Of a stretch of DNA of 64,000 nucleotides, positions 1 to 64,000 are shown piece after piece. Location of the stretch: NCBI GenBank assembly GCA_035623825.1, contig DASPSR010000007.1:64001-128000 (forward strand), in the 5' to 3' direction. The translations under genes were made by a program, and so were the position numbers. The notes below the pieces were generated by a model, which made no database searches, was not told the origin of the DNA, and saw nothing but the letters and a program-made list of their open reading frames with translations. This DNA comes from Nitrospirota bacterium. Its GTDB lineage: Bacteria > Nitrospirota > UBA9217. Within the stretch, counting starts at the first letter, position 1. Each line of letters opens with the position of its first letter.

Positions 1-2
1 AG

Positions 3-2861
3 CTTGAGCCAGCTTCTCCGCTGCCGACAGTAGGGCTGGTGCAGGAATCGCCAGGCGAGGTCAGCGCCATTGCCGCGAACAAGCGGGTATGGGCGCTTAC
101 CAACGATTCAATAATCGCTGTTGGCGTTCGTGGCGAACGAACCATCGGTTCCCGCGGCAGCAAACCCGCTCTGCTCAAGAATCCCCGTGGACTGACCTTG
201 GATAGAGCGGGAAATTTCTGGGTGGCCGATACGGGCAATGACAGACTGCAGAAATTCAGCCTCCAAGGCAGTCTCCTCCAAGTGATTGGGCAATCGGGTT
301 CAGGCGAGGGGGAGTTCCGTTCGCCGTCGGGTATCGCCATCGACTCCAAGGGGACCATTTACGTTGCAGACACCGGTAACAGGCGGGTGCAGGTATTCAG
401 CTCCAAGGGAATGTTCCTCGGAACCTTTGGCAAAGGGGGGAATCTTCGCGGGCAGTTCAGCGAGCCTGTAGGCTTAGCCGTGGATGGCTCGGACTTCGTT
501 TATGTTGTTGACCGCGGGAACGACCGGATTGCAAAATACGATAACAAAGGAGTACTTGTTTGGGAAACTGGCAAGACAGGAAAGCAGGACGGTGAATTTA
601 ATGCTCCATCGGACGTCCTCGTCTTGCCGGAAGGCGAGCTCTGTGTCCTCGATGCGGGCAATGCGCGCGTCCAGGTTTTCGACCGGAATGGCAAATTTCT
701 CAGAAAGTTCGGTAACGAGGGCAAGGGGCCGGGAGAGTTCCGTTCGCCCCAAGGACTGGCCCTAGAGTCGAGCGTCAGACTCTACGTCGGTGACCGGGGC
801 AACAGCCGGGTGCAGGTCTTTTCGCTCCACTATACGCCAGCCGAGCCCCGGGACCTCGCTGTACAGACGAGGGCGAATCAAATCCAGCTGAATTGGAAGG
901 CGAATACTGAACCGTTCTTGGAACAGTATAGAGTCTATCGCTCAGATTCTCCCACAGGGCAGTTCAAGCTCATTGGAACACCGACGGAACCGTTTTTTAT
1001 CGATCGGAACCTTCCGAGCAACCGGGCCTTCATCTACCGCGTGACGGGCAAGGCGAGAGAAGGAAATGAGAGCGTCGCTTCAGATTCAGTCACTGCCATG
1101 ACACCAAAGCTGGTCCCCGTTCACCCGAAAAAAGTGCGCATAGAACCGTGGGAGAAGGAGGTCACGCTCTCCTGGCTTCCGAACACAGAGCCCTTCGTAA
1201 GCCACTACCGCGTGTACCGAACCAAGCAGGTGAAGACGGGATTTGAACTTGTGGCCAGGACTGAGAAGACCGTTTTTGTGGACAGTCCGCTTGCCGACGA
1301 GACACTGTACTATTATCAGGTAACGGCCGTGGGAAAAGAAGGAGATGAGAGCCCGCCAAGCGAAGTGGTATTCGCATCAACGCCTAAAGCGTCCCTCACC
1401 ATGCCACCGATTGAAATCAGTCGGATCGAGATCAACGAGATTTTTGCAGCCGCGTATAAGAACTACGAATCGAATCCTCTCGGCAAATTAGTGATCACGA
1501 ACAATACCGACCAGCCCTACCCCAAAGCGAAGATCCGCTTCTCCATTAAGGGGTTCATGGATTATCCCGCGGAGATCGAGATCGCGGAAATCGCTCCGAA
1601 ACAGAGTATGGTCCTGGAACTCAAACCAGTCTTCAACAATAAGATTCTGGACGTGACCGAGAACGCATCACTGCAGAGCGAAATTAATCTTACTTATTAC
1701 GAGGCCGGAGAACCAAAGACCGTGACACGGAGCTTTCCGGTCACGCTTTACGAACTGCACGCTATACGATGGGACCAGAAGGCAAAGATAGGGTCGTTCG
1801 TTACGGCAAATGATGCGGTCGTTGCGGATTTCGCCAGATCGGTGATTCTGCCGTATGCGGATTCATATCCCTCTCTGCACAAGTCGATTGTGTATGCACG
1901 TGCCATATATGATGCCCTCGGCGTTCTGGGCGTGTCCTACATTGTGGACCAGACACCGTTCCAAGAGTTTTCCGAAAACACCGCAATCGTGGATTACACT
2001 CAGTTTCCCCGCGACGTGCTTGCGAGGAAGAGCGGGGACTGCGACGACCTTTCAATGATGTACGCAGCATCCTTGGAAAACATCGGGATCGAAACTGCCC
2101 TCGTGGGCGTGCCGGGCCATGTCTTCGTCATGTTCAATACCGGGACTGCAGAGAACGAGCGGTTTATGCTCGGTTTTCCCGATGACCTGCTGGTTGTGTA
2201 CCAAGGCACTGCCTGGATACCGGTTGAAATGACCTTGGTGGGTACGTCGTTCACACGGGCATGGCAGAAGGGTGCCGAAGAATGCCGAGACTGGTCGGCA
2301 AAGGGAAAGATGGACATCATAAGCGTCCACAAAGCATGGGAGCGGTTCCAGCCTGTCACTCTGTCAGCTTCGGATATCAAGGTAAGCAAGGTCAAGAGCG
2401 ATGATATAGAGGCAAAATACAAAGGCGAGCTTCAGACCCTTGCCGAGCAGCGGCTCGCCAATCTGTCTGCGAGGCTTATCGATACCCTTAAGAAGAATTC
2501 GCGTGATCTCAACGCACTGGGCCAGCTGGGGCTCCTGTATAGCGAAAACGGTCTCTATGCAGAAGCACTCGAGCAGTTCCAGAAAATGCTTGCCATCGAC
2601 AAAAACGACGCCATGGCACTCAATAATATTGGGAATATCAACTACCTTCAGGGAAGGCTGGACGACGCGCGCTTGGCGTACGAGGCGACGCTCAAGATCT
2701 CCGAATCGGAACCGGGTGTCATGGTGAACTTGGCCCGAGTCTTTTTGCAGATGGGCAAGAAGGAGGAAGCCAAGCAGTGGTTCCAGAATGCGCTTGCTCT
2801 CGACCCGAGAGTGGTACGTAGCTACAACGACCTTGCGGCGAGTCTGGGAGTGATAAAATAG
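3..2861 (+). CDS. 5'-truncated NHL-repeat beta-propeller / 2x fibronectin-III / transglutaminase-like / TPR protein
   Basis: Frame is open from position 3. NHL repeats (P.GIA.D...IYVADTGN.RVQVF), FN3 modules (L.W...Y.VYR...Y.Y.VTA), GDCDD..GHVF..VEMT papain-like triad, C-terminal TPRs (ALNNIG..Y..G). Confidence 0.85.
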   Translation, partial: LEPASPLPTVGLVQESPGEVSAIAANKRVWALTNDSIIAVGVRGERTIGSRGSKPALLKNPRGLTLDRAGNFWVADTGNDRLQKFSLQGSLLQVIGQSGSGEGEFRSPSGIAIDSKGTIYVADTGNRRVQVFSSKGMFLGTFGKGGNLRGQFSEPVGLAVDGSDFVYVVDRGNDRIAKYDNKGVLVWETGKTGKQDGEFNAPSDVLVLPEGELCVLDAGNARVQVFDRNGKFLRKFGNEGKGPGEFRSPQGLALESSVRLYVGDRGNSRVQVFSLHYTPAEPRDLAVQTRANQIQLNWKANTEPFLEQYRVYRSDSPTGQFKLIGTPTEPFFIDRNLPSNRAFIYRVTGKAREGNESVASDSVTAMTPKLVPVHPKKVRIEPWEKEVTLSWLPNTEPFVSHYRVYRTKQVKTGFELVARTEKTVFVDSPLADETLYYYQVTAVGKEGDESPPSEVVFASTPKASLTMPPIEISRIEINEIFAAAYKNYESNPLGKLVITNNTDQPYPKAKIRFSIKGFMDYPAEIEIAEIAPKQSMVLELKPVFNNKILDVTENASLQSEINLTYYEAGEPKTVTRSFPVTLYELHAIRWDQKAKIGSFVTANDAVVADFARSVILPYADSYPSLHKSIVYARAIYDALGVLGVSYIVDQTPFQEFSENTAIVDYTQFPRDVLARKSGDCDDLSMMYAASLENIGIETALVGVPGHVFVMFNTGTAENERFMLGFPDDLLVVYQGTAWIPVEMTLVGTSFTRAWQKGAEECRDWSAKGKMDIISVHKAWERFQPVTLSASDIKVSKVKSDDIEAKYKGELQTLAEQRLANLSARLIDTLKKNSRDLNALGQLGLLYSENGLYAEALEQFQKMLAIDKNDAMALNNIGNINYLQGRLDDARLAYEATLKISESEPGVMVNLARVFLQMGKKEEAKQWFQNALALDPRVVRSYNDLAASLGVIK

Positions 2862-3093
2862 AAGATAATAGAAAAAATTTAAACAGCAATTGATGACTGC
2901 TAGGACGTCGTTCACTAAAAAAAAGTCGTGAACTAAAACCCGTGAACAATATCCTGACAATTGTTAACAAAAATAAATTCTAAATAAATTAAAATAGTAA
3001 TTTCAAATGTTGGCACTGTTTTAAATTTTTGACTTTCGGTTTCATTGCGCATTGAGGGTCTCGGTTTTAGTACCTATCGATCCAAGGAGCGTC

Positions 3094-3531
3094 ATGTTGA
3101 ACAAGATGGCCATCCTTGCCGTTCTTGTCTGTTTATTTTGCGCCCTGGTTCTTGCCCAGGCTCAGGAGCAACAGAAGAAGTCTGGTGATCCTGGTATCTC
3201 CGCGTGGCTGCATGGTCTGCAGAACAAGCTAGAACAGATCGTGCCAAGGAAATCCGTCCCTCTGAGAAGCGGGGTTGGCGGGTTGCACGGATCCAGGGAA
3301 GCCCCCCAGGTCAGGCTTTATTGGAAAGGCAATAAGGACGACGAGGCGGTAACGGAAGGGGAACTTATGAAATTCAAGTCGGCTGTCGACGCAGCGGCAA
3401 AGGACGATCGTGCTGGTTCTGTCAAAGGATTCGAAGAGTTCATGAAACTGTATCCTGACAGCGCCCTTATCCCCGATGCCAAGAAGACACTCGACATCAT
3501 GAGGTCAGAAGGGAAAGGGGAGAAAAAATGA
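3094..3531 (+). CDS. Secreted hypothetical protein with C-terminal TPR-like helix pair
   Basis: AAGGAG before ATG 3094; signal peptide ending AQA; FEEFMKLYPDSALIPDA resembles TPR/BamD-type helices. Confidence 0.7.
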   Translation: MLNKMAILAVLVCLFCALVLAQAQEQQKKSGDPGISAWLHGLQNKLEQIVPRKSVPLRSGVGGLHGSREAPQVRLYWKGNKDDEAVTEGELMKFKSAVDAAAKDDRAGSVKGFEEFMKLYPDSALIPDAKKTLDIMRSEGKGEKK

Positions 3532-3744
3532 GATCATATTCGAGTGTTTTTTTTGGCGGTCTTTGAGGGCCGAGCAATGCAACCTCAGGTTTTTGCGTTT
3601 AGTACAAACTACGGAATCTTAATGTCATTGGTTTTCGATTGCCGCTCAGCGGCGCGTCGAACCCTGATATTGATCTGTCAAGGACAGGACCATATCCTGC
3701 TTTTTTTCTGGATGTTTGAACGGCAATCTGATAGTCTTGCCTGC

Positions 3745-5016
3745 ATGATAAAACCGTCTGCAGCGCCCCATAATCCTTGGACCTTCCTGCCTACCCTCTA
3801 CTTTGCCGAAGGCCTGCCCTATGTCATCATCAACACGGTGTCGGTCATCATGTATAAGCGGATGGGGATCGACAACGCCCACATTGCATTCTGGACCAGT
3901 TTCCTCTACCTCCCCTGGGTCATCAAGATGTTCTGGGGCCCACTCGTGGACATCTATTCAACCAAGAGGAACTGGATACTCTCTACGCAGTTAGCCATGA
4001 CCGCATGCACCCTTTCCCTCGCGTTCTCGCTCAGAACAGCTGGCTTTTTCTCCCTGTCCCTGTCTGCATTATTTGTTGGTGCGTTCATCTCAGCGACCTA
4101 TGACATCGCCACAGATGGATTTTACATGCTCGCGCTCACCGAGAATGAGCAGGCGCTGTTCGTTGGGATCAGGGCAGCTTTCTACCGGTTGGCGATGATC
4201 TTCGGATCCGGCGTACTTGTATATTTGGCCGGCATCCTCGAAACGCTCACCGGCAACATTCCCTTGAGCTGGACTGTGGTCATGGCCCTTACCGCAATAA
4301 TTTTTGCACTGGCTTTTCTGTACCATACAGTTATGCTTCCTGTACCTGCTGCTGACAAGAAGCGTTTGGCACGAGAGAATACTGATCATACATCCTTCGG
4401 AGAGGTCATCCGGTCCTACTTCAACCAAAGGAAAATTGGGACCATGCTTGCGTTCATCCTGCTCTACCGGCTGGGCGAGGCCATGCTTATAAAACTGGTC
4501 TCTCCCTTTCTTCTGGATCCGAAGAGCGCGGGGGGGCTGGAATTAACGACAAAGCAGGTTGGCTTGGTCTACGGGACGGTGGGAGTTCTGTCGCTCGTCT
4601 CCGGTGGGGTCCTAGGCGGTTGGCTGATATCAAAATTCGGTTTCAAGCGATGTGTCTGGCCCATGGTGCTTGCCATGCACATCCCCGACCTCTTTTTTGT
4701 ATACATGGCCTATACGCAGCCCGGCATCGGGCTCATCTATCCGCTTGTAGCCTTCGAACAGTTCGGGTATGGCGTCGGTTTTACGGTATTCACGGTATAT
4801 CTCATGTATACGGCGAACGGAAGATACAAGACATCTCACTACGCCATCTCCACAGGAATCATGGCGCTTGGAATGATGCTTCCGGGATTCATCAGCGGGT
4901 ACGTTCAGCAGGTCTTGGGCTATAAAATGTTTTTCATAATTGTCTGCCTGATGACGATCCCCGGGATGCTGACCATTCCGTTTATTCAGAAGGATGGAAT
5001 GGATATAAACAGATGA
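3745..5016 (+). CDS. AmpG-family MFS transporter (muropeptide/acetyl-CoA transporter family)
   Basis: LYFAEGLP, LPW..K..W.P.VD, SAT.DIA.DG, LLYR.GE motifs; 12-TM pattern. Start reassigned to ATG 3745. Confidence 0.88.
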   Translation: MIKPSAAPHNPWTFLPTLYFAEGLPYVIINTVSVIMYKRMGIDNAHIAFWTSFLYLPWVIKMFWGPLVDIYSTKRNWILSTQLAMTACTLSLAFSLRTAGFFSLSLSALFVGAFISATYDIATDGFYMLALTENEQALFVGIRAAFYRLAMIFGSGVLVYLAGILETLTGNIPLSWTVVMALTAIIFALAFLYHTVMLPVPAADKKRLARENTDHTSFGEVIRSYFNQRKIGTMLAFILLYRLGEAMLIKLVSPFLLDPKSAGGLELTTKQVGLVYGTVGVLSLVSGGVLGGWLISKFGFKRCVWPMVLAMHIPDLFFVYMAYTQPGIGLIYPLVAFEQFGYGVGFTVFTVYLMYTANGRYKTSHYAISTGIMALGMMLPGFISGYVQQVLGYKMFFIIVCLMTIPGMLTIPFIQKDGMDINR

Positions 5017-5018
5017 AT

Positions 5019-5168
5019 CTATTTTCCGGCTGATTCAGCGTCCGGGGACTCGATCATTTTTCCCCTTCGCCTGCATATTGCGCACTCGGCGACCTCTTCC
5101 GAACCGTCTTCCCAAAGTACAATCTTGATGCCTGAGTTCCAGCAGACAGGGTTGATTGTCTTCACCAA
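5019..5168 (-). CDS. Possible 49-aa zinc-ribbon-like microprotein
   Basis: Manual translation MVKTINPVCWNSGIKIVLWEDGSEEVAECAICRRRGKMIESPDAESAGK; converges on the MFS gene end; no SD seen. Confidence 0.35.
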   Translation of the reverse strand: MVKTINPVCWNSGIKIVLWEDGSEEVAECAICRRRGKMIESPDAESAGK

Positions 5169-5354
5169 TGTCGGCGGGAAAACGCAAAAAAATTGACGGC
5201 TGCAGGCAGCCTGCAGGCTCTCTCAGGAAAGGGGAGAGTTTTTCAAAGAAGCGTGTCTGTATTGGGAATGACTGTGTTCGAAACATTTGCTGGTATCTTT
5301 TTATGAAAGCGGGTAAAATAAAGAAATTCGCTGTGCCGATGTCCTGCGACGTGC

Positions 5355-5376
5355 TGGTATACTATATTATGAGGAG
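5355..5376 (+). promoter_or_regulatory. Extended -10 promoter (TGgTATACT) and SD (GAGGAG) of the AEC transporter
   Basis: TG-n-TATACT at 5355-5363, GAGGAG at 5371-5376. Confidence 0.55.
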
Positions 5377-5382
5377 TTCCGT

Positions 5383-6309
5383 ATCAACAGTGTCCTGTAC
5401 TCATTCGGCCTGATTATAGCCGCGGGATATCTTTGGAGGTATTTCAATCCCGGTGGTATTGACCGTCAGCGTGCGCGGCATGCTCTGAGCACAACGGTTC
5501 TTCATTTTTTCCTGCCTGCGCTTGCCTTCGCGCTAGTTGCAGGCGCTCACGTCGACAAGAGCTTTATCTCGGTGCCGCTGACAGCGGCTGTTGTCACGCT
5601 ATTGGGGATCGCAGCCGGGTTTGCAGCGTACAAACTGATCCCATGGTTTACGAATATAACGCGCCCCGCGCTCGGGGTTTTGGTTCTCGCGGCTTCCTTT
5701 GGCAACGTAACCTATCTTGGTCTGCCGGTCATTACTGAGATTCTCGGCGCGCAGCGCGGGTATGTGGCGATCCTCTACGATCTTCTCGCGGCCACGCCCA
5801 TCCTGCTTACCGTAGGCGTATTTATTGCCGCACGGTACGGTCGCGGCGATTCGGTATCGTTTGCGCTGTCTATCAGACGTGTGCTCAGGCTGCCACCGCT
5901 CTGGGGCGTAGCCGCCGGTATTGCGGTCCACATCGTCGGGATTGCGATTCCGCAGATTGTGTTGGAAACTGCAGGGCTCATGGGTAAGGCCGTGATCCCG
6001 ATCATGACATTCACGGTGGGCCTCGCGCTTGATTTCAGCGACCTAAGGCGACTGCCAATCGCAATTCCGGCCCTTGCTCTTAAGCTGGGTGCTGCCCCGG
6101 TTCTTGCCTGGTGGTTTGGCTCACGATTTGGCTTAACCGGGGAAGAGCTCAAGGCAGTCACCATTGAGGGGGCTATGCCGGTCATGGTTCTCTCGCTCGT
6201 GATTGCGGACGAATTCGATCTTGATGTGCAACTTGCCGCTATGTGTATTACAGTATCGACGGTAGCGCTGTTCTTCACGATGCCGGTGGTGATGAATATG
6301 CTGTTCTGA
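5383..6309 (+). CDS. AEC (auxin efflux carrier / membrane transport) family transporter; probable ATC start
   Basis: FGNV.YLGLP, P.LWG, KL..AP, MP motifs. The frame extends upstream of 5572 through a typical AEC N-terminus (LIIAAGY..R...FFLPALAF) with no ATG/GTG/TTG. Confidence 0.85.
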   Translation: MNSVLYSFGLIIAAGYLWRYFNPGGIDRQRARHALSTTVLHFFLPALAFALVAGAHVDKSFISVPLTAAVVTLLGIAAGFAAYKLIPWFTNITRPALGVLVLAASFGNVTYLGLPVITEILGAQRGYVAILYDLLAATPILLTVGVFIAARYGRGDSVSFALSIRRVLRLPPLWGVAAGIAVHIVGIAIPQIVLETAGLMGKAVIPIMTFTVGLALDFSDLRRLPIAIPALALKLGAAPVLAWWFGSRFGLTGEELKAVTIEGAMPVMVLSLVIADEFDLDVQLAAMCITVSTVALFFTMPVVMNMLF

Positions 6310-6380
6310 GTTTAGATTAAAGAGGCGCCTTACGTCATGCCACCCGCTCCAAGTCTCATGCGCCTTTCGGAGGTTGGTTT

Positions 6381-6593
6381 ATGAGTGACAGACACAATCA
6401 TTCTCATCTGCATCACGAACACGGACACCACGGCCTGGTGGAGGTCACGCTGCTGCTCGAGGACGAGCACATGGAAGCCCTGGACGAGGTCGCGGCGGAG
6501 ATCAGCAAGGAGCTCAAGCAGCCCTGGGACCGCGGGGCGGTTGTGCGGCTGGCCTTGAGCGAATTCTTCTCGCGGCGAGGTAAAATAACTTAG
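6381..6593 (+). CDS. Small His-rich ribbon-helix-helix (CopG/NikR-like) protein
   Basis: GGAGG SD; 8 His in the first 17 aa, then VTLLLEDEHMEALDEVA...RGAVVRLALSEFF RHH pattern. Confidence 0.7.
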   Translation: MSDRHNHSHLHHEHGHHGLVEVTLLLEDEHMEALDEVAAEISKELKQPWDRGAVVRLALSEFFSRRGKIT

Positions 6594-6698
6594 CAGGACA
6601 GGGAAACGCGAGAACGGGGGAAGCGCCGACACTCGTCGAATACGTTTCTCCATATTCCGCCAGACATGCAGTTCGCGTAATAAGCATCGGAGTTCTTT

Positions 6699-7571
6699 AT
6701 GGCTTACGTAATCGGGAACAAGCGATACCTCGTCGATGTTCATGTCCACGGAGCGGCCGCATACGATACGCGCACGAGGAGGCAGGACGATATCCTACAG
6801 ATGGCAAACATTCACGGAGAGCGCGGCACGTCCGCCATGCTTCCCACCATTTATCCCGGTTCAGTCGAATCGATGCGCGACAATATGGCGGCTGTGCAGC
6901 GCGCCATGACAGCACAGCGGGAGGGGGCCCGTATCTTGGGTGTGCATCTCGAAGGCCCTTTCCTGAATCCGGATCGGGCAGGCGCTTTGGACGGAAAGAG
7001 CTGTGCTGATCCGTCCGTGGAAACGCTGACACGCCTTGTCGAAGATTTTGAGGATATTATCAAGATCGTTACCGTCGCTCCGGAGTTGCCAGGAGCGCTT
7101 CGGGTGATTGAGGTGTGCAGGGAGATGGGCTTTCTCGTGCACATGGGGCACAGCGATGCTTCGTTTGAGCAGGCAGAGGAGGGAAAGAACGCCGGCGCCA
7201 CCGGCATAACCCATATATTTAACGCCATGCGGGGGTTCCATCACCGCGAACCCGGTCTCGCGGGGTTCGGACTTATGGACGAGGACGTCTATGTGGAAGT
7301 CATCGCGGATATGGCGCACCTCCATCCGCAGAGCCTTAAGATGCTCTTCGACATGAAATCGCCAGATAAGATCCTCCTCGTATCGGATTCCGTCAAGGGG
7401 CCGGGCTGGGGGAACGGGCCCGTGCGTGGGGCTGGAGGAATTCTTCTTGGGAGCGGCATATCTCTAACGGATGCCGTGAAAAACCTGATATCCCTTGGCG
7501 TCCCGTCCGAGAGGGCTCTTCAGTTTGCCTCGGATAACCCGATGAGATACCTGGGAATAACGGTTCTCTAA
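6699..7571 (+). CDS. nagA: N-acetylglucosamine-6-phosphate deacetylase (compact form)
   Basis: DVHVHG, PT, HLEGPF, TVAPE, GHS, THIFNAM, HHREPG, LVSD motifs. Confidence 0.88.
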   Translation: MAYVIGNKRYLVDVHVHGAAAYDTRTRRQDDILQMANIHGERGTSAMLPTIYPGSVESMRDNMAAVQRAMTAQREGARILGVHLEGPFLNPDRAGALDGKSCADPSVETLTRLVEDFEDIIKIVTVAPELPGALRVIEVCREMGFLVHMGHSDASFEQAEEGKNAGATGITHIFNAMRGFHHREPGLAGFGLMDEDVYVEVIADMAHLHPQSLKMLFDMKSPDKILLVSDSVKGPGWGNGPVRGAGGILLGSGISLTDAVKNLISLGVPSERALQFASDNPMRYLGITVL

Positions 7572-7696
7572 AAAAATCTCATGCCAAAATCCCCAATTCG
7601 TAATTTTTCATACTGCTGAATGCGGAGTCGGCATCTCATCTTGCTTCTTCGCGTTCGTTTAGAGTTGAGATATTTGATTTTTGTGTTTTTTGAACG

Positions 7697-8347
7697 ATGA
7701 CATCCATTGGACTGCTCATATTCGACCTCGACGGCACACTGGTGAATACGTTGGATGATATTGCCACGTCAGTGAATCATACCCTTGAGTGCCTGGGTGA
7801 AAGCCCGGTCGCCTTGGAGGCCGTCCGGCGGTACGTGGGAGACGGGATAGAAATGCTGATGCAGCGCTCGCTCAGGGGAAAAAAGGGGCGACTTGCTGAG
7901 GCCGTCAGCATGTACAAAGACCACCACCGACGTAACCTGGTTGTCAGATCCTCTCTTTATCCGACCGTAAAAGAGACGCTCGAATACTACAGAACGCTCC
8001 CCATGGCGGTGATTACGAACAAGACCATGGAATTTTCAAAACCCCTGCTCGATCGACTCGGTATCGGCCACTATTTTAAGCTGGTTATCGGGGCGGACCA
8101 CGGCTTGCCGCTCAAGCCTGCTCCGGACTCAGTGCTGAAGATCATGACAGAGTTCAACGTGCCGAAAGAGCGCACCGTGATCGTGGGAGACGGGACCACG
8201 GATGTTCGGGCGGGAAAGGCGGCGGGCATTATCACCTGCTCGGTGACGTATGGCTTCAGGCCCGAAGAAGAACTGAGGAAGGAAGGACCAGACTATATCA
8301 TCTCGGTCCTTTCAGACCTGCGGAAGATCTTTGCGCCAGCGACCTGA
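7697..8347 (+). CDS. HAD-IA hydrolase (phosphoglycolate phosphatase-like)
   Basis: FDLDGTL, TNK, KP.P, VGD...D motifs. Confidence 0.9.
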   Translation: MTSIGLLIFDLDGTLVNTLDDIATSVNHTLECLGESPVALEAVRRYVGDGIEMLMQRSLRGKKGRLAEAVSMYKDHHRRNLVVRSSLYPTVKETLEYYRTLPMAVITNKTMEFSKPLLDRLGIGHYFKLVIGADHGLPLKPAPDSVLKIMTEFNVPKERTVIVGDGTTDVRAGKAAGIITCSVTYGFRPEEELRKEGPDYIISVLSDLRKIFAPAT

Positions 8348-8504
8348 TTCGGCCCTGCTCATGAATTTGGTCTTTACTATTCCGGTCTGATTGGTTAATA
8401 TGTGCAATGAAAGACTCAATGTCAAGCCCAAGTTCAAATGAATTTTTCGTGACTTGAGCTTTTGAATTTTTGAAATTTGTATTTCGCGATGAAGGAGAGC
8501 TTTC

Positions 8505-9620
8505 ATGTCCCATCCACATGCTGTCAAAGCGCCCCATGGGCACGGTCATCCCGGGGGCGATGGTAAGGAAAAGAAGTACCTTCCCCGGCTAATTGCCTGG
8601 GAGGTGACGCGAAGTTGTCTCTTGAACTGTGTCCACTGCCGGGCCGCGGCCCGGTATGGTCCATATCCAGGAGAACTGACGACTGAGGAGTGCTACCGGT
8701 TTCTCGATGATGTCAAGTCCTTCAGCGACCCTATCATCATCCTTACGGGTGGCGAACCCATGATGCGGCCGGACATCTACGACATAGCAAAGTACGGCAC
8801 GAGACTTGGCCTACGTATGGTCATGGCGCCCTGCGGCCTCCTTGTGACAGAAGAACTCGCCCAGAAGATTAAGGACTCAGGCGTTATGCGGGTTTCATTG
8901 TCCATTGATGGGTTGACCGCCGAGAGCCATAATGCCTTCCGTCGTGTAGAAGGGGCATTCGAGGGCGTGATGAAGGCCATCGAGAACTTCAAGAAGGTCG
9001 GCATGGAATTCCAAGTAAATACCACTATCACACAGCACAATGTCAAGGATTTGCCGAAGCTTCTCGAGATGGTGATTAAGCTAGGCGCCGTTGCTTACCA
9101 CCCGTTCCTGCTCGTACCTACGGGCCGTGGCAAGGACCTTGCTGATCAGGAAATTCCGCCGAAAGAGTATGAAAATACGCTTAAGTGGTTTTATGAAATG
9201 CGCGACAAGGTGCCGATCCAGTTTAAACCGACATGCGCCCCGCACTACTACCGCATTTTCCGCCAGGGCGAAAAGGCAAAGGGAAAGACCGTCACTCCGG
9301 AGTCCCATGGTTTCGATGCCATGACAAAGGGCTGCATGGGAGGCCAGAGCTTTGCCTTTGTATCGCATGTCGGCAAGGTACAGATCTGCGGGTTCCTTGA
9401 GGAAGAGGCTGGCGATATCAGGAAGGAACCCTTCTCAAAGATTTGGAACACGTCGAAGCTTTTCATGGAGATGCGGGACCTCGACCACTACCACGGAAAA
9501 TGCGGCATCTGCGAGTACCGCAGGGTCTGCGGTGGGTGCCGCGCTAGGGCCTATGCAATCTCGGGGGACTATCTCGCGGCAGAGCCCTTCTGCACGTACG
9601 AGCCGGTCAAGGTGCGTTAA
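8505..9620 (+). CDS. ahbD: Heme b synthase, radical SAM/SPASM (alternative heme biosynthesis)
   Basis: RLIAWEVTRSC...C.HCRA, TGGEP, FLLVPTGRG, TCAPHYYR, GKCG.CEY..VCGGCRARA. Confidence 0.85.
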   Translation: MSHPHAVKAPHGHGHPGGDGKEKKYLPRLIAWEVTRSCLLNCVHCRAAARYGPYPGELTTEECYRFLDDVKSFSDPIIILTGGEPMMRPDIYDIAKYGTRLGLRMVMAPCGLLVTEELAQKIKDSGVMRVSLSIDGLTAESHNAFRRVEGAFEGVMKAIENFKKVGMEFQVNTTITQHNVKDLPKLLEMVIKLGAVAYHPFLLVPTGRGKDLADQEIPPKEYENTLKWFYEMRDKVPIQFKPTCAPHYYRIFRQGEKAKGKTVTPESHGFDAMTKGCMGGQSFAFVSHVGKVQICGFLEEEAGDIRKEPFSKIWNTSKLFMEMRDLDHYHGKCGICEYRRVCGGCRARAYAISGDYLAAEPFCTYEPVKVR

Positions 9621-9640
9621 GCGATCCTATCGTTATCACC

Positions 9641-9669
9641 GGGGATGATGAAAGCATCATCCCCTTTTT
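9641..9669 (+). terminator. Rho-independent terminator
   Basis: GGGGATGATG-AAAG-CATCATCCCC followed by a T-run. Confidence 0.85.
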
Positions 9670-9770
9670 ATTTGATGGCATTTAGCAATGATGGTTGCGG
9701 TCCTTATGACTGTAAGGGGCACAGGTCGTTTCTGTCCCTGCCTATGTTGCTCCGTTCCGGGTGACGGCTC

Positions 9771-10610
9771 ATGGAAAAGACAAAGTTCTCACAAGTGTTG
9801 ACAAAAATTGACAGGCTGCTCGACCGCTACGTGGACGGTAGGCCGGAGACAGCGGATTTCGAGCGGTACCATGCACATCTCTGGGAGGGGAGGAAAGCAG
9901 GGCTGCGTCCGATCCAGAGGCCCGTAAGGATTAACCAGGACGACCTCATCGGCATCGATGCAATCAAGAAACAGGTCGTGCGGAACACTCGGAATTTTAT
10001 CGAGGGCAGGAAGGCGAACAACGTACTTCTGTGGGGAGAGCGGGGTGCCGGTAAATCGTCGCTCGTGAAGTCCCTTCTTATGACCTTTGCTGACACAAAT
10101 CTGAGATTGATCCAGGTCTACAAGCATGACATACTGACCATCCAGGACCTGTATGACATACCTGCACTGAACAGCTCTTACCGGTTCATCCTCTTCATCG
10201 ATGACCTCACTTTTGAGGAAAGTCAGACCGATTATAAGGAGATGAAGACGATCATGGACGGCGGCCTGGAGGAGATTCCCGACAATGTCCTGTTCTATGC
10301 TACGTCAAACCGGAAGCACCTGATTCCAACAAGATTCTCGGACAACGAGAGCGATGAGATTCGACCCGCGGATACCGTTGAGGAAAAGATCTCCCTTGCC
10401 GACCGTTTCGGTCTGAGGTTAGGCTTCTATCATTTTTCACAGGAGACCTATCTCGAGATTGTTGCATCCTATGCCGCCAAGTATGGTCTCCGGATGGACG
10501 CTGTGAGGCTCGAGCGGCTTGCGCTCCAGTGGGCTCTTTTCGCAGGGGGGAGGAACGGGCGAATCGCCGAGCAGTTCGTGAGGTCAGTCCAGAATGAGAC
10601 CAATCCGTAG
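9771..10610 (+). CDS. DUF815-family AAA+ ATPase
   Basis: NVLLWGERGAGKSS, FIDDL, YATSNR.HL, EEK.SL.DRFGL motifs. Confidence 0.9.
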   Translation: MEKTKFSQVLTKIDRLLDRYVDGRPETADFERYHAHLWEGRKAGLRPIQRPVRINQDDLIGIDAIKKQVVRNTRNFIEGRKANNVLLWGERGAGKSSLVKSLLMTFADTNLRLIQVYKHDILTIQDLYDIPALNSSYRFILFIDDLTFEESQTDYKEMKTIMDGGLEEIPDNVLFYATSNRKHLIPTRFSDNESDEIRPADTVEEKISLADRFGLRLGFYHFSQETYLEIVASYAAKYGLRMDAVRLERLALQWALFAGGRNGRIAEQFVRSVQNETNP

Positions 10611-11066
10611 GGGATTGGAATGTTTCAGCTTCTCTTTTTTCCTCGATTTTCCGGTGTCAGTTCTGCCTTCCCCACCGATTTATCAAATTGCGTTGTAAAA
10701 AAATGTTGCATCGGCTGGTTTTGAGGCGCTGATTTTCTATTTGCTCTTTAGCTGCTTGTTTGATATATATACTATATTTATATCGTTCTTTTATTGTTTT
10801 TTCTGATTCGCAGCATTGGCTGTCGTTGGTCATGGTTGACGGAGTAAAACTGATATCCACTATTGCGTCCACCATGCCAACGTGTTGTAATCCATCCACG
10901 TTACGGTGAATAAGGCGGGGATGTCCACAAATATCACATGTCCAAATTCCTGCTGATTTGGACTCCTCGGCCATCAGGCCGGAGAGGATGTCAGCCATGT
11001 CCGAATACAGTGATATAACGGTGCGCAGCGTCCGCTGTTGCTGAATTTGCAACCCCGGGAGGAAAA

Positions 11067-11546
11067 ATGAAAAAAATCCTTATAGCCATTGATGATTCAA
11101 AAAGTGCGATGAAGGCCGTGGAGTATGCGGGGCAACAGTTTTCCGACGTCGGTGATTTGCAGATCGCGCTCGTACACGTGCTTCCGAACCTTCCGGCCAT
11201 ATTCTGGGACGAGGGGCATATCCTCTCAGAACAGGAGAAGGCAGAGAGAAAAAAGGTCGTGGACAGGTGGTTGGCAGACCGGAAAACAAAGATGGAGCCC
11301 GTGTTTCGTAAGGCCATTGATGCACTGACTGGACTAGGGATCAAGTTGCAGCAGGTGCAGACAAAGTCAATATCCGATTCCACGGATGTTGCTCAAAGCA
11401 TCCTTGAGGAGGCCAGGGACAACGGATATCAGACAATCATCGTGGGCCGGCGGGGAGCGGCAGAAGGAAAGCATTCTCTGATTGGCAGCGTCACGAGCAA
11501 GATCATCAACCACGGAAGCGGGATTGCCGTTACGGTGGTTGAATAG
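11067..11546 (+). CDS. Universal stress protein
   Basis: KKILIAIDDS, IIVGRRG, LIGSVTSKII; GGAGG SD. Confidence 0.92.
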   Translation: MKKILIAIDDSKSAMKAVEYAGQQFSDVGDLQIALVHVLPNLPAIFWDEGHILSEQEKAERKKVVDRWLADRKTKMEPVFRKAIDALTGLGIKLQQVQTKSISDSTDVAQSILEEARDNGYQTIIVGRRGAAEGKHSLIGSVTSKIINHGSGIAVTVVE

Positions 11547-11755
11547 GAAAGCCGAAGGGCTATAAATCAAGGTCCCGGATCAGCAATCTCTATGCGGAAG
11601 ACTGCTTTTTTCTTGCGGAGGCGCTTTTTGTCAGCATGGTACGCCCGGAGCAGGCTCGTGCCGGTCGGCAAACGGACCGCACATGCGACGTAAAAGAATG
11701 AAAGGCGCAAGCCGGGCATTTTTCTTTGTTCGACGGAAAGGCAATTGGTGTGGCA

Positions 11756-12202
11756 GTGAATAAGGTCATTGGAGTCATCGGCGCGGGCTTGGCCGATGAA
11801 CGCACGCTCGCTACTGCGGAAGCAACGGGGAGGCTCATCGCGAAGAGGGGTGCAATCCTTGTCTGCGGTGGTCTGGGCGGAGTGATGGAGGCCGCTGCAA
11901 AAGGCATGAAAGCCGAAGGCGGAACCACCATTGGCATACTTCCCCAGGACAAAAAAGATGGAGCCAATCCATATATAGACATTCCCATCGCCACAGGTTT
12001 CGGAGAAGGACGGAATGTCATCATCGTTCGTACTGCCGACGCACTCATTGCCGTGGGTGGCGAGTACGGCACGCTTTCGGAGATTGCCTATGCCCTCAAG
12101 ATGGGGAAACCAGTTGTGGGATTAAATACGTGGGACATCAAGGGTATAATAAAAGCGGAAAACGCAGAAGAAGCGGTTGAAAAAGCGCTTGGAAAATCAT
12201 GA
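11756..12202 (+). CDS. TIGR00725 family protein (LOG/DprA-like Rossmann fold)
   Basis: IGVIG, CGGLGGVMEAA.KG, GRN, GG.YGTLSE; start uncertain (11726-11756). Confidence 0.9.
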   Translation: MNKVIGVIGAGLADERTLATAEATGRLIAKRGAILVCGGLGGVMEAAAKGMKAEGGTTIGILPQDKKDGANPYIDIPIATGFGEGRNVIIVRTADALIAVGGEYGTLSEIAYALKMGKPVVGLNTWDIKGIIKAENAEEAVEKALGKS

Positions 12203-12380
12203 GCGAGACTAAAAAATCTGATGCCCACAGTTGTGTCCGCTATACTGACGCTCGTAATCCATTCACGTCACCGGGAATGCGGACACCAAGCCAAAAAGTA
12301 TCTCCTGAAACGAAAGCCCTTGGAGTTGGGGAGCGTCGGCATTGCTTGGTGGTTTTGGTTCCCCGACCCACTCTTCCCCT

Positions 12381-13091
12381 ATGAACCTCATTCTGCTGTT
12401 TCCGGACGATTTTATAGACGGTACGAGCCGTGCGCGCATTCAGGGTCGCAGGCTCCGACAAGTGTTGGACGTTCACCACGCGTCGATCGACGATGAATTG
12501 TGCGTGGGACTTGCGGGTGGCGGCGTCGGCACCGGAAGGGTGATCAGCTTGAGTATGGGTTTCCTCGAGATGGAGGTGTGCTTCACAAACACGCCTCCAC
12601 CGGCGCTTCCCGTGACGCTAGTTCTCTCTCTACCGAGGCCCAAGGTCCTGAGGAGAGCACTCCGGTCGGTGAGCGCCATGGGGGTCAAGCGGGTCATTCT
12701 GTTCAACTCCTTCCGGGTGGAGAAGAGCTTCTGGCTGAGCCCTTTCCTGGACGAGTCAAGCCTCAAGGAGGAGTTGATTCTCGGCCTAGAACAGGCCCGC
12801 GACACGATTCTGCCGGAAGTCATGCTCCGGCCGCTATTCAAACCGTTCGTTGAAGATGAGCTTCCAACGCTTATTGACGGGACGCTTCCTCTTGTTGCGC
12901 ATCCGGCGGCATCCACCCCATGTCCTCGCGATCTCAAGCGTCCTGTGACCATTGCCATCGGTCCTGAAGGCGGTTTCATTCCCTATGAAATCGAAATGCT
13001 TGTTTCGCATGGATTTACTCCTATTCATCTTGGTGAACGAATACTCCCAGTCGAGACGGTATTACCTTTTTTGCTCTCGCGACTGTTCTGA
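12381..13091 (+). CDS. rsmE: 16S rRNA m3U1498 methyltransferase
   Basis: MNLILL start, LPRPK, IGPEGGF, LG.RIL.VET SPOUT motifs. Confidence 0.9.
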   Translation: MNLILLFPDDFIDGTSRARIQGRRLRQVLDVHHASIDDELCVGLAGGGVGTGRVISLSMGFLEMEVCFTNTPPPALPVTLVLSLPRPKVLRRALRSVSAMGVKRVILFNSFRVEKSFWLSPFLDESSLKEELILGLEQARDTILPEVMLRPLFKPFVEDELPTLIDGTLPLVAHPAASTPCPRDLKRPVTIAIGPEGGFIPYEIEMLVSHGFTPIHLGERILPVETVLPFLLSRLF

Positions 13092-13340
13092 CGGAAGGCA
13101 TGAACACTGCGATGATCTTCCGTTTATAAACCGAAATTCAATGAAGGGTTTTTAACAGGATTATTGCCGGTTACCTGCAGAAGGAGAGCCTGGCTGAAAG
13201 GTGCCATGCGGGTGTTGCTGTCAAGCACACCGAAGGACCCTGGTTAATTGGCGTCACCCGGTATTCGTCATTGCTCGTTTCAGATACCTTCGGTGACCAT
13301 AGTCACGTTTGGGTCGGTAGTGATACAGGTGTGAAGTACA

Positions 13341-13763
13341 ATGATGATCCCAATCACCCGGAACATATCTATCGACGAGAATGAAATAGAGATGCACTTC
13401 ATCCGTTCTTCGGGGCCCGGCGGCCAGAACGTGAACAAAGTAGCCACAGCCGTGCAATTAAGGTTCGGCGTGGGGAACTCTCCCTCTCTGCCGGGCGACG
13501 TCCGTGCACGGCTTATCAGTCTTGCGGGGAGGCGTATCACACGAGAAGGGATCCTCATCGTCGAAGCGCATCGCTTCCGGACCCAGGAAAGGAACCGCGA
13601 GGACGCAATAGGTCGGTTGAAGGAGCTTATCCGAAGGGCTGCGGAAAAACCGAAGACACGGAAAAAGACGAAACCGTCCAAGGAGGTGAAGATGCGGCGT
13701 ATAGAAAGCAAAAAGCGGAGAGGCGAAGTTAAGAGGATAAGGAGAGAAATCCCGATTCATTGA
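13341..13763 (+). CDS. arfB: Alternative ribosome rescue factor B (peptidyl-tRNA hydrolase)
   Basis: RSSGPGGQNVNKV, R.Q.RNR..A, basic C-terminal tail. Confidence 0.95.
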   Translation: MMIPITRNISIDENEIEMHFIRSSGPGGQNVNKVATAVQLRFGVGNSPSLPGDVRARLISLAGRRITREGILIVEAHRFRTQERNREDAIGRLKELIRRAAEKPKTRKKTKPSKEVKMRRIESKKRRGEVKRIRREIPIH

Positions 13764-13828
13764 CATGCGCCGGGAGCAGGCGTGCTGATCGACGCAGAAT
13801 AATCAAGACACCGCTCATCTTTGATTTG

Positions 13829-14005
13829 TCACCGTTTTATCTGCTCTTTGTCCTGTTTTTTTGACAAATAGCAGGTTACACAGTAGATTCCTTCATCATC
13901 GACATGACTAGACTGCCATCTAATCTCTCCCGATGAAGTCTTTAAACTTAATCGCGTACCGCAGACGTTGCAATGTGATTTTCGTTTAGACTTATTATCA
14001 TCCAT
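13829..14005 (-). CDS. 58-aa zinc-finger microprotein (CxxC...CxxC)
   Basis: AAGGAGG SD upstream of ATG 14005; MDDNKSKRKSHCNVCGTRLSLKTSSGEIRWQSSHVDDEGIYCVTCYLSKKQDKEQIKR; below the ORF-track cutoff. Confidence 0.75.
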   Translation of the reverse strand: MDDNKSKRKSHCNVCGTRLSLKTSSGEIRWQSSHVDDEGIYCVTCYLSKKQDKEQIKR

Positions 14006-14051
14006 ACGATTAACCTCCTTTCTTGAACTTGATCGGCATCCTCGCTTTTGG

Positions 14052-14399
14052 TCACGCGAGAACTGAATTACGGATAAAATCTGCGATCATGTCTTGTGAG
14101 CCGTCGGCAAACCTCATGCCAGCTGTATATGTTAACACTCTTTCCCCGCTGCGACCTTCCTCGATTCCGGTTAATTTACAACGTGCTGCAATGCCATTCA
14201 CCTCGATACTCGTGTCCCTGTCTTTTATGAGCGTAAATAAATATTCCCTCCCTACACTGAGTCTCCTATCGACTTTCAGGCCAACGCCACCGAAGCTGAT
14301 GTCGATGATTTCCACATGATCGGACGAGCTCAATTTGCCGCTCATCTCAATTAAATCCAATCCGAATCTTTTATGCCGCCTCTTCTCAAGCAACATCAT
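14052..14399 (-). CDS. Stand-alone PilZ domain protein
   Basis: RRHKRF (RxxxR) and DISFGG (D/NxSxxG) c-di-GMP motifs, terminal GMRF. Confidence 0.85.
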   Translation of the reverse strand: MMLLEKRRHKRFGLDLIEMSGKLSSSDHVEIIDISFGGVGLKVDRRLSVGREYLFTLIKDRDTSIEVNGIAARCKLTGIEEGRSGERVLTYTAGMRFADGSQDMIADFIRNSVLA

Positions 14400-14471
14400 G
14401 GAACCCCCATTCTCGGTATTTCCCTCCGGCAGTTCACAGATCAATTCATGGTTGTTAGAGATAATAAAAAG

Positions 14472-14500
14472 AGTCTAAATCGTTCTAAGAGCTGTGTCAA
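14472..14500 (-). promoter_or_regulatory. Sigma70 promoter of the PilZ / zinc-finger pair
   Basis: TTGACA-17-TAGACT on the minus strand. Confidence 0.65.
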
Positions 14501-14626
14501 TGATAGATTGTAAAAAGAATCGAAATGATATCCGTCTTCATTTCCGACGTTCGTGAGCCGCCACTCCCGTGGTATGACCTGTTCACGCGTACTCGCGTAT
14601 TGGTCGCCTGAACATCCTGTTGAAAA

Positions 14627-15013
14627 CTACTTCTTGTTATCCTTCAGCAAGTCGCTGAGCGCTGCGAACGGCTTATAGGTGGCGTGTGTCTCCTTTTCGC
14701 TGCCCGGCGGCGCCTTGCCGAAGGATGCTTCATCCTGATACTTCTGGTGCTCGTTGTCGTGACAGTAGAGACAGAGCAACTCCCAGTTGCTGCCGTCAGG
14801 GGGGTTGTTATCGTGATTGTGGTCCTTGTGATGGACCGTCAGCTCTCGCAGCTTCCTGCCCGCGAATTCGCGGCCGCACCGGCTGCAGATATGGGGGTAC
14901 TTCTTGAGCGCCTGATCGCGGTATTCCTTTTCGCGAATCTCCCGGCTGCGTCTGGCTTCCGCAATGATCTGGTCTCGTCTATCGTTCTCGCTCTGCGTCT
15001 TCTTCGGGGACAT
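14627..15013 (-). CDS. YajD-family HNH nuclease-like protein
   Basis: YR..ALK.YP..C.RCGREF....LRELTVHHKDHNHDNNP.DGSNWELLC.YCHD.EH. Confidence 0.9.
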   Translation of the reverse strand: MSPKKTQSENDRRDQIIAEARRSREIREKEYRDQALKKYPHICSRCGREFAGRKLRELTVHHKDHNHDNNPPDGSNWELLCLYCHDNEHQKYQDEASFGKAPPGSEKETHATYKPFAALSDLLKDNKK

Positions 15014-15162
15014 GTGTGCACCCTATTAAAGCTGCTTATTCCTTACACAAGACGGATGCTTTATGCTGTTCTGCGCTACTTGGCAGTCCCTTTGCATGCC
15101 AGCCAAGGTGCTTGCGCAGCTTGTGAGTGTTGACTCGTAAGGATTACCTGTGCGGCGAAAAA

Positions 15163-16077
15163 CTAAAAAATGCTGAAGGAGAAATATTTTTTCGGATGTT
15201 CCTTGATGTCTTTTGCCAAGGCGTTGATCTCCTTCAACGTTGAGCGCAGGTCGTCGGCAAGTTCCTTGTCGGTTACAAGCTTTCCCATTGCCCCTTCTCC
15301 CCTGTCAACCTTTTCCAGGATCGCATTGAGCCGTATGGCGGCGGCATTCATGTTCTCGTACAAGCTGGCGTCCTCCACCAGCTTGTTTACGGTTCCACGC
15401 GATGTTGCCAGCTTTTCAGTGAATGAGTCAAGGGCACTAGATGCCCTGACGAACCGGTCGTAGAGAGCTGGATCCTTTACGACCTTGCTGATCGTTCCCT
15501 CGGACGACTTGAGCATGGCAGCAAAGACCTTGATATCTTTCACCGAATACAAAAGCTCCCGATAGAGCGTGTCCTCGTTCAGGAGCTTTGCAAGTGAGCC
15601 TTTGCTGGTCTCGACGTTTTCGATGGCCCGCTTGAGCTCCTCGGCAATTTCGGAGCTGGGCGACCCGCTGATTGCATCACCCGGCTTCAATAGAGCGGCC
15701 TCCCGGGTTCCGGTGCCTATTTCCACATATTTATCGCCGAGAAGCCCCATCGTGAGAATACTTGCGGTGCAATCTTTTTTAAGATACGAGAACGCCGACT
15801 TTTCGATGGCCAGTGCCGCGGTGATTTTTTCGCCTCCCTCGAACCGGAGAGACTTGACCGATCCGATCTGAATGCCCGCGAACCACACCGGCGCGCTCGG
15901 ACGCAGCCCTTTGACATCGCTGAACGTGGCATACACAATTGCTTGCGGCGTAAAAAGGCGCATCACGTTTCCCGAGAAGAGCATTGCGAAGAACATGACG
16001 GCAAGACCGGCCGTGACGACTATTCCGACTCTTAGCTTGGCCCAGCTAGCGTGCCGGCGTGAATCGAACATAACCAT
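15163..16077 (-). CDS. mlaD: MlaD/MCE-family protein
   Basis: N-terminal TM, GL..SAPV..AG..IG.V, GLLGDKYVEI, helical tail ending HPKKY..FSIF. Confidence 0.9.
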   Translation of the reverse strand: MVMFDSRRHASWAKLRVGIVVTAGLAVMFFAMLFSGNVMRLFTPQAIVYATFSDVKGLRPSAPVWFAGIQIGSVKSLRFEGGEKITAALAIEKSAFSYLKKDCTASILTMGLLGDKYVEIGTGTREAALLKPGDAISGSPSSEIAEELKRAIENVETSKGSLAKLLNEDTLYRELLYSVKDIKVFAAMLKSSEGTISKVVKDPALYDRFVRASSALDSFTEKLATSRGTVNKLVEDASLYENMNAAAIRLNAILEKVDRGEGAMGKLVTDKELADDLRSTLKEINALAKDIKEHPKKYFSFSIF

Positions 16078-16095
16078 CCCTCCGAGTTTAGGAAT

Positions 16096-16833
16096 TTAAA
16101 GGATGTCCTTGATGAACCTCTTCAGCTCGGCGTCCTGGGTGCTCGTGAGGGCACCCAAGTCGCCATCGAACCGGATCTTTCCGTTTCTGAGATACAGGAA
16201 GCGATCAGCGACCTTGACCGCATCCGCCACATCATGGGTCACGATAATGAGCCCTGTCCGTTCAGACGGATTGCCGGATGAGAGCTCATTAATCAGGTCG
16301 CAGATGGTGTCCGCGGTGATGGGATCGAGCCCGGAAGTGGGCTCATCGTACAGCATCATCTTGGGCTTGCACCCTGCTAAGGAGCGGGCGATGGCAACCC
16401 TGCGCTGCATGCCCCCGCTGAGCTCCTCGGGCATGAGATCCGCAGCGTCCTTAATGCCTACCCGGTCGAGAAGATTTTTGACCGTGGACTCCACGATATC
16501 CTCCGGTAATTTTTCCCTCTCCAGCAGACAGAACGACACATTGTCCCGTACGCTCAGAGAGTCGAAGAGAGCGCCTTCCTGAAACACGACGCTGAAGTTC
16601 ATACGGATATCCCTGAGCTTGGATTCGGACAAATTCGCGATGTCCGTCCTATTGATCAGGATTTTACCGCTGTCAGGCTGTTCGAGACCAAGGATCAGTT
16701 TTAGGATCGTCGTCTTTCCTTTGCCGCTGGATCCCAAGATCGCGATTTTCTCATGGAACTGAATGGAAAAGCTCATTCCGTCAAGAACGGGATTCTCATT
16801 GTAGGAGAGCGTTACGTCCCGAAACTCTATCAT
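16096..16833 (-). CDS. mlaF: Mla-type ABC transporter ATP-binding protein
   Basis: GSSGKGKT, FQEGALFDS, LSGGM..RV, YDEPTSGLDP; ATG 16833 overlaps the mlaE stop. Confidence 0.92.
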   Translation of the reverse strand: MIEFRDVTLSYNENPVLDGMSFSIQFHEKIAILGSSGKGKTTILKLILGLEQPDSGKILINRTDIANLSESKLRDIRMNFSVVFQEGALFDSLSVRDNVSFCLLEREKLPEDIVESTVKNLLDRVGIKDAADLMPEELSGGMQRRVAIARSLAGCKPKMMLYDEPTSGLDPITADTICDLINELSSGNPSERTGLIIVTHDVADAVKVADRFLYLRNGKIRFDGDLGALTSTQDAELKRFIKDIL

Positions 16834-17618
16834 GCCTGCATCCCCAGAATGAAGAACAATACCTGCGTCAGGAAAAAATCGACGACAATGATCATGATGG
16901 TTGAAAGCACCACGGCGGTGGTGGTGGCGCGCCGCAGTCCTTGTGCGCCTCCGTGTGCGGATAGGCCCACCGCGCAGCTGATGCAGGTGATAAGGTAGCC
17001 GAAGATAAATGGTTTGGTCAGTCCGGATACAACATTTTGAAAATTCAATTCGTCGCCGATCTGGCTCCAATAGAAGACACCGCTCTGGTGGCTCATCGCG
17101 ACAGCGATATAGTAGCCTCCTGTCAAGGAGATAGCGTCACCCATCAGTGTGAGGAGCGGCAGCATGATCGTAGAACTCAGCACTCTAGGCGTGACCAGCT
17201 TAATGATAGGATCCGTCCCGTACACTCGGAGCATGTCCACTTGGTGGCTCAGCACCATGGAGCCTATTTCAGACGCCATTCCGGAACCTACACGGCCCGC
17301 GTAACTGAGAGCAATGGCTACGGGGCCGATTTCCCGGATGATGGCGATACCTACGATTTTCGCTGTGTACATCTTGAGGCCGAGAGGCGCCAGCTCGGCT
17401 GATATCTGTAGGGAAAGGGCCATGCCAATGAAGAGGGAGACAAGAAAAACGATAAAAAAAGATCCCACTCCTGCATAATCCATCTGATCGATGACGTCCC
17501 GCCAGTTCAATGATCTGCGGAATATTCCCAGCAGCGCATTAAGGGAAAGGATGTAGAAATTCTGCAGTTCTGAGATTAACCGTCGGAGAGTCATCTGTCG
17601 TATCGTAAAAGGCCGCAC
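16830..17618 (-). CDS. mlaE: MlaE-family ABC permease
   Basis: REIGPV, AGRVGS.MASEIGSM, LV.PR, ATT.AVV motifs. Confidence 0.92.
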   Translation of the reverse strand: MRPFTIRQMTLRRLISELQNFYILSLNALLGIFRRSLNWRDVIDQMDYAGVGSFFIVFLVSLFIGMALSLQISAELAPLGLKMYTAKIVGIAIIREIGPVAIALSYAGRVGSGMASEIGSMVLSHQVDMLRVYGTDPIIKLVTPRVLSSTIMLPLLTLMGDAISLTGGYYIAVAMSHQSGVFYWSQIGDELNFQNVVSGLTKPFIFGYLITCISCAVGLSAHGGAQGLRRATTTAVVLSTIMIIVVDFFLTQVLFFILGMQA

Positions 17619-17818
17619 TCATGGGAAACATGATCATTCACCACAAGGCGGAGAACAGCCCGTCATGTCGGACGCGCTTCCCTGAACCTGTGTTGGGCTG
17701 GGAGTCCGGGGGGATATATGAACAATATTAGCATCTTCTGCTTGAGCTTGCAATCGTGTCGGGAAAAATATTTTGCGGACGTTCTTGTCCTGTCATGCGA
17801 TCGATGGAACCATCCTCA

Positions 17819-18853
17819 TCAAGATACATCGCACGCTGAAGAACGACTTGAGCATAGAGAGGTGCGCAAAGGTTGAGAATGTGTCGACAGTTCCGCTAAC
17901 GTAAAATATCCTTCTACAGCCGCTTCGACATCTTCCACTCGTAACAGGTGGTTCACCTTTGTCCTGAACTCTGCTCCGCCTGGCAATCCTTTCGTATACC
18001 AGCAGAGGTGCTTGCGCATCTCTCGAACACCTGCGCTCTCGCCGAGTAGTTTAACAATATCATTCAGGTGACGGAGCATGATCGCTTTCCGTTCTTCATG
18101 AGAAGGGTTAGGAGGGACAACGCCGGTTGCAAGATGTTGCTTTGCCTCACGGAAAATCCAGGGATTTCCCTGAATCGCCCGCCCAATCATGACACCGTCG
18201 CACCCTGTTTCGGCCATCATCCGTTTTGCATCCTGGGCGATGCGCACATCACCGTTCCCGATTACGGGGATGCCAACCGCGTCCTTCACTGCCTTGATCA
18301 TGCTCCAGTCAGCATGGCCGGAGAAGCCCTGCGCCTTCGTGCGGCCGTGTACGGTTACGGCGGCGATACCGACGGATTCTGCAGCTCGTGCGAGATCCAC
18401 TGCAACGATATTCTGAGAATCCCAGCCGAGGCGTATTTTGACCGTCACCGGTACGCTGGATGCTTCCACAACCGCAGTCATGATTTCTGTTGCCCGTCCG
18501 ATATCGCGCAGGAGCGCCGAGCCCGCGCCGCATTTCAAGATCTTCGGCACGGGGCAGCCCATGTTGATGTCGATAAAATCCACTGCCCCTCGTGAAACGA
18601 TGCGGGCCGCAGCTTCCATTGACTTCGGCTTCGAGCCGAAGATCTGGAACGCGACGGGCCTCTCCGCAGGATCGGTGCGAAGTATGTCGAAAGTCCTTTT
18701 GTGCTCCCGGATCAGCGCCTCGACGCTAACCATCTCGGAAAACACGAGTCCTGCGCCGAGTTCCCTGCAGATCCTGCGGAAGGGGAAGTCGGTGATCCCG
18801 GCCATGGGAGCGAGCACGAGTGGGTTGTTCCTGAGGATTTCACGGATCGACAT
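17819..18853 (-). CDS. dusB: tRNA-dihydrouridine synthase B
   Basis: LAPMAGITD.PFR, DINMGCP, TVKIRLG, VHGRT, GNGD, GNPW.F. Confidence 0.93.
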   Translation of the reverse strand: MSIREILRNNPLVLAPMAGITDFPFRRICRELGAGLVFSEMVSVEALIREHKRTFDILRTDPAERPVAFQIFGSKPKSMEAAARIVSRGAVDFIDINMGCPVPKILKCGAGSALLRDIGRATEIMTAVVEASSVPVTVKIRLGWDSQNIVAVDLARAAESVGIAAVTVHGRTKAQGFSGHADWSMIKAVKDAVGIPVIGNGDVRIAQDAKRMMAETGCDGVMIGRAIQGNPWIFREAKQHLATGVVPPNPSHEERKAIMLRHLNDIVKLLGESAGVREMRKHLCWYTKGLPGGAEFRTKVNHLLRVEDVEAAVEGYFTLAELSTHSQPLRTSLCSSRSSACDVS

Positions 18854-19219
18854 GAAGCTATTATAACCGAAAGAAATCGAAATGCGAAAGCTTTTCGGGA
18901 GTTGATTTCGAAGAAAAGGGCCCATGACAAATGAGGAGAAAAGCGAAAGAAGGGGGGAACCGTCAATATTCAAACCGCCATTCCCGTTCTGTCAGCCTCC
19001 TAAGGTAAGAAAAAAGCATTACCCCCAGAGGAGAACGAATGTGATTGGCCTCACGGTCGTGTTTGAGAAGATTACGTATAATGAGCAGAAGAAAAAACAA
19101 AAAATTTGGTGTGTTATGTAACTCGCTGCAGCTCCGAGCGATTATCCATTCTAAAGAAATGAGGCGGGAAATTTCGCAAACGGGGAGCGACCGAGGCAAT
19201 GGTCTGCTCTCTTCAGGTG

Positions 19220-20662
19220 ATGAAAGTGAAACTGAGCATTCTCTTTCGGTTGTTTCTAGGATATTTTTTCTTGCTGGGCCTGGCAACGTGCCTGAGCGTC
19301 TACGTCATTGTTCAGCTCGGCCGCGTAATCGATGTCACCCGTTCCATCATCCTGGTGGACAATTCCCTTATGAGCCATCTTAAAGATCTGACCGATACCC
19401 TTCTTTCCGAAACGAGGTGCGAAAAAAAATATCTTATTGAACAGGATTCGTCGCTCTATGAAGGCTTTTTGAAATCAAAGGGAGAGTTCGAACATTACTT
19501 GAGTGAAGCACGCCTGCTGGATATTACAATCGAGGCACGGAATGTTTTGGACAACATAGCGGACTTTCATCTGACGTATGATGCACTGTTTCAAGAGGAG
19601 GCTGATTATCTGAAGGACGGTACAAACTACAACAAGGAATGGTATGCCAAAGAGAAGGAACGGGCAGTCAACGCCGCAATAGAAGAGTTAGTCAAGGTCA
19701 GGCTTTTGAGCCAGCAGGGCATCTTCTACAAAGTGAAAAATCTAAGCGAAGAGGGCACGAGGTCGCGGGCAATTTCCATTGCGGTGAGTGCGGCATTGCT
19801 TCTGGCCGGAATTCTCCTGGTAGTCTTGATAACTAGGAGTATTACGCAGCCTCTCGCGCTCATGCAGAAGAAGACGAGAGAAATCGCTGACGGCGTGTTC
19901 GAAGCGGACTTAAATCTCCCTTCCCCTCCGGAAATAGGGGAACTGGCACAGGCATTCAATATCATGTGCCGTAAGCTGAAAGAGGTGGACAAGACGAAGT
20001 CTGATTTTTTTGCTCTCATGTCCCATGAACTGCGAACGCCACTCACCGCCATCAATGAGGGGACCAACCTCTTCCTCGAAGGCAAGGGAGGGGAGGTTAC
20101 GGAAAAGCAAAAAAAGCTGCTTACCATCGTATCTGAGGAAAGCAACCGACTCATCGGGCTGGTCAACTCCGTTCTGGATTTGTCGAAGCTTGAATCGGGA
20201 ATGCTGAATTTCAATTTTGCCAGGGCCGACCTGTCTCCACTCATCGCGAGAGTGGTGGATGAAGTGGGGCCGCTGGCAGAAGCGAAACGAATCAGGATAA
20301 AACGCGAGATGTCAGATTTGCCGGCGCTGTCAATGGACACCGAAAGAATGCTTCAGGTACTGCGGAACCTTATGGGGAATGCGCTGAAATTCACGCCTCG
20401 CGGAGGAATGGTGGGTATTGCCGCTCGGCGTCTGGATAATGCAGTCATGGTTTCCGTTTCCGACACAGGGCCAGGTATTCCGAAGGAACATGAAGCGGTT
20501 ATTTTTGACAAGTTCCGGCAGGTCCCCGGTTCCACTAGGCTCCCCGGGACCGGTCTAGGCCTGGCTATCGTCAAACACATTATTCAGGCTCACGGAGGAA
20601 CGGTATGGGTAGAATGCGAAGCAGGTGGCGGCAGCACCTTCACTTTTCGGCTGCCTGCCTGA
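19220..20662 (+). CDS. HAMP-domain sensor histidine kinase (GlrK/QseE-like)
   Basis: Two TMs flanking a periplasmic domain, HAMP, SHELRTPL, NL..NALKF, DTGPGI, GTGLGL. Confidence 0.92.
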   Translation: MKVKLSILFRLFLGYFFLLGLATCLSVYVIVQLGRVIDVTRSIILVDNSLMSHLKDLTDTLLSETRCEKKYLIEQDSSLYEGFLKSKGEFEHYLSEARLLDITIEARNVLDNIADFHLTYDALFQEEADYLKDGTNYNKEWYAKEKERAVNAAIEELVKVRLLSQQGIFYKVKNLSEEGTRSRAISIAVSAALLLAGILLVVLITRSITQPLALMQKKTREIADGVFEADLNLPSPPEIGELAQAFNIMCRKLKEVDKTKSDFFALMSHELRTPLTAINEGTNLFLEGKGGEVTEKQKKLLTIVSEESNRLIGLVNSVLDLSKLESGMLNFNFARADLSPLIARVVDEVGPLAEAKRIRIKREMSDLPALSMDTERMLQVLRNLMGNALKFTPRGGMVGIAARRLDNAVMVSVSDTGPGIPKEHEAVIFDKFRQVPGSTRLPGTGLGLAIVKHIIQAHGGTVWVECEAGGGSTFTFRLPA

Positions 20663-21054
20663 TCCTTTTCATGGTCGTCACAGCCTGCGCTCCTCTCACG
20701 CAGACTTTCGCAGAACGCGAGGGTTGTTGCCATCTTACGCGCCTTAACAGCTTTATCAGCAGGGGAGATTTCGAGGGCGCGATGAAGCAGTGCCAGGATG
20801 TTCTGGCACGCTCGCCAAAAACTCCTCCGGGAGATGAGGCGCTCATGGACATGGGGCTCATCAGCGCCCATTACGCCAATCCGAAGAAGGATTATAGAAA
20901 AGCGCTGGGCTACTTCACGCGCGTCGATAAGGAATTTCCCCAGAGCCCTCTTGTGGAAGAGGCGAAGATATGGACGAGCGTGCTGCAGGCCTTCGAGAAG
21001 GCTAAGCAGGTGGATTTCGAGATCGAGGAAAAGAAGCAGGGCCTGGGAAAGTAG
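20605..21054 (+). CDS. TPR lipoprotein (QseG-like accessory)
   Basis: Lipobox VTAC; TPR-like helices; lies between kinase and regulator as qseG does. Confidence 0.75.
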   Translation: MGRMRSRWRQHLHFSAACLILFMVVTACAPLTQTFAEREGCCHLTRLNSFISRGDFEGAMKQCQDVLARSPKTPPGDEALMDMGLISAHYANPKKDYRKALGYFTRVDKEFPQSPLVEEAKIWTSVLQAFEKAKQVDFEIEEKKQGLGK

Positions 21055-21056
21055 GT

Positions 21057-22424
21057 ATGGCCGTGACGTCCGGAAAACTCTTGATCGTGGATGACGATCA
21101 TAACCTCCTGGAGCTGATGAAGATCAGGCTCGAATCATCGGGTTACGCCGTAACAACAGCGCACGATGAAGACGAGGCAAAAACGGCGACGGTCGGACAA
21201 GCATTTGACCTTGCGATTGTCGACCTTCAACTCGTCCACCAAGACGGGATCTCTCTCATGGAGGAGGTCCACCGTGTGAGCCCCGGAATGCCCGTCATCA
21301 TCCTTACCGCCCATGGCAGCATTGAGAGCGCCGTGGAGGCGATGAAGCGGGGAGCATTTACCTATCTCACGAAACCCTTCGATGCCCACGAGCTGATTCT
21401 GCACGTAGAGCATGCCATGGAAAACAGGAGGCTTGCTTCGGAGATTAATCGGCTGAAAGGCATTTTAGCCGAGCGGTTAGATTTTCGGAACATCGTTGCT
21501 CGAAGTGCAGCAATGCAGACAGTGCTAGAGGCAGTTTCCCGGATTGCGAAGACGGATTCGACCGTGTACGTCCAGGGAGAAAGCGGCACGGGCAAGGAAC
21601 TCATCGCACGGGCCATTCACCTTGCGAGCGATAGAAGAGACAAGCCCTTTGTGGCAATCAACTGTGCAGCCCTTCCCGAAACGCTGCTTGAGAGCGAACT
21701 ATTTGGCCATGAGAAGGGCGCGTTCACCGGGGCTGTGAAAAGTTCAAGGGGTCTCTTTGCCAAGGCCCATGAGGGCTCTATATTTCTTGACGAAATAGGC
21801 GACATGCCGCTTTCCACCCAGGCAAAATTTCTCCGCGTCCTTCAGGAGCGCCAGTTCTATCCCGTAGGGAGCGAACATTCGCTGGACGTGGACGTGCGCG
21901 TCATAGTGGCCACGAACAAAGATCTGGAAGAGCACGTCAAACAAGGGCTGTTCCGCGAGGACCTATATTACCGCATTCACGTTATTCCCATAGCCCTTCC
22001 GCCCCTTAGGGAGCGGAAGGAGGACATCCCCGTTCTGGTGGACCATTTCATGAAGCAGTTCTGTGGCCAGATGGATAAAAAGATAAAAGGCCTCACGCCT
22101 CTGGCGCTTCAGCGGCTGATGCTCCATAATTGGCCCGGAAACGTCCGCGAGCTCGAAAACACCATTGAGTATGCTGTAGCCATGACGAGGCAGGACGTTA
22201 TTACCGAGGACTTGATCCTTCCAGCGAAAAGCGCAACTGAAGAAACGATCAAGCCGCTGAAAGAAGCCAGAGAAACCTTCGAAAAAAGCTATCTCATCCG
22301 GGTTCTCGAACTGACCAGGGGAAACGTGAGTCGCGCCGCAACCTTGGCGGGGAAATACAGGGCTGATTTGTACAATCTCCTGAAAAAATATGTTATTAAT
22401 CCCGCTGATTTTAAAAAAGAGTGA
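21057..22424 (+). CDS. Sigma54-dependent response regulator (GlrR/QseF-like)
   Basis: Receiver domain, GESGTGKE, GAFTGA, FLDEIGDM, WPGNVREL, Fis-type HTH. Confidence 0.95.
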   Translation: MAVTSGKLLIVDDDHNLLELMKIRLESSGYAVTTAHDEDEAKTATVGQAFDLAIVDLQLVHQDGISLMEEVHRVSPGMPVIILTAHGSIESAVEAMKRGAFTYLTKPFDAHELILHVEHAMENRRLASEINRLKGILAERLDFRNIVARSAAMQTVLEAVSRIAKTDSTVYVQGESGTGKELIARAIHLASDRRDKPFVAINCAALPETLLESELFGHEKGAFTGAVKSSRGLFAKAHEGSIFLDEIGDMPLSTQAKFLRVLQERQFYPVGSEHSLDVDVRVIVATNKDLEEHVKQGLFREDLYYRIHVIPIALPPLRERKEDIPVLVDHFMKQFCGQMDKKIKGLTPLALQRLMLHNWPGNVRELENTIEYAVAMTRQDVITEDLILPAKSATEETIKPLKEARETFEKSYLIRVLELTRGNVSRAATLAGKYRADLYNLLKKYVINPADFKKE

Positions 22425-22506
22425 AAAACATGGAATCCGCCGTCTGTCCGTTTCCATCAGTACAAACGCCCCGAGTCCGAAAGGCCCGTGAACAAATAAT
22501 CCCATA

Positions 22507-22524
22507 TGTATGCATTTTCATACA
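22507..22524. promoter_or_regulatory. Candidate enhancer-binding-protein site (UAS)
   Basis: Palindrome TGTATG-N6-CATACA (TGT-N12-ACA). Confidence 0.55.
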
Positions 22525-22561
22525 GAGGCATAACCACGTGATTTCTTGCCTCTAATCTGTC

Positions 22562-22574
22562 AATCAAGTCATTA
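22562..22574 (+). promoter_or_regulatory. IHF binding site
   Basis: AATCAAgtcaTTA matches WATCAANNNNTTR. Confidence 0.55.
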
Positions 22575-22694
22575 TAGGCAGTATTTACTGCAGAGGATTC
22601 CATACGCTTTTGACCAACCAGCCATGAGCGTCAAAGCACGTGCGAGTGAAAATTGCACCAAGAAATCAATACGATTGCACTATCAGTACATCCA

Positions 22695-22710
22695 CGGCAT
22701 TTGATTTGCT
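22695..22710 (+). promoter_or_regulatory. Sigma54 -24/-12 promoter
   Basis: CGGCATTTGATTTGCT = GG-N10-GC with TTGC. Confidence 0.75.
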
Positions 22711-22839
22711 TTATATGACATCAGGGCGGGACAAAAAAGGAGATTCACGCACTGCAAAAAAAGATGAGTGTGGCATCGCTGTTATCTTCTATTGAATGCC
22801 CTTTTCAGGATTAGAGAAAAAAAGAGGGAGGAATCGAAC

Positions 22840-23079
22840 ATGTCTGTCAATTTTTTCCCAAACAGAAAAGAGATGTTGAAGGAAATAGAACGGTGTACAG
22901 CCGAGAGCAAACTGGATATGTTGCTGAGTTTATGTACGTGTTGTTTGTATAGCAGCTACGATGAAGGGCCCTTGGTGTCCCAGTGCCTCAAGTGCAGTGT
23001 ACAGCAGGGGATAATGAAAATATCGGATAAGAGAACGCCCTCAGGGACCCCTCATCTCGAGTTTCTGAGAGTAAGTTGA
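22840..23079 (+). CDS. 79-aa Cys-rich hypothetical protein
   Basis: GGAGG SD; CTCC...CLKC cluster. Confidence 0.7.
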   Translation: MSVNFFPNRKEMLKEIERCTAESKLDMLLSLCTCCLYSSYDEGPLVSQCLKCSVQQGIMKISDKRTPSGTPHLEFLRVS

Positions 23080-23216
23080 TGGTTGGGGGTGCATGAGGAT
23101 TTCAACGGGGTGCGGCATGTTCACTCTACGCACCATACTTAACATGACCACCGTTGTGCAAGAAGAGCCGGTATGAGATTCGCGAATCTCTGTAATAATC
23201 ATGCAACGAAAGGAGC

Positions 23217-23585
23217 GTGGAGATGCAGCAACTTATTAGACATTTCTTGATTCCGCTGCTTGCCACCACGATGTGTGTAGTGGTCTTCGAAGGATTGTCC
23301 CGGGCCTCCCTGCCGGGAGGAGGGGAACAGAAGCCTTCGCTCCTTGAAGACACACGGCTGTCGCCGGCACATAAGGATTATGATGTGAACAAGATCATCA
23401 ATGTCCTTGAGAGCAGGATTAAGAATCATAATCTGCCGGAAAAGGCAAAAAACAAACTCGCCGCTATGAAAGATGAAGATGTCCAGATCTTAAAATCCCT
23501 TTGTGACCGGATGTCCGAGACGGGTGATACGGCGATTGCAGATTTTGCCCTCCTGCTTGCCGCCGCTGTCATCGTGATATCATAA
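23217..23585 (+). CDS. Exported/membrane-anchored hypothetical protein (PA2779-like architecture)
   Basis: N-terminal signal, helical middle, hydrophobic C-terminal tail DFALLLAAAVIVIS. Confidence 0.65.
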   Translation: MEMQQLIRHFLIPLLATTMCVVVFEGLSRASLPGGGEQKPSLLEDTRLSPAHKDYDVNKIINVLESRIKNHNLPEKAKNKLAAMKDEDVQILKSLCDRMSETGDTAIADFALLLAAAVIVIS

Positions 23586-23641
23586 GAAAGCATTCGATTA
23601 ATTGTGGGCGATTATTGCACATCTCACGAGAAGGAGCGACC

Positions 23642-24508
23642 ATGAAGAGAAGCGTAGCTAACATTTTATATCATGTAAGTGTCGTTATTCTGAGCGCTGG
23701 CATTGCACTCTCACTTCCCAATACCATTAAGTATCTGGCACAGAAAGTTCTGATGTACTGGTCTCTTCTGGAAAACGAGGAGATCTTCCTGATCGTCACG
23801 GAAGTAGCGGCTGCAATAATCCTGATCTTTCTAGTGAATGTTGTCGTAAGAGATTGGAGACTCAGGAAACTCGCGCGGCTTGCTAAGGATGCCGGCTTGG
23901 CAGGTGTTGCCCCTGCCACGGCGCTCATTACGAGGAGACGGTTGAAGAAGAAGAAGGAAGAGCAGGGATTCGGACGAAACGTCATGATTATCAATTCAAC
24001 GGGTTTTCAGACGTTCACCGACTCTGAGGGCGATCTGCATCAGGTCCTGCGAAATTGCCGTGAGGCGAAGATAATGCTCCTTAATCCGCTGATGGATGGC
24101 GTAACCGCCCGCGCGAAAAGCCTTTCCGACCCGGATACAACCCCTGAAATATTTCGAGAGAAGATCATACGAAGCATCGATTTTCTAAAAGGCCTCAAAG
24201 TGCTTCAGAAAAACGTCAGACTGAAGCTCTACGGGAACGCACCCCTTCTCAAGCTGGCCATACTCGGAGATTATCTGTGTTTACAGCATTATCCGATGGG
24301 CTTGAATGCGCGGAATATGCCCGAATATGTGTTCAAACATGACCAGCACGGCGGTCTCTTCAATCTCTTTTATCAATATTTCGTGAGCCAGTGGTTCGAT
24401 TTGAAGATACCGGAATACGATCTCGACACCGATGAGCTTATTTATAGAGACAAGGCAGGCAACGAGGTGAGACGGGAAAAGTTCAATGAAGTTGTTATGG
24501 AGTCTTGA
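23642..24508 (+). CDS. 2-TM protein with cytoplasmic DUF5919/PLD-fold-like domain
   Basis: AAGGAG SD; two TMs, then TG..TF, KIMLLNP, VRLKLY..P, F...F...W pattern; no HKD motif. Confidence 0.7.
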   Translation: MKRSVANILYHVSVVILSAGIALSLPNTIKYLAQKVLMYWSLLENEEIFLIVTEVAAAIILIFLVNVVVRDWRLRKLARLAKDAGLAGVAPATALITRRRLKKKKEEQGFGRNVMIINSTGFQTFTDSEGDLHQVLRNCREAKIMLLNPLMDGVTARAKSLSDPDTTPEIFREKIIRSIDFLKGLKVLQKNVRLKLYGNAPLLKLAILGDYLCLQHYPMGLNARNMPEYVFKHDQHGGLFNLFYQYFVSQWFDLKIPEYDLDTDELIYRDKAGNEVRREKFNEVVMES

Positions 24509-24549
24509 CTTTCGTATCAGTACTTCTGACCATACTCAGCCCCCCCCAC

Positions 24550-24595
24550 AGGGCGTCCTGACGGTCATTGAGCGGCAATCAGGATGCCCTTTCTT
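24550..24595 (+). terminator. Hairpin terminator ending the sigma54-driven unit
   Basis: AGGGCGTCCTGA...TCAGGATGCCCT followed by TTCTT. Confidence 0.65.
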
Positions 24596-24691
24596 CGTTG
24601 TGTCACTAACAGAAGCTTATTACGGCGTCTGATAGGATCATGCAATAAACGCGATAAAGTCCCGGATAAAATCCAGTCCCGGAGAAAATCC

Positions 24692-24720
24692 TTGACAATA
24701 ACGGGCTTATCTTATATATT
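24692..24720 (+). promoter_or_regulatory. Sigma70 promoter of the ffh operon
   Basis: TTGACA-17-TATATT. Confidence 0.75.
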
Positions 24721-24749
24721 TTATATTCTTTTCCGAGCGGGTGCTTTCT

Positions 24750-26084
24750 ATGTTTGATTCCCTGACGGGTAAATTAGAGGCCGTATTCAAGAAGCTTCGG
24801 GGCAGGGGTGTTCTCAAAGAGGATGACGTCAAAGAAGCCATGCGCGAGGTGCGTCTGGCGCTCCTCGAGGCTGATGTAAACTTCAAAGTCGTCAAGAACT
24901 TCATCGACCGTGTCCAGGAACGGGCAGTCGGGCAGGAAATCCTCGGCAGTCTTACGCCGGGTCAGCAGGTTGTCAAGATCGTCCACGAAGAGCTTGTAGC
25001 CTTGCTCGGTGGTGCGCAGGCAAAGCTCCATCTGGTGCCGAATCCCCCAACCATTATTATGATGGTCGGATTGCAGGGTTCTGGTAAAACGACCACTGCA
25101 GGTAAACTGGCAAAGAACTTCAAGAAAGATGGCCGACGCGTTATGCTTGTCCCGGCAGACACGCGAAGGCCGGCAGCGGTCCAACAGCTCATGACCTTGG
25201 CAAAACAGGTTGGCGTCGATGCCTACCCTTCGGACAGGCAAGATCCGGTAATCATCTGTCGCGAAGCAGTGAAGCAGGCGGCCTCTTCACTGTACGAGGT
25301 CGTAATCCTCGATACGGCGGGGCGGCTCCAGATCGATGAGCCTCTCATGGAAGAGCTCCGGCAGATCAAGACGGAGGTCAAGCCGCACGAGACGCTGTTC
25401 GTGGCCGACGCCATGACCGGCCAGGAAGCCGTGAATATCGCGGCGAAGTTCAACACTGACCTCGGATTCGACGGCGTTGTCCTGACCAAGCTTGACGGCG
25501 ACGCGCGGGGCGGGGCGGCGCTTTCGGTCAGGGCCGTCACGGGCAAGCCGCTCAAGTTCGTCGGCATGGGTGAGAAGCTCGACGCCCTCGAGCCGTTCCA
25601 TCCGGATCGTATGGCCTCTCGCATCCTCGGCATGGGCGATGTCATGTCGCTCATCGAGAAGGCGCAGGAAACGGTTTCCCAGGAGGAGGCGCTTAAGCTT
25701 GCGAAGAAGCTCAAGAAAAACTCTTTCGACCTCGACGACTTCCGAAGCCAGCTGAAACAGGTAAAAAAGCTCGGAGGACTTGAGCAGATCATGGGCATGA
25801 TTCCTGGGATGGGCAAGATGAAGATACTGGAAGCGCAGGTGAACGAGAGGGAACTGACGAAAATAGATGCCATCATCAGTTCCATGACCCCCAAGGAGCG
25901 GGCCGATTATACCGTCATCAATGGGAGCCGCAGGTCCCGCATCGCCAGGGGCAGTGGCACCCAGGTCCAGGACGTGAACCGCCTGCTCAAACAGTTCGCC
26001 GAGATGCTTAAGATGATAAAGGCCATGTCGGGCGGTAAGATGGGAAAGATGGGCAGAATGTTCGGCGGCAGGATGCCGTTTTAA
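24750..26084 (+). CDS. ffh: Signal recognition particle protein
   Basis: ALLEADV, GLQGSGKTT, DTAGR, TKLDGDARGG, Met-rich M domain. Confidence 0.98.
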   Translation: MFDSLTGKLEAVFKKLRGRGVLKEDDVKEAMREVRLALLEADVNFKVVKNFIDRVQERAVGQEILGSLTPGQQVVKIVHEELVALLGGAQAKLHLVPNPPTIIMMVGLQGSGKTTTAGKLAKNFKKDGRRVMLVPADTRRPAAVQQLMTLAKQVGVDAYPSDRQDPVIICREAVKQAASSLYEVVILDTAGRLQIDEPLMEELRQIKTEVKPHETLFVADAMTGQEAVNIAAKFNTDLGFDGVVLTKLDGDARGGAALSVRAVTGKPLKFVGMGEKLDALEPFHPDRMASRILGMGDVMSLIEKAQETVSQEEALKLAKKLKKNSFDLDDFRSQLKQVKKLGGLEQIMGMIPGMGKMKILEAQVNERELTKIDAIISSMTPKERADYTVINGSRRSRIARGSGTQVQDVNRLLKQFAEMLKMIKAMSGGKMGKMGRMFGGRMPF

Positions 26085-26203
26085 ATTTGTCACTAGGCAC
26101 AAAGACCCTGAGGCAAATAAATACATTCCTGACAGTATCTCTCAGATCTATTTAGTGCCTTCGTGGTCAAGATTCGTGATTATCAGAAGAAAGAGGTGAA
26201 ACA

Positions 26204-26467
26204 ATGTCAGTAAGGATCAGGCTGAAACGGATGGGGACCCACAAGAAACCCTACTATCGGCTCGTCGTGGCGGATTCCCGGTCGCCAAGGGATGGTCGCT
26301 TTATCGAAATGGTCGGCACCTACGACCCGCTCAAGAAGCCGGCGGAGATCAAGGTCGACCAGACCAAGACGATCGACTGGCTCAAGAAGGGTGCGATCCC
26401 TTCCAATACAGTTAAGGCCCTGCTCTCCAAAGTAGGGGTCATGAAGCAGTTCGCAGAGGCTAAATAA
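26204..26467 (+). CDS. rpsP: 30S ribosomal protein S16
   Basis: [30 protein letters not shown]. Confidence 0.98.
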
Positions 26468-26517
26468 ATAGACAGCTTGCACGTCTGCCAGATTTCAAGA
26501 TTGCAAGCCTCGGGACC

Positions 26518-27021
26518 ATGCTCATCACCATCGGCAAAGCGGTAAGGCCTTTTGGAGTCAGGGGCGAGATGAAGATCGAGCCCATGACGGACTTCCTGGA
26601 GAGATTTAAGGGACTCCGCCGCGTATACTTGGTCTCGCCCGCGGGAAAAGAGATCGCATGCGAGGTGCGGTCGGTACGATATGCCGGGGACATCCCGTTG
26701 ATTCTTTTTACTGGATATGATTCTCCAGAGAAGGCTAAGACGCTCAACGGGTGGCTCGTCAAAGTACCGGAAGAAGAGACGGTCCCGCTCCCGGAAGGCA
26801 CTTACTACTGGTTCGAGCTCATCGGCATGGAGGTTATTTCCGAAAGCGGTGACAAGCTTGGTAAAATCGTTGATATCTTCAGAACGGGCAGCAACGACGT
26901 CTATGTGATGAAGCAGGGCAGGAAAGAAACATACATGCCTGCCACGGCAGAGGTGGTAAAGAAGATCGACCGTAAGGAAAAGCGGATGGTTATCCATCTC
27001 CTGGACGGCCTGATGGACTGA
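26518..27021 (+). CDS. rimM: Ribosome maturation factor RimM
   Basis: G...RPFGVRGE, YY..ELIG, G.NDVYV; operon position. Confidence 0.95.
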   Translation: MLITIGKAVRPFGVRGEMKIEPMTDFLERFKGLRRVYLVSPAGKEIACEVRSVRYAGDIPLILFTGYDSPEKAKTLNGWLVKVPEEETVPLPEGTYYWFELIGMEVISESGDKLGKIVDIFRTGSNDVYVMKQGRKETYMPATAEVVKKIDRKEKRMVIHLLDGLMD

Positions 27022-27049
27022 ATCAAGGGGACTAGGCAAGGCAGCCGCT

Positions 27050-27805
27050 ATGCGAAGATTGAACTTTGAGGTGCTCACCCTGTTCCCGGGGATACTCGAG
27101 GGGCCGCTGAACGAGAGCATCCTCAAGCGTGGCAGGGAGAAGGGTCTACTGAACATAACGGTACGGAACATCCGGGATTACGCCGAGGATAAACACAAGA
27201 CCGCCGATGACAGCCCTTACGGCGGCGGTGCGGGCATGGTGCTCAAGCCAGAGCCTATTTTCGCAGCCTTTGAGGCTCTCAAGAGCGAGTATCGTGGAGA
27301 AGAATTCATAACGATCCTGCTCTCACCGCAGGGCAGGCTCTTTAATCAGAATCGGGCGGAAGAGCTCTCCAGAGAGAGGCGGAGGATCATTCTGCTCTGC
27401 GGCCACTATGAGTCAGTCGATGAACGCGTGATCGACGCCCTCATTGATGAGGAACTCTCGATCGGCGATTACGTGCTCACCGGCGGCGAGATCGCGGCGC
27501 TCGCGGTGATCGATGCGTCGGCGCGCCTCCTGCCGGGAGTACTCGGCGACGAAGAGTCAGCCTGCCGCGACTCCTTCGTCGAAGGGCTGCTTGATCATCC
27601 GCATTATACGAGGCCAGCTGAATTCCGCGGCATGAAGGTTCCGGACGTGCTTCTCTCTGGCAACCACGCCGAAATCAACAAGTGGCGACGGCGCGAGGCT
27701 CTCAAGGCTACGCTAATGAAGAGACCTGATCTTCTCGCGATGGCAGATCTGGCATATGAGGACCGCGAGATACTGAAAGAACTGAAGAGAGAGCTTGCTC
27801 TCTGA
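27050..27805 (+). CDS. trmD: tRNA (guanine-N1)-methyltransferase
   Basis: TLFP, DD.PYGGGAGM, SIGDYVLTGGE, P.YTRP, LLSGNH. Confidence 0.98.
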   Translation: MRRLNFEVLTLFPGILEGPLNESILKRGREKGLLNITVRNIRDYAEDKHKTADDSPYGGGAGMVLKPEPIFAAFEALKSEYRGEEFITILLSPQGRLFNQNRAEELSRERRRIILLCGHYESVDERVIDALIDEELSIGDYVLTGGEIAALAVIDASARLLPGVLGDEESACRDSFVEGLLDHPHYTRPAEFRGMKVPDVLLSGNHAEINKWRRREALKATLMKRPDLLAMADLAYEDREILKELKRELAL

Positions 27806-27938
27806 TGGGTGAAGTACCAATGGCGGAGTACGGAATTACCAATTAAGCCCCAATGATCCGGATCGGAATTCGGCATCTGGGATCATGTGTAACTATAGCT
27901 GTTGAATTTGGAATTTACACAATGCTGGGAGGTCAGCC

Positions 27939-28337
27939 ATGGACATTATACAGTCGTTGGAAAAGGCGCAGTTGAAAGAAGGAATTCCGAGTTTCCGCGT
28001 GGGTGACACCATCCGCGTTCATGCGAAAGTCGTCGAAGGAGATAAGGAAAGAATCCAGGTCTACGAGGGTGTGGTGATAGGCCGCCAGGGTGCTGGCGCG
28101 CGCGAGGTCATCCGGGTCCGGAAGCTGTCCTACGGCGTAGGTGTCGAGCGGCTTTTTCCGCTCCATTCGCCCATGATCGACAAGATCGAGCTTGCGAAGC
28201 AGGGCAAAGTTAGGAGAGCAAAGCTCTACTTCCTCCGTGATCTGCGCGGCAAGGCCGCCAGGATCAAAGAGAAAGAACGCGCCCTGGCGACCGCAGCCGG
28301 TGCAACGCAGCCGGATGCGGCTTCTCAACAGAAGTAA
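27939..28337 (+). CDS. rplS: 50S ribosomal protein L19
   Basis: F.VGDT..V, EG.KERIQ.YEG, GVERLFP, VRRAKLY.LR. Confidence 0.98.
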
Positions 28338-28463
28338 GGGCAAATACGAATTTCAAAACACCGGCAAAGTGCGAACATCACTGTAACAAACATTACAGTG
28401 GTTATGGCTGCTTATCTGAAGTTCGGGCTTTCTAAGTTGAAACCATCGTTCATTGAGGTTGTT

Positions 28464-29156
28464 ATGCCTCGAGGCCGGCCCCACGGGGGGAACTCGCATC
28501 AGGACCGGATTGATGATCTGTTCGGCAATGAACTGGTATGCGATCCTCTATTCTTCGAGGTCCGTGCACGCGCTTCCGGTTTTACCTGCATCGCCGGGCT
28601 GGACGAGGCTGGAAGGGGGCCGCTGGCCGGACCCGTAGTGGCAGCTGCCGTGGTTCTCCCCGTTGGGCTCCTTATACCTGGCCTCAAAGATTCCAAGCAG
28701 GTGCCGGAACAAGATCGGGAACGACTCTTTGATAAGATACGAGAGCAGGCAACCTGTTACAGCATCGGCATCGTTGACGAGCGGACCATTGATGACGTGA
28801 ACATCCTCCGTGCGACTATCATCGCTATGGAACGGGCGCTTGAAACCCTCGCCCTTCGACCCGATTATCTTCTTATTGACGCACTTATCCTTCCTCGCGT
28901 GCCGCTTCCGCAGAAACCGCTCATAAAAGGCGATTGCCGCAGCCACAGTATTGCGGCAGCTTCAATCCTCGCCAAGGTGACCCGTGACCGGCTAATGCTG
29001 GAACTTCACGAAAAATTCCCTCAGTACAACTTCCAGAAAAATAAAGGTTACGGGACCAGGGAGCACATGGAACTGCTCAGACGGCACGGCCCCTGCGATG
29101 CGCACCGCAAGAGCTTCAATCCCGTTGCGCAGATGCTGCGAGGTGAAGCCCGCTGA
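28464..29156 (+). CDS. rnhB: Ribonuclease HII
   Basis: GLDEAGRGPLAGPV, DSK, IAAASILAKV.RD, KGYGT..H. Confidence 0.96.
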   Translation: MPRGRPHGGNSHQDRIDDLFGNELVCDPLFFEVRARASGFTCIAGLDEAGRGPLAGPVVAAAVVLPVGLLIPGLKDSKQVPEQDRERLFDKIREQATCYSIGIVDERTIDDVNILRATIIAMERALETLALRPDYLLIDALILPRVPLPQKPLIKGDCRSHSIAAASILAKVTRDRLMLELHEKFPQYNFQKNKGYGTREHMELLRRHGPCDAHRKSFNPVAQMLRGEAR

Positions 29157-29157
29157 G

Positions 29158-29230
29158 ATAAATGAAAACGATCAACCACAAAGGGTCGAGGACCTTGCAG
29201 CGAATTTCCTGGGTGGCAAGAGACTAGGCC
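29158..29230 (+). pseudogene. Probable yraN (UPF0102) remnant
   Basis: QRVEDLAANFLGGK resembles the YraN N-terminus (G.EDLAA.FL..KG), at the usual post-rnhB position; the rest of the domain is absent. Confidence 0.5.
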
Positions 29231-29457
29231 GCAACACGGCCGAAGCAGCGCAGAGGGAGAAGGAAATAATTCATTCTGAAGGTGCTGCCAGCGGAACGCT
29301 TCCTTACATTGAACGGTGACGCTCCAGATGTCAAGCTGGCCCCCGGCGAATATTAACTTTTTTCCCTTTGTCTGCGCCTATGTCAGGTGGTATAGTGATG
29401 CTGCCGCAGTGATCGCTCCTTGTTGAGTTGTCTGCGCGTTATAGCTATTTCAAATCA

Positions 29458-30795
29458 ATGGGTTGGAAATCATATAAAGTAGGAATGGTCAGCCTGGGCT
29501 GCCCCAAGAACCAGGTGGATGCTGAGCAGATGCTCGGGGTACTCGCCGGCTCGGGTTTTGAAATCACCTCTGAGCAGAGCGAGGCCGATGTGATCGTGGT
29601 GAACACCTGCGGGTTCATCGAGTCGGCCAAGGCAGAGTCCATCGAGGCCATACTTGATGCAGCGAAGATGAAAAAGCAGGGAAAGTGCGCGAAGCTCATT
29701 GTCGCCGGCTGCCTCGCCCAGCGGTACAAGGGTGAGCTCCTGAAGGAACTCCCTGAGGCGGACGCCGTCATCGGCACGGCCGAAATCGGCCGGATCACCG
29801 AGATCTGTGAGGCGGCGCTTACGGGAAAAGAACACATCCTGAAAACATCGGGGCCGGCGATGGTCTACGGACTGCCCCGCGTGAGCACAACGCCACGTCA
29901 TTATCGCTACCTCAAGATTGCCGAGGGGTGCAGCAACCGCTGCTCTTACTGCGCTATCCCCATCATCCGCGGGAACTTTACGAGCAGACCCTACGAGTCT
30001 ATTCTTGATGAGGCACGTGTTCTCGCGGATGAAGGTTCGAAGGAGCTCGTCCTCCTTGCGCAGGACTCCACGGGATATCGTGACGGGGAGGCCGATCTGC
30101 CGCTGCTCCTGAAAGGTCTGACCCAAGTTCCCGGGATCGAGTGGGTGCGGCTAATGTATGCGTATCCGGGTCGGATCAGCGCGGAGCTCATGACTGTCAT
30201 GGCAGACGAAGAGAAAATTTGTAAGTACCTCGATATCCCGGTCCAGCACTTCGACGACAGGGTGCTCCGGGCGATGAATCGCCGCGGGACGTCTGAGGAC
30301 ATCCGAAAGACGATCGAACAGCTCCGGAAGCGGGTGCCCGGCATTACGCTGCGCACCTCACTGATTGTCGGATTTCCGGGAGAGACCGGAACTGCCTTCA
30401 AGCGGCTGCTAGCATTCGTTAAAGAAGCGGAGTTCGAGCACCTTGGCGTGTTCACCTTTTCACCTGAAGAGGGGACAGTCGCCTATGATCTTGATGTCCA
30501 TTCGCACATTCCGTCGGAGGTCGCCGCAGAGCGGCTTGATAGAATTATGAAGGCCCAGGCAAAGATATCGCTGAAAAAGAACCGTGAGCTCATCGGCTCG
30601 CATCAGCGCGTAGTCATCGACGCTGTGGAAGATATGACGCTCGTCGGCAGGCTCTCAACCCAAGCTCCGGAGGTCGACGGCGCGATCTACCTCTCCGAGA
30701 CCACGGCAGAGCCCGGTGAGTTTGTTGAGGTAACCATCACCGATGCCAGGGAATACGATCTGGCAGGAAAGGCAATAAAGCCGGAACATGAATGA
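29458..30795 (+). CDS. rimO: Ribosomal protein S12 methylthiotransferase
   Basis: SLGCPKN.VD, NTCGFI..A..ES, KIAEGC...CSYC.IP, APEVDG, TRAM domain. Confidence 0.96.
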   Translation: MGWKSYKVGMVSLGCPKNQVDAEQMLGVLAGSGFEITSEQSEADVIVVNTCGFIESAKAESIEAILDAAKMKKQGKCAKLIVAGCLAQRYKGELLKELPEADAVIGTAEIGRITEICEAALTGKEHILKTSGPAMVYGLPRVSTTPRHYRYLKIAEGCSNRCSYCAIPIIRGNFTSRPYESILDEARVLADEGSKELVLLAQDSTGYRDGEADLPLLLKGLTQVPGIEWVRLMYAYPGRISAELMTVMADEEKICKYLDIPVQHFDDRVLRAMNRRGTSEDIRKTIEQLRKRVPGITLRTSLIVGFPGETGTAFKRLLAFVKEAEFEHLGVFTFSPEEGTVAYDLDVHSHIPSEVAAERLDRIMKAQAKISLKKNRELIGSHQRVVIDAVEDMTLVGRLSTQAPEVDGAIYLSETTAEPGEFVEVTITDAREYDLAGKAIKPEHE

Positions 30796-30900
30796 CCCGC
30801 ATAGTCGAATGTCCGTGAATAACAGAATTGCACGTAACTTTATTCCGTGACTGTTGAATAATTTTCTCAACACGTGTGACTATTTTGTGGAAGGGACTTT

Positions 30901-32109
30901 ATGGGTGATAACAATCAGTCAGCCAACAATAACAATGAAGAGAGCTTTGCGGATCTGTTCGAGAAGAGCTTCAAAAAGCGGGGTCGGCTTGAGCCAGGAC
31001 AGATGGCCGAGGCAATGATCGTGAAGATCACGCCGGACTGGATCTTCCTCGATCTCGGTGGCAAAGGCGAGGGCTATCTTGACAAGAAAGAGATGATCGA
31101 TGAGTCTGGCAATCTCACCGTAAAAGAGGGTGACACGATTCGAGCCTATTTTGTGTCCTCAGAAAACAACGAGATGCATTTCACGACCAGGATCGGTTCG
31201 GGTCCTGGAAAGCAAGCCAAGATCGAAGAGGCCTGGAGGAACCATATCCCCGTCGAAGGCACGATCTCGAAGGAAATAAAGGGCGGGTTCGAGGTCAAGA
31301 TCGGCGGCAGCGTGAGAGCTTTCTGCCCCTTTTCCCAGATGGGAATCCGGCGCGAGGAACATCAGGCTGATTACATCGGAAGATCCTTCTCATTTAAGAT
31401 CGTTGAGTACGGTGAGGACGGCAGGAACATTGTTCTTTCACGGAAAGCTGTCCTGGAGGATGCACGGAGGATTAAGAAACAGGAATTGCGCGATACTCTT
31501 AAGGAAGGCATGAAGGTGAAGGGAACCGTTACCTCTCTTCAAAAGTTCGGTGCCTTTGTGGACGTCGGCGGCATAGAAGGCCTGCTGCCGGTCTCTGAGA
31601 TCGCCTGGAGCAGGACGGAGAAGGTCGATGATATCCTCTCCGTAGGACAGGAAGTCGAAGTGATCATCAAGAAGCTCGACTGGGAGCAGGACCGATTCTC
31701 CTTCAGCCTAAAGGACGCCCTGCCAGACCCGTGGGACCGCGTTGCGGACACCTATCCTGTCGGATCCTTTCACACGGGGAAGGTTTCCCGTCTTGCGCCC
31801 TTTGGAGCGTTCGTCTCTGTGAAGGATGGCATCGACGGGTTGATCCATATTTCGAGACTGGGTTCGGGAAGAAGGATCAACCATCCTCGAGAGGTGCTGA
31901 AGGAGGGCCAGGAGGTTGAGGTGAAGGTTGAGGCTTTTGACCAGGCACAGAGAAAGCTCTCGCTCTCTCTGGCTGACATCAGCCGAGAAGAAGAAGAGGC
32001 CGCCGCTACGCTCAAGGACTACCAGCAGAAGTCCGCGGCCGCTCCGAAGAGCATGGGGTCTCTGGGAGACCTCCTGAAGGCGAAAATGGACCAAAAGGGG
32101 CACAAGTAG
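30901..32109 (+). CDS. rpsA: 30S ribosomal protein S1, short 4-domain form
   Basis: ESFADLFE, four S1 repeats (RAFCPFSQ, FGAFVD.GG.EGL, GLIHIS), MGSLGDLLK tail. Confidence 0.88.
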   Translation: MGDNNQSANNNNEESFADLFEKSFKKRGRLEPGQMAEAMIVKITPDWIFLDLGGKGEGYLDKKEMIDESGNLTVKEGDTIRAYFVSSENNEMHFTTRIGSGPGKQAKIEEAWRNHIPVEGTISKEIKGGFEVKIGGSVRAFCPFSQMGIRREEHQADYIGRSFSFKIVEYGEDGRNIVLSRKAVLEDARRIKKQELRDTLKEGMKVKGTVTSLQKFGAFVDVGGIEGLLPVSEIAWSRTEKVDDILSVGQEVEVIIKKLDWEQDRFSFSLKDALPDPWDRVADTYPVGSFHTGKVSRLAPFGAFVSVKDGIDGLIHISRLGSGRRINHPREVLKEGQEVEVKVEAFDQAQRKLSLSLADISREEEEAAATLKDYQQKSAAAPKSMGSLGDLLKAKMDQKGHK

Positions 32110-32157
32110 CAACAAAATGCGCGGCTCCGTGGTTATCCGCGAGCCCAGAGACCTGTC

Positions 32158-32775
32158 TCATTGAGATGACTGTTTCGCTTCAACGCCATAAGCTTGGGAA
32201 AATCTGTGTTGGGTAGTAAGATCCAGTTCTATCGCGGCTGCCCTGAACGGATACAGCAGTTTTTCAGGGCCTTCAAGTCTTGGCTCTATGATATATCGAG
32301 CTATAGCGATATCTTTGAAGCAGCCGTCGCACCTGTTTTTTCTGACCCGATATTTCAACCTCATCGAAAACGCCCCGTCATTCGAGGAAATGATGTTATT
32401 CATGATGCTGGAGAACTTTTCGACATCAGAGGCGGTCAATATGGCCAGAATATTAAGTGATTTATATTTCCTCTTGCCGTAAAGGTAGAGATTCTTGACT
32501 GCTTCTCCTCCCAGATAAATGACATGACCTGAATTGCCGATAAAGTAATTGACAACGGGAACGATGTGTTCCCTGTCTTTTTTCTTCAGGAGGTGAGCAT
32601 ATTTTTCAGGATTCTTCTCGAGTTTGAACAAGGGCATCGAACTGAAGTGGATCAGCGAAGGATGGTTGACATCCAGAGGGTCTCTAGAAAAAAAAGCGGA
32701 TATGTTTTTCTTCTTAGGCAGTTTCGAAGCATGCTCCGGATGCCCTATTAGGTGTTCAGTTTTATGCTGAACCAT
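32158..32775 (-). CDS. Hypothetical protein with degenerate nucleotidyltransferase-like motif
   Basis: GHVIYLGGEAVKNL..GKRKYKSLNI echoes the CCA/PAP motif YLVGG.VRD...D.DI; start set at ATG 32775. Confidence 0.55.
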   Translation of the reverse strand: MVQHKTEHLIGHPEHASKLPKKKNISAFFSRDPLDVNHPSLIHFSSMPLFKLEKNPEKYAHLLKKKDREHIVPVVNYFIGNSGHVIYLGGEAVKNLYLYGKRKYKSLNILAILTASDVEKFSSIMNNIISSNDGAFSMRLKYRVRKNRCDGCFKDIAIARYIIEPRLEGPEKLLYPFRAAAIELDLTTQHRFSQAYGVEAKQSSQ

Positions 32776-33087
32776 AATGCCGTTCCTCTGTACATCAATA
32801 TTATAATCGAAACCTGAGAAAAAAAGAAGGGGATTATTTTTATGATAACAGTAAAACATGCATTTTTTGGGTGCTTGCCATGTAATCAAGCACAGCTGCA
32901 GTGTAGCAGACATCAGTTTTTTCGTAAAATGAAGGCGACACAAGTCATTGATATCGCCATGCTCACTGCCCGTTAATATGCCGACTGGGTAAGGATATAC
33001 AGGCGGCACATATCACGTGCTCATTGCACATTCCCAGATTTTGCACAATGCTTGAATTTACCCGCCCGTCCATGGTAAAGTGCCTCC

Positions 33088-34779
33088 GTGCTGAGCGCGT
33101 TCATCATCTTCATCATTACCTATCTTTTCATCGGCCTCCGGCAGATCCCGCGGATCCATATCGACAGGCCCGCGGGTGCGCTCGTGGGCGCGGTGCTGAT
33201 GGTCGTCTTCGGTGTGCTCACCCTTGACCAGGCTTTTGCCGCGATCGATATGCACACACTGCTTCTTCTCCTGGGGATGATGATCGTAACGAGCTACCTC
33301 AGGGCCGCGGGGTTCTTCGAACTCATGGCAGACAGGATCCTCTCTCTCTCGAAAACGCCCCTCCAACTTCTTATCTTCATTATGGTCTCGTCGGGAGTAC
33401 TATCTGCCCTTTTTGTGAACGACACCATCTGCCTTCTTTATACTCCGATCGTCCTGGAATTGACGATCCATCTGGGGGTGAATCCCATGCCATATCTGCT
33501 CGGGCTCGCCATGTCGTCGAACATCGGGAGCGTCATGACTGTGACCGGAAATCCGCAGAATATGCTGATCGGCATCCATTCAAAAATTCCTTATCTAGCA
33601 TTCCTTGGCGCACTCTTTCCGGTGGCGCTCCTGGGTATAATCGTCAGTATCATTGCAATCCGCGTTATATACAGTCAAGATATGAAGAAGTCGCGTTTCC
33701 TCGAGAGGCCCACAATACCCCCCTACACCATAAACAGGCCGCTTTTGATCAAGTCGCTCCTGGCCTGTGCCTCGATTCTTGTAGCGTTCTCAATCGGCTA
33801 TCCCTATTCGCTCGCTGCAGCGGGTGGCGCGGTCATGCTGATGCTCATCGGCGGCGTGCGCACTGAACGGGTCCTGGAAGGCGTGGACTGGACGCTCCTG
33901 CTGTTCTTTTCCGGGTTGTTTGTGGTGATGCACGGTGTTGAGGTCTCGGGCCTAGCGTCGGCCATTATTGACCGCACGGGCAATGTCGGAGCATATTCGG
34001 CCGTGGGTAAAATCACAGGGATTTCCCTGGCCTCTGCCGTTCTTTCGAATGTCGTGAGCAACGTGCCAGCGGTAATGCTGCTGAAACCGCTCATCGTATC
34101 GATTGGCGGAGAACGCATTGCCTGGCTCGCACTTGCCATGAGCAGTACCCTGGCCGGGAACTTCACTCTCATCGGTTCGGTTGCGAACCTGATCGTTGCT
34201 CAACAGGCCAGAAAGAAGGTGGAAATCGGTTTCGTGGAATACTTCCGCGTTGGCGCTTTAGTCACGGCCATCACCATCGCGACCGGTATCCTGGTCCTCG
34301 CCTTTGAAGTGGAAGTTGTTCAAGGCGCTGAAGCTCTGGCGGGTGAACAGCAGGAAAGACAGATGACCGTAACGGTCACTCCACGTGGTTACTCGGCCGG
34401 TCGCCGGACATTCACGGTCGTGCTTCTGTGCGATACGGACCAGTCCCGTGCCAAGGGGCTCCAGGGATTCAGGCCGCTCCTGCCGAGGGAAGCAGCGCTC
34501 TTCGTCTTTCGTGAACCCGAGGCTGTAACCTTCTGGATGGGAACCGTCACCTACCCGATCGACATTATTTTTGTCGGTCCTGATGGGCATGTCATCGAAG
34601 TCGCTCAACGATGTCTGCCTGGAAGCCATGAGTTCTACGGCTCCGGAGTGCCGGTTAAATGGGTGGTTGAAACTGCAGAAGGATCGGGCATCATGATTGG
34701 CGACAGGGTGAAAATAGAAGGGTTCGGTGCCCATGGTCACAGGGGAACGAACAGGTCAGGGACGGGAGAGATCGAGTGA
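33088..34779 (+). CDS. ArsB/NhaD-superfamily anion permease fused to C-terminal DUF192
   Basis: IDR...ALVGA, SALFVNDT, SNIGS..T.TGNPQN, SNVPA, STLAGN.T..GSVAN; then R.KGL, FWM....PIDIIF, VVE. Confidence 0.88.
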   Translation: MLSAFIIFIITYLFIGLRQIPRIHIDRPAGALVGAVLMVVFGVLTLDQAFAAIDMHTLLLLLGMMIVTSYLRAAGFFELMADRILSLSKTPLQLLIFIMVSSGVLSALFVNDTICLLYTPIVLELTIHLGVNPMPYLLGLAMSSNIGSVMTVTGNPQNMLIGIHSKIPYLAFLGALFPVALLGIIVSIIAIRVIYSQDMKKSRFLERPTIPPYTINRPLLIKSLLACASILVAFSIGYPYSLAAAGGAVMLMLIGGVRTERVLEGVDWTLLLFFSGLFVVMHGVEVSGLASAIIDRTGNVGAYSAVGKITGISLASAVLSNVVSNVPAVMLLKPLIVSIGGERIAWLALAMSSTLAGNFTLIGSVANLIVAQQARKKVEIGFVEYFRVGALVTAITIATGILVLAFEVEVVQGAEALAGEQQERQMTVTVTPRGYSAGRRTFTVVLLCDTDQSRAKGLQGFRPLLPREAALFVFREPEAVTFWMGTVTYPIDIIFVGPDGHVIEVAQRCLPGSHEFYGSGVPVKWVVETAEGSGIMIGDRVKIEGFGAHGHRGTNRSGTGEIE

Positions 34780-34956
34780 TATGAGACGGCGGAACGCGGA
34801 AGTGCAGGTTTTGGACCAGAAGTGACAGATCATGATCCATGAGCTAAGAGCCATGAACTATCAACTTACGCATGATAACAATCCAGTCTGATTTTGAAAC
34901 ATCACTCATTGCGCTTGGATGACGAGCGAAAATCTGACGAAAGCCCTTAAAAATGC

Positions 34957-34985
34957 TTGTATTTCACCGCTTCATCGTTTATAAT
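34957..34985 (+). promoter_or_regulatory. Sigma70 promoter
   Basis: TTGTAT-17-TATAAT upstream of the FmdB-family gene. Confidence 0.7.
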
Positions 34986-35026
34986 TAAAATTCATCATTT
35001 ATTTTCTGTCTTGGAGGTTAACTCGT

Positions 35027-35323
35027 ATGCCTATTTATGAATACCAATGCGGCAGTTGCGGCGGCCGCTTTGAGGTGACCCAGAAATTCAGCGATCCCCT
35101 TCTCTCCAGGTGCAAGCTCTGCAATGCCGAGGGTGTACGAAAGGTGCTCTCGCCCGCGACCTTTGTACTCAAGGGAAGCGGCTGGTATGTTACGGATTAC
35201 GCTTCGGGCGACAGGAAAAAGGCCGGGGAGGAGTCAGAGAAGCCCTGCAAAGAGGGGTCAAAGCCGTCCACGGGTTGCACTACGGGCACGTGCGCGTCGG
35301 GGGCCTGTGCATCTAAAGGTTGA
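35027..35323 (+). CDS. FmdB-family zinc-ribbon protein
   Basis: MPIYEYQC..CG..FE, C..C, LKGSGWYVTDY. Confidence 0.92.
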   Translation: MPIYEYQCGSCGGRFEVTQKFSDPLLSRCKLCNAEGVRKVLSPATFVLKGSGWYVTDYASGDRKKAGEESEKPCKEGSKPSTGCTTGTCASGACASKG

Positions 35324-36120
35324 ACCTGATGGAACCGGTCCACATCCACATCCCTTATCCCAAGCTGAAGGATTATGTCGAGCTGCTGCGCAACCGTCGG
35401 TACGATCTCGAGATCTATCTTTCCGCTGCGGTGCTCGACCAGATAGAAAAACCTGACCTCGAGAGGCTGCTTGAACATCTCGACTGGACGCCCGCGCTCA
35501 CCCTCCATGCACCGTTCATGGACATGAACCCTGGTGCCGTGGACCCCATGGTGAGGTCGGTGACCCAAATGCGGTTTCGACAGTTCCTGAAGGTCGCAGC
35601 CTTTCTCAAGCCCCGAGTAGCCGTGTTCCATGCGGCCTACGACCGGTGGCGCTACAGCGGGCGCAAAGATATCTGGCTCGAGTACAGCCTTGATACCTGG
35701 CATAAGGTGATGGACTCCGCGTCGAAAATCGGCCTGCGGGTGGCTGTGGAGAACGTGTTTGATGAGGACCCCGAGGCGCTCCACATGCTCGTCGAGAAGA
35801 TCGGGAGCCCGGACTTCGGGTTCTGTTTCGATACAGGGCATTTCAACATCTTTTCCTCGGTTTCGATGGAGCAGTGGTTCGAGAGCCTCGGGAAAAACCT
35901 CATCGAAGTTCATCTGCATGACAACGACGGTAAGGCCGATTCCCACTGGGCTCTTGGGCGCGGTGATATTGATTTTCAGCGGTTCTTCCGATTGATGCGC
36001 CGCCATTCACCGAAGCCGGTTTATACCATCGAGGCGCATGACAAGGACGATGTGGAAGCAAGCCTAGGCCGTGTAAAGGCCCTCCTGCAGGAGCAGCGTA
36101 TCGAAGGCGGAAGACGTTAG
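35320..36120 (+). CDS. Sugar phosphate isomerase/epimerase (AP endonuclease family 2 TIM barrel)
   Basis: LHAPF.D.NPG, VENV, CFDTGH, VHLHDN.G..D.H...G.G.IDF, TIE.H. Confidence 0.88.
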   Translation: MNLMEPVHIHIPYPKLKDYVELLRNRRYDLEIYLSAAVLDQIEKPDLERLLEHLDWTPALTLHAPFMDMNPGAVDPMVRSVTQMRFRQFLKVAAFLKPRVAVFHAAYDRWRYSGRKDIWLEYSLDTWHKVMDSASKIGLRVAVENVFDEDPEALHMLVEKIGSPDFGFCFDTGHFNIFSSVSMEQWFESLGKNLIEVHLHDNDGKADSHWALGRGDIDFQRFFRLMRRHSPKPVYTIEAHDKDDVEASLGRVKALLQEQRIEGGRR

Positions 36121-36154
36121 ACATAACGAATACCGTATCGGCGGCAAGTTTACC

Positions 36155-36183
36155 TTGACATGACCAGGGTCGTGCCTTAGACT
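36155..36183 (+). promoter_or_regulatory. Sigma70 promoter, likely producing a leaderless mRNA
   Basis: TTGACA-17-TAGACT, 6 nt, ATG. Confidence 0.7.
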
Positions 36184-36189
36184 ATTTGC

Positions 36190-37938
36190 ATGAAAAATAC
36201 CATTATAATCAGCATATTGATACTCTTCACCGCATCCTGCGCGACGGTTCCACCGAACATGTCCGAGACAACCGCCGGAAGCATGACCAAAGAGGAGCGC
36301 GCTCAAGCCGATGCCTATTACCATTTCGCGGCCGGTAACCTTCTGGAACAGGACGGGGAGTTCGATGCGGCCCTGAAGGAATATGAGGCGGCGTACAGCT
36401 TGGACCCTCACGCCGCCGAGATCGCACTCTCGCTAGCGGCCCTTTATATCCGCAAGGGGCAGCTCGACCAAGCAACAGTTTTTGCGCAAAAGGCGGCCGA
36501 ACTCGCACCGAACAAGACCGACGCCCTTTTAATGCTTGCCAGCGTCTATACCAATAAAAAGAAATATGATGAAGCAGCGGACATCTACCGGAAGGTTATC
36601 GCCCTTGACCCCAAAAGAGATGAGCCTTATATGTACCTCGGGTCACTCTATGCCGCGATGAAACGGTATGATGAAGCGGTTGCGACGTTCAATGCGCTCG
36701 CGAAAGTGAATCCGTCCTCGCTGATGCCGCCATATTACCTAGGCAGGATCTATACGGAACGCCAGATGTATCCTGAAGCGCTCGCAGAATTCAAGAAGGC
36801 CGTTGCGCTCCGGGACGATTTTGAGCCCGCTTACACCAGCATGGGTTTCGTCTATGAACTCATGGACAGGACCGGCGATGCCATCGAGATGTACAAAACG
36901 TCCCTCATGATCAATCCCCATAACCTTGAGATCATGCAACATCTGGGTCAGCTCTACATCCAGCAGAACGACCTTAATGACGCCTTGGAGCAGCTCAAGC
37001 GCGTGGTGGCTCTGGATCCGAAGAACTACGACGCCCACATCAAGATGGGGCTCATCTACGCAGAGAAAAAACAGTACGACAAGGCGGTTGATTCCTTCAT
37101 GATCGTTTCAAACGCCCTGCCCGACGACCTGAAAGTGAAGCGGTATCTCGCCTCCACATACGTTGCCATGGAGCGATATGATGATGCGCTCAAGGTATAC
37201 ACCGCAATCCTTGCGGCCGCTCCAGACGATACCGATACCCTGCTCCAGATAGCCTATATCTATGCTCAGCAGAAGAGAACGGCAGAGGCGGTCCCGCTCC
37301 TCGAGAAGGCTCTCCGGGAACAACCGGGTAAGCCAGAACTCTACCTCTATCTTGCCAATGCATATATGGACGTAGACAAGCCCCAGCAGGCGGTGGACAT
37401 TCTGAAAAAGGGAATCGAACTCGCTCCGGACCGAGACGATCTTGTGTTCAGCCTGGCGATAGCCTACGAGAAGCTTGGACGGCGCGACGATATGATTGCT
37501 GCCTTAAAGAAGACACTCAGCCTCAAATCCGACAACGCCGATGCGCTGAATTATCTCGGTTACACCTACGCCGAGAAAGGCGAGTATCTTGACGAAGCCA
37601 TCCAGCTCATCAAGCGGGCGCTTGTTCTCAAGCCGGACAACGGCTATATCCTCGACAGCCTTGCCTGGGCCTATTATCAAAAGGGCATGCTGAGCGAAGC
37701 CCTCGAAGTGATGACTAAGGCGGTCGCCAAGACCCCGGATGATGATCCGGTGATGCGCGAGCATTATGGCGATATCTATCTGAAGCTTTCCAAGAAGGAC
37801 AAAGCACGCGAGCAGTGGCTGAGATCGCTCGAGCTCGATCCGAAGAATGAGAAGCTTAAGGATAAGTTTAAGGCAGCGGGATTCGGCGATCCCGACATTC
37901 TGCTGAAAGACGTGAAACCGAGGAAGAACAAGAAGTGA
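36190..37938 (+). CDS. TPR-repeat lipoprotein
   Basis: Lipobox TASC; many TPRs; ALNYLGY, YILDSLAW.YY, EH.GD; usual position upstream of ispE. Confidence 0.9.
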   Translation: MKNTIIISILILFTASCATVPPNMSETTAGSMTKEERAQADAYYHFAAGNLLEQDGEFDAALKEYEAAYSLDPHAAEIALSLAALYIRKGQLDQATVFAQKAAELAPNKTDALLMLASVYTNKKKYDEAADIYRKVIALDPKRDEPYMYLGSLYAAMKRYDEAVATFNALAKVNPSSLMPPYYLGRIYTERQMYPEALAEFKKAVALRDDFEPAYTSMGFVYELMDRTGDAIEMYKTSLMINPHNLEIMQHLGQLYIQQNDLNDALEQLKRVVALDPKNYDAHIKMGLIYAEKKQYDKAVDSFMIVSNALPDDLKVKRYLASTYVAMERYDDALKVYTAILAAAPDDTDTLLQIAYIYAQQKRTAEAVPLLEKALREQPGKPELYLYLANAYMDVDKPQQAVDILKKGIELAPDRDDLVFSLAIAYEKLGRRDDMIAALKKTLSLKSDNADALNYLGYTYAEKGEYLDEAIQLIKRALVLKPDNGYILDSLAWAYYQKGMLSEALEVMTKAVAKTPDDDPVMREHYGDIYLKLSKKDKAREQWLRSLELDPKNEKLKDKFKAAGFGDPDILLKDVKPRKNKK

Positions 37939-38708
37939 AGATATCCCGGCCCATTGCTCTTGCCATTATTCCGCTCCTCTTCGCATGCTACCCTAAGAAA
38001 CCAGAAATTCACCTGAACGAAGTCCCGTCCGCACCATTGGTCCAGATGCTAGAACAGCGCCAGCAATCGTTTTCCGGCCTCAAGGCCATTGTGAGCATCG
38101 AGACGGTCAGGTCCGGCCGTAAACGCGCCTATGATACCGTCGGCATCATCATTGACGGCCAGAGGCGGCTTCACATGGAAGCCTATGGTCCCTTGGGTCA
38201 ATCCCTCGTGACCCTCGTGTGGAACGGCACCGATATGGCGGTCCGCCTCGACGATGGCAGAGTGGTGAGGCCAGGGCAGGCCGGCCTTGAGAGGATTTTG
38301 GGCGTGGCCATCGATGCGCGAGAGCTCTGCGCCGTGCTGTCAGGCAACATTCCCGCTCTTGCACCATCGACGACAACGCGTGCGTTTCGTGAACCCGACG
38401 GCAGCTTTCTGACCGAGACGACCGACCGCGACATGCGTCGCCTCGTACATGTCCTACTTCCGAAAGCTGGTTCTGGACAGGGCATCCGCATCATTGATTC
38501 TGAACTATACCGGTCGGACAAGCTCATATATCGGGTCCGGTACGAAGAGATGGAGCAGATCTCGGGATACCTTATTCCAAAGAGCCTCCACATGGAAAAT
38601 CCCGAGAAAAAGATTTCCATGGAGGTCGTCTATAACGAAACGGATGTGAATGTACCGCTCAAGGAGGACTCCTTCAGGCTTCCTGAGGAGGGGGCCGTGG
38701 AACCATGA
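37935..38708 (+). CDS. LolB-like/DUF4292 lipoprotein
   Basis: Lipobox LFAC; GPLG motif; LolA/B-type beta fold; lies between the TPR gene and ispE. Confidence 0.65.
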   Translation: MKISRPIALAIIPLLFACYPKKPEIHLNEVPSAPLVQMLEQRQQSFSGLKAIVSIETVRSGRKRAYDTVGIIIDGQRRLHMEAYGPLGQSLVTLVWNGTDMAVRLDDGRVVRPGQAGLERILGVAIDARELCAVLSGNIPALAPSTTTRAFREPDGSFLTETTDRDMRRLVHVLLPKAGSGQGIRIIDSELYRSDKLIYRVRYEEMEQISGYLIPKSLHMENPEKKISMEVVYNETDVNVPLKEDSFRLPEEGAVEP

Positions 38709-39580
38709 ACGAAATTACGGTCAATGCGCCGGCAAAGATCAATCTTTGCCTGTCAGTGCTCGGGAAAAGATCAGACGGCTACCACGAGGTGGAGATGCTG
38801 ATGCAGATGGTCGGCCTGTATGACGAGGTAACGGTGGCACGGACGAGCCGCGGAGTCTGTGTCCGGTGTGATGACAGCTCGATACCATCGGGCGAGGCAA
38901 ACATGGCCTGGAAGGCCGCAGCAGCGATACTCAAGCTTTCAGGCAGTAATACGGGGCTCGATATAGAGATCAAGAAGGCTATTCCCGTAGCTGCAGGCCT
39001 CGGCGGGGGGAGCGGGGACGCCGCGGCTGTGCTTGCGGCTGCCAACAGGCTGCTTCAGACCGGTCTCAGCCGAGAACGGCTGGCTGAGGTGGGCGCCAAT
39101 CTTGGCATGGACGTGCCGTTCTTTTTCTACGGGCCCACAGCCATGGCACGGGGTCGGGGCGACATAATCACTGCGCTACGGCCGCTGCCGAGGTTCCCGG
39201 TTTTACTCGTAAATCCGGGGTTTGAGACCCCTACGGCATGGGTATACAATAACTTGAATTTGAGGTTGACAAAAAAAGTTGACTGTAATAAAATTGCAAG
39301 GCTTACGGTCCGAAATATCGCGGAAGGGCTCCATAATGACCTCGAGACCGTGACGGCGGCAGTACATCCCGTGATCGGAAAGATCGAAGAGGCATTGAGG
39401 GCCCAAGGTGCCGCCGGCGTGAGTATGAGCGGCAGCGGCCCCACGGTGTTCGGGATATTCGAGACCAAGAACGCCTGCCGGACAGCCGCGGAGAACCTTT
39501 CCCAAGAGGGATGGCGGCTCTATCCGGTGGAGTCATTGACCGAGTCGCCGATCGCGGAGTATCTTATAGAAGGGAGTTGA
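38705..39580 (+). CDS. ispE: 4-diphosphocytidyl-2-C-methyl-D-erythritol kinase
   Basis: APAKINL.L, DGYHE, IP..AGLGGGS, DVPFF, MSGSGPTVFG. Confidence 0.97.
   Translation: MNEITVNAPAKINLCLSVLGKRSDGYHEVEMLMQMVGLYDEVTVARTSRGVCVRCDDSSIPSGEANMAWKAAAAILKLSGSNTGLDIEIKKAIPVAAGLGGGSGDAAAVLAAANRLLQTGLSRERLAEVGANLGMDVPFFFYGPTAMARGRGDIITALRPLPRFPVLLVNPGFETPTAWVYNNLNLRLTKKVDCNKIARLTVRNIAEGLHNDLETVTAAVHPVIGKIEEALRAQGAAGVSMSGSGPTVFGIFETKNACRTAAENLSQEGWRLYPVESLTESPIAEYLIEGS
39266..39294 (+). promoter_or_regulatory. Sigma70 promoter internal to ispE
   Basis: TTGACA-17-TAAAAT in an AT-rich patch of the CDS. Confidence 0.7.
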
Positions 39581-39660
39581 AGTGATGATAAGGCACGGCG
39601 GCATGATGGAATTTCAGCGCTGAACGGGCGTCCGCGATTGTCCAGCATGAGGGGGCGTAT

Positions 39661-39957
39661 ATGGAAATCACAGAGGTCAGGGTATTTCCGGTAACGAACG
39701 AAGAGCGGCTGAAGGCCTATGCTACGATTACCATCGACAATGTGTTCCTCATCAGGGACCTCCGTGTCATCAATGGCAATGCCGGGCTGTTTGTGGCCAT
39801 GCCGAGCAGGAAGATGAAGGACGGGACTTTCAAAGACATCGCTCATCCTCTGAACAGCGAAACCAGGCAGATGATCGAATCGAAGGTCCTTTCCGAGTAT
39901 GAACGGGAGCTGGCGAACCCCACGAAACGGGAGTATCCGCCGAAGAACCCAGAATAG
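39661..39957 (+). CDS. spoVG: SpoVG nucleic-acid-binding protein
   Basis: MEITEVRV, LKA.A.IT.D..F, GLFVAMPS, F.DIAHP.N. Confidence 0.96.
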   Translation: MEITEVRVFPVTNEERLKAYATITIDNVFLIRDLRVINGNAGLFVAMPSRKMKDGTFKDIAHPLNSETRQMIESKVLSEYERELANPTKREYPPKNPE

Positions 39958-40007
39958 CCGTTGAGTCGCACCTGTATAAGTTCTGCCGATTCTACATCTA
40001 ATACGAG

Positions 40008-40032
40008 AGGATAGGCGCATGCCTATCCTTTT
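40008..40032 (+). terminator. Hairpin terminator after spoVG
   Basis: AGGATAGGC-GCAT-GCCTATCCT-TTT. Confidence 0.7.
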
Positions 40033-40075
40033 CATGTTTGTCCGGCCTAGATCTCATTTGAGATTCGGCCACCAA

Positions 40076-40149
40076 TCGGGGATCGTCTAATGGTAGGACA
40101 GAGGCCTTTGAAGCCTTTAATCGGGGTTCGACTCCCTGTCCCCGAACCA
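40076..40149 (+). tRNA. tRNA-Gln(TTG)
   Basis: Acceptor TCGGGGA/TCCCCGA, anticodon loop CT-TTG-AA, GTTCGACTC T-loop, encoded CCA; conserved position before prs. Confidence 0.95.
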
Positions 40150-40176
40150 GTCTGACAAGAGAGGTCTTTGAAGATT

Positions 40177-41124
40177 ATGGTTAAATCACGAGAGATCAAG
40201 GTATTCACCGGGAACGCAAACCCCGCACTGGCAAAGGAAATCTGCCAGAAGATGAGCATTCAGCTTGGAAACGCACTTGTGGGTCGGTTCAGCGACGGCG
40301 AAATCAACGTTCAGATCGTCGACAATGTGCGCGGTATGGACGTCTTCGTGGTGCAGCCCACGTCGAGCCCGGTGAATCGGCACATCATGGAGCTTCTCAT
40401 CATGATCGATGCGCTCAAGCGGGCCTCCGCCGAGAGGATCACGGCCGTGCTCCCCTACTATGGGTACGGCAGGCAGGACCGCAAGGTGCAGCCGCGAGTG
40501 CCCATTACCTCCAAGCTCGTGGCGGACTTGATTACTACTGCGGGGGCGAACCGCGTGCTCACTGTAGACCTGCATGCGGGCCAGATCCAAGGGTTCTTCA
40601 ATATCCCCGTTGACAACCTTTTCGCGGCACCGGTGCTTCTCGAGCATCTACGGCCGAAGAAGTTCACGAACCTGACGGTGGTGTCGCCGGACGCGGGTGG
40701 CGTGGAGCGGGCCAGGGCATTCGCCAAGAGGCTTAACGCCGCGCTTGCAATCATAGACAAGCGGCGAGACAAGCCGAATGTGGCCCAGGTTATGAACATC
40801 ATCGGCGATGTGAAAGAGCATGATTGCCTGCTGCTCGATGATATGGTGGATACCGCCGGCACCCTGACCGAGGGCGCTTCTGCTCTCAGGGCGAATGGCG
40901 CGGGCAAGATCTACGCTGCCTGCACGCACGCCGTGCTCTCGGGGCCAGCCATTACCCGGATCAATGAATCGGCAATCGACGAGTTAATCGCGACAAACAC
41001 AATTGCACTCGATAACAAACAGCAGGAATGCAAGAAGTTGACAGTCCTTTCGGTAGCGCAGCTGCTCGCCGATGCGATTACGAGGATCCACGAGGAGACT
41101 TCGCTGAGCTCGCTGTTCGTCTGA
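40177..41124 (+). CDS. prs: Ribose-phosphate pyrophosphokinase
   Basis: FSDGEI, PY.GY.RQDRK, DLHA.QIQGFF, VSPDAGG, DDMVDTAGT. Confidence 0.98.
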   Translation: MVKSREIKVFTGNANPALAKEICQKMSIQLGNALVGRFSDGEINVQIVDNVRGMDVFVVQPTSSPVNRHIMELLIMIDALKRASAERITAVLPYYGYGRQDRKVQPRVPITSKLVADLITTAGANRVLTVDLHAGQIQGFFNIPVDNLFAAPVLLEHLRPKKFTNLTVVSPDAGGVERARAFAKRLNAALAIIDKRRDKPNVAQVMNIIGDVKEHDCLLLDDMVDTAGTLTEGASALRANGAGKIYAACTHAVLSGPAITRINESAIDELIATNTIALDNKQQECKKLTVLSVAQLLADAITRIHEETSLSSLFV

Positions 41125-41186
41125 AATAAAATCAAACCGTTTGAACCGTACAGATAGTTCAAACGGAGTTTACTTACGGAGGAGAT

Positions 41187-41939
41187 ATGGAAAAGATCGC
41201 ATTAACAGCACAGGTCCGAGAGAAGGCAGGCAAAGGAGTCGCCCGGGGCCTCAGGCGAAGCCAGATGGTGCCGGCGGTTCTCTATAGTCGTGGTAAGTCC
41301 GTGCCCATCGCGCTGGGCAATAAGGAAGTAACGAGGATCCTCAACGCCAAGGGCGGGGAGCACGCGCTCATCAGTCTCAAAGTCGAGGGAGCCAAAGGGG
41401 CGGCCGAGCGGATGGCCCTGATCAAGGATTATCAACTCGACCCCATAACCAGTTCGCTCCTGCACGTCGACCTCATGGAGGTCGCCATGAACGAGAAGGT
41501 GAAGATCCCGGTTGCGGTGCATTTGAGCGGCGCATCCATAGGCGTGAAGGAAGGCGGCATCCTCCAGTACGGGATCCGGGACGTCGAGGTGGAATGCCTC
41601 CCGTATCAGATCCCTGACCACATCGAGATTAACATTTCGGCGCTCAAGGTCAACGAGTCTCTCCACGTGAGGGATATTGCAATCGCGGAGGGTGTCAGGA
41701 TTCTGACCGATGGGGATGCTACCGTCGTGACCATCCAGCCGCCGATATCTGATGCCAAGCTTGAAGCCATGCTGTCCGCGACGCCCGCGGTGACGGAAGC
41801 CGGCGAACCAGAACTCGTCAAGAAGCCCAAGAAAGAAGCTGAGGTCGCAGCAGCTGCACCGGCGGCCGCCGAGACCAAGGGCAAAGAAGCAGCCCCTAAA
41901 GAGACCGCGCCGAAGAAGGAAGCCGCACCCAAGAAGTAG
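41187..41939 (+). CDS. rplY: 50S ribosomal protein L25/Ctc
   Basis: GKG.AR.LR...VPAV.Y, Q.DP, LHVD, GVK.GG; Lys/Ala/Pro-rich tail. Confidence 0.96.
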   Translation: MEKIALTAQVREKAGKGVARGLRRSQMVPAVLYSRGKSVPIALGNKEVTRILNAKGGEHALISLKVEGAKGAAERMALIKDYQLDPITSSLLHVDLMEVAMNEKVKIPVAVHLSGASIGVKEGGILQYGIRDVEVECLPYQIPDHIEINISALKVNESLHVRDIAIAEGVRILTDGDATVVTIQPPISDAKLEAMLSATPAVTEAGEPELVKKPKKEAEVAAAAPAAAETKGKEAAPKETAPKKEAAPKK

Positions 41940-41995
41940 GATCCCGATGAGGTGCCGTCTTCTGCAGTGAACATGGATCACATCCTGAATTCTCG

Positions 41996-42562
41996 ATGAA
42001 AATCGTCGTCGTTGGGCTTGGCAACCCTGGCAAGAGGTACGAGCGCACGCGCCACAACGCTGGTTTTATGGCGGTGGGAGAGCTTGCCCGCCGTCTCCGA
42101 ATCGAGGTTTTCCAGGAAAAGAGTCACTCTCTCATCGGCAGGGGGCGCATTGAGACCGCACAAATCGTGCTGGCCAAACCGCAGACATTTATGAACGAAA
42201 GCGGCAGGGCCGTCGCTGCGATCCTCCACGATTTCTATGTATCCCCCGGCGATCTCATCGTGATCCATGATGATCTCGACCTCCCGCTCGGTACGGTCAG
42301 GATAAAGACCGGCGGCGGACACAGCGGCCACAATGGGCTACGGTCCGTCATCGAATCCCTCGGTACGCCTGATTTCGTCAGGGTGCGTATGGGAATCGGG
42401 AGGCCTGCCCAGGGCGTGGATTCCGCGGACTATGTGCTCAGCCCTTTTCTCTCGGACGAGAAGAAGGCAGTGGCCGATGAGGCTGACAGGGCCGCTGACG
42501 CAGTGTTGGCCATTGCGTCACAGGGCATGACCAAGGCGATGAGCCTGTTCAATCAACGGTAA
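41996..42562 (+). CDS. pth: Peptidyl-tRNA hydrolase
   Basis: VGLGNPG..Y..TRHNAGF, KP.TFMN.SG, HDDLDL, GHNGLRS. Confidence 0.98.
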   Translation: MKIVVVGLGNPGKRYERTRHNAGFMAVGELARRLRIEVFQEKSHSLIGRGRIETAQIVLAKPQTFMNESGRAVAAILHDFYVSPGDLIVIHDDLDLPLGTVRIKTGGGHSGHNGLRSVIESLGTPDFVRVRMGIGRPAQGVDSADYVLSPFLSDEKKAVADEADRAADAVLAIASQGMTKAMSLFNQR

Positions 42563-42572
42563 CCATACGGTG

Positions 42573-42613
42573 ACCCGGACCTGTAGGCAGCATACCAACA
42601 GTCCGGGTTTTTT
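42573..42613 (+). terminator. Rho-independent terminator after pth
   Basis: ACCCGGAC...GTCCGGGT followed by a T-run. Confidence 0.75.
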
Positions 42614-42753
42614 ATTTGAAAACGCATTTGCGGCGGAGACCATCGAGGTCATCGGGAAAACGATTAATGAATCTCAGAAGGAGTGGAGAAGAGGTTCTTA
42701 TTCTCATCCGATTTTCCGAGAACATCCGCCTATCCAAAAAAGAAAGGACCTTT

Positions 42754-43848
42754 ATGGGTTTTAACTGCGGTATTGTCGGCCTGCCGAACGTAGGCAAGTC
42801 CACCATCTTCAACGCGCTGACATCGGCTGGCGCCCAGGCATCGAACTATCCCTTTACGACCATCGATCCGAATGTGGGGATGGTGGACATGCCTGACGAG
42901 CGGCTCGACAGGCTTGCTGAGATATACCAACCGAAAAAAGTCACACCGACGACCATGGAGTTCGTAGATATCGCAGGGCTTGTCAAGGGCGCAGCGCAGG
43001 GAGAGGGGCTCGGGAACAAGTTTCTGGCCAACATCCGCGAGATGGACGCCATCGCCCATGTGGTGCGCTGTTTCGATGACCCGAACGTGGTCCACGTGGC
43101 GGGGAAGGTCGACCCGCTGACGGACATCGAGGTAATTGAGGCCGAGCTCATGCTTGCGGACTTGGATTCAGTCGAGAAGAGGCTCTTCAAGGCCGAGAAG
43201 CTGGTCAAAGCCGGAGACAAGAAGGCACTGGAAGAACTGGAGTTCATGACGCGGCTCAAGGACATTCTCGGCAGGGGAGAGCCCATACGCCGCTCGACAC
43301 ATTCCGAAGATGAGGTGATTTGGCTCAAACAGTACAATTTGTTGTCGGCAAAGCCTGTCCTGTACGTGGCGAACGTCGCCGAGGACATGCTCGACAAGCC
43401 CAATCCGCACGTGGACGCCGTCCGGAAAATTGCAGCGGAAGAAGGCGCGAAGGTTGTAGTAATATCGGGCCAGGTGGAGGGAGAGATTGCCCAGCTTCCG
43501 AAAGAAGAGCGTAAGGAATACCTCGCAGGCATGGGACTTAAGGAATCAGGCCTCGATCGCATGATCCGCGCGGGTTATGACCTGCTCGGCCTCATCACTT
43601 ACTTTACAGCGGGAGAGAAGGAGGTCCGCGCGTGGACCATCACCGAAGGCACCAAGGCGCCGCAGGCTGCCGGCAAGATTCACACGGATTTCGAAAAGGG
43701 GTTCATCCGCGCCGAGGTGTTTCATTACGATGACCTCATGAGGCTCGGGAACCCACAGTCGGTGAAAGAGGCGGGTCTGCTCCGTTCAGAAGGAAAGGAT
43801 TACGTGGTTAAGGACGGGGACATTATGCTGTTCAGATTCAATGTCTGA
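42754..43848 (+). CDS. ychF: Redox-regulated ATPase YchF
   Basis: GIVGLPNVGKST.FN, NYPFTTI.PN, DIAGLV.GA..GEGLGNKFL, TGS domain. Confidence 0.98.
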   Translation: MGFNCGIVGLPNVGKSTIFNALTSAGAQASNYPFTTIDPNVGMVDMPDERLDRLAEIYQPKKVTPTTMEFVDIAGLVKGAAQGEGLGNKFLANIREMDAIAHVVRCFDDPNVVHVAGKVDPLTDIEVIEAELMLADLDSVEKRLFKAEKLVKAGDKKALEELEFMTRLKDILGRGEPIRRSTHSEDEVIWLKQYNLLSAKPVLYVANVAEDMLDKPNPHVDAVRKIAAEEGAKVVVISGQVEGEIAQLPKEERKEYLAGMGLKESGLDRMIRAGYDLLGLITYFTAGEKEVRAWTITEGTKAPQAAGKIHTDFEKGFIRAEVFHYDDLMRLGNPQSVKEAGLLRSEGKDYVVKDGDIMLFRFNV

Positions 43849-44054
43849 TTTCCCTCCGGATCATGATCCCCCTGCACTCGCGGTATTTTGATTTAGTAGC
43901 TTGATTTTTACTTGTTGCGCTAAACCTGTGCTGAAATTCGCTTGATGTTTGCCTTATGAATGTGGTATTTATGAACTATTCACGATCCCGCTTATCAGGT
44001 TTCTGATGATATTTTGTTCGTAGTTTCACGACGGTCATCGTGTGAGCTAGTCTT

Positions 44055-45191
44055 GTGGACCGGCTGCGGGAATCTATCGAAAAGGATCTTCAAACAGTGG
44101 TGAAGCATTGCAGTATCATGTTTCTCTTGCTCTTCAGCATCTTCGTTCGCGGCGCCTCCTCCGAGACGCCTGAGGATAGTTGTCTCACCATTGCCGCCGT
44201 CGGCGACATCATGATGGGCACAACGTACCCTGAGAACATGCTCCCGCCGAAAGACGGAGTCGGGATCTTCGACGGCGTGAAGGACGCACTCGCGGGCAAC
44301 GACATCGTATTCGGTAACCTCGAGGGGCCGCTCGTGGACGAGGGGACCACAACAAAATGCAAGGGGCCGGGAAAGACGTGCTATGCCTTCAAGACACCGA
44401 CGCGGTATGTAAAGTATTTGAAGGAAGCGGGTTTCACAACGCTAAATATTGCCAACAATCATGCCTCCGACTTCGGGCAGGAGGGACTCGAGAGCACTCT
44501 CCGCACGCTCGACGGAGCGGGTATCCAACCCGTCGGCGGGAAGGTGGTCGCGCATTTTGAAATCAAAGGGAAACGAATTGTCGTGGCTGGATTCTCCTTT
44601 TCTGATTCACTTTATTCCTTTTCCATCCTTGATACTGATGCCGCGCAGAAGGTCGTCCGCGAACTGAAGGCCGCAAACGATCTCGTTATCGTATCGTTTC
44701 ACGGCGGAGCCGAGGGATCATCTGCGGCCCACGTGACCGGCGAGAACGAGGTGTTTCTTGGAGAAGAGCGGGGGAATGTGGCCTTTTTTGCGAAAGCGGT
44801 CATCGACGCCGGCGCGGACATGGTCATCGGCCACGGCCCACATGTGCTGCGGGCCGTAACGGTGTACAAGCACAAGCTGATAGTATACAGTCTCGGAAAT
44901 TTTCTGACCTATGAGCGGTTCAATCTCGACGGTCCGAACGGGGTGAGCGTCATCCTGAAAGCGCGCATCGACGCTTCGACGGGCGATTTCATCGACGGAG
45001 AACTGGTACCGGTGAGGCTTGTGAATGAGGGCATTCCACTGCGCGACCCGACAGGTCGAGGCATCACGATTATCAGAAAGTTGACGAAGGAAGATACCGC
45101 CGGAGGGAATATATCGATTGCTGACAATGGCAGGTTTTGCATCGGAGATGACTGTCTCAACCGTACCACCTCCGTAAGGGCTCTTCATTAG
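44055..45191 (+). CDS. CapA-family (poly-gamma-glutamate synthesis-like) metallophosphoesterase
   Basis: VGDIM, GNLEG, ANNH..DFG, SFHGG.E, GHGPHV, YSLGNF; start uncertain (44055-44118). Confidence 0.9.
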   Translation: MDRLRESIEKDLQTVVKHCSIMFLLLFSIFVRGASSETPEDSCLTIAAVGDIMMGTTYPENMLPPKDGVGIFDGVKDALAGNDIVFGNLEGPLVDEGTTTKCKGPGKTCYAFKTPTRYVKYLKEAGFTTLNIANNHASDFGQEGLESTLRTLDGAGIQPVGGKVVAHFEIKGKRIVVAGFSFSDSLYSFSILDTDAAQKVVRELKAANDLVIVSFHGGAEGSSAAHVTGENEVFLGEERGNVAFFAKAVIDAGADMVIGHGPHVLRAVTVYKHKLIVYSLGNFLTYERFNLDGPNGVSVILKARIDASTGDFIDGELVPVRLVNEGIPLRDPTGRGITIIRKLTKEDTAGGNISIADNGRFCIGDDCLNRTTSVRALH

Positions 45192-45524
45192 AGGGATCAC
45201 CGGAACCGGATACGGAGCTGTCCCGGCGACAGCACATAGAAAAAGGTTTGATGAACCGACGGCGAAGAGGTTGTGGGCAAAAAGCCAAGAGATGGGGAAT
45301 GATCCGTTGATCTACCCGGCCTGGAGGCCGGGGGTTTCAAATCAGGAAAAACCTTAGGATATGCTTCTGGACTTCCCCGAGTCATGGGCTCAGGCTTGGT
45401 ATTATTCCAGACGACGCGGTGACCACAATCTGTAGCAAGCAGGCTAACCTTATATGCTTTCGCTTTGGAAGATGCCTTCAGGCCAAGAACATGTTTTTTG
45501 GCATACCGCTCATCCCCTTCATAA

Positions 45525-46628
45525 TTAAACTCTCATGCCGGTCAACTCGTTCATTAGGGTTTTGACGGGGAGAATCCTGTCTACTCTCGCGGCATTGGTA
45601 CCTACCGTATAGAGCGGTTCTTCCTTGTCCGTATTGTATCCTGCTGAACTCAACAGACCGTTGCAGATACAGAAGTAATCCTTATTGTCTTCCTTTGCGG
45701 GGCAGACGGTAAAGTTGCCCTCTGCATCCTTCATGAGCACATATCCCTTGTCGCACTTGGGCGGTCTCTTTTGCTGCAGCGAAGAGACATACATGGGGGA
45801 CTGCATTATGACCCGAAATGGCAGTCCGCAGGGCGATCCCGGATGATGCGCGACGAGGATGTCCTCTTTCTTTGCCCTGACCACGGCCTGCTTGTATGTC
45901 GTGGAGGCACTGCTTTCCTCGGTTGCGAGAAACCGCGTCCCCATCTGCACGCCGTCGGCGCCCATGCTCATGAATCTCGTTATGTCATCATGCGTGTAGA
46001 TCCCGCCAGCGACTATAACGGGGAAGTCCCCGCATTTGACTGCCCTGTCCTTGATCAGCGGGAGGAGGTTCTCAAGCCTATTGGATTCAAGGTCAACTTG
46101 GTCGATCCTGAAGCCCAGGTGGCCCCCCGCCAAGGGGCCCTCAAGCACAACGGCGTCCGGACGGTACCCCAGTTTCTCCCATTTCTTGCAGATGATATCG
46201 AGCGCCCGAGGCGACGATACGATGGGGATCAACGCCGTCTCCTTCGGCGGCTGAATTGCCGGGAGGCCGAGCGGCAGGCCGGCACCGGAGATTATGACAT
46301 CGGCTCCGGCATCAAGGGCGCCCTTAACCGAATCATTGAAGTCTCTGGCAAGGGCCATCATTATGTTTATGCCGGCGAATCCCCCTTCCGTCTTTGCCAG
46401 CGAAACTTCCTCGTATGCTGCTTCATAGGTGTTCTTTTTCTTCCCCGTTCTGCTGCTTACCAGCCGGTCAAGGCATGCGCTTGATACGATACCGAGTCCG
46501 CCTTCTTTCGCAACCGCCCGTGCCAGGGGATGCAGCGACACCCCAACGCCCATCCCGCCCTGGATGATGGGTATTTTTATTCTTTTGCCTTTGATGATGA
46601 GCGGTTGTAACGCCGAATTAGAATTCAA
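45525..46628 (-). CDS. Nitronate monooxygenase / FabK-like flavoprotein
   Basis: PIIQGGMGVG, SGAGLP, EGPLAGGHLG, AGGI, GVQMGTRF. Confidence 0.9.
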   Translation of the reverse strand: MNSNSALQPLIIKGKRIKIPIIQGGMGVGVSLHPLARAVAKEGGLGIVSSACLDRLVSSRTGKKKNTYEAAYEEVSLAKTEGGFAGINIMMALARDFNDSVKGALDAGADVIISGAGLPLGLPAIQPPKETALIPIVSSPRALDIICKKWEKLGYRPDAVVLEGPLAGGHLGFRIDQVDLESNRLENLLPLIKDRAVKCGDFPVIVAGGIYTHDDITRFMSMGADGVQMGTRFLATEESSASTTYKQAVVRAKKEDILVAHHPGSPCGLPFRVIMQSPMYVSSLQQKRPPKCDKGYVLMKDAEGNFTVCPAKEDNKDYFCICNGLLSSAGYNTDKEEPLYTVGTNAARVDRILPVKTLMNELTGMRV

Positions 46629-46737
46629 ATTGCCCCCTTCTCTCTTTCCCGCTGCCAGAAGATAATCTCATCCTGTTTTTTCTCAAGCAGTCAACATCGC
46701 AAGGTTTCGAAAAATAATGACACGAAAAACGGGTGAT

Positions 46738-46766
46738 ATTATACCACATGGATAGTCCTTATACAA
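46738..46766 (-). promoter_or_regulatory. Sigma70 promoter (extended -10) of the flavoprotein gene
   Basis: TTGTAT-17-TATAAT with TG extension. Confidence 0.7.
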
Positions 46767-46905
46767 ACAAGATTTTACAAGATTTTACAGAACGTGATGT
46801 AAAAAAGCGCATGATGGGGCTATAAACAATTTATTTTCAAAATCACACGGTTTTAATCCACGTCGTGGATGATATTTCCGCCTTTTCCAAAAATGAATTT
46901 TCTTA

Positions 46906-46934
46906 TTGACGACATGAGCTGAATGAGGTATCAT
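46906..46934 (+). promoter_or_regulatory. Sigma70 promoter of the phospholipase C-like gene
   Basis: TTGACG-17-TATCAT. Confidence 0.6.
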
Positions 46935-47000
46935 AAAAAAGTCGTCAATTTATCAATAATCTTTTTTCTGGGCACTCCCAGGAAGAGCGGACTTATTATA

Positions 47001-47684
47001 ATGTACTTTGTTCTTCTTGTAGCCGGATTTATACTTGTTCCGTCCTTTGCGTTCGCATGGGGGCCCATGACCCACATGTATCTCGGCAATGAACTTCTCT
47101 CCTGTGCTCCGCTGCTCCCCGCCGGCATCCTCGCGCTTCTGAAAAAACATAAGCAGGACTTCCTCTATGGCAATCTCATGGCCGACATCATTCTCGGGAA
47201 AAAATATCTGCCCGATGATAAGAGTTCGCACTCTTGGGATGTGGGATTGAAACTCCTAGACCAGGCCAAGACGTGGCCCGAGCGGGCTTTTGCCTACGGT
47301 TATCTCGGCCATCTTGCCGCTGATACCGTGGCTCATGAAGCCCTTACGGACGAGAAAGGGAACATGGGACACACTTGGATTGAGATGAAGGCCGACAGCC
47401 TGATCGATAAGATCTACTGGTTGCAGTGCGTTACGATTAGCAAGACGGTCCGCCGGAGGAGCGATCTTCTCCTCGAGAACTCCCTCGACAGCTATATTTT
47501 TTCGTTCAAAACGAATAAGAGAATATACAAGAGCATGGTCTTCCTCTCTTTTCTCAATAAGAAGAGACGGCGAGGCGTTGACAGGGAGCTCATTCACGAT
47601 CTTCACGAGGAGTCTATTGCGCGCATGCTGGACCTGCTCAAGAACGGCACTGATTCCGCGGTCCTGCAGAAAAATCCGCTCTAA
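47001..47684 (+). CDS. Zinc-dependent phospholipase C / S1-P1-like family protein
   Basis: Signal AFA|WGP.TH, F.YG...AD, H, GYL.HL.AD.VAH, H...E. Confidence 0.85.
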   Translation: MYFVLLVAGFILVPSFAFAWGPMTHMYLGNELLSCAPLLPAGILALLKKHKQDFLYGNLMADIILGKKYLPDDKSSHSWDVGLKLLDQAKTWPERAFAYGYLGHLAADTVAHEALTDEKGNMGHTWIEMKADSLIDKIYWLQCVTISKTVRRRSDLLLENSLDSYIFSFKTNKRIYKSMVFLSFLNKKRRRGVDRELIHDLHEESIARMLDLLKNGTDSAVLQKNPL

Positions 47685-47798
47685 TCACATCATATTCTTT
47701 CCCCCGTCGTTTCTTTCTTGTCTCGACTGGCGTTACGTCAAAGCTGGTATAGTATCATCGCGGAGAGGATTTCACGAAAATCCTGAGAGGAGGCGAGC

Positions 47799-48281
47799 AT
47801 GGAGACGATTACAGTCCCGGTTGACATCCCTGAAGGCTGCAACATCATTCTCGGCCAGACCCATTTCATTAAGACAGCGGAAGACCTATACGAGATTATC
47901 GCCGGAACCGTGCCGCAGGCGAAGTTCGGCATTGCCTTTACCGAGGCATCGGGTCCCTGCCTGATCCGAGTCGAAGGGAACGACGAGGGCCTCATTGCGG
48001 CGTGTGCAAAGACCCTTGGGGCCATCGGCGCGGGCCACATATTCTGCATCTATCTGAAGAACGCCTTTCCCATCAATGTCCTCAACCAGATCAAAGCCTG
48101 CCACGAGGTCTGCCGTGTTTTCTGCGCCACGGCGAACCCGCTCGAGGTTGTCGTAGCGTCGACCGCACAAGGACGGGGCATCCTCGGCGTGATCGACGGC
48201 TTCTCTCCGAGAGGTGTGGAGACTTCATCCGACCGTGCGCAGCGGAAAGAGTTCCTCCGCAAGATAGGGTACAAGCTTTGA
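47799..48281 (+). CDS. Adenosine-specific kinase family (DUF355)
   Basis: N.ILGQ.HFIKT.ED, FG.AF.EASG..L.R..GND, CATANP, GVIDG, IGYK. Confidence 0.92.
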   Translation: METITVPVDIPEGCNIILGQTHFIKTAEDLYEIIAGTVPQAKFGIAFTEASGPCLIRVEGNDEGLIAACAKTLGAIGAGHIFCIYLKNAFPINVLNQIKACHEVCRVFCATANPLEVVVASTAQGRGILGVIDGFSPRGVETSSDRAQRKEFLRKIGYKL

Positions 48282-48428
48282 ACTTGTTTGAAGACCATGA
48301 AGATTTCAACGGTATTTCACATCTTGCCATATTGTGTAAGCCAGTGAGCAGGAACCTGTCGGTCAGGTCCTATTGTCATTTTAAGAAACGCGTTCCGACA
48401 GCCCCACTTTATATTAAAAGAGGGTCGT

Positions 48429-48926
48429 ATGAACACTACACATGATGATGTCCTCGGTGGCCATTTAAGATCAACGCTAGGGCTCGAGATGCGCGTTCAC
48501 GATGTGATGACGAAAGAGGTTATTTCAATCCCGAAATTTGAGAGCATCGTGCGCGCGGCAAATATTTTATCGGAGAAAAACATAAGCGGGCTGCCTGTAG
48601 TGGACAAGGGACAGAAAGTGATCGGCATTATTACGCAAGCTGATATCCTTTCTATGTTGGGCGTGGGCAGGGATCATACTTTCAAAGACCTGTTAAAATA
48701 TATGCTCGGAGAGCCGCTTCCTGAACGCAAGATCGGGGACCTTGTAGGAGACATTATGACTGCTCCGGCATTAACCATAAGACCCGACGCGAACATTGCT
48801 GAAGTCGTACGGATTATGGATGAGAGAAAGGTCAGAAGATTACCGGTGGTAGATGAAAGGGATATCCTGATCGGGATTATATCGAGAGCCGACATTTTGA
48901 AGGCGGTAATCAGAAAATTAAAATGA
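48429..48926 (+). CDS. CBS-pair protein
   Basis: V.DVMT, ISGLPVVD, GIIT..D, RRLPVVD. Confidence 0.9.
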   Translation: MNTTHDDVLGGHLRSTLGLEMRVHDVMTKEVISIPKFESIVRAANILSEKNISGLPVVDKGQKVIGIITQADILSMLGVGRDHTFKDLLKYMLGEPLPERKIGDLVGDIMTAPALTIRPDANIAEVVRIMDERKVRRLPVVDERDILIGIISRADILKAVIRKLK

Positions 48927-49274
48927 TACGCCCGAGCTGCTCTTCATGCTGCGTCTGACAGACTTCCTCGTGATCGTCTTCGTTCTTGACATGTATAGGA
49001 AGCGTCTGTTGTTATCGCCCGTATCGGGTCGATACCAATGCGAACCCACCCGCTGCTGCGTAGAAAGGATGCAATCGCCCCTGTCTCCATAAACTCATCA
49101 AGGCGGGAATCCTTAACAAAATCATGTCCCTGACTCTGAGGTGAGTGCTGGCATGGTTAGAAAAAATAAGAAAAACTAGCTTGCTTATTTCCTCTAAAAG
49201 AAGTAAATTTTAAAATTCAGGACCGTGACAGTTCAAAGTGCCGGTCCGACACTTGTTTTAAAGAATGGAGATGA

Positions 49275-50045
49275 ATGATGAAACGATCGATATTTTTGCT
49301 TATAGCGGGTTTTTTGGCCCTGTCGGCCTCGGGCGCTTATGCCGCTCCTGAGGGTGAGAGATCCTTGCCGTCGAAGCAGACCCAATTGGCCGAAGAGACG
49401 GCGGGAACGATGGGACCGTCCCCCTCCGGGAAGGTGGTGGAAACAATGAACGCTGGCGGGTATACATATGTCTGCCTTGAAAAAGGCGGGAAGAAGACCT
49501 GGGTTGCTGTCCCCGAGATGAAAGTGACCGTGGGGCAGCAGATAACGTTCAAACCAGGGCAAGAGATGACGGATTTTAGCAGCAAGACGCTGAACAAAAC
49601 GTTCGCGAGCATCATTTTTTCCGAAGGCCCTGCTGCTTCCCAGAAGAACACCGGCAATAAGGTTGAGCCTGCAAAGGCCCCTGGCAGCAAAGCGGCGGTG
49701 GTAGCGTCCGCAGGGGAAATTTCCGTGCAAAAGGCCGCCGGTCCGGATGCTTATACCGTGGGCGAGGTGTACGCGAAGGGAGCGTCGCTGAACGGAAAAT
49801 CCGTTATCGTCAAGGGCAAGGTCGTGAAGGTGTCAAAGGCCATCATGGGGAAGAACTGGCTCCATCTTCAGGACGGCACCGGAGATTCCGGCAAGGGGAC
49901 ACACGATCTGGTAGTGACGACGGCCGCGGACACGGTTGCCGTTGGTGACGTTGTGACGGCAAAAGGGACCGTTTACAAGGACAAGGACTTCGGGTCCGGA
50001 TACAAGTATGACGTGATCATGGAAGAGGCGACCATCCAGCACTGA
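49275..50045 (+). CDS. Exported OB-fold protein (NrfJ-like N-terminal domain)
   Basis: Signal peptide; GKVVETM.AGGYTY...W.A, FSSKTL.KTF, IMGKNWLHLQDG, DFGSGY.Y. Confidence 0.75.
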   Translation: MMKRSIFLLIAGFLALSASGAYAAPEGERSLPSKQTQLAEETAGTMGPSPSGKVVETMNAGGYTYVCLEKGGKKTWVAVPEMKVTVGQQITFKPGQEMTDFSSKTLNKTFASIIFSEGPAASQKNTGNKVEPAKAPGSKAAVVASAGEISVQKAAGPDAYTVGEVYAKGASLNGKSVIVKGKVVKVSKAIMGKNWLHLQDGTGDSGKGTHDLVVTTAADTVAVGDVVTAKGTVYKDKDFGSGYKYDVIMEEATIQH

Positions 50046-50079
50046 TTGGGATTTCCACGTATCCACGGTTCGATGACCC

Positions 50080-50115
50080 AAGCCCCTTGCTCGGTCTGCA
50101 GGGGGCTTTACTTTT
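50080..50115 (+). terminator. Rho-independent terminator
   Basis: AAGCCCCTTGC...GCAGGGGGCTT followed by TACTTTT. Confidence 0.65.
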
Positions 50116-50245
50116 ATCTGGCAATCGTGCATAATGATCGCTCTCTCGATCGGTATCGACCGGAAAAGGATACCGCCCTTTCTGTGCGGGCATGGGGATA
50201 TGGTGGCATGAACATAATGAGGAGAGCGCTTCAAGGAGACTGCTC

Positions 50246-52033
50246 ATGACAGAAGGATCAAGGAACAAAAAACTGAACTCCTGGGTAAAGGAGGTCGCTG
50301 ACCTCTGCCAGCCCGATTCCATCTATTGGTGCGACGGATCGAAAGCAGAGTACGACCGGCTTATGATGCTCATGCAGAAACGGGATATGGCGTTCCCTCT
50401 TAGCAGGCGGCCCAATAGTTTCCTATTCCGCACCGATCCCAGCGACGTGGCACGCGTGGAGGACCGTACGTACATCAGTACGCCGTCGAAAGACGAGGCC
50501 GGCCCCACGAACAACTGGGTCCATCCCGACGAACTGAAGAAGACCATGCGGGGCCTTTACAAGGGCTGCATGAAGGGCCGGACAATGTACGTCATCCCCT
50601 TCTCCATGGGGCCCATCGGTTCTCCCATCGCGAAGATCGGAATCGAGCTGACCGATAGCCCCTACGTGGTATGCAGCATGCATATCATGACCCGGGCCGA
50701 TTCGAAGGTTCTCGATACGCTCGGTGAGACGGGAGAATTCATCCCCTGCTTGCATTCCATCGGTGCACCTCTGGAGAAGGGGCAGAAGGACCTTCTCTGG
50801 CCATGCGCTCCTCTCGAACGCAAATACATCAGCCATTTCCCGGAGGAAAACCTCATCTGGTCCTACGGCTCTGGATACGGTGGTAACGCCCTGCTCGGGA
50901 AGAAGTGCCTGGCACTCCGGATTGCCTCGAACATGGCAAGGCGGGAAGGTTGGATGGCCGAACATATGCTGATCTTGCGCCTTATCAGTCCCGAAGGGAG
51001 GCGCTACCACATCGCGGCCGCTTTTCCCTCGGCCTGCGGCAAAACAAACCTCGCTATGATGCAGCCGTCCGTGCCTGGCTGGAAGTGTGAGTGCATCGGA
51101 GACGATATAGCCTGGATGAAGGTTCGCGGAGACGGCCGGCTCCATGCCATCAATCCCGAGAGCGGGTTCTTCGGCGTAGCGCCCGGCACGTCCTACGGCA
51201 CCAACCCCGTGGCCATGGACACACTGAGGGAAAACGTCATTTTCACGAACTGTGCACTGACGGATGACGGCGATGTGTGGTGGGAGGGCATGACCGATGA
51301 ATCACCATCGCATGTTATAGATTGGAAGGGCCACGACTGGACGCCGGAGAGTACCGAGGACGCGGCGCATCCGAATGCGCGTTTCACTGCACCCGCATCG
51401 CAGTGCCCGGGCATCTGTCCGGACTGGGAGGACCCAGAGGGAGTGCCCATCGACATCTTCATCTTCGGCGGCCGCAGGAGCAGTGTTGTGCCGCTGGTAT
51501 TCGAATCGTACTCCTGGGACCACGGCGTGTTTCTCGGTGCGACAGCCGCGTCGGAGACCACGTCGGCGAACATCGGCGCCGTGGGCAACCTGCGCCGAGA
51601 CCCCTTCGCCATGAAACCATTCCTAGCATACCATATGGGAGACTATTTTCAGCACTGGCTGAACATGGGAGATCGGCTCGGGAAAAAAGCCCCACGGATC
51701 TTCTATGCGAACTGGTTTCGGAAGAGCAGTGAGGGCAAATTCCTCTGGCCCGGTTTCAGCGAAAATAGCAGGGTGCTTAAGTGGATGTGCGACCGTGTGG
51801 ACGGCAAAATTGGCGCCAAAGAAACGCCAATTGGCCTGATGCCCGAGGACGGGGACCTTGACCTCGCGGGTCTGGACATTTCCAGTGAGAATGTGAAGGC
51901 ACTGATGGAAGCGGACCCCACGGAGTGGAGGGCCGAGGTTTCCGACATCGAGAAGCACTTCTCAGTATTCGGGAACAGGCTGCCGGCACGGCTTACGAAA
52001 CAGCTCGAGGAACTGAAGAAGCGTCTGAGATAA
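50246..52033 (+). CDS. pckG: Phosphoenolpyruvate carboxykinase (GTP)
   Basis: [45 protein letters not shown]. Confidence 0.97.
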
Positions 52034-52170
52034 TTGAAAGAACATTGCGGACACAGAAAAACGGGATAATATCCGAAAGAAACGATAACAGGCCTTCGCG
52101 GGGCCAAAGATCGACTTCTGTCTTAAAACGACAATCCCCTCGAGCGCCTTGAAGGAGATAACCAGTTTTC

Positions 52171-53925
52171 ATGGATCCATCAGCAGAAATGATCCGCACG
52201 AAAAAGCCCTCTCAACAGAAGGCTCTTGTCAACGTGCTGGGCGTTGTCTACTTGCACTCCACGACGGAAGACGGGGGGGACCTGTATCTTACCAGGTTCG
52301 CCGAGTCCCACCATCAACATCTCGATATCAGGAACTGGTACGAAGAAAGCTGGTTCACCAGGCACCGCGTGCGGCTACAGGGAACAAGCTCCGTTTACCG
52401 AGTCCCGACGAGACGCATCGGAGGAGTGCATCTCGACCTCGTGGTCAAGAACTGCCGCGTTGGGGAGGATGTTCCCCTTAACACCCATACCCTGAAGGAG
52501 TTCATGAGCGCCGAGTTCAACAGCCCCTGGGAGGAATTCGCCCTGGTCATGGAGATGGGCGACAAGCAGTTCGGCCAGCGGATCGAATGGGTCAAGGTGC
52601 AGCAGCCTCTGGCCATCTACGTGCCGCCCCAGCGCATGCAGCTGTGGCAGAGCGGACGGTCCCGGGCCAAGATCAACCGCATCCGCGCGCGCCATCCCGG
52701 CATCGATCTCGACATCCTAAAGCAATACAAGCTTGTCTACGAATGGATTCGAGGTAAGAACCTCATCGAGATCTTCGAGCACATCAGGCTCGGGCTCCCC
52801 GATGTTGTTCATCACCTGCAAGCAATGCAGAAGAAGGCCTTCGAGGACCTCACCACAAAGGGTTACCACATGGCGGACATGAAGCCAGAGCATATCATTC
52901 TCGACGAGGAGGACTGTGAACGCATCGAGCAGGCCGGTGAAGACACCGATGCGAACAGGAAGCAGGTCGAAATGCTCTATCATCTGCTGAATATCGGGAA
53001 ATACTCAGTGGTCGATTACGAGCTGCTCTTCCGTACTCCCGAGCATGAGGACAGGGTTAAGGCCTCGCGGCGGCATTCCTATCTTGATGAGATGCGAGGC
53101 AGGCTCACGCCGACACCCCTGCCTTCTTACCTGACGCGGGCAGAAATCTTCGGAGTCCCCTATATCTTCGGCCATGCGGAAAGCACCGGTGGCCGCATGT
53201 GGGTCGTTGGGAAAAACGGACGCCTATTCGACTACTTTCTTCCGGAACGCTGGCGGAAGACACCTTCCCTGAGCCTTTCCGATGACAATGAGGTGTACTA
53301 TACGGTCACCAAGGACAACATCCATCTTGTCTGGGAAACTTCCCGGGTGGGCGAGATACCGGCCGACAAGAAATACAACATGGAGGAGATCGAGAAGATC
53401 AAACAGTACGGGATAAACAGCCCGTTCGAAGAGTTCGCCATCTCGCAGGATCTCAATCAACGGGGCATCCATGCGGTGTACGTCCGGGCGATCTACGCCA
53501 CGGGAAGCGAGAAGGTGGAGCGGTCGGTCGACCCAAGGAGATACGAGTCCCATCGGTCAATCCTGGACAATGACGGCAATCCGGTACTGGAGGAGGACCA
53601 CAACTACATTTCGATCCGCGGCTACTACAACGGTCCAGACGACTGGGTGCCGGAGAACGAAGGCTCATTGCTGACACCAGTAGATCTGGCCAAAGCCTTG
53701 CGCAAGAAAATCATCGATGAATCCCAATGCAGAAGCTATCTTGAAAAGGTTGTAGAAAGGCTGCGGCATGCAGGATACGACGGCACGTTGTTGAAGCCGA
53801 ACGACTTTCTCCTGACTTTGGACGCAAGAGGAGAGGTCATGAAGGACGGGAACGGCGACCCCGACATCATAATATGCAATTTCGAGGTCCTTTGGAAGAT
53901 CATCGGTTCAACATCAACGTCATGA
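52171..53925 (+). CDS. Hypothetical protein with two tandem protein-kinase-like domains
   Basis: Internal duplication (NSPWEEFA / NSPFEEFA); VVK, DMKPEH, DYE in unit 1. Confidence 0.7.
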   Translation: MDPSAEMIRTKKPSQQKALVNVLGVVYLHSTTEDGGDLYLTRFAESHHQHLDIRNWYEESWFTRHRVRLQGTSSVYRVPTRRIGGVHLDLVVKNCRVGEDVPLNTHTLKEFMSAEFNSPWEEFALVMEMGDKQFGQRIEWVKVQQPLAIYVPPQRMQLWQSGRSRAKINRIRARHPGIDLDILKQYKLVYEWIRGKNLIEIFEHIRLGLPDVVHHLQAMQKKAFEDLTTKGYHMADMKPEHIILDEEDCERIEQAGEDTDANRKQVEMLYHLLNIGKYSVVDYELLFRTPEHEDRVKASRRHSYLDEMRGRLTPTPLPSYLTRAEIFGVPYIFGHAESTGGRMWVVGKNGRLFDYFLPERWRKTPSLSLSDDNEVYYTVTKDNIHLVWETSRVGEIPADKKYNMEEIEKIKQYGINSPFEEFAISQDLNQRGIHAVYVRAIYATGSEKVERSVDPRRYESHRSILDNDGNPVLEEDHNYISIRGYYNGPDDWVPENEGSLLTPVDLAKALRKKIIDESQCRSYLEKVVERLRHAGYDGTLLKPNDFLLTLDARGEVMKDGNGDPDIIICNFEVLWKIIGSTSTS

Positions 53926-53978
53926 CGTTCGTGCGTTCGTCCGGGCGGGTGCAGGCTCCGGACGCCGTTAAATTCGCA

Positions 53979-54005
53979 AGGCCGGAATGAAACCCGGCCT
54001 TTTTT
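53979..54005 (+). terminator. Rho-independent terminator
   Basis: AGGCCGG-N8-CCGGCCT followed by a T-run. Confidence 0.8.
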
Positions 54006-54092
54006 ATTTCTGAGGTGCTACAATAAAAACAGGTTCAGGAGTCATTATCCGTTTCTTTCAATACTCATTTGTAGCTTTTATTGGGGTTGAAT

Positions 54093-55835
54093 ATGAAGAA
54101 CCAGCAGATAGCGCGGATCTTCAACGAGATTGCGGAGCTTCTCGAACTTAAAGGCGAGAACGTATTTCGCATACGGGCGTACCGTAGGGCTGCACAGAAC
54201 ATTGACGGCCTCTCAAAGGACGTAGCCGCGCTCTCCGTGGAGGATCTTGAAGCGATTCCCGGGATCGGGAAGGACCTGGCCAATAAAGTCCGGGAATATC
54301 TGGAAACGGGGAAAATGGCAAAACACGAGGAATTGAAAAAAGAAATTCCTGAAGGGGTATTGCAGCTTCTGCAGGTCCCCGGACTGGGACCCAAGAAAGC
54401 CAAGATGCTCTTCGACATGCTCAAGGTAGAAAGCATAGAAGAGCTTGAAGAGGCTGTTCAGAAGGGGAAACTCACCGGTCTGCCGGGTATTCAGAAGAAA
54501 ACGGAAGAGAACATATTGCAGGGCATCGAACTGCTGAAACGTGGTACCGAGCGGCGGCCCCTGGGAAGAGTGCTGCCTCTAGCGGAAGACATAGTAAGGC
54601 GCGTACGCGATACCGCTCCCGTCGACAAGATAGAGATCGCAGGCAGCATCCGACGGATGAAGGAAACGGTTAAGGACATCGACATCCTCACCACGTCGAA
54701 GAATCCCGCAGCTGTCATGGATGTTTTCGTGAAGCTCCCGCACGTGTCCCGGGTCCTGATGCACGGGCCGACAAAATCGTCGGTTATCACCGAAGAGGGG
54801 ATTCAGGTGGACCTGAGGGTGGTCGAAGAGGATTCCTTCGGCGCGGCGCTACAGTATTTTACCGGAAGCAAGCAGCACAATATCAAGCTTCGGGAAATGG
54901 CGGTCAAGTCGGGCTTCAAGATCAACGAATACGGCGTGTTCAAGGAACCAGGTGGCAAGAAGATTGGCGGGAAGAAGGAAGAGGAAGTCTATAAAGCGCT
55001 CAAGCTTCCTTACATTCCTCCAGAGCTGAGAGAAGACACGGGCGAGATCGAGGCCGCCCAGAAGGGCAAGCTCCCTGACCTCGTAACGCTTCATGATATC
55101 AAGGGCGACCTCCACGTCCATACAAAGTGGTCCGACGGGAGTCATGAACTTGACACGGTGGTTCAGGCAGCAAGGGAGAAAGGTTACCAGTACATAGCGA
55201 TCACTGACCATACCAAAGGGCTTGGCGTTGCACATGGCCTTGACGAAAAAAGGCTTGCACAGGAGATCAGGCTCATCGATGGGGCGAACAGAATGCTATC
55301 AGGGTTCAAGATACTGAAGGGGACAGAGATCGACATTCGTTCAGACGGCGGACTGGACCTGTCCGACGATGTACTCATGCGGCTTGACATCGTGGTGGCC
55401 TCCATCCACTCAGGGTTCAAACAGCCGCGGGAACAGATAACGAAGAGACTCCTCTCGGCCATTCGCAGCCCCTGCGTGAGCGTGATCGCCCACCCCACAG
55501 GCAGGCTTATCGGCGAGCGCGACGCCTATGCCGTTGACATGGTGATGGTGCTGAAAGAGGCGGCAAAGTATGGTGTGGCAATGGAAGTGAACGCATATCC
55601 CCTACGGCTGGACCTGAACGATATTCACATCAAAATGGCCAAGGAGTATGGCGTGACGCTGGTCATCAGCACGGATACCCATGTCACGAGCCAATACGAT
55701 TTCATGGCCTATGGAGTTTCCGTTGCGCGTCGCGGCTGGGTTGAAAAGAAGGATGTGCTGAACACGCTTGGCTACGAACAGCTCATCAAGAAGTTGAAGG
55801 CATGCGCGGCACGGAAGGCAAAACTGAAACAATAA
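54093..55835 (+). CDS. polX: DNA polymerase X / PHP 3'-5' exonuclease
   Basis: FR.RAY, GSIRR.KET.KDIDI, YFTGSK.HN, GDLH.HT.WSDG, ITDH, AHPTGR, TD.H. Confidence 0.96.
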
Positions 55836-56003
55836 ACCGACATGTTCTGCAGGATAGCAAACCAAACCCGGCATTGAATCGGCCCGCGTTCTCTGATCAT
55901 TGCATGACCAAAGGGAGCATGGCAAGAACTGCATAGTAGCAGCGTATAATCTGGCAATACGTGATCGCTTCCTGACGCCGCTCCCCGCAATGATGCATTG
56001 TGA

Positions 56004-56648
56004 TTATCCCTTCTTGATCTGGCATCCCTTGTAAGTCCTTTCAATCTCGGCTTGAAGATTGTTGAAATCTCCTCTGCCTTTTGTTCTGATGACAACTCTC
56101 CGATACCCTTCCTTCACCCCCTCGTAGGAGGTCAGGATCCCCTGGAGGCGGAAATTATATTTTCTGACGATATCCGCCACTTCTTTTATCGAGCCCGGCC
56201 GGTCTTCGATCGTAACGCACAACCGATGCCCGCCGTGCCGCGCGCCGGTAATATCCACGAGCGCGCGGAAGATGTCTTTGTCGGAGATGATGCCGACGAG
56301 TTGTCCCTGCTCGAGCACCGGCAAGCATCCTATATTACGATCCAGCATAATCATTGCCGCCTCTTCAACCGGGGTACCGGGATCAGTAGTGATCACCTTA
56401 GCCTTCATCACGTCTTTTATCTTTGTTTTCGCGAGGAGATAGTGGAGCTCGTAGATATCGAGCGCCGTGGCCTTTGAGGGACTATGCTCCTTGATATCCC
56501 TGTCTGAGATAATGCCTAACAGCTTGCCATTCTTCAGGACGGGGAGGTGTTTTATGCCGTGCTGCTTCATCATGGAGAGCGCATCGGAAAGATAATCGTC
56601 GGGATACAGAATAATAACCTTTTTCGTCATCCAGTCGGACACGTACAT
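56004..56648 (-). CDS. CBS + ACT domain protein (AcuB-like)
   Basis: MYV.DWMT, HLPV, SPS.AT.L...EL.YLL, GCLPV, DRPG; GGAGG SD. Confidence 0.9.
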   Translation of the reverse strand: MYVSDWMTKKVIILYPDDYLSDALSMMKQHGIKHLPVLKNGKLLGIISDRDIKEHSPSKATALDIYELHYLLAKTKIKDVMKAKVITTDPGTPVEEAAMIMLDRNIGCLPVLEQGQLVGIISDKDIFRALVDITGARHGGHRLCVTIEDRPGSIKEVADIVRKYNFRLQGILTSYEGVKEGYRRVVIRTKGRGDFNNLQAEIERTYKGCQIKKG

Positions 56649-56790
56649 GGAGCACCTCCGGTGGAAATTTCGAGATTCAGTTGACAAATCCTGGAAAAAC
56701 AATAATATGCCGAATTTCTTGATGGCGCTTTTAATTTATTGTGGCGTTGAACATGGGCGTTTGGCATCTTGCCACCTTCATTCTGCTTGT

Positions 56791-57495
56791 TCACAAACCC
56801 AGATACGCCGTCTTCACATGCTCGTCATTCAGCAGCGCTTGGCCGGTCCCTTGCATGGCCACCCTGCCGTTCTCAAGCACATAGGCGCGGTCGGCGATGG
56901 CAAGGGTTTGCTTTACATTCTGTTCGACAATGAGGACCGTCGTCCCCTCTTCGCGGATCTTCCCGATGATACTGAAGATCTCACGGACGAGGATCGGAGC
57001 GAGTCCGAGCGATGGTTCATCGAGCATGAGGAGTTTTGGCAACGCCATGAGCCCTCTCCCGATGGCGACCATCTGCTGCTCCCCGCCTGAAAGCGTTCCC
57101 GTGGACTGTTTCCTTCGTTCTCGTAGTCGAGGAAAGAAACGGAATACCATCTCCTTGGTCATCTCCCTCATCGCTTTTGCTTCACCGCGGAGCGATCCCA
57201 TTTCCAGGTTCTCTTCCACGGTCATATCGATGAAAAGCCGCCGCGCCTCGGGGCAGTGGGCGATTCCCAGCTCGATGAGCTTGAACGGTTGGACGGTGTG
57301 GATCGGCGAACCGTCAAACAGGACCGACCCGGTTCGGGGGCGGAGGAGACCGGAGACGGTTTTAAGCATTGTTGATTTGCCTGCGCCGTTCGCTCCGAGA
57401 AGGGCAACGACCTCTCCCTGCTTCACCTCGAATGAGACATCCCAGATCACTTGGACGTCACCGTAAAATACGTCTATGCCTCGTATCTCCAGCAC
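56791..57495 (-). CDS. livF: Branched-chain amino acid-type ABC ATPase
   Basis: GANGAGKST, LSGGEQQM, LDEPSLGLAP, VEQN; GTG start inferred. Confidence 0.92.
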   Translation of the reverse strand: MLEIRGIDVFYGDVQVIWDVSFEVKQGEVVALLGANGAGKSTMLKTVSGLLRPRTGSVLFDGSPIHTVQPFKLIELGIAHCPEARRLFIDMTVEENLEMGSLRGEAKAMREMTKEMVFRFFPRLRERRKQSTGTLSGGEQQMVAIGRGLMALPKLLMLDEPSLGLAPILVREIFSIIGKIREEGTTVLIVEQNVKQTLAIADRAYVLENGRVAMQGTGQALLNDEHVKTAYLGL

Positions 57496-57496
57496 T

Positions 57497-58210
57497 TTAT
57501 GCCTCTCCCAGATAGGCCTCGACGACCAATCCATTATCCCGGATCTCCTGAGGTGTCCCCTCGGCGATCTTCTCACCGTAGTTGAGTACTACAATCCGGT
57601 CTGATATGGACATGATCACCTTCATATGGTGCTCAATGATCATGATGGTGATGCCCCTTTCCCTTATCTTGCCGATGATGCCAATGGACGCGTCTAGCTC
57701 CGAAGGGTTTAATCCGGCAAATGACTCATCGAGGAGCAGGATCTCCGGCTGAGTAGCGAGTGCTCGCGCGATTTCAAGCCGCTTACGCTTGCCGAGCGGC
57801 AATCCCCTCGAGATTACTTCGCGGTCGTTATCGAGAGCGGTGAAATGGAGTATATCCCGGGCAGCCACTTCAGCCTGTTTCCTGTTCCCGGTTCGGAGCA
57901 AGGCTGATGCAATGACGTTATCCAGGACGCTCATACGCTGAAGCGGCTTGACCACCTGAAAAGTCCTGGCGATGCCGCGCTGGCATATCTCGTGCGGCTT
58001 GTGCCCCGAAATTGTGATGTCATTGAAAAAGACATCACCGCGCGACGGTTTGTAGAATCCGTTCACGACGTTAAAGAGCGTGGTTTTTCCGGCACCATTG
58101 GGACCGATGAGCCCCAGGATTTCTCCCTTGGTGATCCCGAATGAAACATCCTTGAGAGCGGCAAGACCTCCAAAGAACATTGAAACCTTCTTGATCTCCA
58201 GAAAGCTCAT
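57497..58210 (-). CDS. livG: Branched-chain amino acid-type ABC ATPase
   Basis: FGGL.A, GPNGAGKTT, RTFQ, LEIARALA, EAYLG. Confidence 0.92.
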   Translation of the reverse strand: MSFLEIKKVSMFFGGLAALKDVSFGITKGEILGLIGPNGAGKTTLFNVVNGFYKPSRGDVFFNDITISGHKPHEICQRGIARTFQVVKPLQRMSVLDNVIASALLRTGNRKQAEVAARDILHFTALDNDREVISRGLPLGKRKRLEIARALATQPEILLLDESFAGLNPSELDASIGIIGKIRERGITIMIIEHHMKVIMSISDRIVVLNYGEKIAEGTPQEIRDNGLVVEAYLGEA

Positions 58211-59148
58211 GACGGCCCCCTCGAAAGGTCACGAAGCTTCCTCAGTTTAGGAAAATCGCCGACAATACCGTTGGGCAGGAAGATGATGATAACAATCAAA
58301 AGGATGCCGAAGAACGTATGGTGGGCCGTGCCGAGCGCAGGGACCGATCTGATAATCTCGGATAAAAGCACCATGATGATCGCACCTACCACCGGACCCC
58401 AGTAGGTTGCGACTCCTCCAACCATGACGACCATGATGGTCACGATCGAAATGTCATGAAGCGCGAAAACCACCTTGGGATCGATATAGCCCATATAGTT
58501 CATATAGAAGACGCCGGCAAACCCTGTGAGCATGGCACTCAGACACAGCGCAATGGTTTTATAAAGCGTCGTGTTAATTCCGAGCGACTCGGCAGCATCC
58601 TGATCCTCGCGAATGGCAACGAAGTAATAGCCGAGTTTCGACTCGATGACAATTTTGATCGCGAGGAAGGTCCCGCAGGCGACGGCGAGGATGATGTAGT
58701 AGTACCATGTTTTTTCGATCCAGGTCCGTTCGCGGATCATGATGCCGAGATCTCCGCCCGTGAAATTCACAAGATTCTCAGCAGTGATCCGAAGGATGAC
58801 CCCCATCGAGAGTGTAGCAAGGGCGAAGAACGGTCCTCGAAGACGCAGGCAGATGTATCCGATGACAAGGGCTAATAGGGTCACCACGATGATGCTGAAT
58901 GGCAGCCCCCACCATGCCGAGATGCCGAACTTGCTGTAGAGCATCCCGGACGCATAGGCTCCGGTTCCAAAGAACGCGGCATGCCCGAAGGATACCTGGC
59001 CGCAGTACCCGCTCAGAAGATTCCATGCCATGCCGATCACCGACCACATGATGACGAGGATGATGATGTGCATTACGTAGGAACTGAGGCCGATGAATGG
59101 CAACGCCGCAAGCAGCACTGCGATTATGATGGGAAAATATTTTTTCAT
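58207..59148 (-). CDS. livM: Branched-chain amino acid-type ABC permease
   Basis: G.VSFGHAAF.G.GAY, RLRG..FAL.TL, AIRED..AA..LG. Confidence 0.92.
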   Translation of the reverse strand: MKKYFPIIIAVLLAALPFIGLSSYVMHIIILVIMWSVIGMAWNLLSGYCGQVSFGHAAFFGTGAYASGMLYSKFGISAWWGLPFSIIVVTLLALVIGYICLRLRGPFFALATLSMGVILRITAENLVNFTGGDLGIMIRERTWIEKTWYYYIILAVACGTFLAIKIVIESKLGYYFVAIREDQDAAESLGINTTLYKTIALCLSAMLTGFAGVFYMNYMGYIDPKVVFALHDISIVTIMVVMVGGVATYWGPVVGAIIMVLLSEIIRSVPALGTAHHTFFGILLIVIIIFLPNGIVGDFPKLRKLRDLSRGPS

Positions 59149-59251
59149 TTGAAATCCGTTGTCTCGCATCTGCATAGCAAAGTGAGCCTAGATCTTGCCG
59201 CCGTTTGCCTCTGCGAACTTGCGGAAAATTATAAAACAGTTATGGTTGTCT

Positions 59252-60187
59252 TCATCTTCCGATTCCGAGCCTTTTTGCCTTCAGGAGCGAAGCAACCCCA
59301 CCCGGCAGAAAGATCAGAGCCATCACGAAGATGACGAAGCGTCCCACCGGCGCCCAGCCCATGCCCACGTAAGTCGCAGTGAGCGATTCAAAGAGGCCGA
59401 GAATCACACCGCCGATGATGGCCCCCACCGTGGACCCGAGGCCGCCAAGGATGGTGATGACGAAGGCAATCAGCGTAAACTGCCCCCCGATGTCGGGATA
59501 GATATAATAGATGGGAATGAAGAGGCAGCCCGCCGCACCGACGAGAGAGGATCCGAGCCCGAACGTGATCACTCGCATCTTGTCCACGTTGACGCCCATC
59601 AGGAGTGCCGCATCACGATCCTGGGCCGTTGCCCGGATAGACTTACCGGTGTCCGTCTTGGCCAGGAAGAACCAAAGACATGCTGTTATGAGCACGGCGA
59701 TGACGAATGAAACCGACCAGGGCATTGAGAGCGAGAGCTCGATAGGTGTTTTTTCCCAGATATCGGAGAGGTACCATGCCTTGGTGGCGTAGTCCACGGG
59801 CGTTTGCCGGTAGTCGGACTTGAATATAAAGGTCGCGATATTGGCAAGCACCATGCCGATTCCTACGGTAAGGATCACCTGATTCTCTGGCAGAATGGAC
59901 TCGACCTTAAGCACGGGGTTGATCAGATACTTCTGAATCGCTATACCCAGGAGGAAGAGGGCCGGAGTAGCGATAAAGACTGAGAGATAGGGATCCATAT
60001 GAAAGAGGGAGAAGAGCACATAGGCGATGTACATGGCCACCATCATGAGCTCGCCATGGGCGAGGTTGATGATCTTCATGACGCCCATGATTATGGTCAT
60101 GCCGATGCCTATCAACGCATACAGTCCACCGAGCAGAATGCCGGATATCAGAGTCTGCAGTAGGACTTCAAGCTGGATCGATGTCAT
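59252..60187 (-). CDS. livH: Branched-chain amino acid-type ABC permease
   Basis: G.LYAL...G, IN.AHGE, G..IRA..QD..AA.LMG, ILGG.GS. Confidence 0.92.
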   Translation of the reverse strand: MTSIQLEVLLQTLISGILLGGLYALIGIGMTIIMGVMKIINLAHGELMMVAMYIAYVLFSLFHMDPYLSVFIATPALFLLGIAIQKYLINPVLKVESILPENQVILTVGIGMVLANIATFIFKSDYRQTPVDYATKAWYLSDIWEKTPIELSLSMPWSVSFVIAVLITACLWFFLAKTDTGKSIRATAQDRDAALLMGVNVDKMRVITFGLGSSLVGAAGCLFIPIYYIYPDIGGQFTLIAFVITILGGLGSTVGAIIGGVILGLFESLTATYVGMGWAPVGRFVIFVMALIFLPGGVASLLKAKRLGIGR

Positions 60188-60386
60188 GAAGCACCATACT
60201 TTCCGCCATGGAGTTCACAGAGGGCACTGAGGATATGAAGCTCCAGTTCCCGACGCCGGATCTCCAAGAGACCCAGACATCAAAGACACAGTCTCGACCC
60301 GAAAACACCGATCATTAGGTGCTCATTCGGATTTTCTCGAGGCGATTTGACATGGTCTCCTCTCGCGCGCAATGACCAAAACACTT

Positions 60387-61577
60387 TTACCTTCTCTCCC
60401 TCCAGGTGGGAATGGGGTAAATGTAATGAGCGCTGGCATGTTGTTTCGGCCAGATCGTCTCGAACTTGCCGTGAATGACTTGGATAGCGAGGGTATCCAT
60501 GAAGTTCTGGTTCTGATAGCCGTCCTTGTTCTGAAACTTGATGGGACCGAAAGCAGTCATGAGGTTTGCAGCCTTCAGTGAGTCGCGAATGCCATCCTGG
60601 GTCCAATTCTTCGCCCTCTCGAGAGCGTTCTGCACGACGAACAGAGCGGCATAGGCTGACGCACCATGATAGGAAGGATAGTCGCCATATTTTGCCTTGT
60701 ATTTTTCAGCGAATTCCTTCGCGCCGGGATACTTGAGCTGCGGCGTCCAGAGAGTCGCGCTGACCACGTACTCGGCGGCATCCTTGGCGCCATCGATGAA
60801 TTCCGGTATCGCAAAACCTGCTGCACCGCCGGCGTAAAGCTTAGCATCGACCCGCAGTTCTTTAACCTGCTTCATCAAGAGCTGAGCCTCGTTTGCATAT
60901 GATACAGTGTAGATGACGTCTGGCTGTGCTGCCCTTACCTTGCCGAGGATTGGTCTGAAGTCGATAGCGCCGGTCTCGAATTTTTCCTTCAGCACAACCT
61001 GGATGCCCAGCTTTTGAGCATCCTGCTCCATGGCGTTTGCACCTGATGTGCCGAACGCCGAACTCTCGTAGAGGATCGCCATCGTCTTGGGTTTGATGAC
61101 CTCTTTCAAGAAGGAGACAAGAGCGTCGGCATAGTGCTCATTAACCTCGTTCTGGCGGAATACATACGTGTAATTCTGCCTCGTGATATCGTCATCGGCG
61201 CTAGCCACGATCAGATAGGGGGTTTTACGCTCCTCCGCGACAGCCGCGACTGCCTTCGCGCAGGAGGATGTATATTCTCCCACTATGATAGGCTGTTTCT
61301 TCACATCTATCAGCTTCTCCACGATGGCGCGGGCGGTCTCGGGTTTACCGCTCGAATCCTCGAAGGAAAGAGCCAGCATCTTACCTTTGATGCCACCCTT
61401 GGCATTGATTTCCTCGGCAGCCATTTCATAGGACCTTTTCATGATTTCTCCGAACTTTGCCTGCTTGCCAGTAAGTGGCAGGGGGATTGTAAGATCGAAG
61501 TTCTCCGCTGCGTACAAAGGCGCTGCGAAGAGAATCACGGCCAATGTAAAAGTCATTGCGAGTGTCAAACGTTTCAT
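60387..61577 (-). CDS. ABC transporter substrate-binding protein (LivK-type)
   Basis: GGAGG SD, signal peptide, PLTG..A..G, INA.GG..G, G.Y.S, G.IKF. Confidence 0.9.
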   Translation of the reverse strand: MKRLTLAMTFTLAVILFAAPLYAAENFDLTIPLPLTGKQAKFGEIMKRSYEMAAEEINAKGGIKGKMLALSFEDSSGKPETARAIVEKLIDVKKQPIIVGEYTSSCAKAVAAVAEERKTPYLIVASADDDITRQNYTYVFRQNEVNEHYADALVSFLKEVIKPKTMAILYESSAFGTSGANAMEQDAQKLGIQVVLKEKFETGAIDFRPILGKVRAAQPDVIYTVSYANEAQLLMKQVKELRVDAKLYAGGAAGFAIPEFIDGAKDAAEYVVSATLWTPQLKYPGAKEFAEKYKAKYGDYPSYHGASAYAALFVVQNALERAKNWTQDGIRDSLKAANLMTAFGPIKFQNKDGYQNQNFMDTLAIQVIHGKFETIWPKQHASAHYIYPIPTWRERR

Positions 61578-61660
61578 GGAAACCTCCTTGTACGGGCAGA
61601 ATATCTTTTTTTGGATACGAAAGGTGTTCGCCATGGTGATATTTGCCCTGCTTTTTATGT

Positions 61661-62428
61661 TTAGTGGCTCCCGCTCGTTCGATCCCTCCCCATGATCAGG
61701 GCCTTGATGAACTCCCGGTTCAGTTTTGCGATGAACTTCACCTTGATCCCTTTGGGACACACGGACTCGCATTCATAATGATTACTGCAGCTTCCGAAGC
61801 CCTGCCCGAGCATCTCATCGGTCATGACGCAGACGCGCCGCGCCGCCTCGACCTGGCCCTGAGGCAGCGATGCAAGGTGCGATATTTTAGCCGCGGTAAA
61901 GAGCATGGCCGAGCCATTCGGGCAAGCGGCCACGCAGGCGCCGCAGCCGATGCACTCTGCAGCGTCCATGGCGGTATCTGCGTCGGTTTTCGGAATGAGG
62001 ATCGTGTTGGCGTCCGGGACGCCGCCGGTGTGGACGGAGATGTATCCCCCTGCTTGGATCACGCGGTCGAAAGCGCCACGGTCCACGACGAGGTCCTTCA
62101 GCACCGGGAACGCCTGGGCCCGGAAGGGTTCGACGTAAATCGTGTCGCCGTCCTTGAAATGTCGCATGTGGAGCTGGCAAACCGTGGTTTTTCTCCGGGG
62201 TCCGTGGGGGATGCCGTTGATGACCTGGCCGCAGGAACCGCAGATCCCCTCGCGGCAGTCGTGGTCGAATGCTATGGGCTCCTGGCCCTTTCTGACTAGG
62301 TCCTCGTTCACCACATCAAGCATCTCGAGAAAGGACATATCGACGGTAATGTCGCGGGCTTCATATTGCTCAAGCCTTCCCCTCTCTGAGGGATCTTTCT
62401 GACGCCAGACATATAAGATCAGGTTCAT
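61661..62428 (-). CDS. sdhB: Succinate dehydrogenase/fumarate reductase Fe-S subunit
   Basis: [27 protein letters not shown]...C..VCPK. Confidence 0.95.
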
Positions 62429-62568
62429 TATCAACCTCTGTGAAAAGTCCAAAATCCCGAAAAACGTCAAGCGCCGGTGTCAAAATTTTTAAGCATACTC
62501 GACACGCCTCGTTGACGTCACAGGTCGTTATTTGGAACGTGTCGCGTGAATTTCCGTTGCTTGCCTCA

Positions 62569-64000
62569 CTACTTGTAGCTTCTCACCGTCAAAGGCGCGT
62601 TCTCGAACACGAGCGGCTCCTTGTGAAGTTCAGGCTCGCGGTCAACTCCCCTGTACTCCCAAGCCGCAACATACGCGAAGTTCTTGTCATCACGCACGGC
62701 CTCGCCATCGGGTGTCTGGTACTCTATCCTGAAATGCGCACCGCAGGATTCGTCCCGGTGAAGAGCGTCTTTGGCCATAAGCTCGGCAAACTCAAGAAAA
62801 TCGGCAACGCGGCCCGCCCTTTCAAGTTCCTGATTCAGTTTCTCTCCGCTGCCGGTCACTTTCACGTTCTCCCAGAACTCTTCACGCAATTCCGGAATCC
62901 GCCTGAGGGCCAACTTCAGCCCCTCTACACTCCGCTCCATGCCCACATTGTCCCACATGAGCCTGCCGAGCTCACGATGAATCTCGGTTGCAGTCTTGTT
63001 GCCGTTTATGGAGAGCAGTCTTTTGGTGAAGGACATGACTTCTTCGCGTGATTTCTTGAATTCTAGGTTATCCGCATTCACGGCGCCCGGATTTATTGAG
63101 GCCAGATAATTTGCGATAGTGTAAGGGATGATGAAGTATCCGTCAGCGAGACCCTGCATGAGTGCGCTCGCACCGAGTCGATTCGCGCCGTGATCAGAGA
63201 AGTTCGCCTCACCGAGGACAAAAAGCCCTCTGATATTGCTTTCGAGATTGTAGTCAACCCAAAGCCCCCCCATGGTGTAGTGGGGCGCGGGGTAGATACG
63301 CATCGGCTGTTTGTATCCATTCTCTGCCGTGATTCGCTCGTACATCTCGAAGATATTGCCATACCGATCGCGGATTGTGTCCTCACCGAGTCGTCTGATG
63401 GCATCGGAAAAATCAAGGAACACGCCCCGTCCACCGGGGCCCACGCCTCTGCCATCATCGCAGACCTCTTTTGCAGCACGAGACGTGATATCGCGAGCCG
63501 CGAGGTTGCCGAAGGCGGGGTATTTACGTTCCAGGTAATAATCTCGCTCTGCTTCCGGAATTTCGTTCGGTACGCGAGTGTCGCCTTTCCTCAGCGGCAC
63601 CCAGATCCTGCCGTCGTTCCGGAGCGACTCGGACATGAGCGTCAGCTTGGCTTGGTGCTCGCCCGTGACGGGGATGCAGGTGGGGTGGATCTGAGTATAG
63701 CACGGGTTTGCGAAGAACGCTCCTTTTTTGTAAGCCCGGTACGTGGCGGTGACGCTGGAGGCGAGAGAGTTTGTCGTCAGGAAATAGATGTTCGAGTATC
63801 CGCCGCTGCAGAGGCATACCGCGTCTGCTGCCATGGACTCCACTTTCCCGGTCACAAGGTCCCGAGCCGTTATGCCTCTCGCATGACCTTCAATGACCAC
63901 GAGGTCGAGCACCTCTGTGCGCGGGTGAAGGATGACCGTGCCGGCCTTCACCTGTCGTGAAAGCGCGCCGTAGGCGCCGAGCAAGAGTTGCTGGCCTGTC
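62569..64000 (-). CDS. sdhA: Succinate dehydrogenase/fumarate reductase flavoprotein subunit (5'-truncated by window edge)
   Basis: [35 protein letters not shown]. Confidence 0.95.

Follow-up and report, generated by a model that had tools for sequence, protein, structure and literature searches.

The closest described relative of the locus analyzed here is the GlrK-QseG-GlrR (QseEGF) system of E. coli, whose signal and wider purpose are still unsettled. In enterobacteria its target is the small RNA GlmY, encoded upstream of the kinase gene, and the glmY promoter combines several activator boxes of the TGT-N12-ACA type, two IHF sites, and a sigma54 promoter (PMC3045617, PMC12691602). Structural work places the three-gene cluster only in Pseudomonadota (PMC12691602). 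A betaproteobacterial example found in the present study, in Mitsuaria sp. 7 (NZ_CP011515), has the module followed directly by a GlrR-type box and a sigma54 promoter with an IHF site at −32; the operon behind this promoter encodes proteins, in this case opgG-opgH (periplasmic glucan synthesis). GlrK and GlrR have been mentioned in delta-proteobacteria and Nitrospira (PMC8895600), so that the suggestion of an “undescribed” envelope-sensing system in the initial annotation of this DNA was too strong. QseG is unmentioned among the matches listed for literature on Nitrospirota, Desulfobacterota, and Deltaproteobacteria, and the operator and operon reported below were not described among the matches listed for DUF5919, PA2779/PA2778, GlrR with Geobacter, and GlrR/QseF with mdoG/opgG.

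The window (the whole stretch of 64,000 nucleotides analyzed) contains a kinase, a lipoprotein, and a sigma54 activator gene in the QseEGF order, as judged from open reading frames and Pfam, with gene starts selected from ribosome-binding sites and homolog alignments. The initial annotation was right in listing a HAMP kinase, a TPR lipoprotein, a GAFTGA activator, and three further ORFs (22840–23079, 23223–23585, and 23642–24508) as co-oriented genes in this order. The three proteins probably form a QseEGF-type trans-envelope three-component system, the direct target of which would be the sigma54 promoter immediately 3′ of the activator gene. The hosts of related loci are Nitrospirota and Desulfobacterota from sediment and soil, and the promoter, very probably activated by the module, lies downstream of the activator gene and would serve uncharacterized membrane proteins rather than a small RNA, in contrast with the enterobacterial arrangement.

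The activator (21057–22424, + strand) has a receiver domain with Asp56, an AAA+ domain with the GAFTGA motif, and a GlrR-like HTH, and is 46% identical to E. coli GlrR across 454 residues. GlrR is the best of 128 NCBIfam models (486.5 bits), but because this is below the curated cut-off of 763 the protein does not strictly qualify as a GlrR equivalog. It forms one clade with GlrR in two trees (support 99/96 and SH-aLRT 98), which contain few outgroups and a long GlrR branch; a topology forcing two proteobacterial GlrRs together with AtoC, ZraR, and NtrC was rejected (p-AU 0.0036). Its assignment to the GlrR clade holds on these sequence comparisons.

The kinase (19220–20662, + strand, with an alternative start at 19199) has two transmembrane segments, a helical periplasmic sensor, and HAMP, HisKA, and HATPase domains. 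In an ungapped alignment its Arg66, Lys69, and Asp76 match Arg70, Arg73, and Asp80 of E. coli QseE; the equivalents of Arg70 and Asp80 are invariant in 20 kinase rows, and the Arg73 position is Lys in the window kinase. The R70A mutation of QseE abolishes QseG binding (PMC12691602). When a profile of the periplasmic region was compared with the PDB (E≤10), the sole match was a weak one (E 0.083) to 8jwd_A, in a stretch identical to E. coli GlrK, and a second comparison was likewise weak (E 0.14). The prediction of a GlrK/QseE-like kinase, with a helical-bundle sensor carrying the QseG-binding residues, holds.

The label GlrK/QseG/GlrR-like thus stands for the activator and the kinase, but for the lipoprotein similarity to QseG is not significant. 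This protein (20605–21054, + strand) has a lipobox cysteine, Cys28, which is invariant among the aligned orthologs, and the closest structural matches retrieved with its sequence are TPR proteins, BamD, and CpoB. A Pfam search gave no match to the QseG family (PF13942), BLAST against QseG gave an E of 3.2, and a profile-profile comparison (P 6.5%), made with an exclusively enterobacterial QseG alignment, covered the lipobox region only; C-terminal profiles of the two proteins failed to retrieve each other among 5838 ORFs. The Mitsuaria lipoprotein differs in matching the QseG profile (E 5e-4, C-terminal stretch) and not the TPR family. It is conceivable, if rather unlikely, that the activator and kinase are QseF and QseE relatives acting on the adjacent promoter but that the TPR lipoprotein is an unrelated replacement working differently, for example as a BamD/CpoB-like scaffold or an inhibitor; this would fit the three tests lacking significant QseG similarity, the TPR relatives, and a mature length of ∼120 residues compared with ∼210 in E. 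coli QseG, a protein that has to bridge about 17 nm (PMC12691602). Against it stand the shared gene position, the invariant lipobox cysteine, a conserved C-terminal helix that lines up by eye with the kinase-binding tail of QseG, and a kinase that has kept the binding residues; QseG itself reportedly diverges widely among taxa (PMC12691602). In 22 orthologs, of 147 to 286 residues, Asp137 and Lys144 of this helix are invariant. By analogy, the lipoprotein is likely to play a QseG-like role.

The region between the activator gene and the first downstream ORF contains a sigma54 −24/−12 promoter, CGGCATTTGATTTGCT (22695–22710, + strand), with a start site predicted near 22721. Upstream of it is a palindrome of the form TGTATG-N6-CATACA, TGTATGCATTTTCATACA (22507–22524), at −189 from the GG, with a leave-one-out score of 19.5. 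The initial annotation had noted this TGT-N12-ACA palindrome, an IHF consensus match, and the promoter, all of which are present at 22507–22524, 22562–22574, and 22695–22710, but had overlooked a second box, TGCAGAGGATTCCATACG (22589–22606), at −107, whose leave-one-out score of 13.0 was attained by none of 2000 shuffles. An 18-bp candidate activator box with the consensus TGTAGGAAAATCCATACA is present in all 32 loci with the activator upstream and occurs as a pair in 31 of 32 scored rows, at spacings of 79–84 or 32–33 nucleotides. For the distal box the score exceeds 10 in 31 of 32 rows, and the sigma54 promoter is found in 32 of 32. The IHF match AATCAAGTCATTA at 22562–22574 is real, but none of 31 relatives has one at that position. 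Better candidates are a probable site on the reverse strand at 22531–22543, 6 nucleotides past the distal box (one mismatch in the window; a site lies at the same place in 9 of 25 relatives if one mismatch is allowed and in 14 of 25 if two are), and a second on the + strand at 22664–22676, at −32 from the GG (two mismatches in this copy; 17 of 31 relatives have a site with ≤1 mismatch and 26 of 31 one with ≤2). In 5000 dinucleotide shuffles of 22425–22760, TGT-N12-ACA, IHF, and GGCA-N6-TTGC patterns, which had been chosen after inspection of the region, occurred at frequencies of 10.9, 3.0, and 0.62%, respectively, and all three jointly in none.

The geometry is close to that of E. coli glmY, for which we computed offsets of −108 for the proximal activator site and −32 for IHF, as against −107 and −32 here. 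The boxes themselves differ from those of enterobacterial GlrR: their core is TGTAkG..CCATACA rather than TGTC..GACA (TGTC-N10-GACA in full), there are two boxes rather than three, and the matrix from these loci gives low scores to the GlrR sites of E. coli (7.3, −14.3, and −8.6). The two predicted boxes, two IHF-like sites, and sigma54 promoter would thus constitute a QseEGF-type target promoter with a box core unlike that of E. coli.

A composite search of 2.33 Mb, on both strands, gave 38 hits, of which 33 are promoters used to build the matrices (including the window and a duplicate) and the 5 independent ones all lie before an ORF5/ORF6 operon or just past an activator gene. Linkage was assessed in 80 fetched loci from Nitrospirota and Desulfobacterota; as these are the closest of 278 ORF6 loci, the figures overstate linkage for the ORF6 family as a whole. 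Within this set an activator at least 60% identical adjoins ORF6 in 34 loci, being upstream in 32, and all three module genes are present in 26; among loci with at least 3 kb of upstream DNA, the activator is present in 28 of 56; against the link, ORF6 stands without it in 28 of 56, and promoter plus box are kept in only 4 of 46 loci lacking the activator. One locus (L063) keeps the linkage with a divergent family kinase, and in two rearranged loci (L067 and L073), where the operon is directly upstream of the kinase gene, linkage survives and boxes occur also at a further promoter immediately 3′ of the activator gene. The promoter could instead be driven by another sigma54 activator encoded elsewhere, with the adjoining module a bystander: activators are numerous in these phyla, TGT-N12-ACA is a common motif class of Desulfovibrio activators and several share TGT-N-ACA motifs (PMC4641369), and in two loci (L003 and L079) box and promoter persist without a module in the DNA retrieved. 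That boxes are present in each of the 34 loci having an activator of this family, across two phyla and the rearrangements with their second promoter, makes the bystander explanation most improbable. A regulatory link between the module and the adjoining promoter, as first proposed, is therefore highly likely from this linkage and from boxes at a fixed distance from the −24/−12 elements, and a sigma54 activator beside its own target is ordinary logic.

The protein descriptions given initially (a Cys-rich protein, an exported helical protein, and a PLD fold) were correct in outline. The predicted target operon does comprise three co-oriented ORFs and a terminator, but the conserved unit is ORF5-ORF6 only, ORF5 directly preceding ORF6 in 51 of the best 80 of 278 loci. 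ORF4 (22840–23079, + strand) encodes a putative metal-binding protein of 79 residues with a C-x2-C-x13-C-x2-C motif, in which Cys32, Cys35, and Cys52 are invariant among 9 sequences; it matched no family in Pfam or NCBIfam, with Atlas scores below 0.9. Being intact in 10 and a remnant in 2 of the best 80 of 278 loci, it is lineage-limited and, by its sequence distribution, dispensable. In many Desulfobacterota loci its slot is occupied by a gene for a lone receiver domain.

ORF5 (23223–23585, + strand) encodes 120 residues with a signal peptide, a helical core, and a C-terminal hydrophobic helix; its predicted model is helical (pLDDT 72), and a fold search gave no match at E≤0.001. It has the layout of the PA2779 family (NF033919, DUF6627), and its profile matches three PA2779-type proteins (P 84%, E 7e-6), which supports its being a distant PA2779/DUF6627 relative. 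It differs in falling below the NCBIfam cut-off (E 3e-4; 21 bits against 40), in its shorter tail, and in being paired with ORF6, and the operon in the window contains no counterpart of the PA2778 C39 peptidase. True PA2779 and split PA2778-like genes share an operon in three related loci (L018, L019, and L074), and longer related operons include genes for Pal, PA2779, a split PA2778-like C39 peptidase, and a TPR lipoprotein, a content that points to envelope upkeep.

ORF6 (23642–24508, + strand) encodes 288 residues with two transmembrane helices and a PLD-superfamily domain. A sequence search of the PDB gave nothing significant, but its fold matches TrmBL2, NucT, and Nuc (Z 10.6–11.0, rmsd 2.9–3.1, over 133–138 residues). 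A membrane-anchored, active PLD-family phospholipase or nuclease, through which the operon would remodel lipids directly, might be envisaged from this fold and from the conservation of Lys204 (55 of 60 rows), Gln215, and a G-x-T-G loop. This is quite improbable: in the window protein the HKD position reads P-L-L-K-L-A-I-L-G-D, an HxK(x)4D motif without the His, which is replaced by Leu, Phe, Ile, Thr, or Val in 58 of 60 rows and is not among the five commonest residues there, and non-catalytic domains (TrmBL2, TrmB, and FAM83) are among the best fold matches. ORF6 resembles these non-catalytic PLD-fold domains (the TrmB/TrmBL2 C-terminal domain, FAM83 DUF1669, and DUF5919) in fold and in loss of the HKD His, and differs in having two N-terminal transmembrane helices and no DNA-binding domain. 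A weak DUF5919 match in 7 of 60 rows suggests a distant relationship to that family. An anti-phage role was rejected, PADLOC giving a weak match in only 1 of 60 homologs. A first, more diverse ORF6 alignment yielded no usable patterns for a genome scan. As a guess, and a doubtful one, ORF6 could be an inner-membrane protein without catalytic activity that acts with the exported, membrane-tethered ORF5, its pseudo-PLD domain lying in the cytoplasm and binding either a partner or a phosphorylated ligand. A predicted ORF5-ORF6 complex scored 0.00 against a mark of 0.32, with controls that were not folded, and is evidence neither way.

By the mechanism proposed here, the conserved C-terminal helix of the lipoprotein would touch the periplasmic helical bundle of the kinase, as in QseG-QseE, and the kinase would, from its domains and synteny, phosphorylate Asp56 of the activator. 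The latter would bind the two conserved 18-bp boxes (TGTAGGAAAATCCATACA), with IHF bending the DNA at −32 and beside the distal box, sigma54 polymerase would start near 22721, and the ORF4-ORF5-ORF6 operon would be transcribed up to the terminator at 24550, the output being presumably envelope maintenance. Alternatively, the operon may be a feedback module, in which the first-slot receiver (or ORF4) drains or tunes phosphorylation and ORF5 and ORF6 modulate the kinase in the membrane. The lone receiver gene upstream of ORF6 in 12 of the best 80 of 278 loci, never together with ORF4, is in keeping with this, as are the position of the operon immediately before the kinase gene in L067 and L073 and the resemblance of ORF6 to the TrmB effector-binding fold; it is harder to reconcile with ORF5-ORF6 standing without the activator in 21 of the 80 and with structural envelope genes in the longer operons, and we regard feedback as somewhat unlikely.

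The locus family carries the complete module, its accessory lipoprotein being of TPR type, into two more phyla, and gives a sharply delimited candidate operator and a predicted protein regulon pointing to envelope upkeep. For two protein families without annotation, one of which (ORF6) numbers 1471 homologs, it provides a first regulatory context, and its natural lipoprotein length variants offer a direct test of a periplasm-spanning mechanism. A bolder joint reading, unlikely as a whole, is that QseEGF is an ancient trans-envelope gauge, with a promoter geometry that Enterobacteriaceae, Nitrospirota, and Desulfobacterota have all retained and outputs that were swapped (small RNA, opgGH, or ORF5-ORF6); the lipoprotein would be a ruler of periplasm width, adjusted from 147 to 286 residues by TPR duplication or coiled-coil extension with a fixed kinase-binding tip, and ORF5-ORF6 a new pair of membrane proteins for envelope maintenance, based on a pseudo-PLD sensor and perhaps accompanied by a 3′-end-derived small RNA from the C-rich terminator hairpin.

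A GlmY/GlmZ-family small RNA as target was found neither in positions 18500–25000 of the window nor in 7 related loci searched for GlmY/GlmZ. The five GGA triplets of the leader (22721–22845), where several GGA motifs had initially been pointed out, were dropped as a CsrA-type signal, since counts in relatives vary from 0 to 6 per 120 nucleotides, often inside coding sequence, and no conservation of the leader was found among relatives. A small RNA or riboswitch was likewise rejected, for the leader as well as for the gap upstream, folding being unremarkable (the leader folds no better than shuffles, z +0.79), conservation absent, and an Rfam search of 18500–25000 giving no match. The predicted intrinsic terminator after the operon (24550–24599, + strand) was not reported by a terminator scan program and was later found by folding (z −2.7), as a 12-bp stem at 24550–24590 followed by a T-rich run. 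A related hairpin is present in 7 close relatives, with changes on both sides in 8 of 18 pairs.

The six genes and all the motifs of the initial annotation are present in the window at the positions it gave, placed between dusB and ffh in surroundings that are otherwise housekeeping. A kinase (19220-20662), a TPR lipoprotein (20605-21054) and a sigma54 activator (21057-22424) form a module followed by ORF4 (22840-23079), ORF5 (23223-23585) and ORF6 (23642-24508), all on the forward strand; in its nearest fetched relative, a Nitrospirota MAG, the activator is 89% identical. The best reading, and in our judgment a probable one, is that a trans-envelope system of the QseEGF type (GlrK/QseG/GlrR of E. 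coli) drives an envelope operon. The lipoprotein would contact the kinase, phosphotransfer would occur within the module, the activator would bind sites upstream of a sigma54 promoter, where transcription would start, and ORF4-ORF6 would be transcribed as one operon; enterobacterial QseEGF works alike according to the accessible text of PMC6075780. The activator, kinase, gene order and promoter layout place the window system with this kind, but its activator scores below the strict GlrR cut-off and a GlmY-type target is absent, neither GlmY nor GlmZ being found at the locus or in the related loci examined. We regard the locus as a real variant of the QseEGF-type system. Elsewhere in the window, an MlaD gene with an ABC ATPase and permease (mlaEFD-like, 15163-17618, reverse strand) is oriented like dusB and divergently from the kinase, with no activator box upstream, and ORFs of 159-584 amino acids lacking a Pfam family (E ≤ 1e-4) lie at 32161-33009 (reverse) and at 49275-50045, 52171-53925 and 3052-3531 (forward).

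The top NCBIfam model for the activator is GlrR (486.5, cut-off 763), and the protein shows 46% identity with E. coli GlrR, with Asp56, GAFTGA and the C-terminal HTH all included. In trees with few outgroups and a long GlrR branch, the 22 module activators and E. coli GlrR come out as sisters (32 rows, support 99/96), separate from AtoC, ZraR, NtrC and six further activators from the loci; a 19-row tree that includes betaproteobacterial GlrR is concordant (SH-aLRT 98), and the alternative in which the two GlrRs are forced together with AtoC, ZraR and NtrC is rejected (p-AU 0.0036).

The BLAST match of the kinase to GlrK is confined to the cytoplasmic part (28%). Its Arg66, Lys69 and Asp76 align with Arg70, Arg73 and Asp80 of QseE, the Arg and Asp being invariant in a 20-row alignment; the accessible text of PMC12691602 locates these QseE residues at the QseG interface and reports that R70A abolishes binding. 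A search of 177,635 PDB sequences with a periplasmic kinase profile built without E. coli gave one match at E ≤ 10, 8jwd_A (E 0.083), which does not differ from E. coli GlrK over the stretch matched. An invariant lipobox Cys, TPR helices and a conserved C-terminal helix characterize the lipoprotein, whose length varies from 147 to 286 amino acids across orthologs. Its similarity to QseG was not significant in three tests, and we infer a QseG role from where the gene lies, from the residues on the kinase side and from a tail alignment made by eye. In several of the fetched loci (L034, L043, L046, L048, L050, L055, L057 and L059; L027, L045, L051, L052, L067 and L073) the lipoprotein is extended by duplication of a TPR unit (259-286 amino acids) or by a longer C-terminal coiled coil, with its tip conserved.

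The relatives were gathered from the ORF6 side, by a GTDB scan with an ORF6 alignment that yielded 278, the best 80 being retained; two of these 80 (L027 and L028) represent one genome. An activator at least 60% identical is present in 34 of these best 80 loci; of the 56 with at least 3 kb upstream, 28 have one, and the complete three-gene module occurs in 26 of the 80. The linkage for which a synteny search had been proposed extends across Nitrospirota and Desulfobacterota (Desulfobulbaceae, Desulfocapsaceae, Syntrophaceae, Desulfobacteraceae and unnamed deltaproteobacteria); single contigs with other taxon labels may be mis-binned. The operon lies 5' of the kinase in L067 and L073, and the family kinase is divergently oriented in L063. 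In the remaining half of the loci with at least 3 kb upstream, ORF6 occurs in unrelated contexts, and it is therefore not exclusive to the regulon of the module.

In the Nitrospirota locus L063 (99-5311), boxes at -2759 and -2484 accompany the divergent kinase and a sigma54 promoter precedes genes read from sequence as small exported, PilZ-like and probable beta-barrel proteins, with ORF6. A second box and sigma54 promoter directly 3' of the activator in L067 (7585) and L073 (14734) are followed by a large probable lipoprotein (624-745 amino acids). In L022, L024, L038 and L040, ORF6 belongs to another cluster, following a sigma54 two-component pair that is unrelated (38% identity); glycine-zipper, MlaC, lytic transglycosylase, trehalose-synthesis and DUF4168 genes are distributed over the four. 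A receiver-plus-HATPase hybrid kinase gene is 3' of ORF6 in deltaproteobacterial L027, L028, L034, L043, L045, L051 and L052, and a distant ORF6 homolog (27% over 138 amino acids) on an Azospirillum brasilense plasmid (L085, 5599-6555) has neighbors whose translations read as phage-like lysis and tail proteins.

Three patterns, picked after inspection of the region, occurred jointly in 0 of 5000 dinucleotide-preserving shuffles of 22425-22760, a 336-nt stretch following the activator, and singly in 10.9% (TGT-N12-ACA), 3.0% (IHF consensus) and 0.62% (GGCA-N6-TTGC). The first alone is not diagnostic, because such motifs are common to Desulfovibrio activators (accessible text of PMC4641369). The promoter, at 22695-22710 in the window, recurs as [TC]GGCA-N6-TTGC in 32 of 32 relatives with the activator upstream, 138-557 nt past its stop codon. 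In 32 rows, comprising 31 relatives (duplicate L028 removed) and the window, a predicted 18-bp box with the consensus TGTAGGAAAATCCATACA lies at -93 to -118 from the promoter GG in every row; a second is farther upstream by 79-84 nt in 26 rows and 32-33 nt in 6, and is weak in L030 alone. This is the conservation of upstream sites and -24/-12 elements for which the initial annotation had proposed an alignment. The proximal box of the window (22589-22606), which that annotation lacked, scores 13.0 on a matrix excluding it, a value reached in 0 of 2000 shuffles. The IHF site of the initial annotation, at -134, is conserved in none of the 31 relatives; IHF-like sites are most frequent at -31/-32 (17 of 31 at no more than 1 mismatch) and directly past the distal box (9 of 25). 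A scan of 2.33 Mb for box plus promoter gave 38 matches, 33 being the promoters that built the matrices; the other five, independent of these, fall in L003, L067 and L073, each before the operon or directly 3' of the activator. Operon leaders vary widely in length and have no common sequence. A single box-like 18-mer (10267-10284, score 16) within a DUF815 gene and a YGGCA-N6-TTGCW match (9128-9143) within a radical-SAM gene form no composite promoter and are probably due to chance.

By the same measurement, the sites of E. coli glmY fall at -204, -171 and -108 and its IHF matches at -151 and -32, in agreement with the three sites and two IHF sites described in the accessible part of PMC3045617. 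The E. coli sites obtain low scores with the matrix of Nitrospirota/Desulfobacterota boxes, which indicates that activator specificity has diverged. The three-gene cluster is given for Pseudomonadota in PMC12691602, whose main text lacks the strings Nitrospir- and Desulfo-, and PMC12194929, in its section 3.3, lists GlrR/GlrK in Acidithiobacillia without targets. No account of the ORF4-6 operon or box operator was found in the literature searched, which was covered at listing level apart from the papers cited here. On a separately fetched Mitsuaria sp. 7 plasmid (NZ_CP011515; L086, 3898-11289), a qseEGF-like module is followed by a GlrR-type box, an IHF site at -32, a sigma54 promoter and opgG-opgH, so that protein outputs are not unique to the Nitrospirota/Desulfobacterota family. 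This GlrR-type system apparently drives periplasmic glucan synthesis, as judged from the gene layout; no account of GlrR-type control of opgG-opgH appeared among the papers listed by a literature search.

ORF6 has 1471 homologs (536 representatives after 50% clustering), unannotated among those listed. Two transmembrane helices are followed by a basic stretch, which suggests that the C-terminal domain is cytoplasmic. Its model (pLDDT 76) matches PLD-superfamily domains at Z 10-11; the HKD His is missing, while the Lys is retained (55 of 60 rows), a pattern that would be expected of a non-catalytic domain. ORF5, which by its sequence is a distant PA2779 relative, directly precedes ORF6 in 51 of the best 80 of 278 loci, and the activator is absent from 21 of these. 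Among the same 80, ORF4 is intact in 10 and decayed in 2, and a lone receiver gene is upstream of ORF6 in 12, never together with ORF4. Any role of ORF4-6 is putative; we infer envelope upkeep from neighboring genes, because the longer operons (L018, L019, L025 and L074) add Pal-like, PA2779, C39 peptidase and TPR lipoprotein genes, along with small exported proteins. The terminator proposed after ORF6 was missed by a pattern scan, yet folding gives a 12-bp stem and a T-rich tail (24550-24599). A related hairpin, found with a pattern devised after the sequences were inspected, lies directly 3' of ORF6 in L002, L005, L006, L007, L008, L011 and L016, with changes on both sides in 8 of 18 pairs, and is possibly a 3'-derived sRNA. 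Its loop in these 7 relatives is a C/U-rich, anti-Shine-Dalgarno-like stretch that is deleted from the window copy. Rfam matches unrelated to the module are a c-di-GMP-I riboswitch (L073, 18237-18328), a group II intron domain (L019, 8634-8856) and a DUF3800-VIII RNA (L032, 4516-4581).
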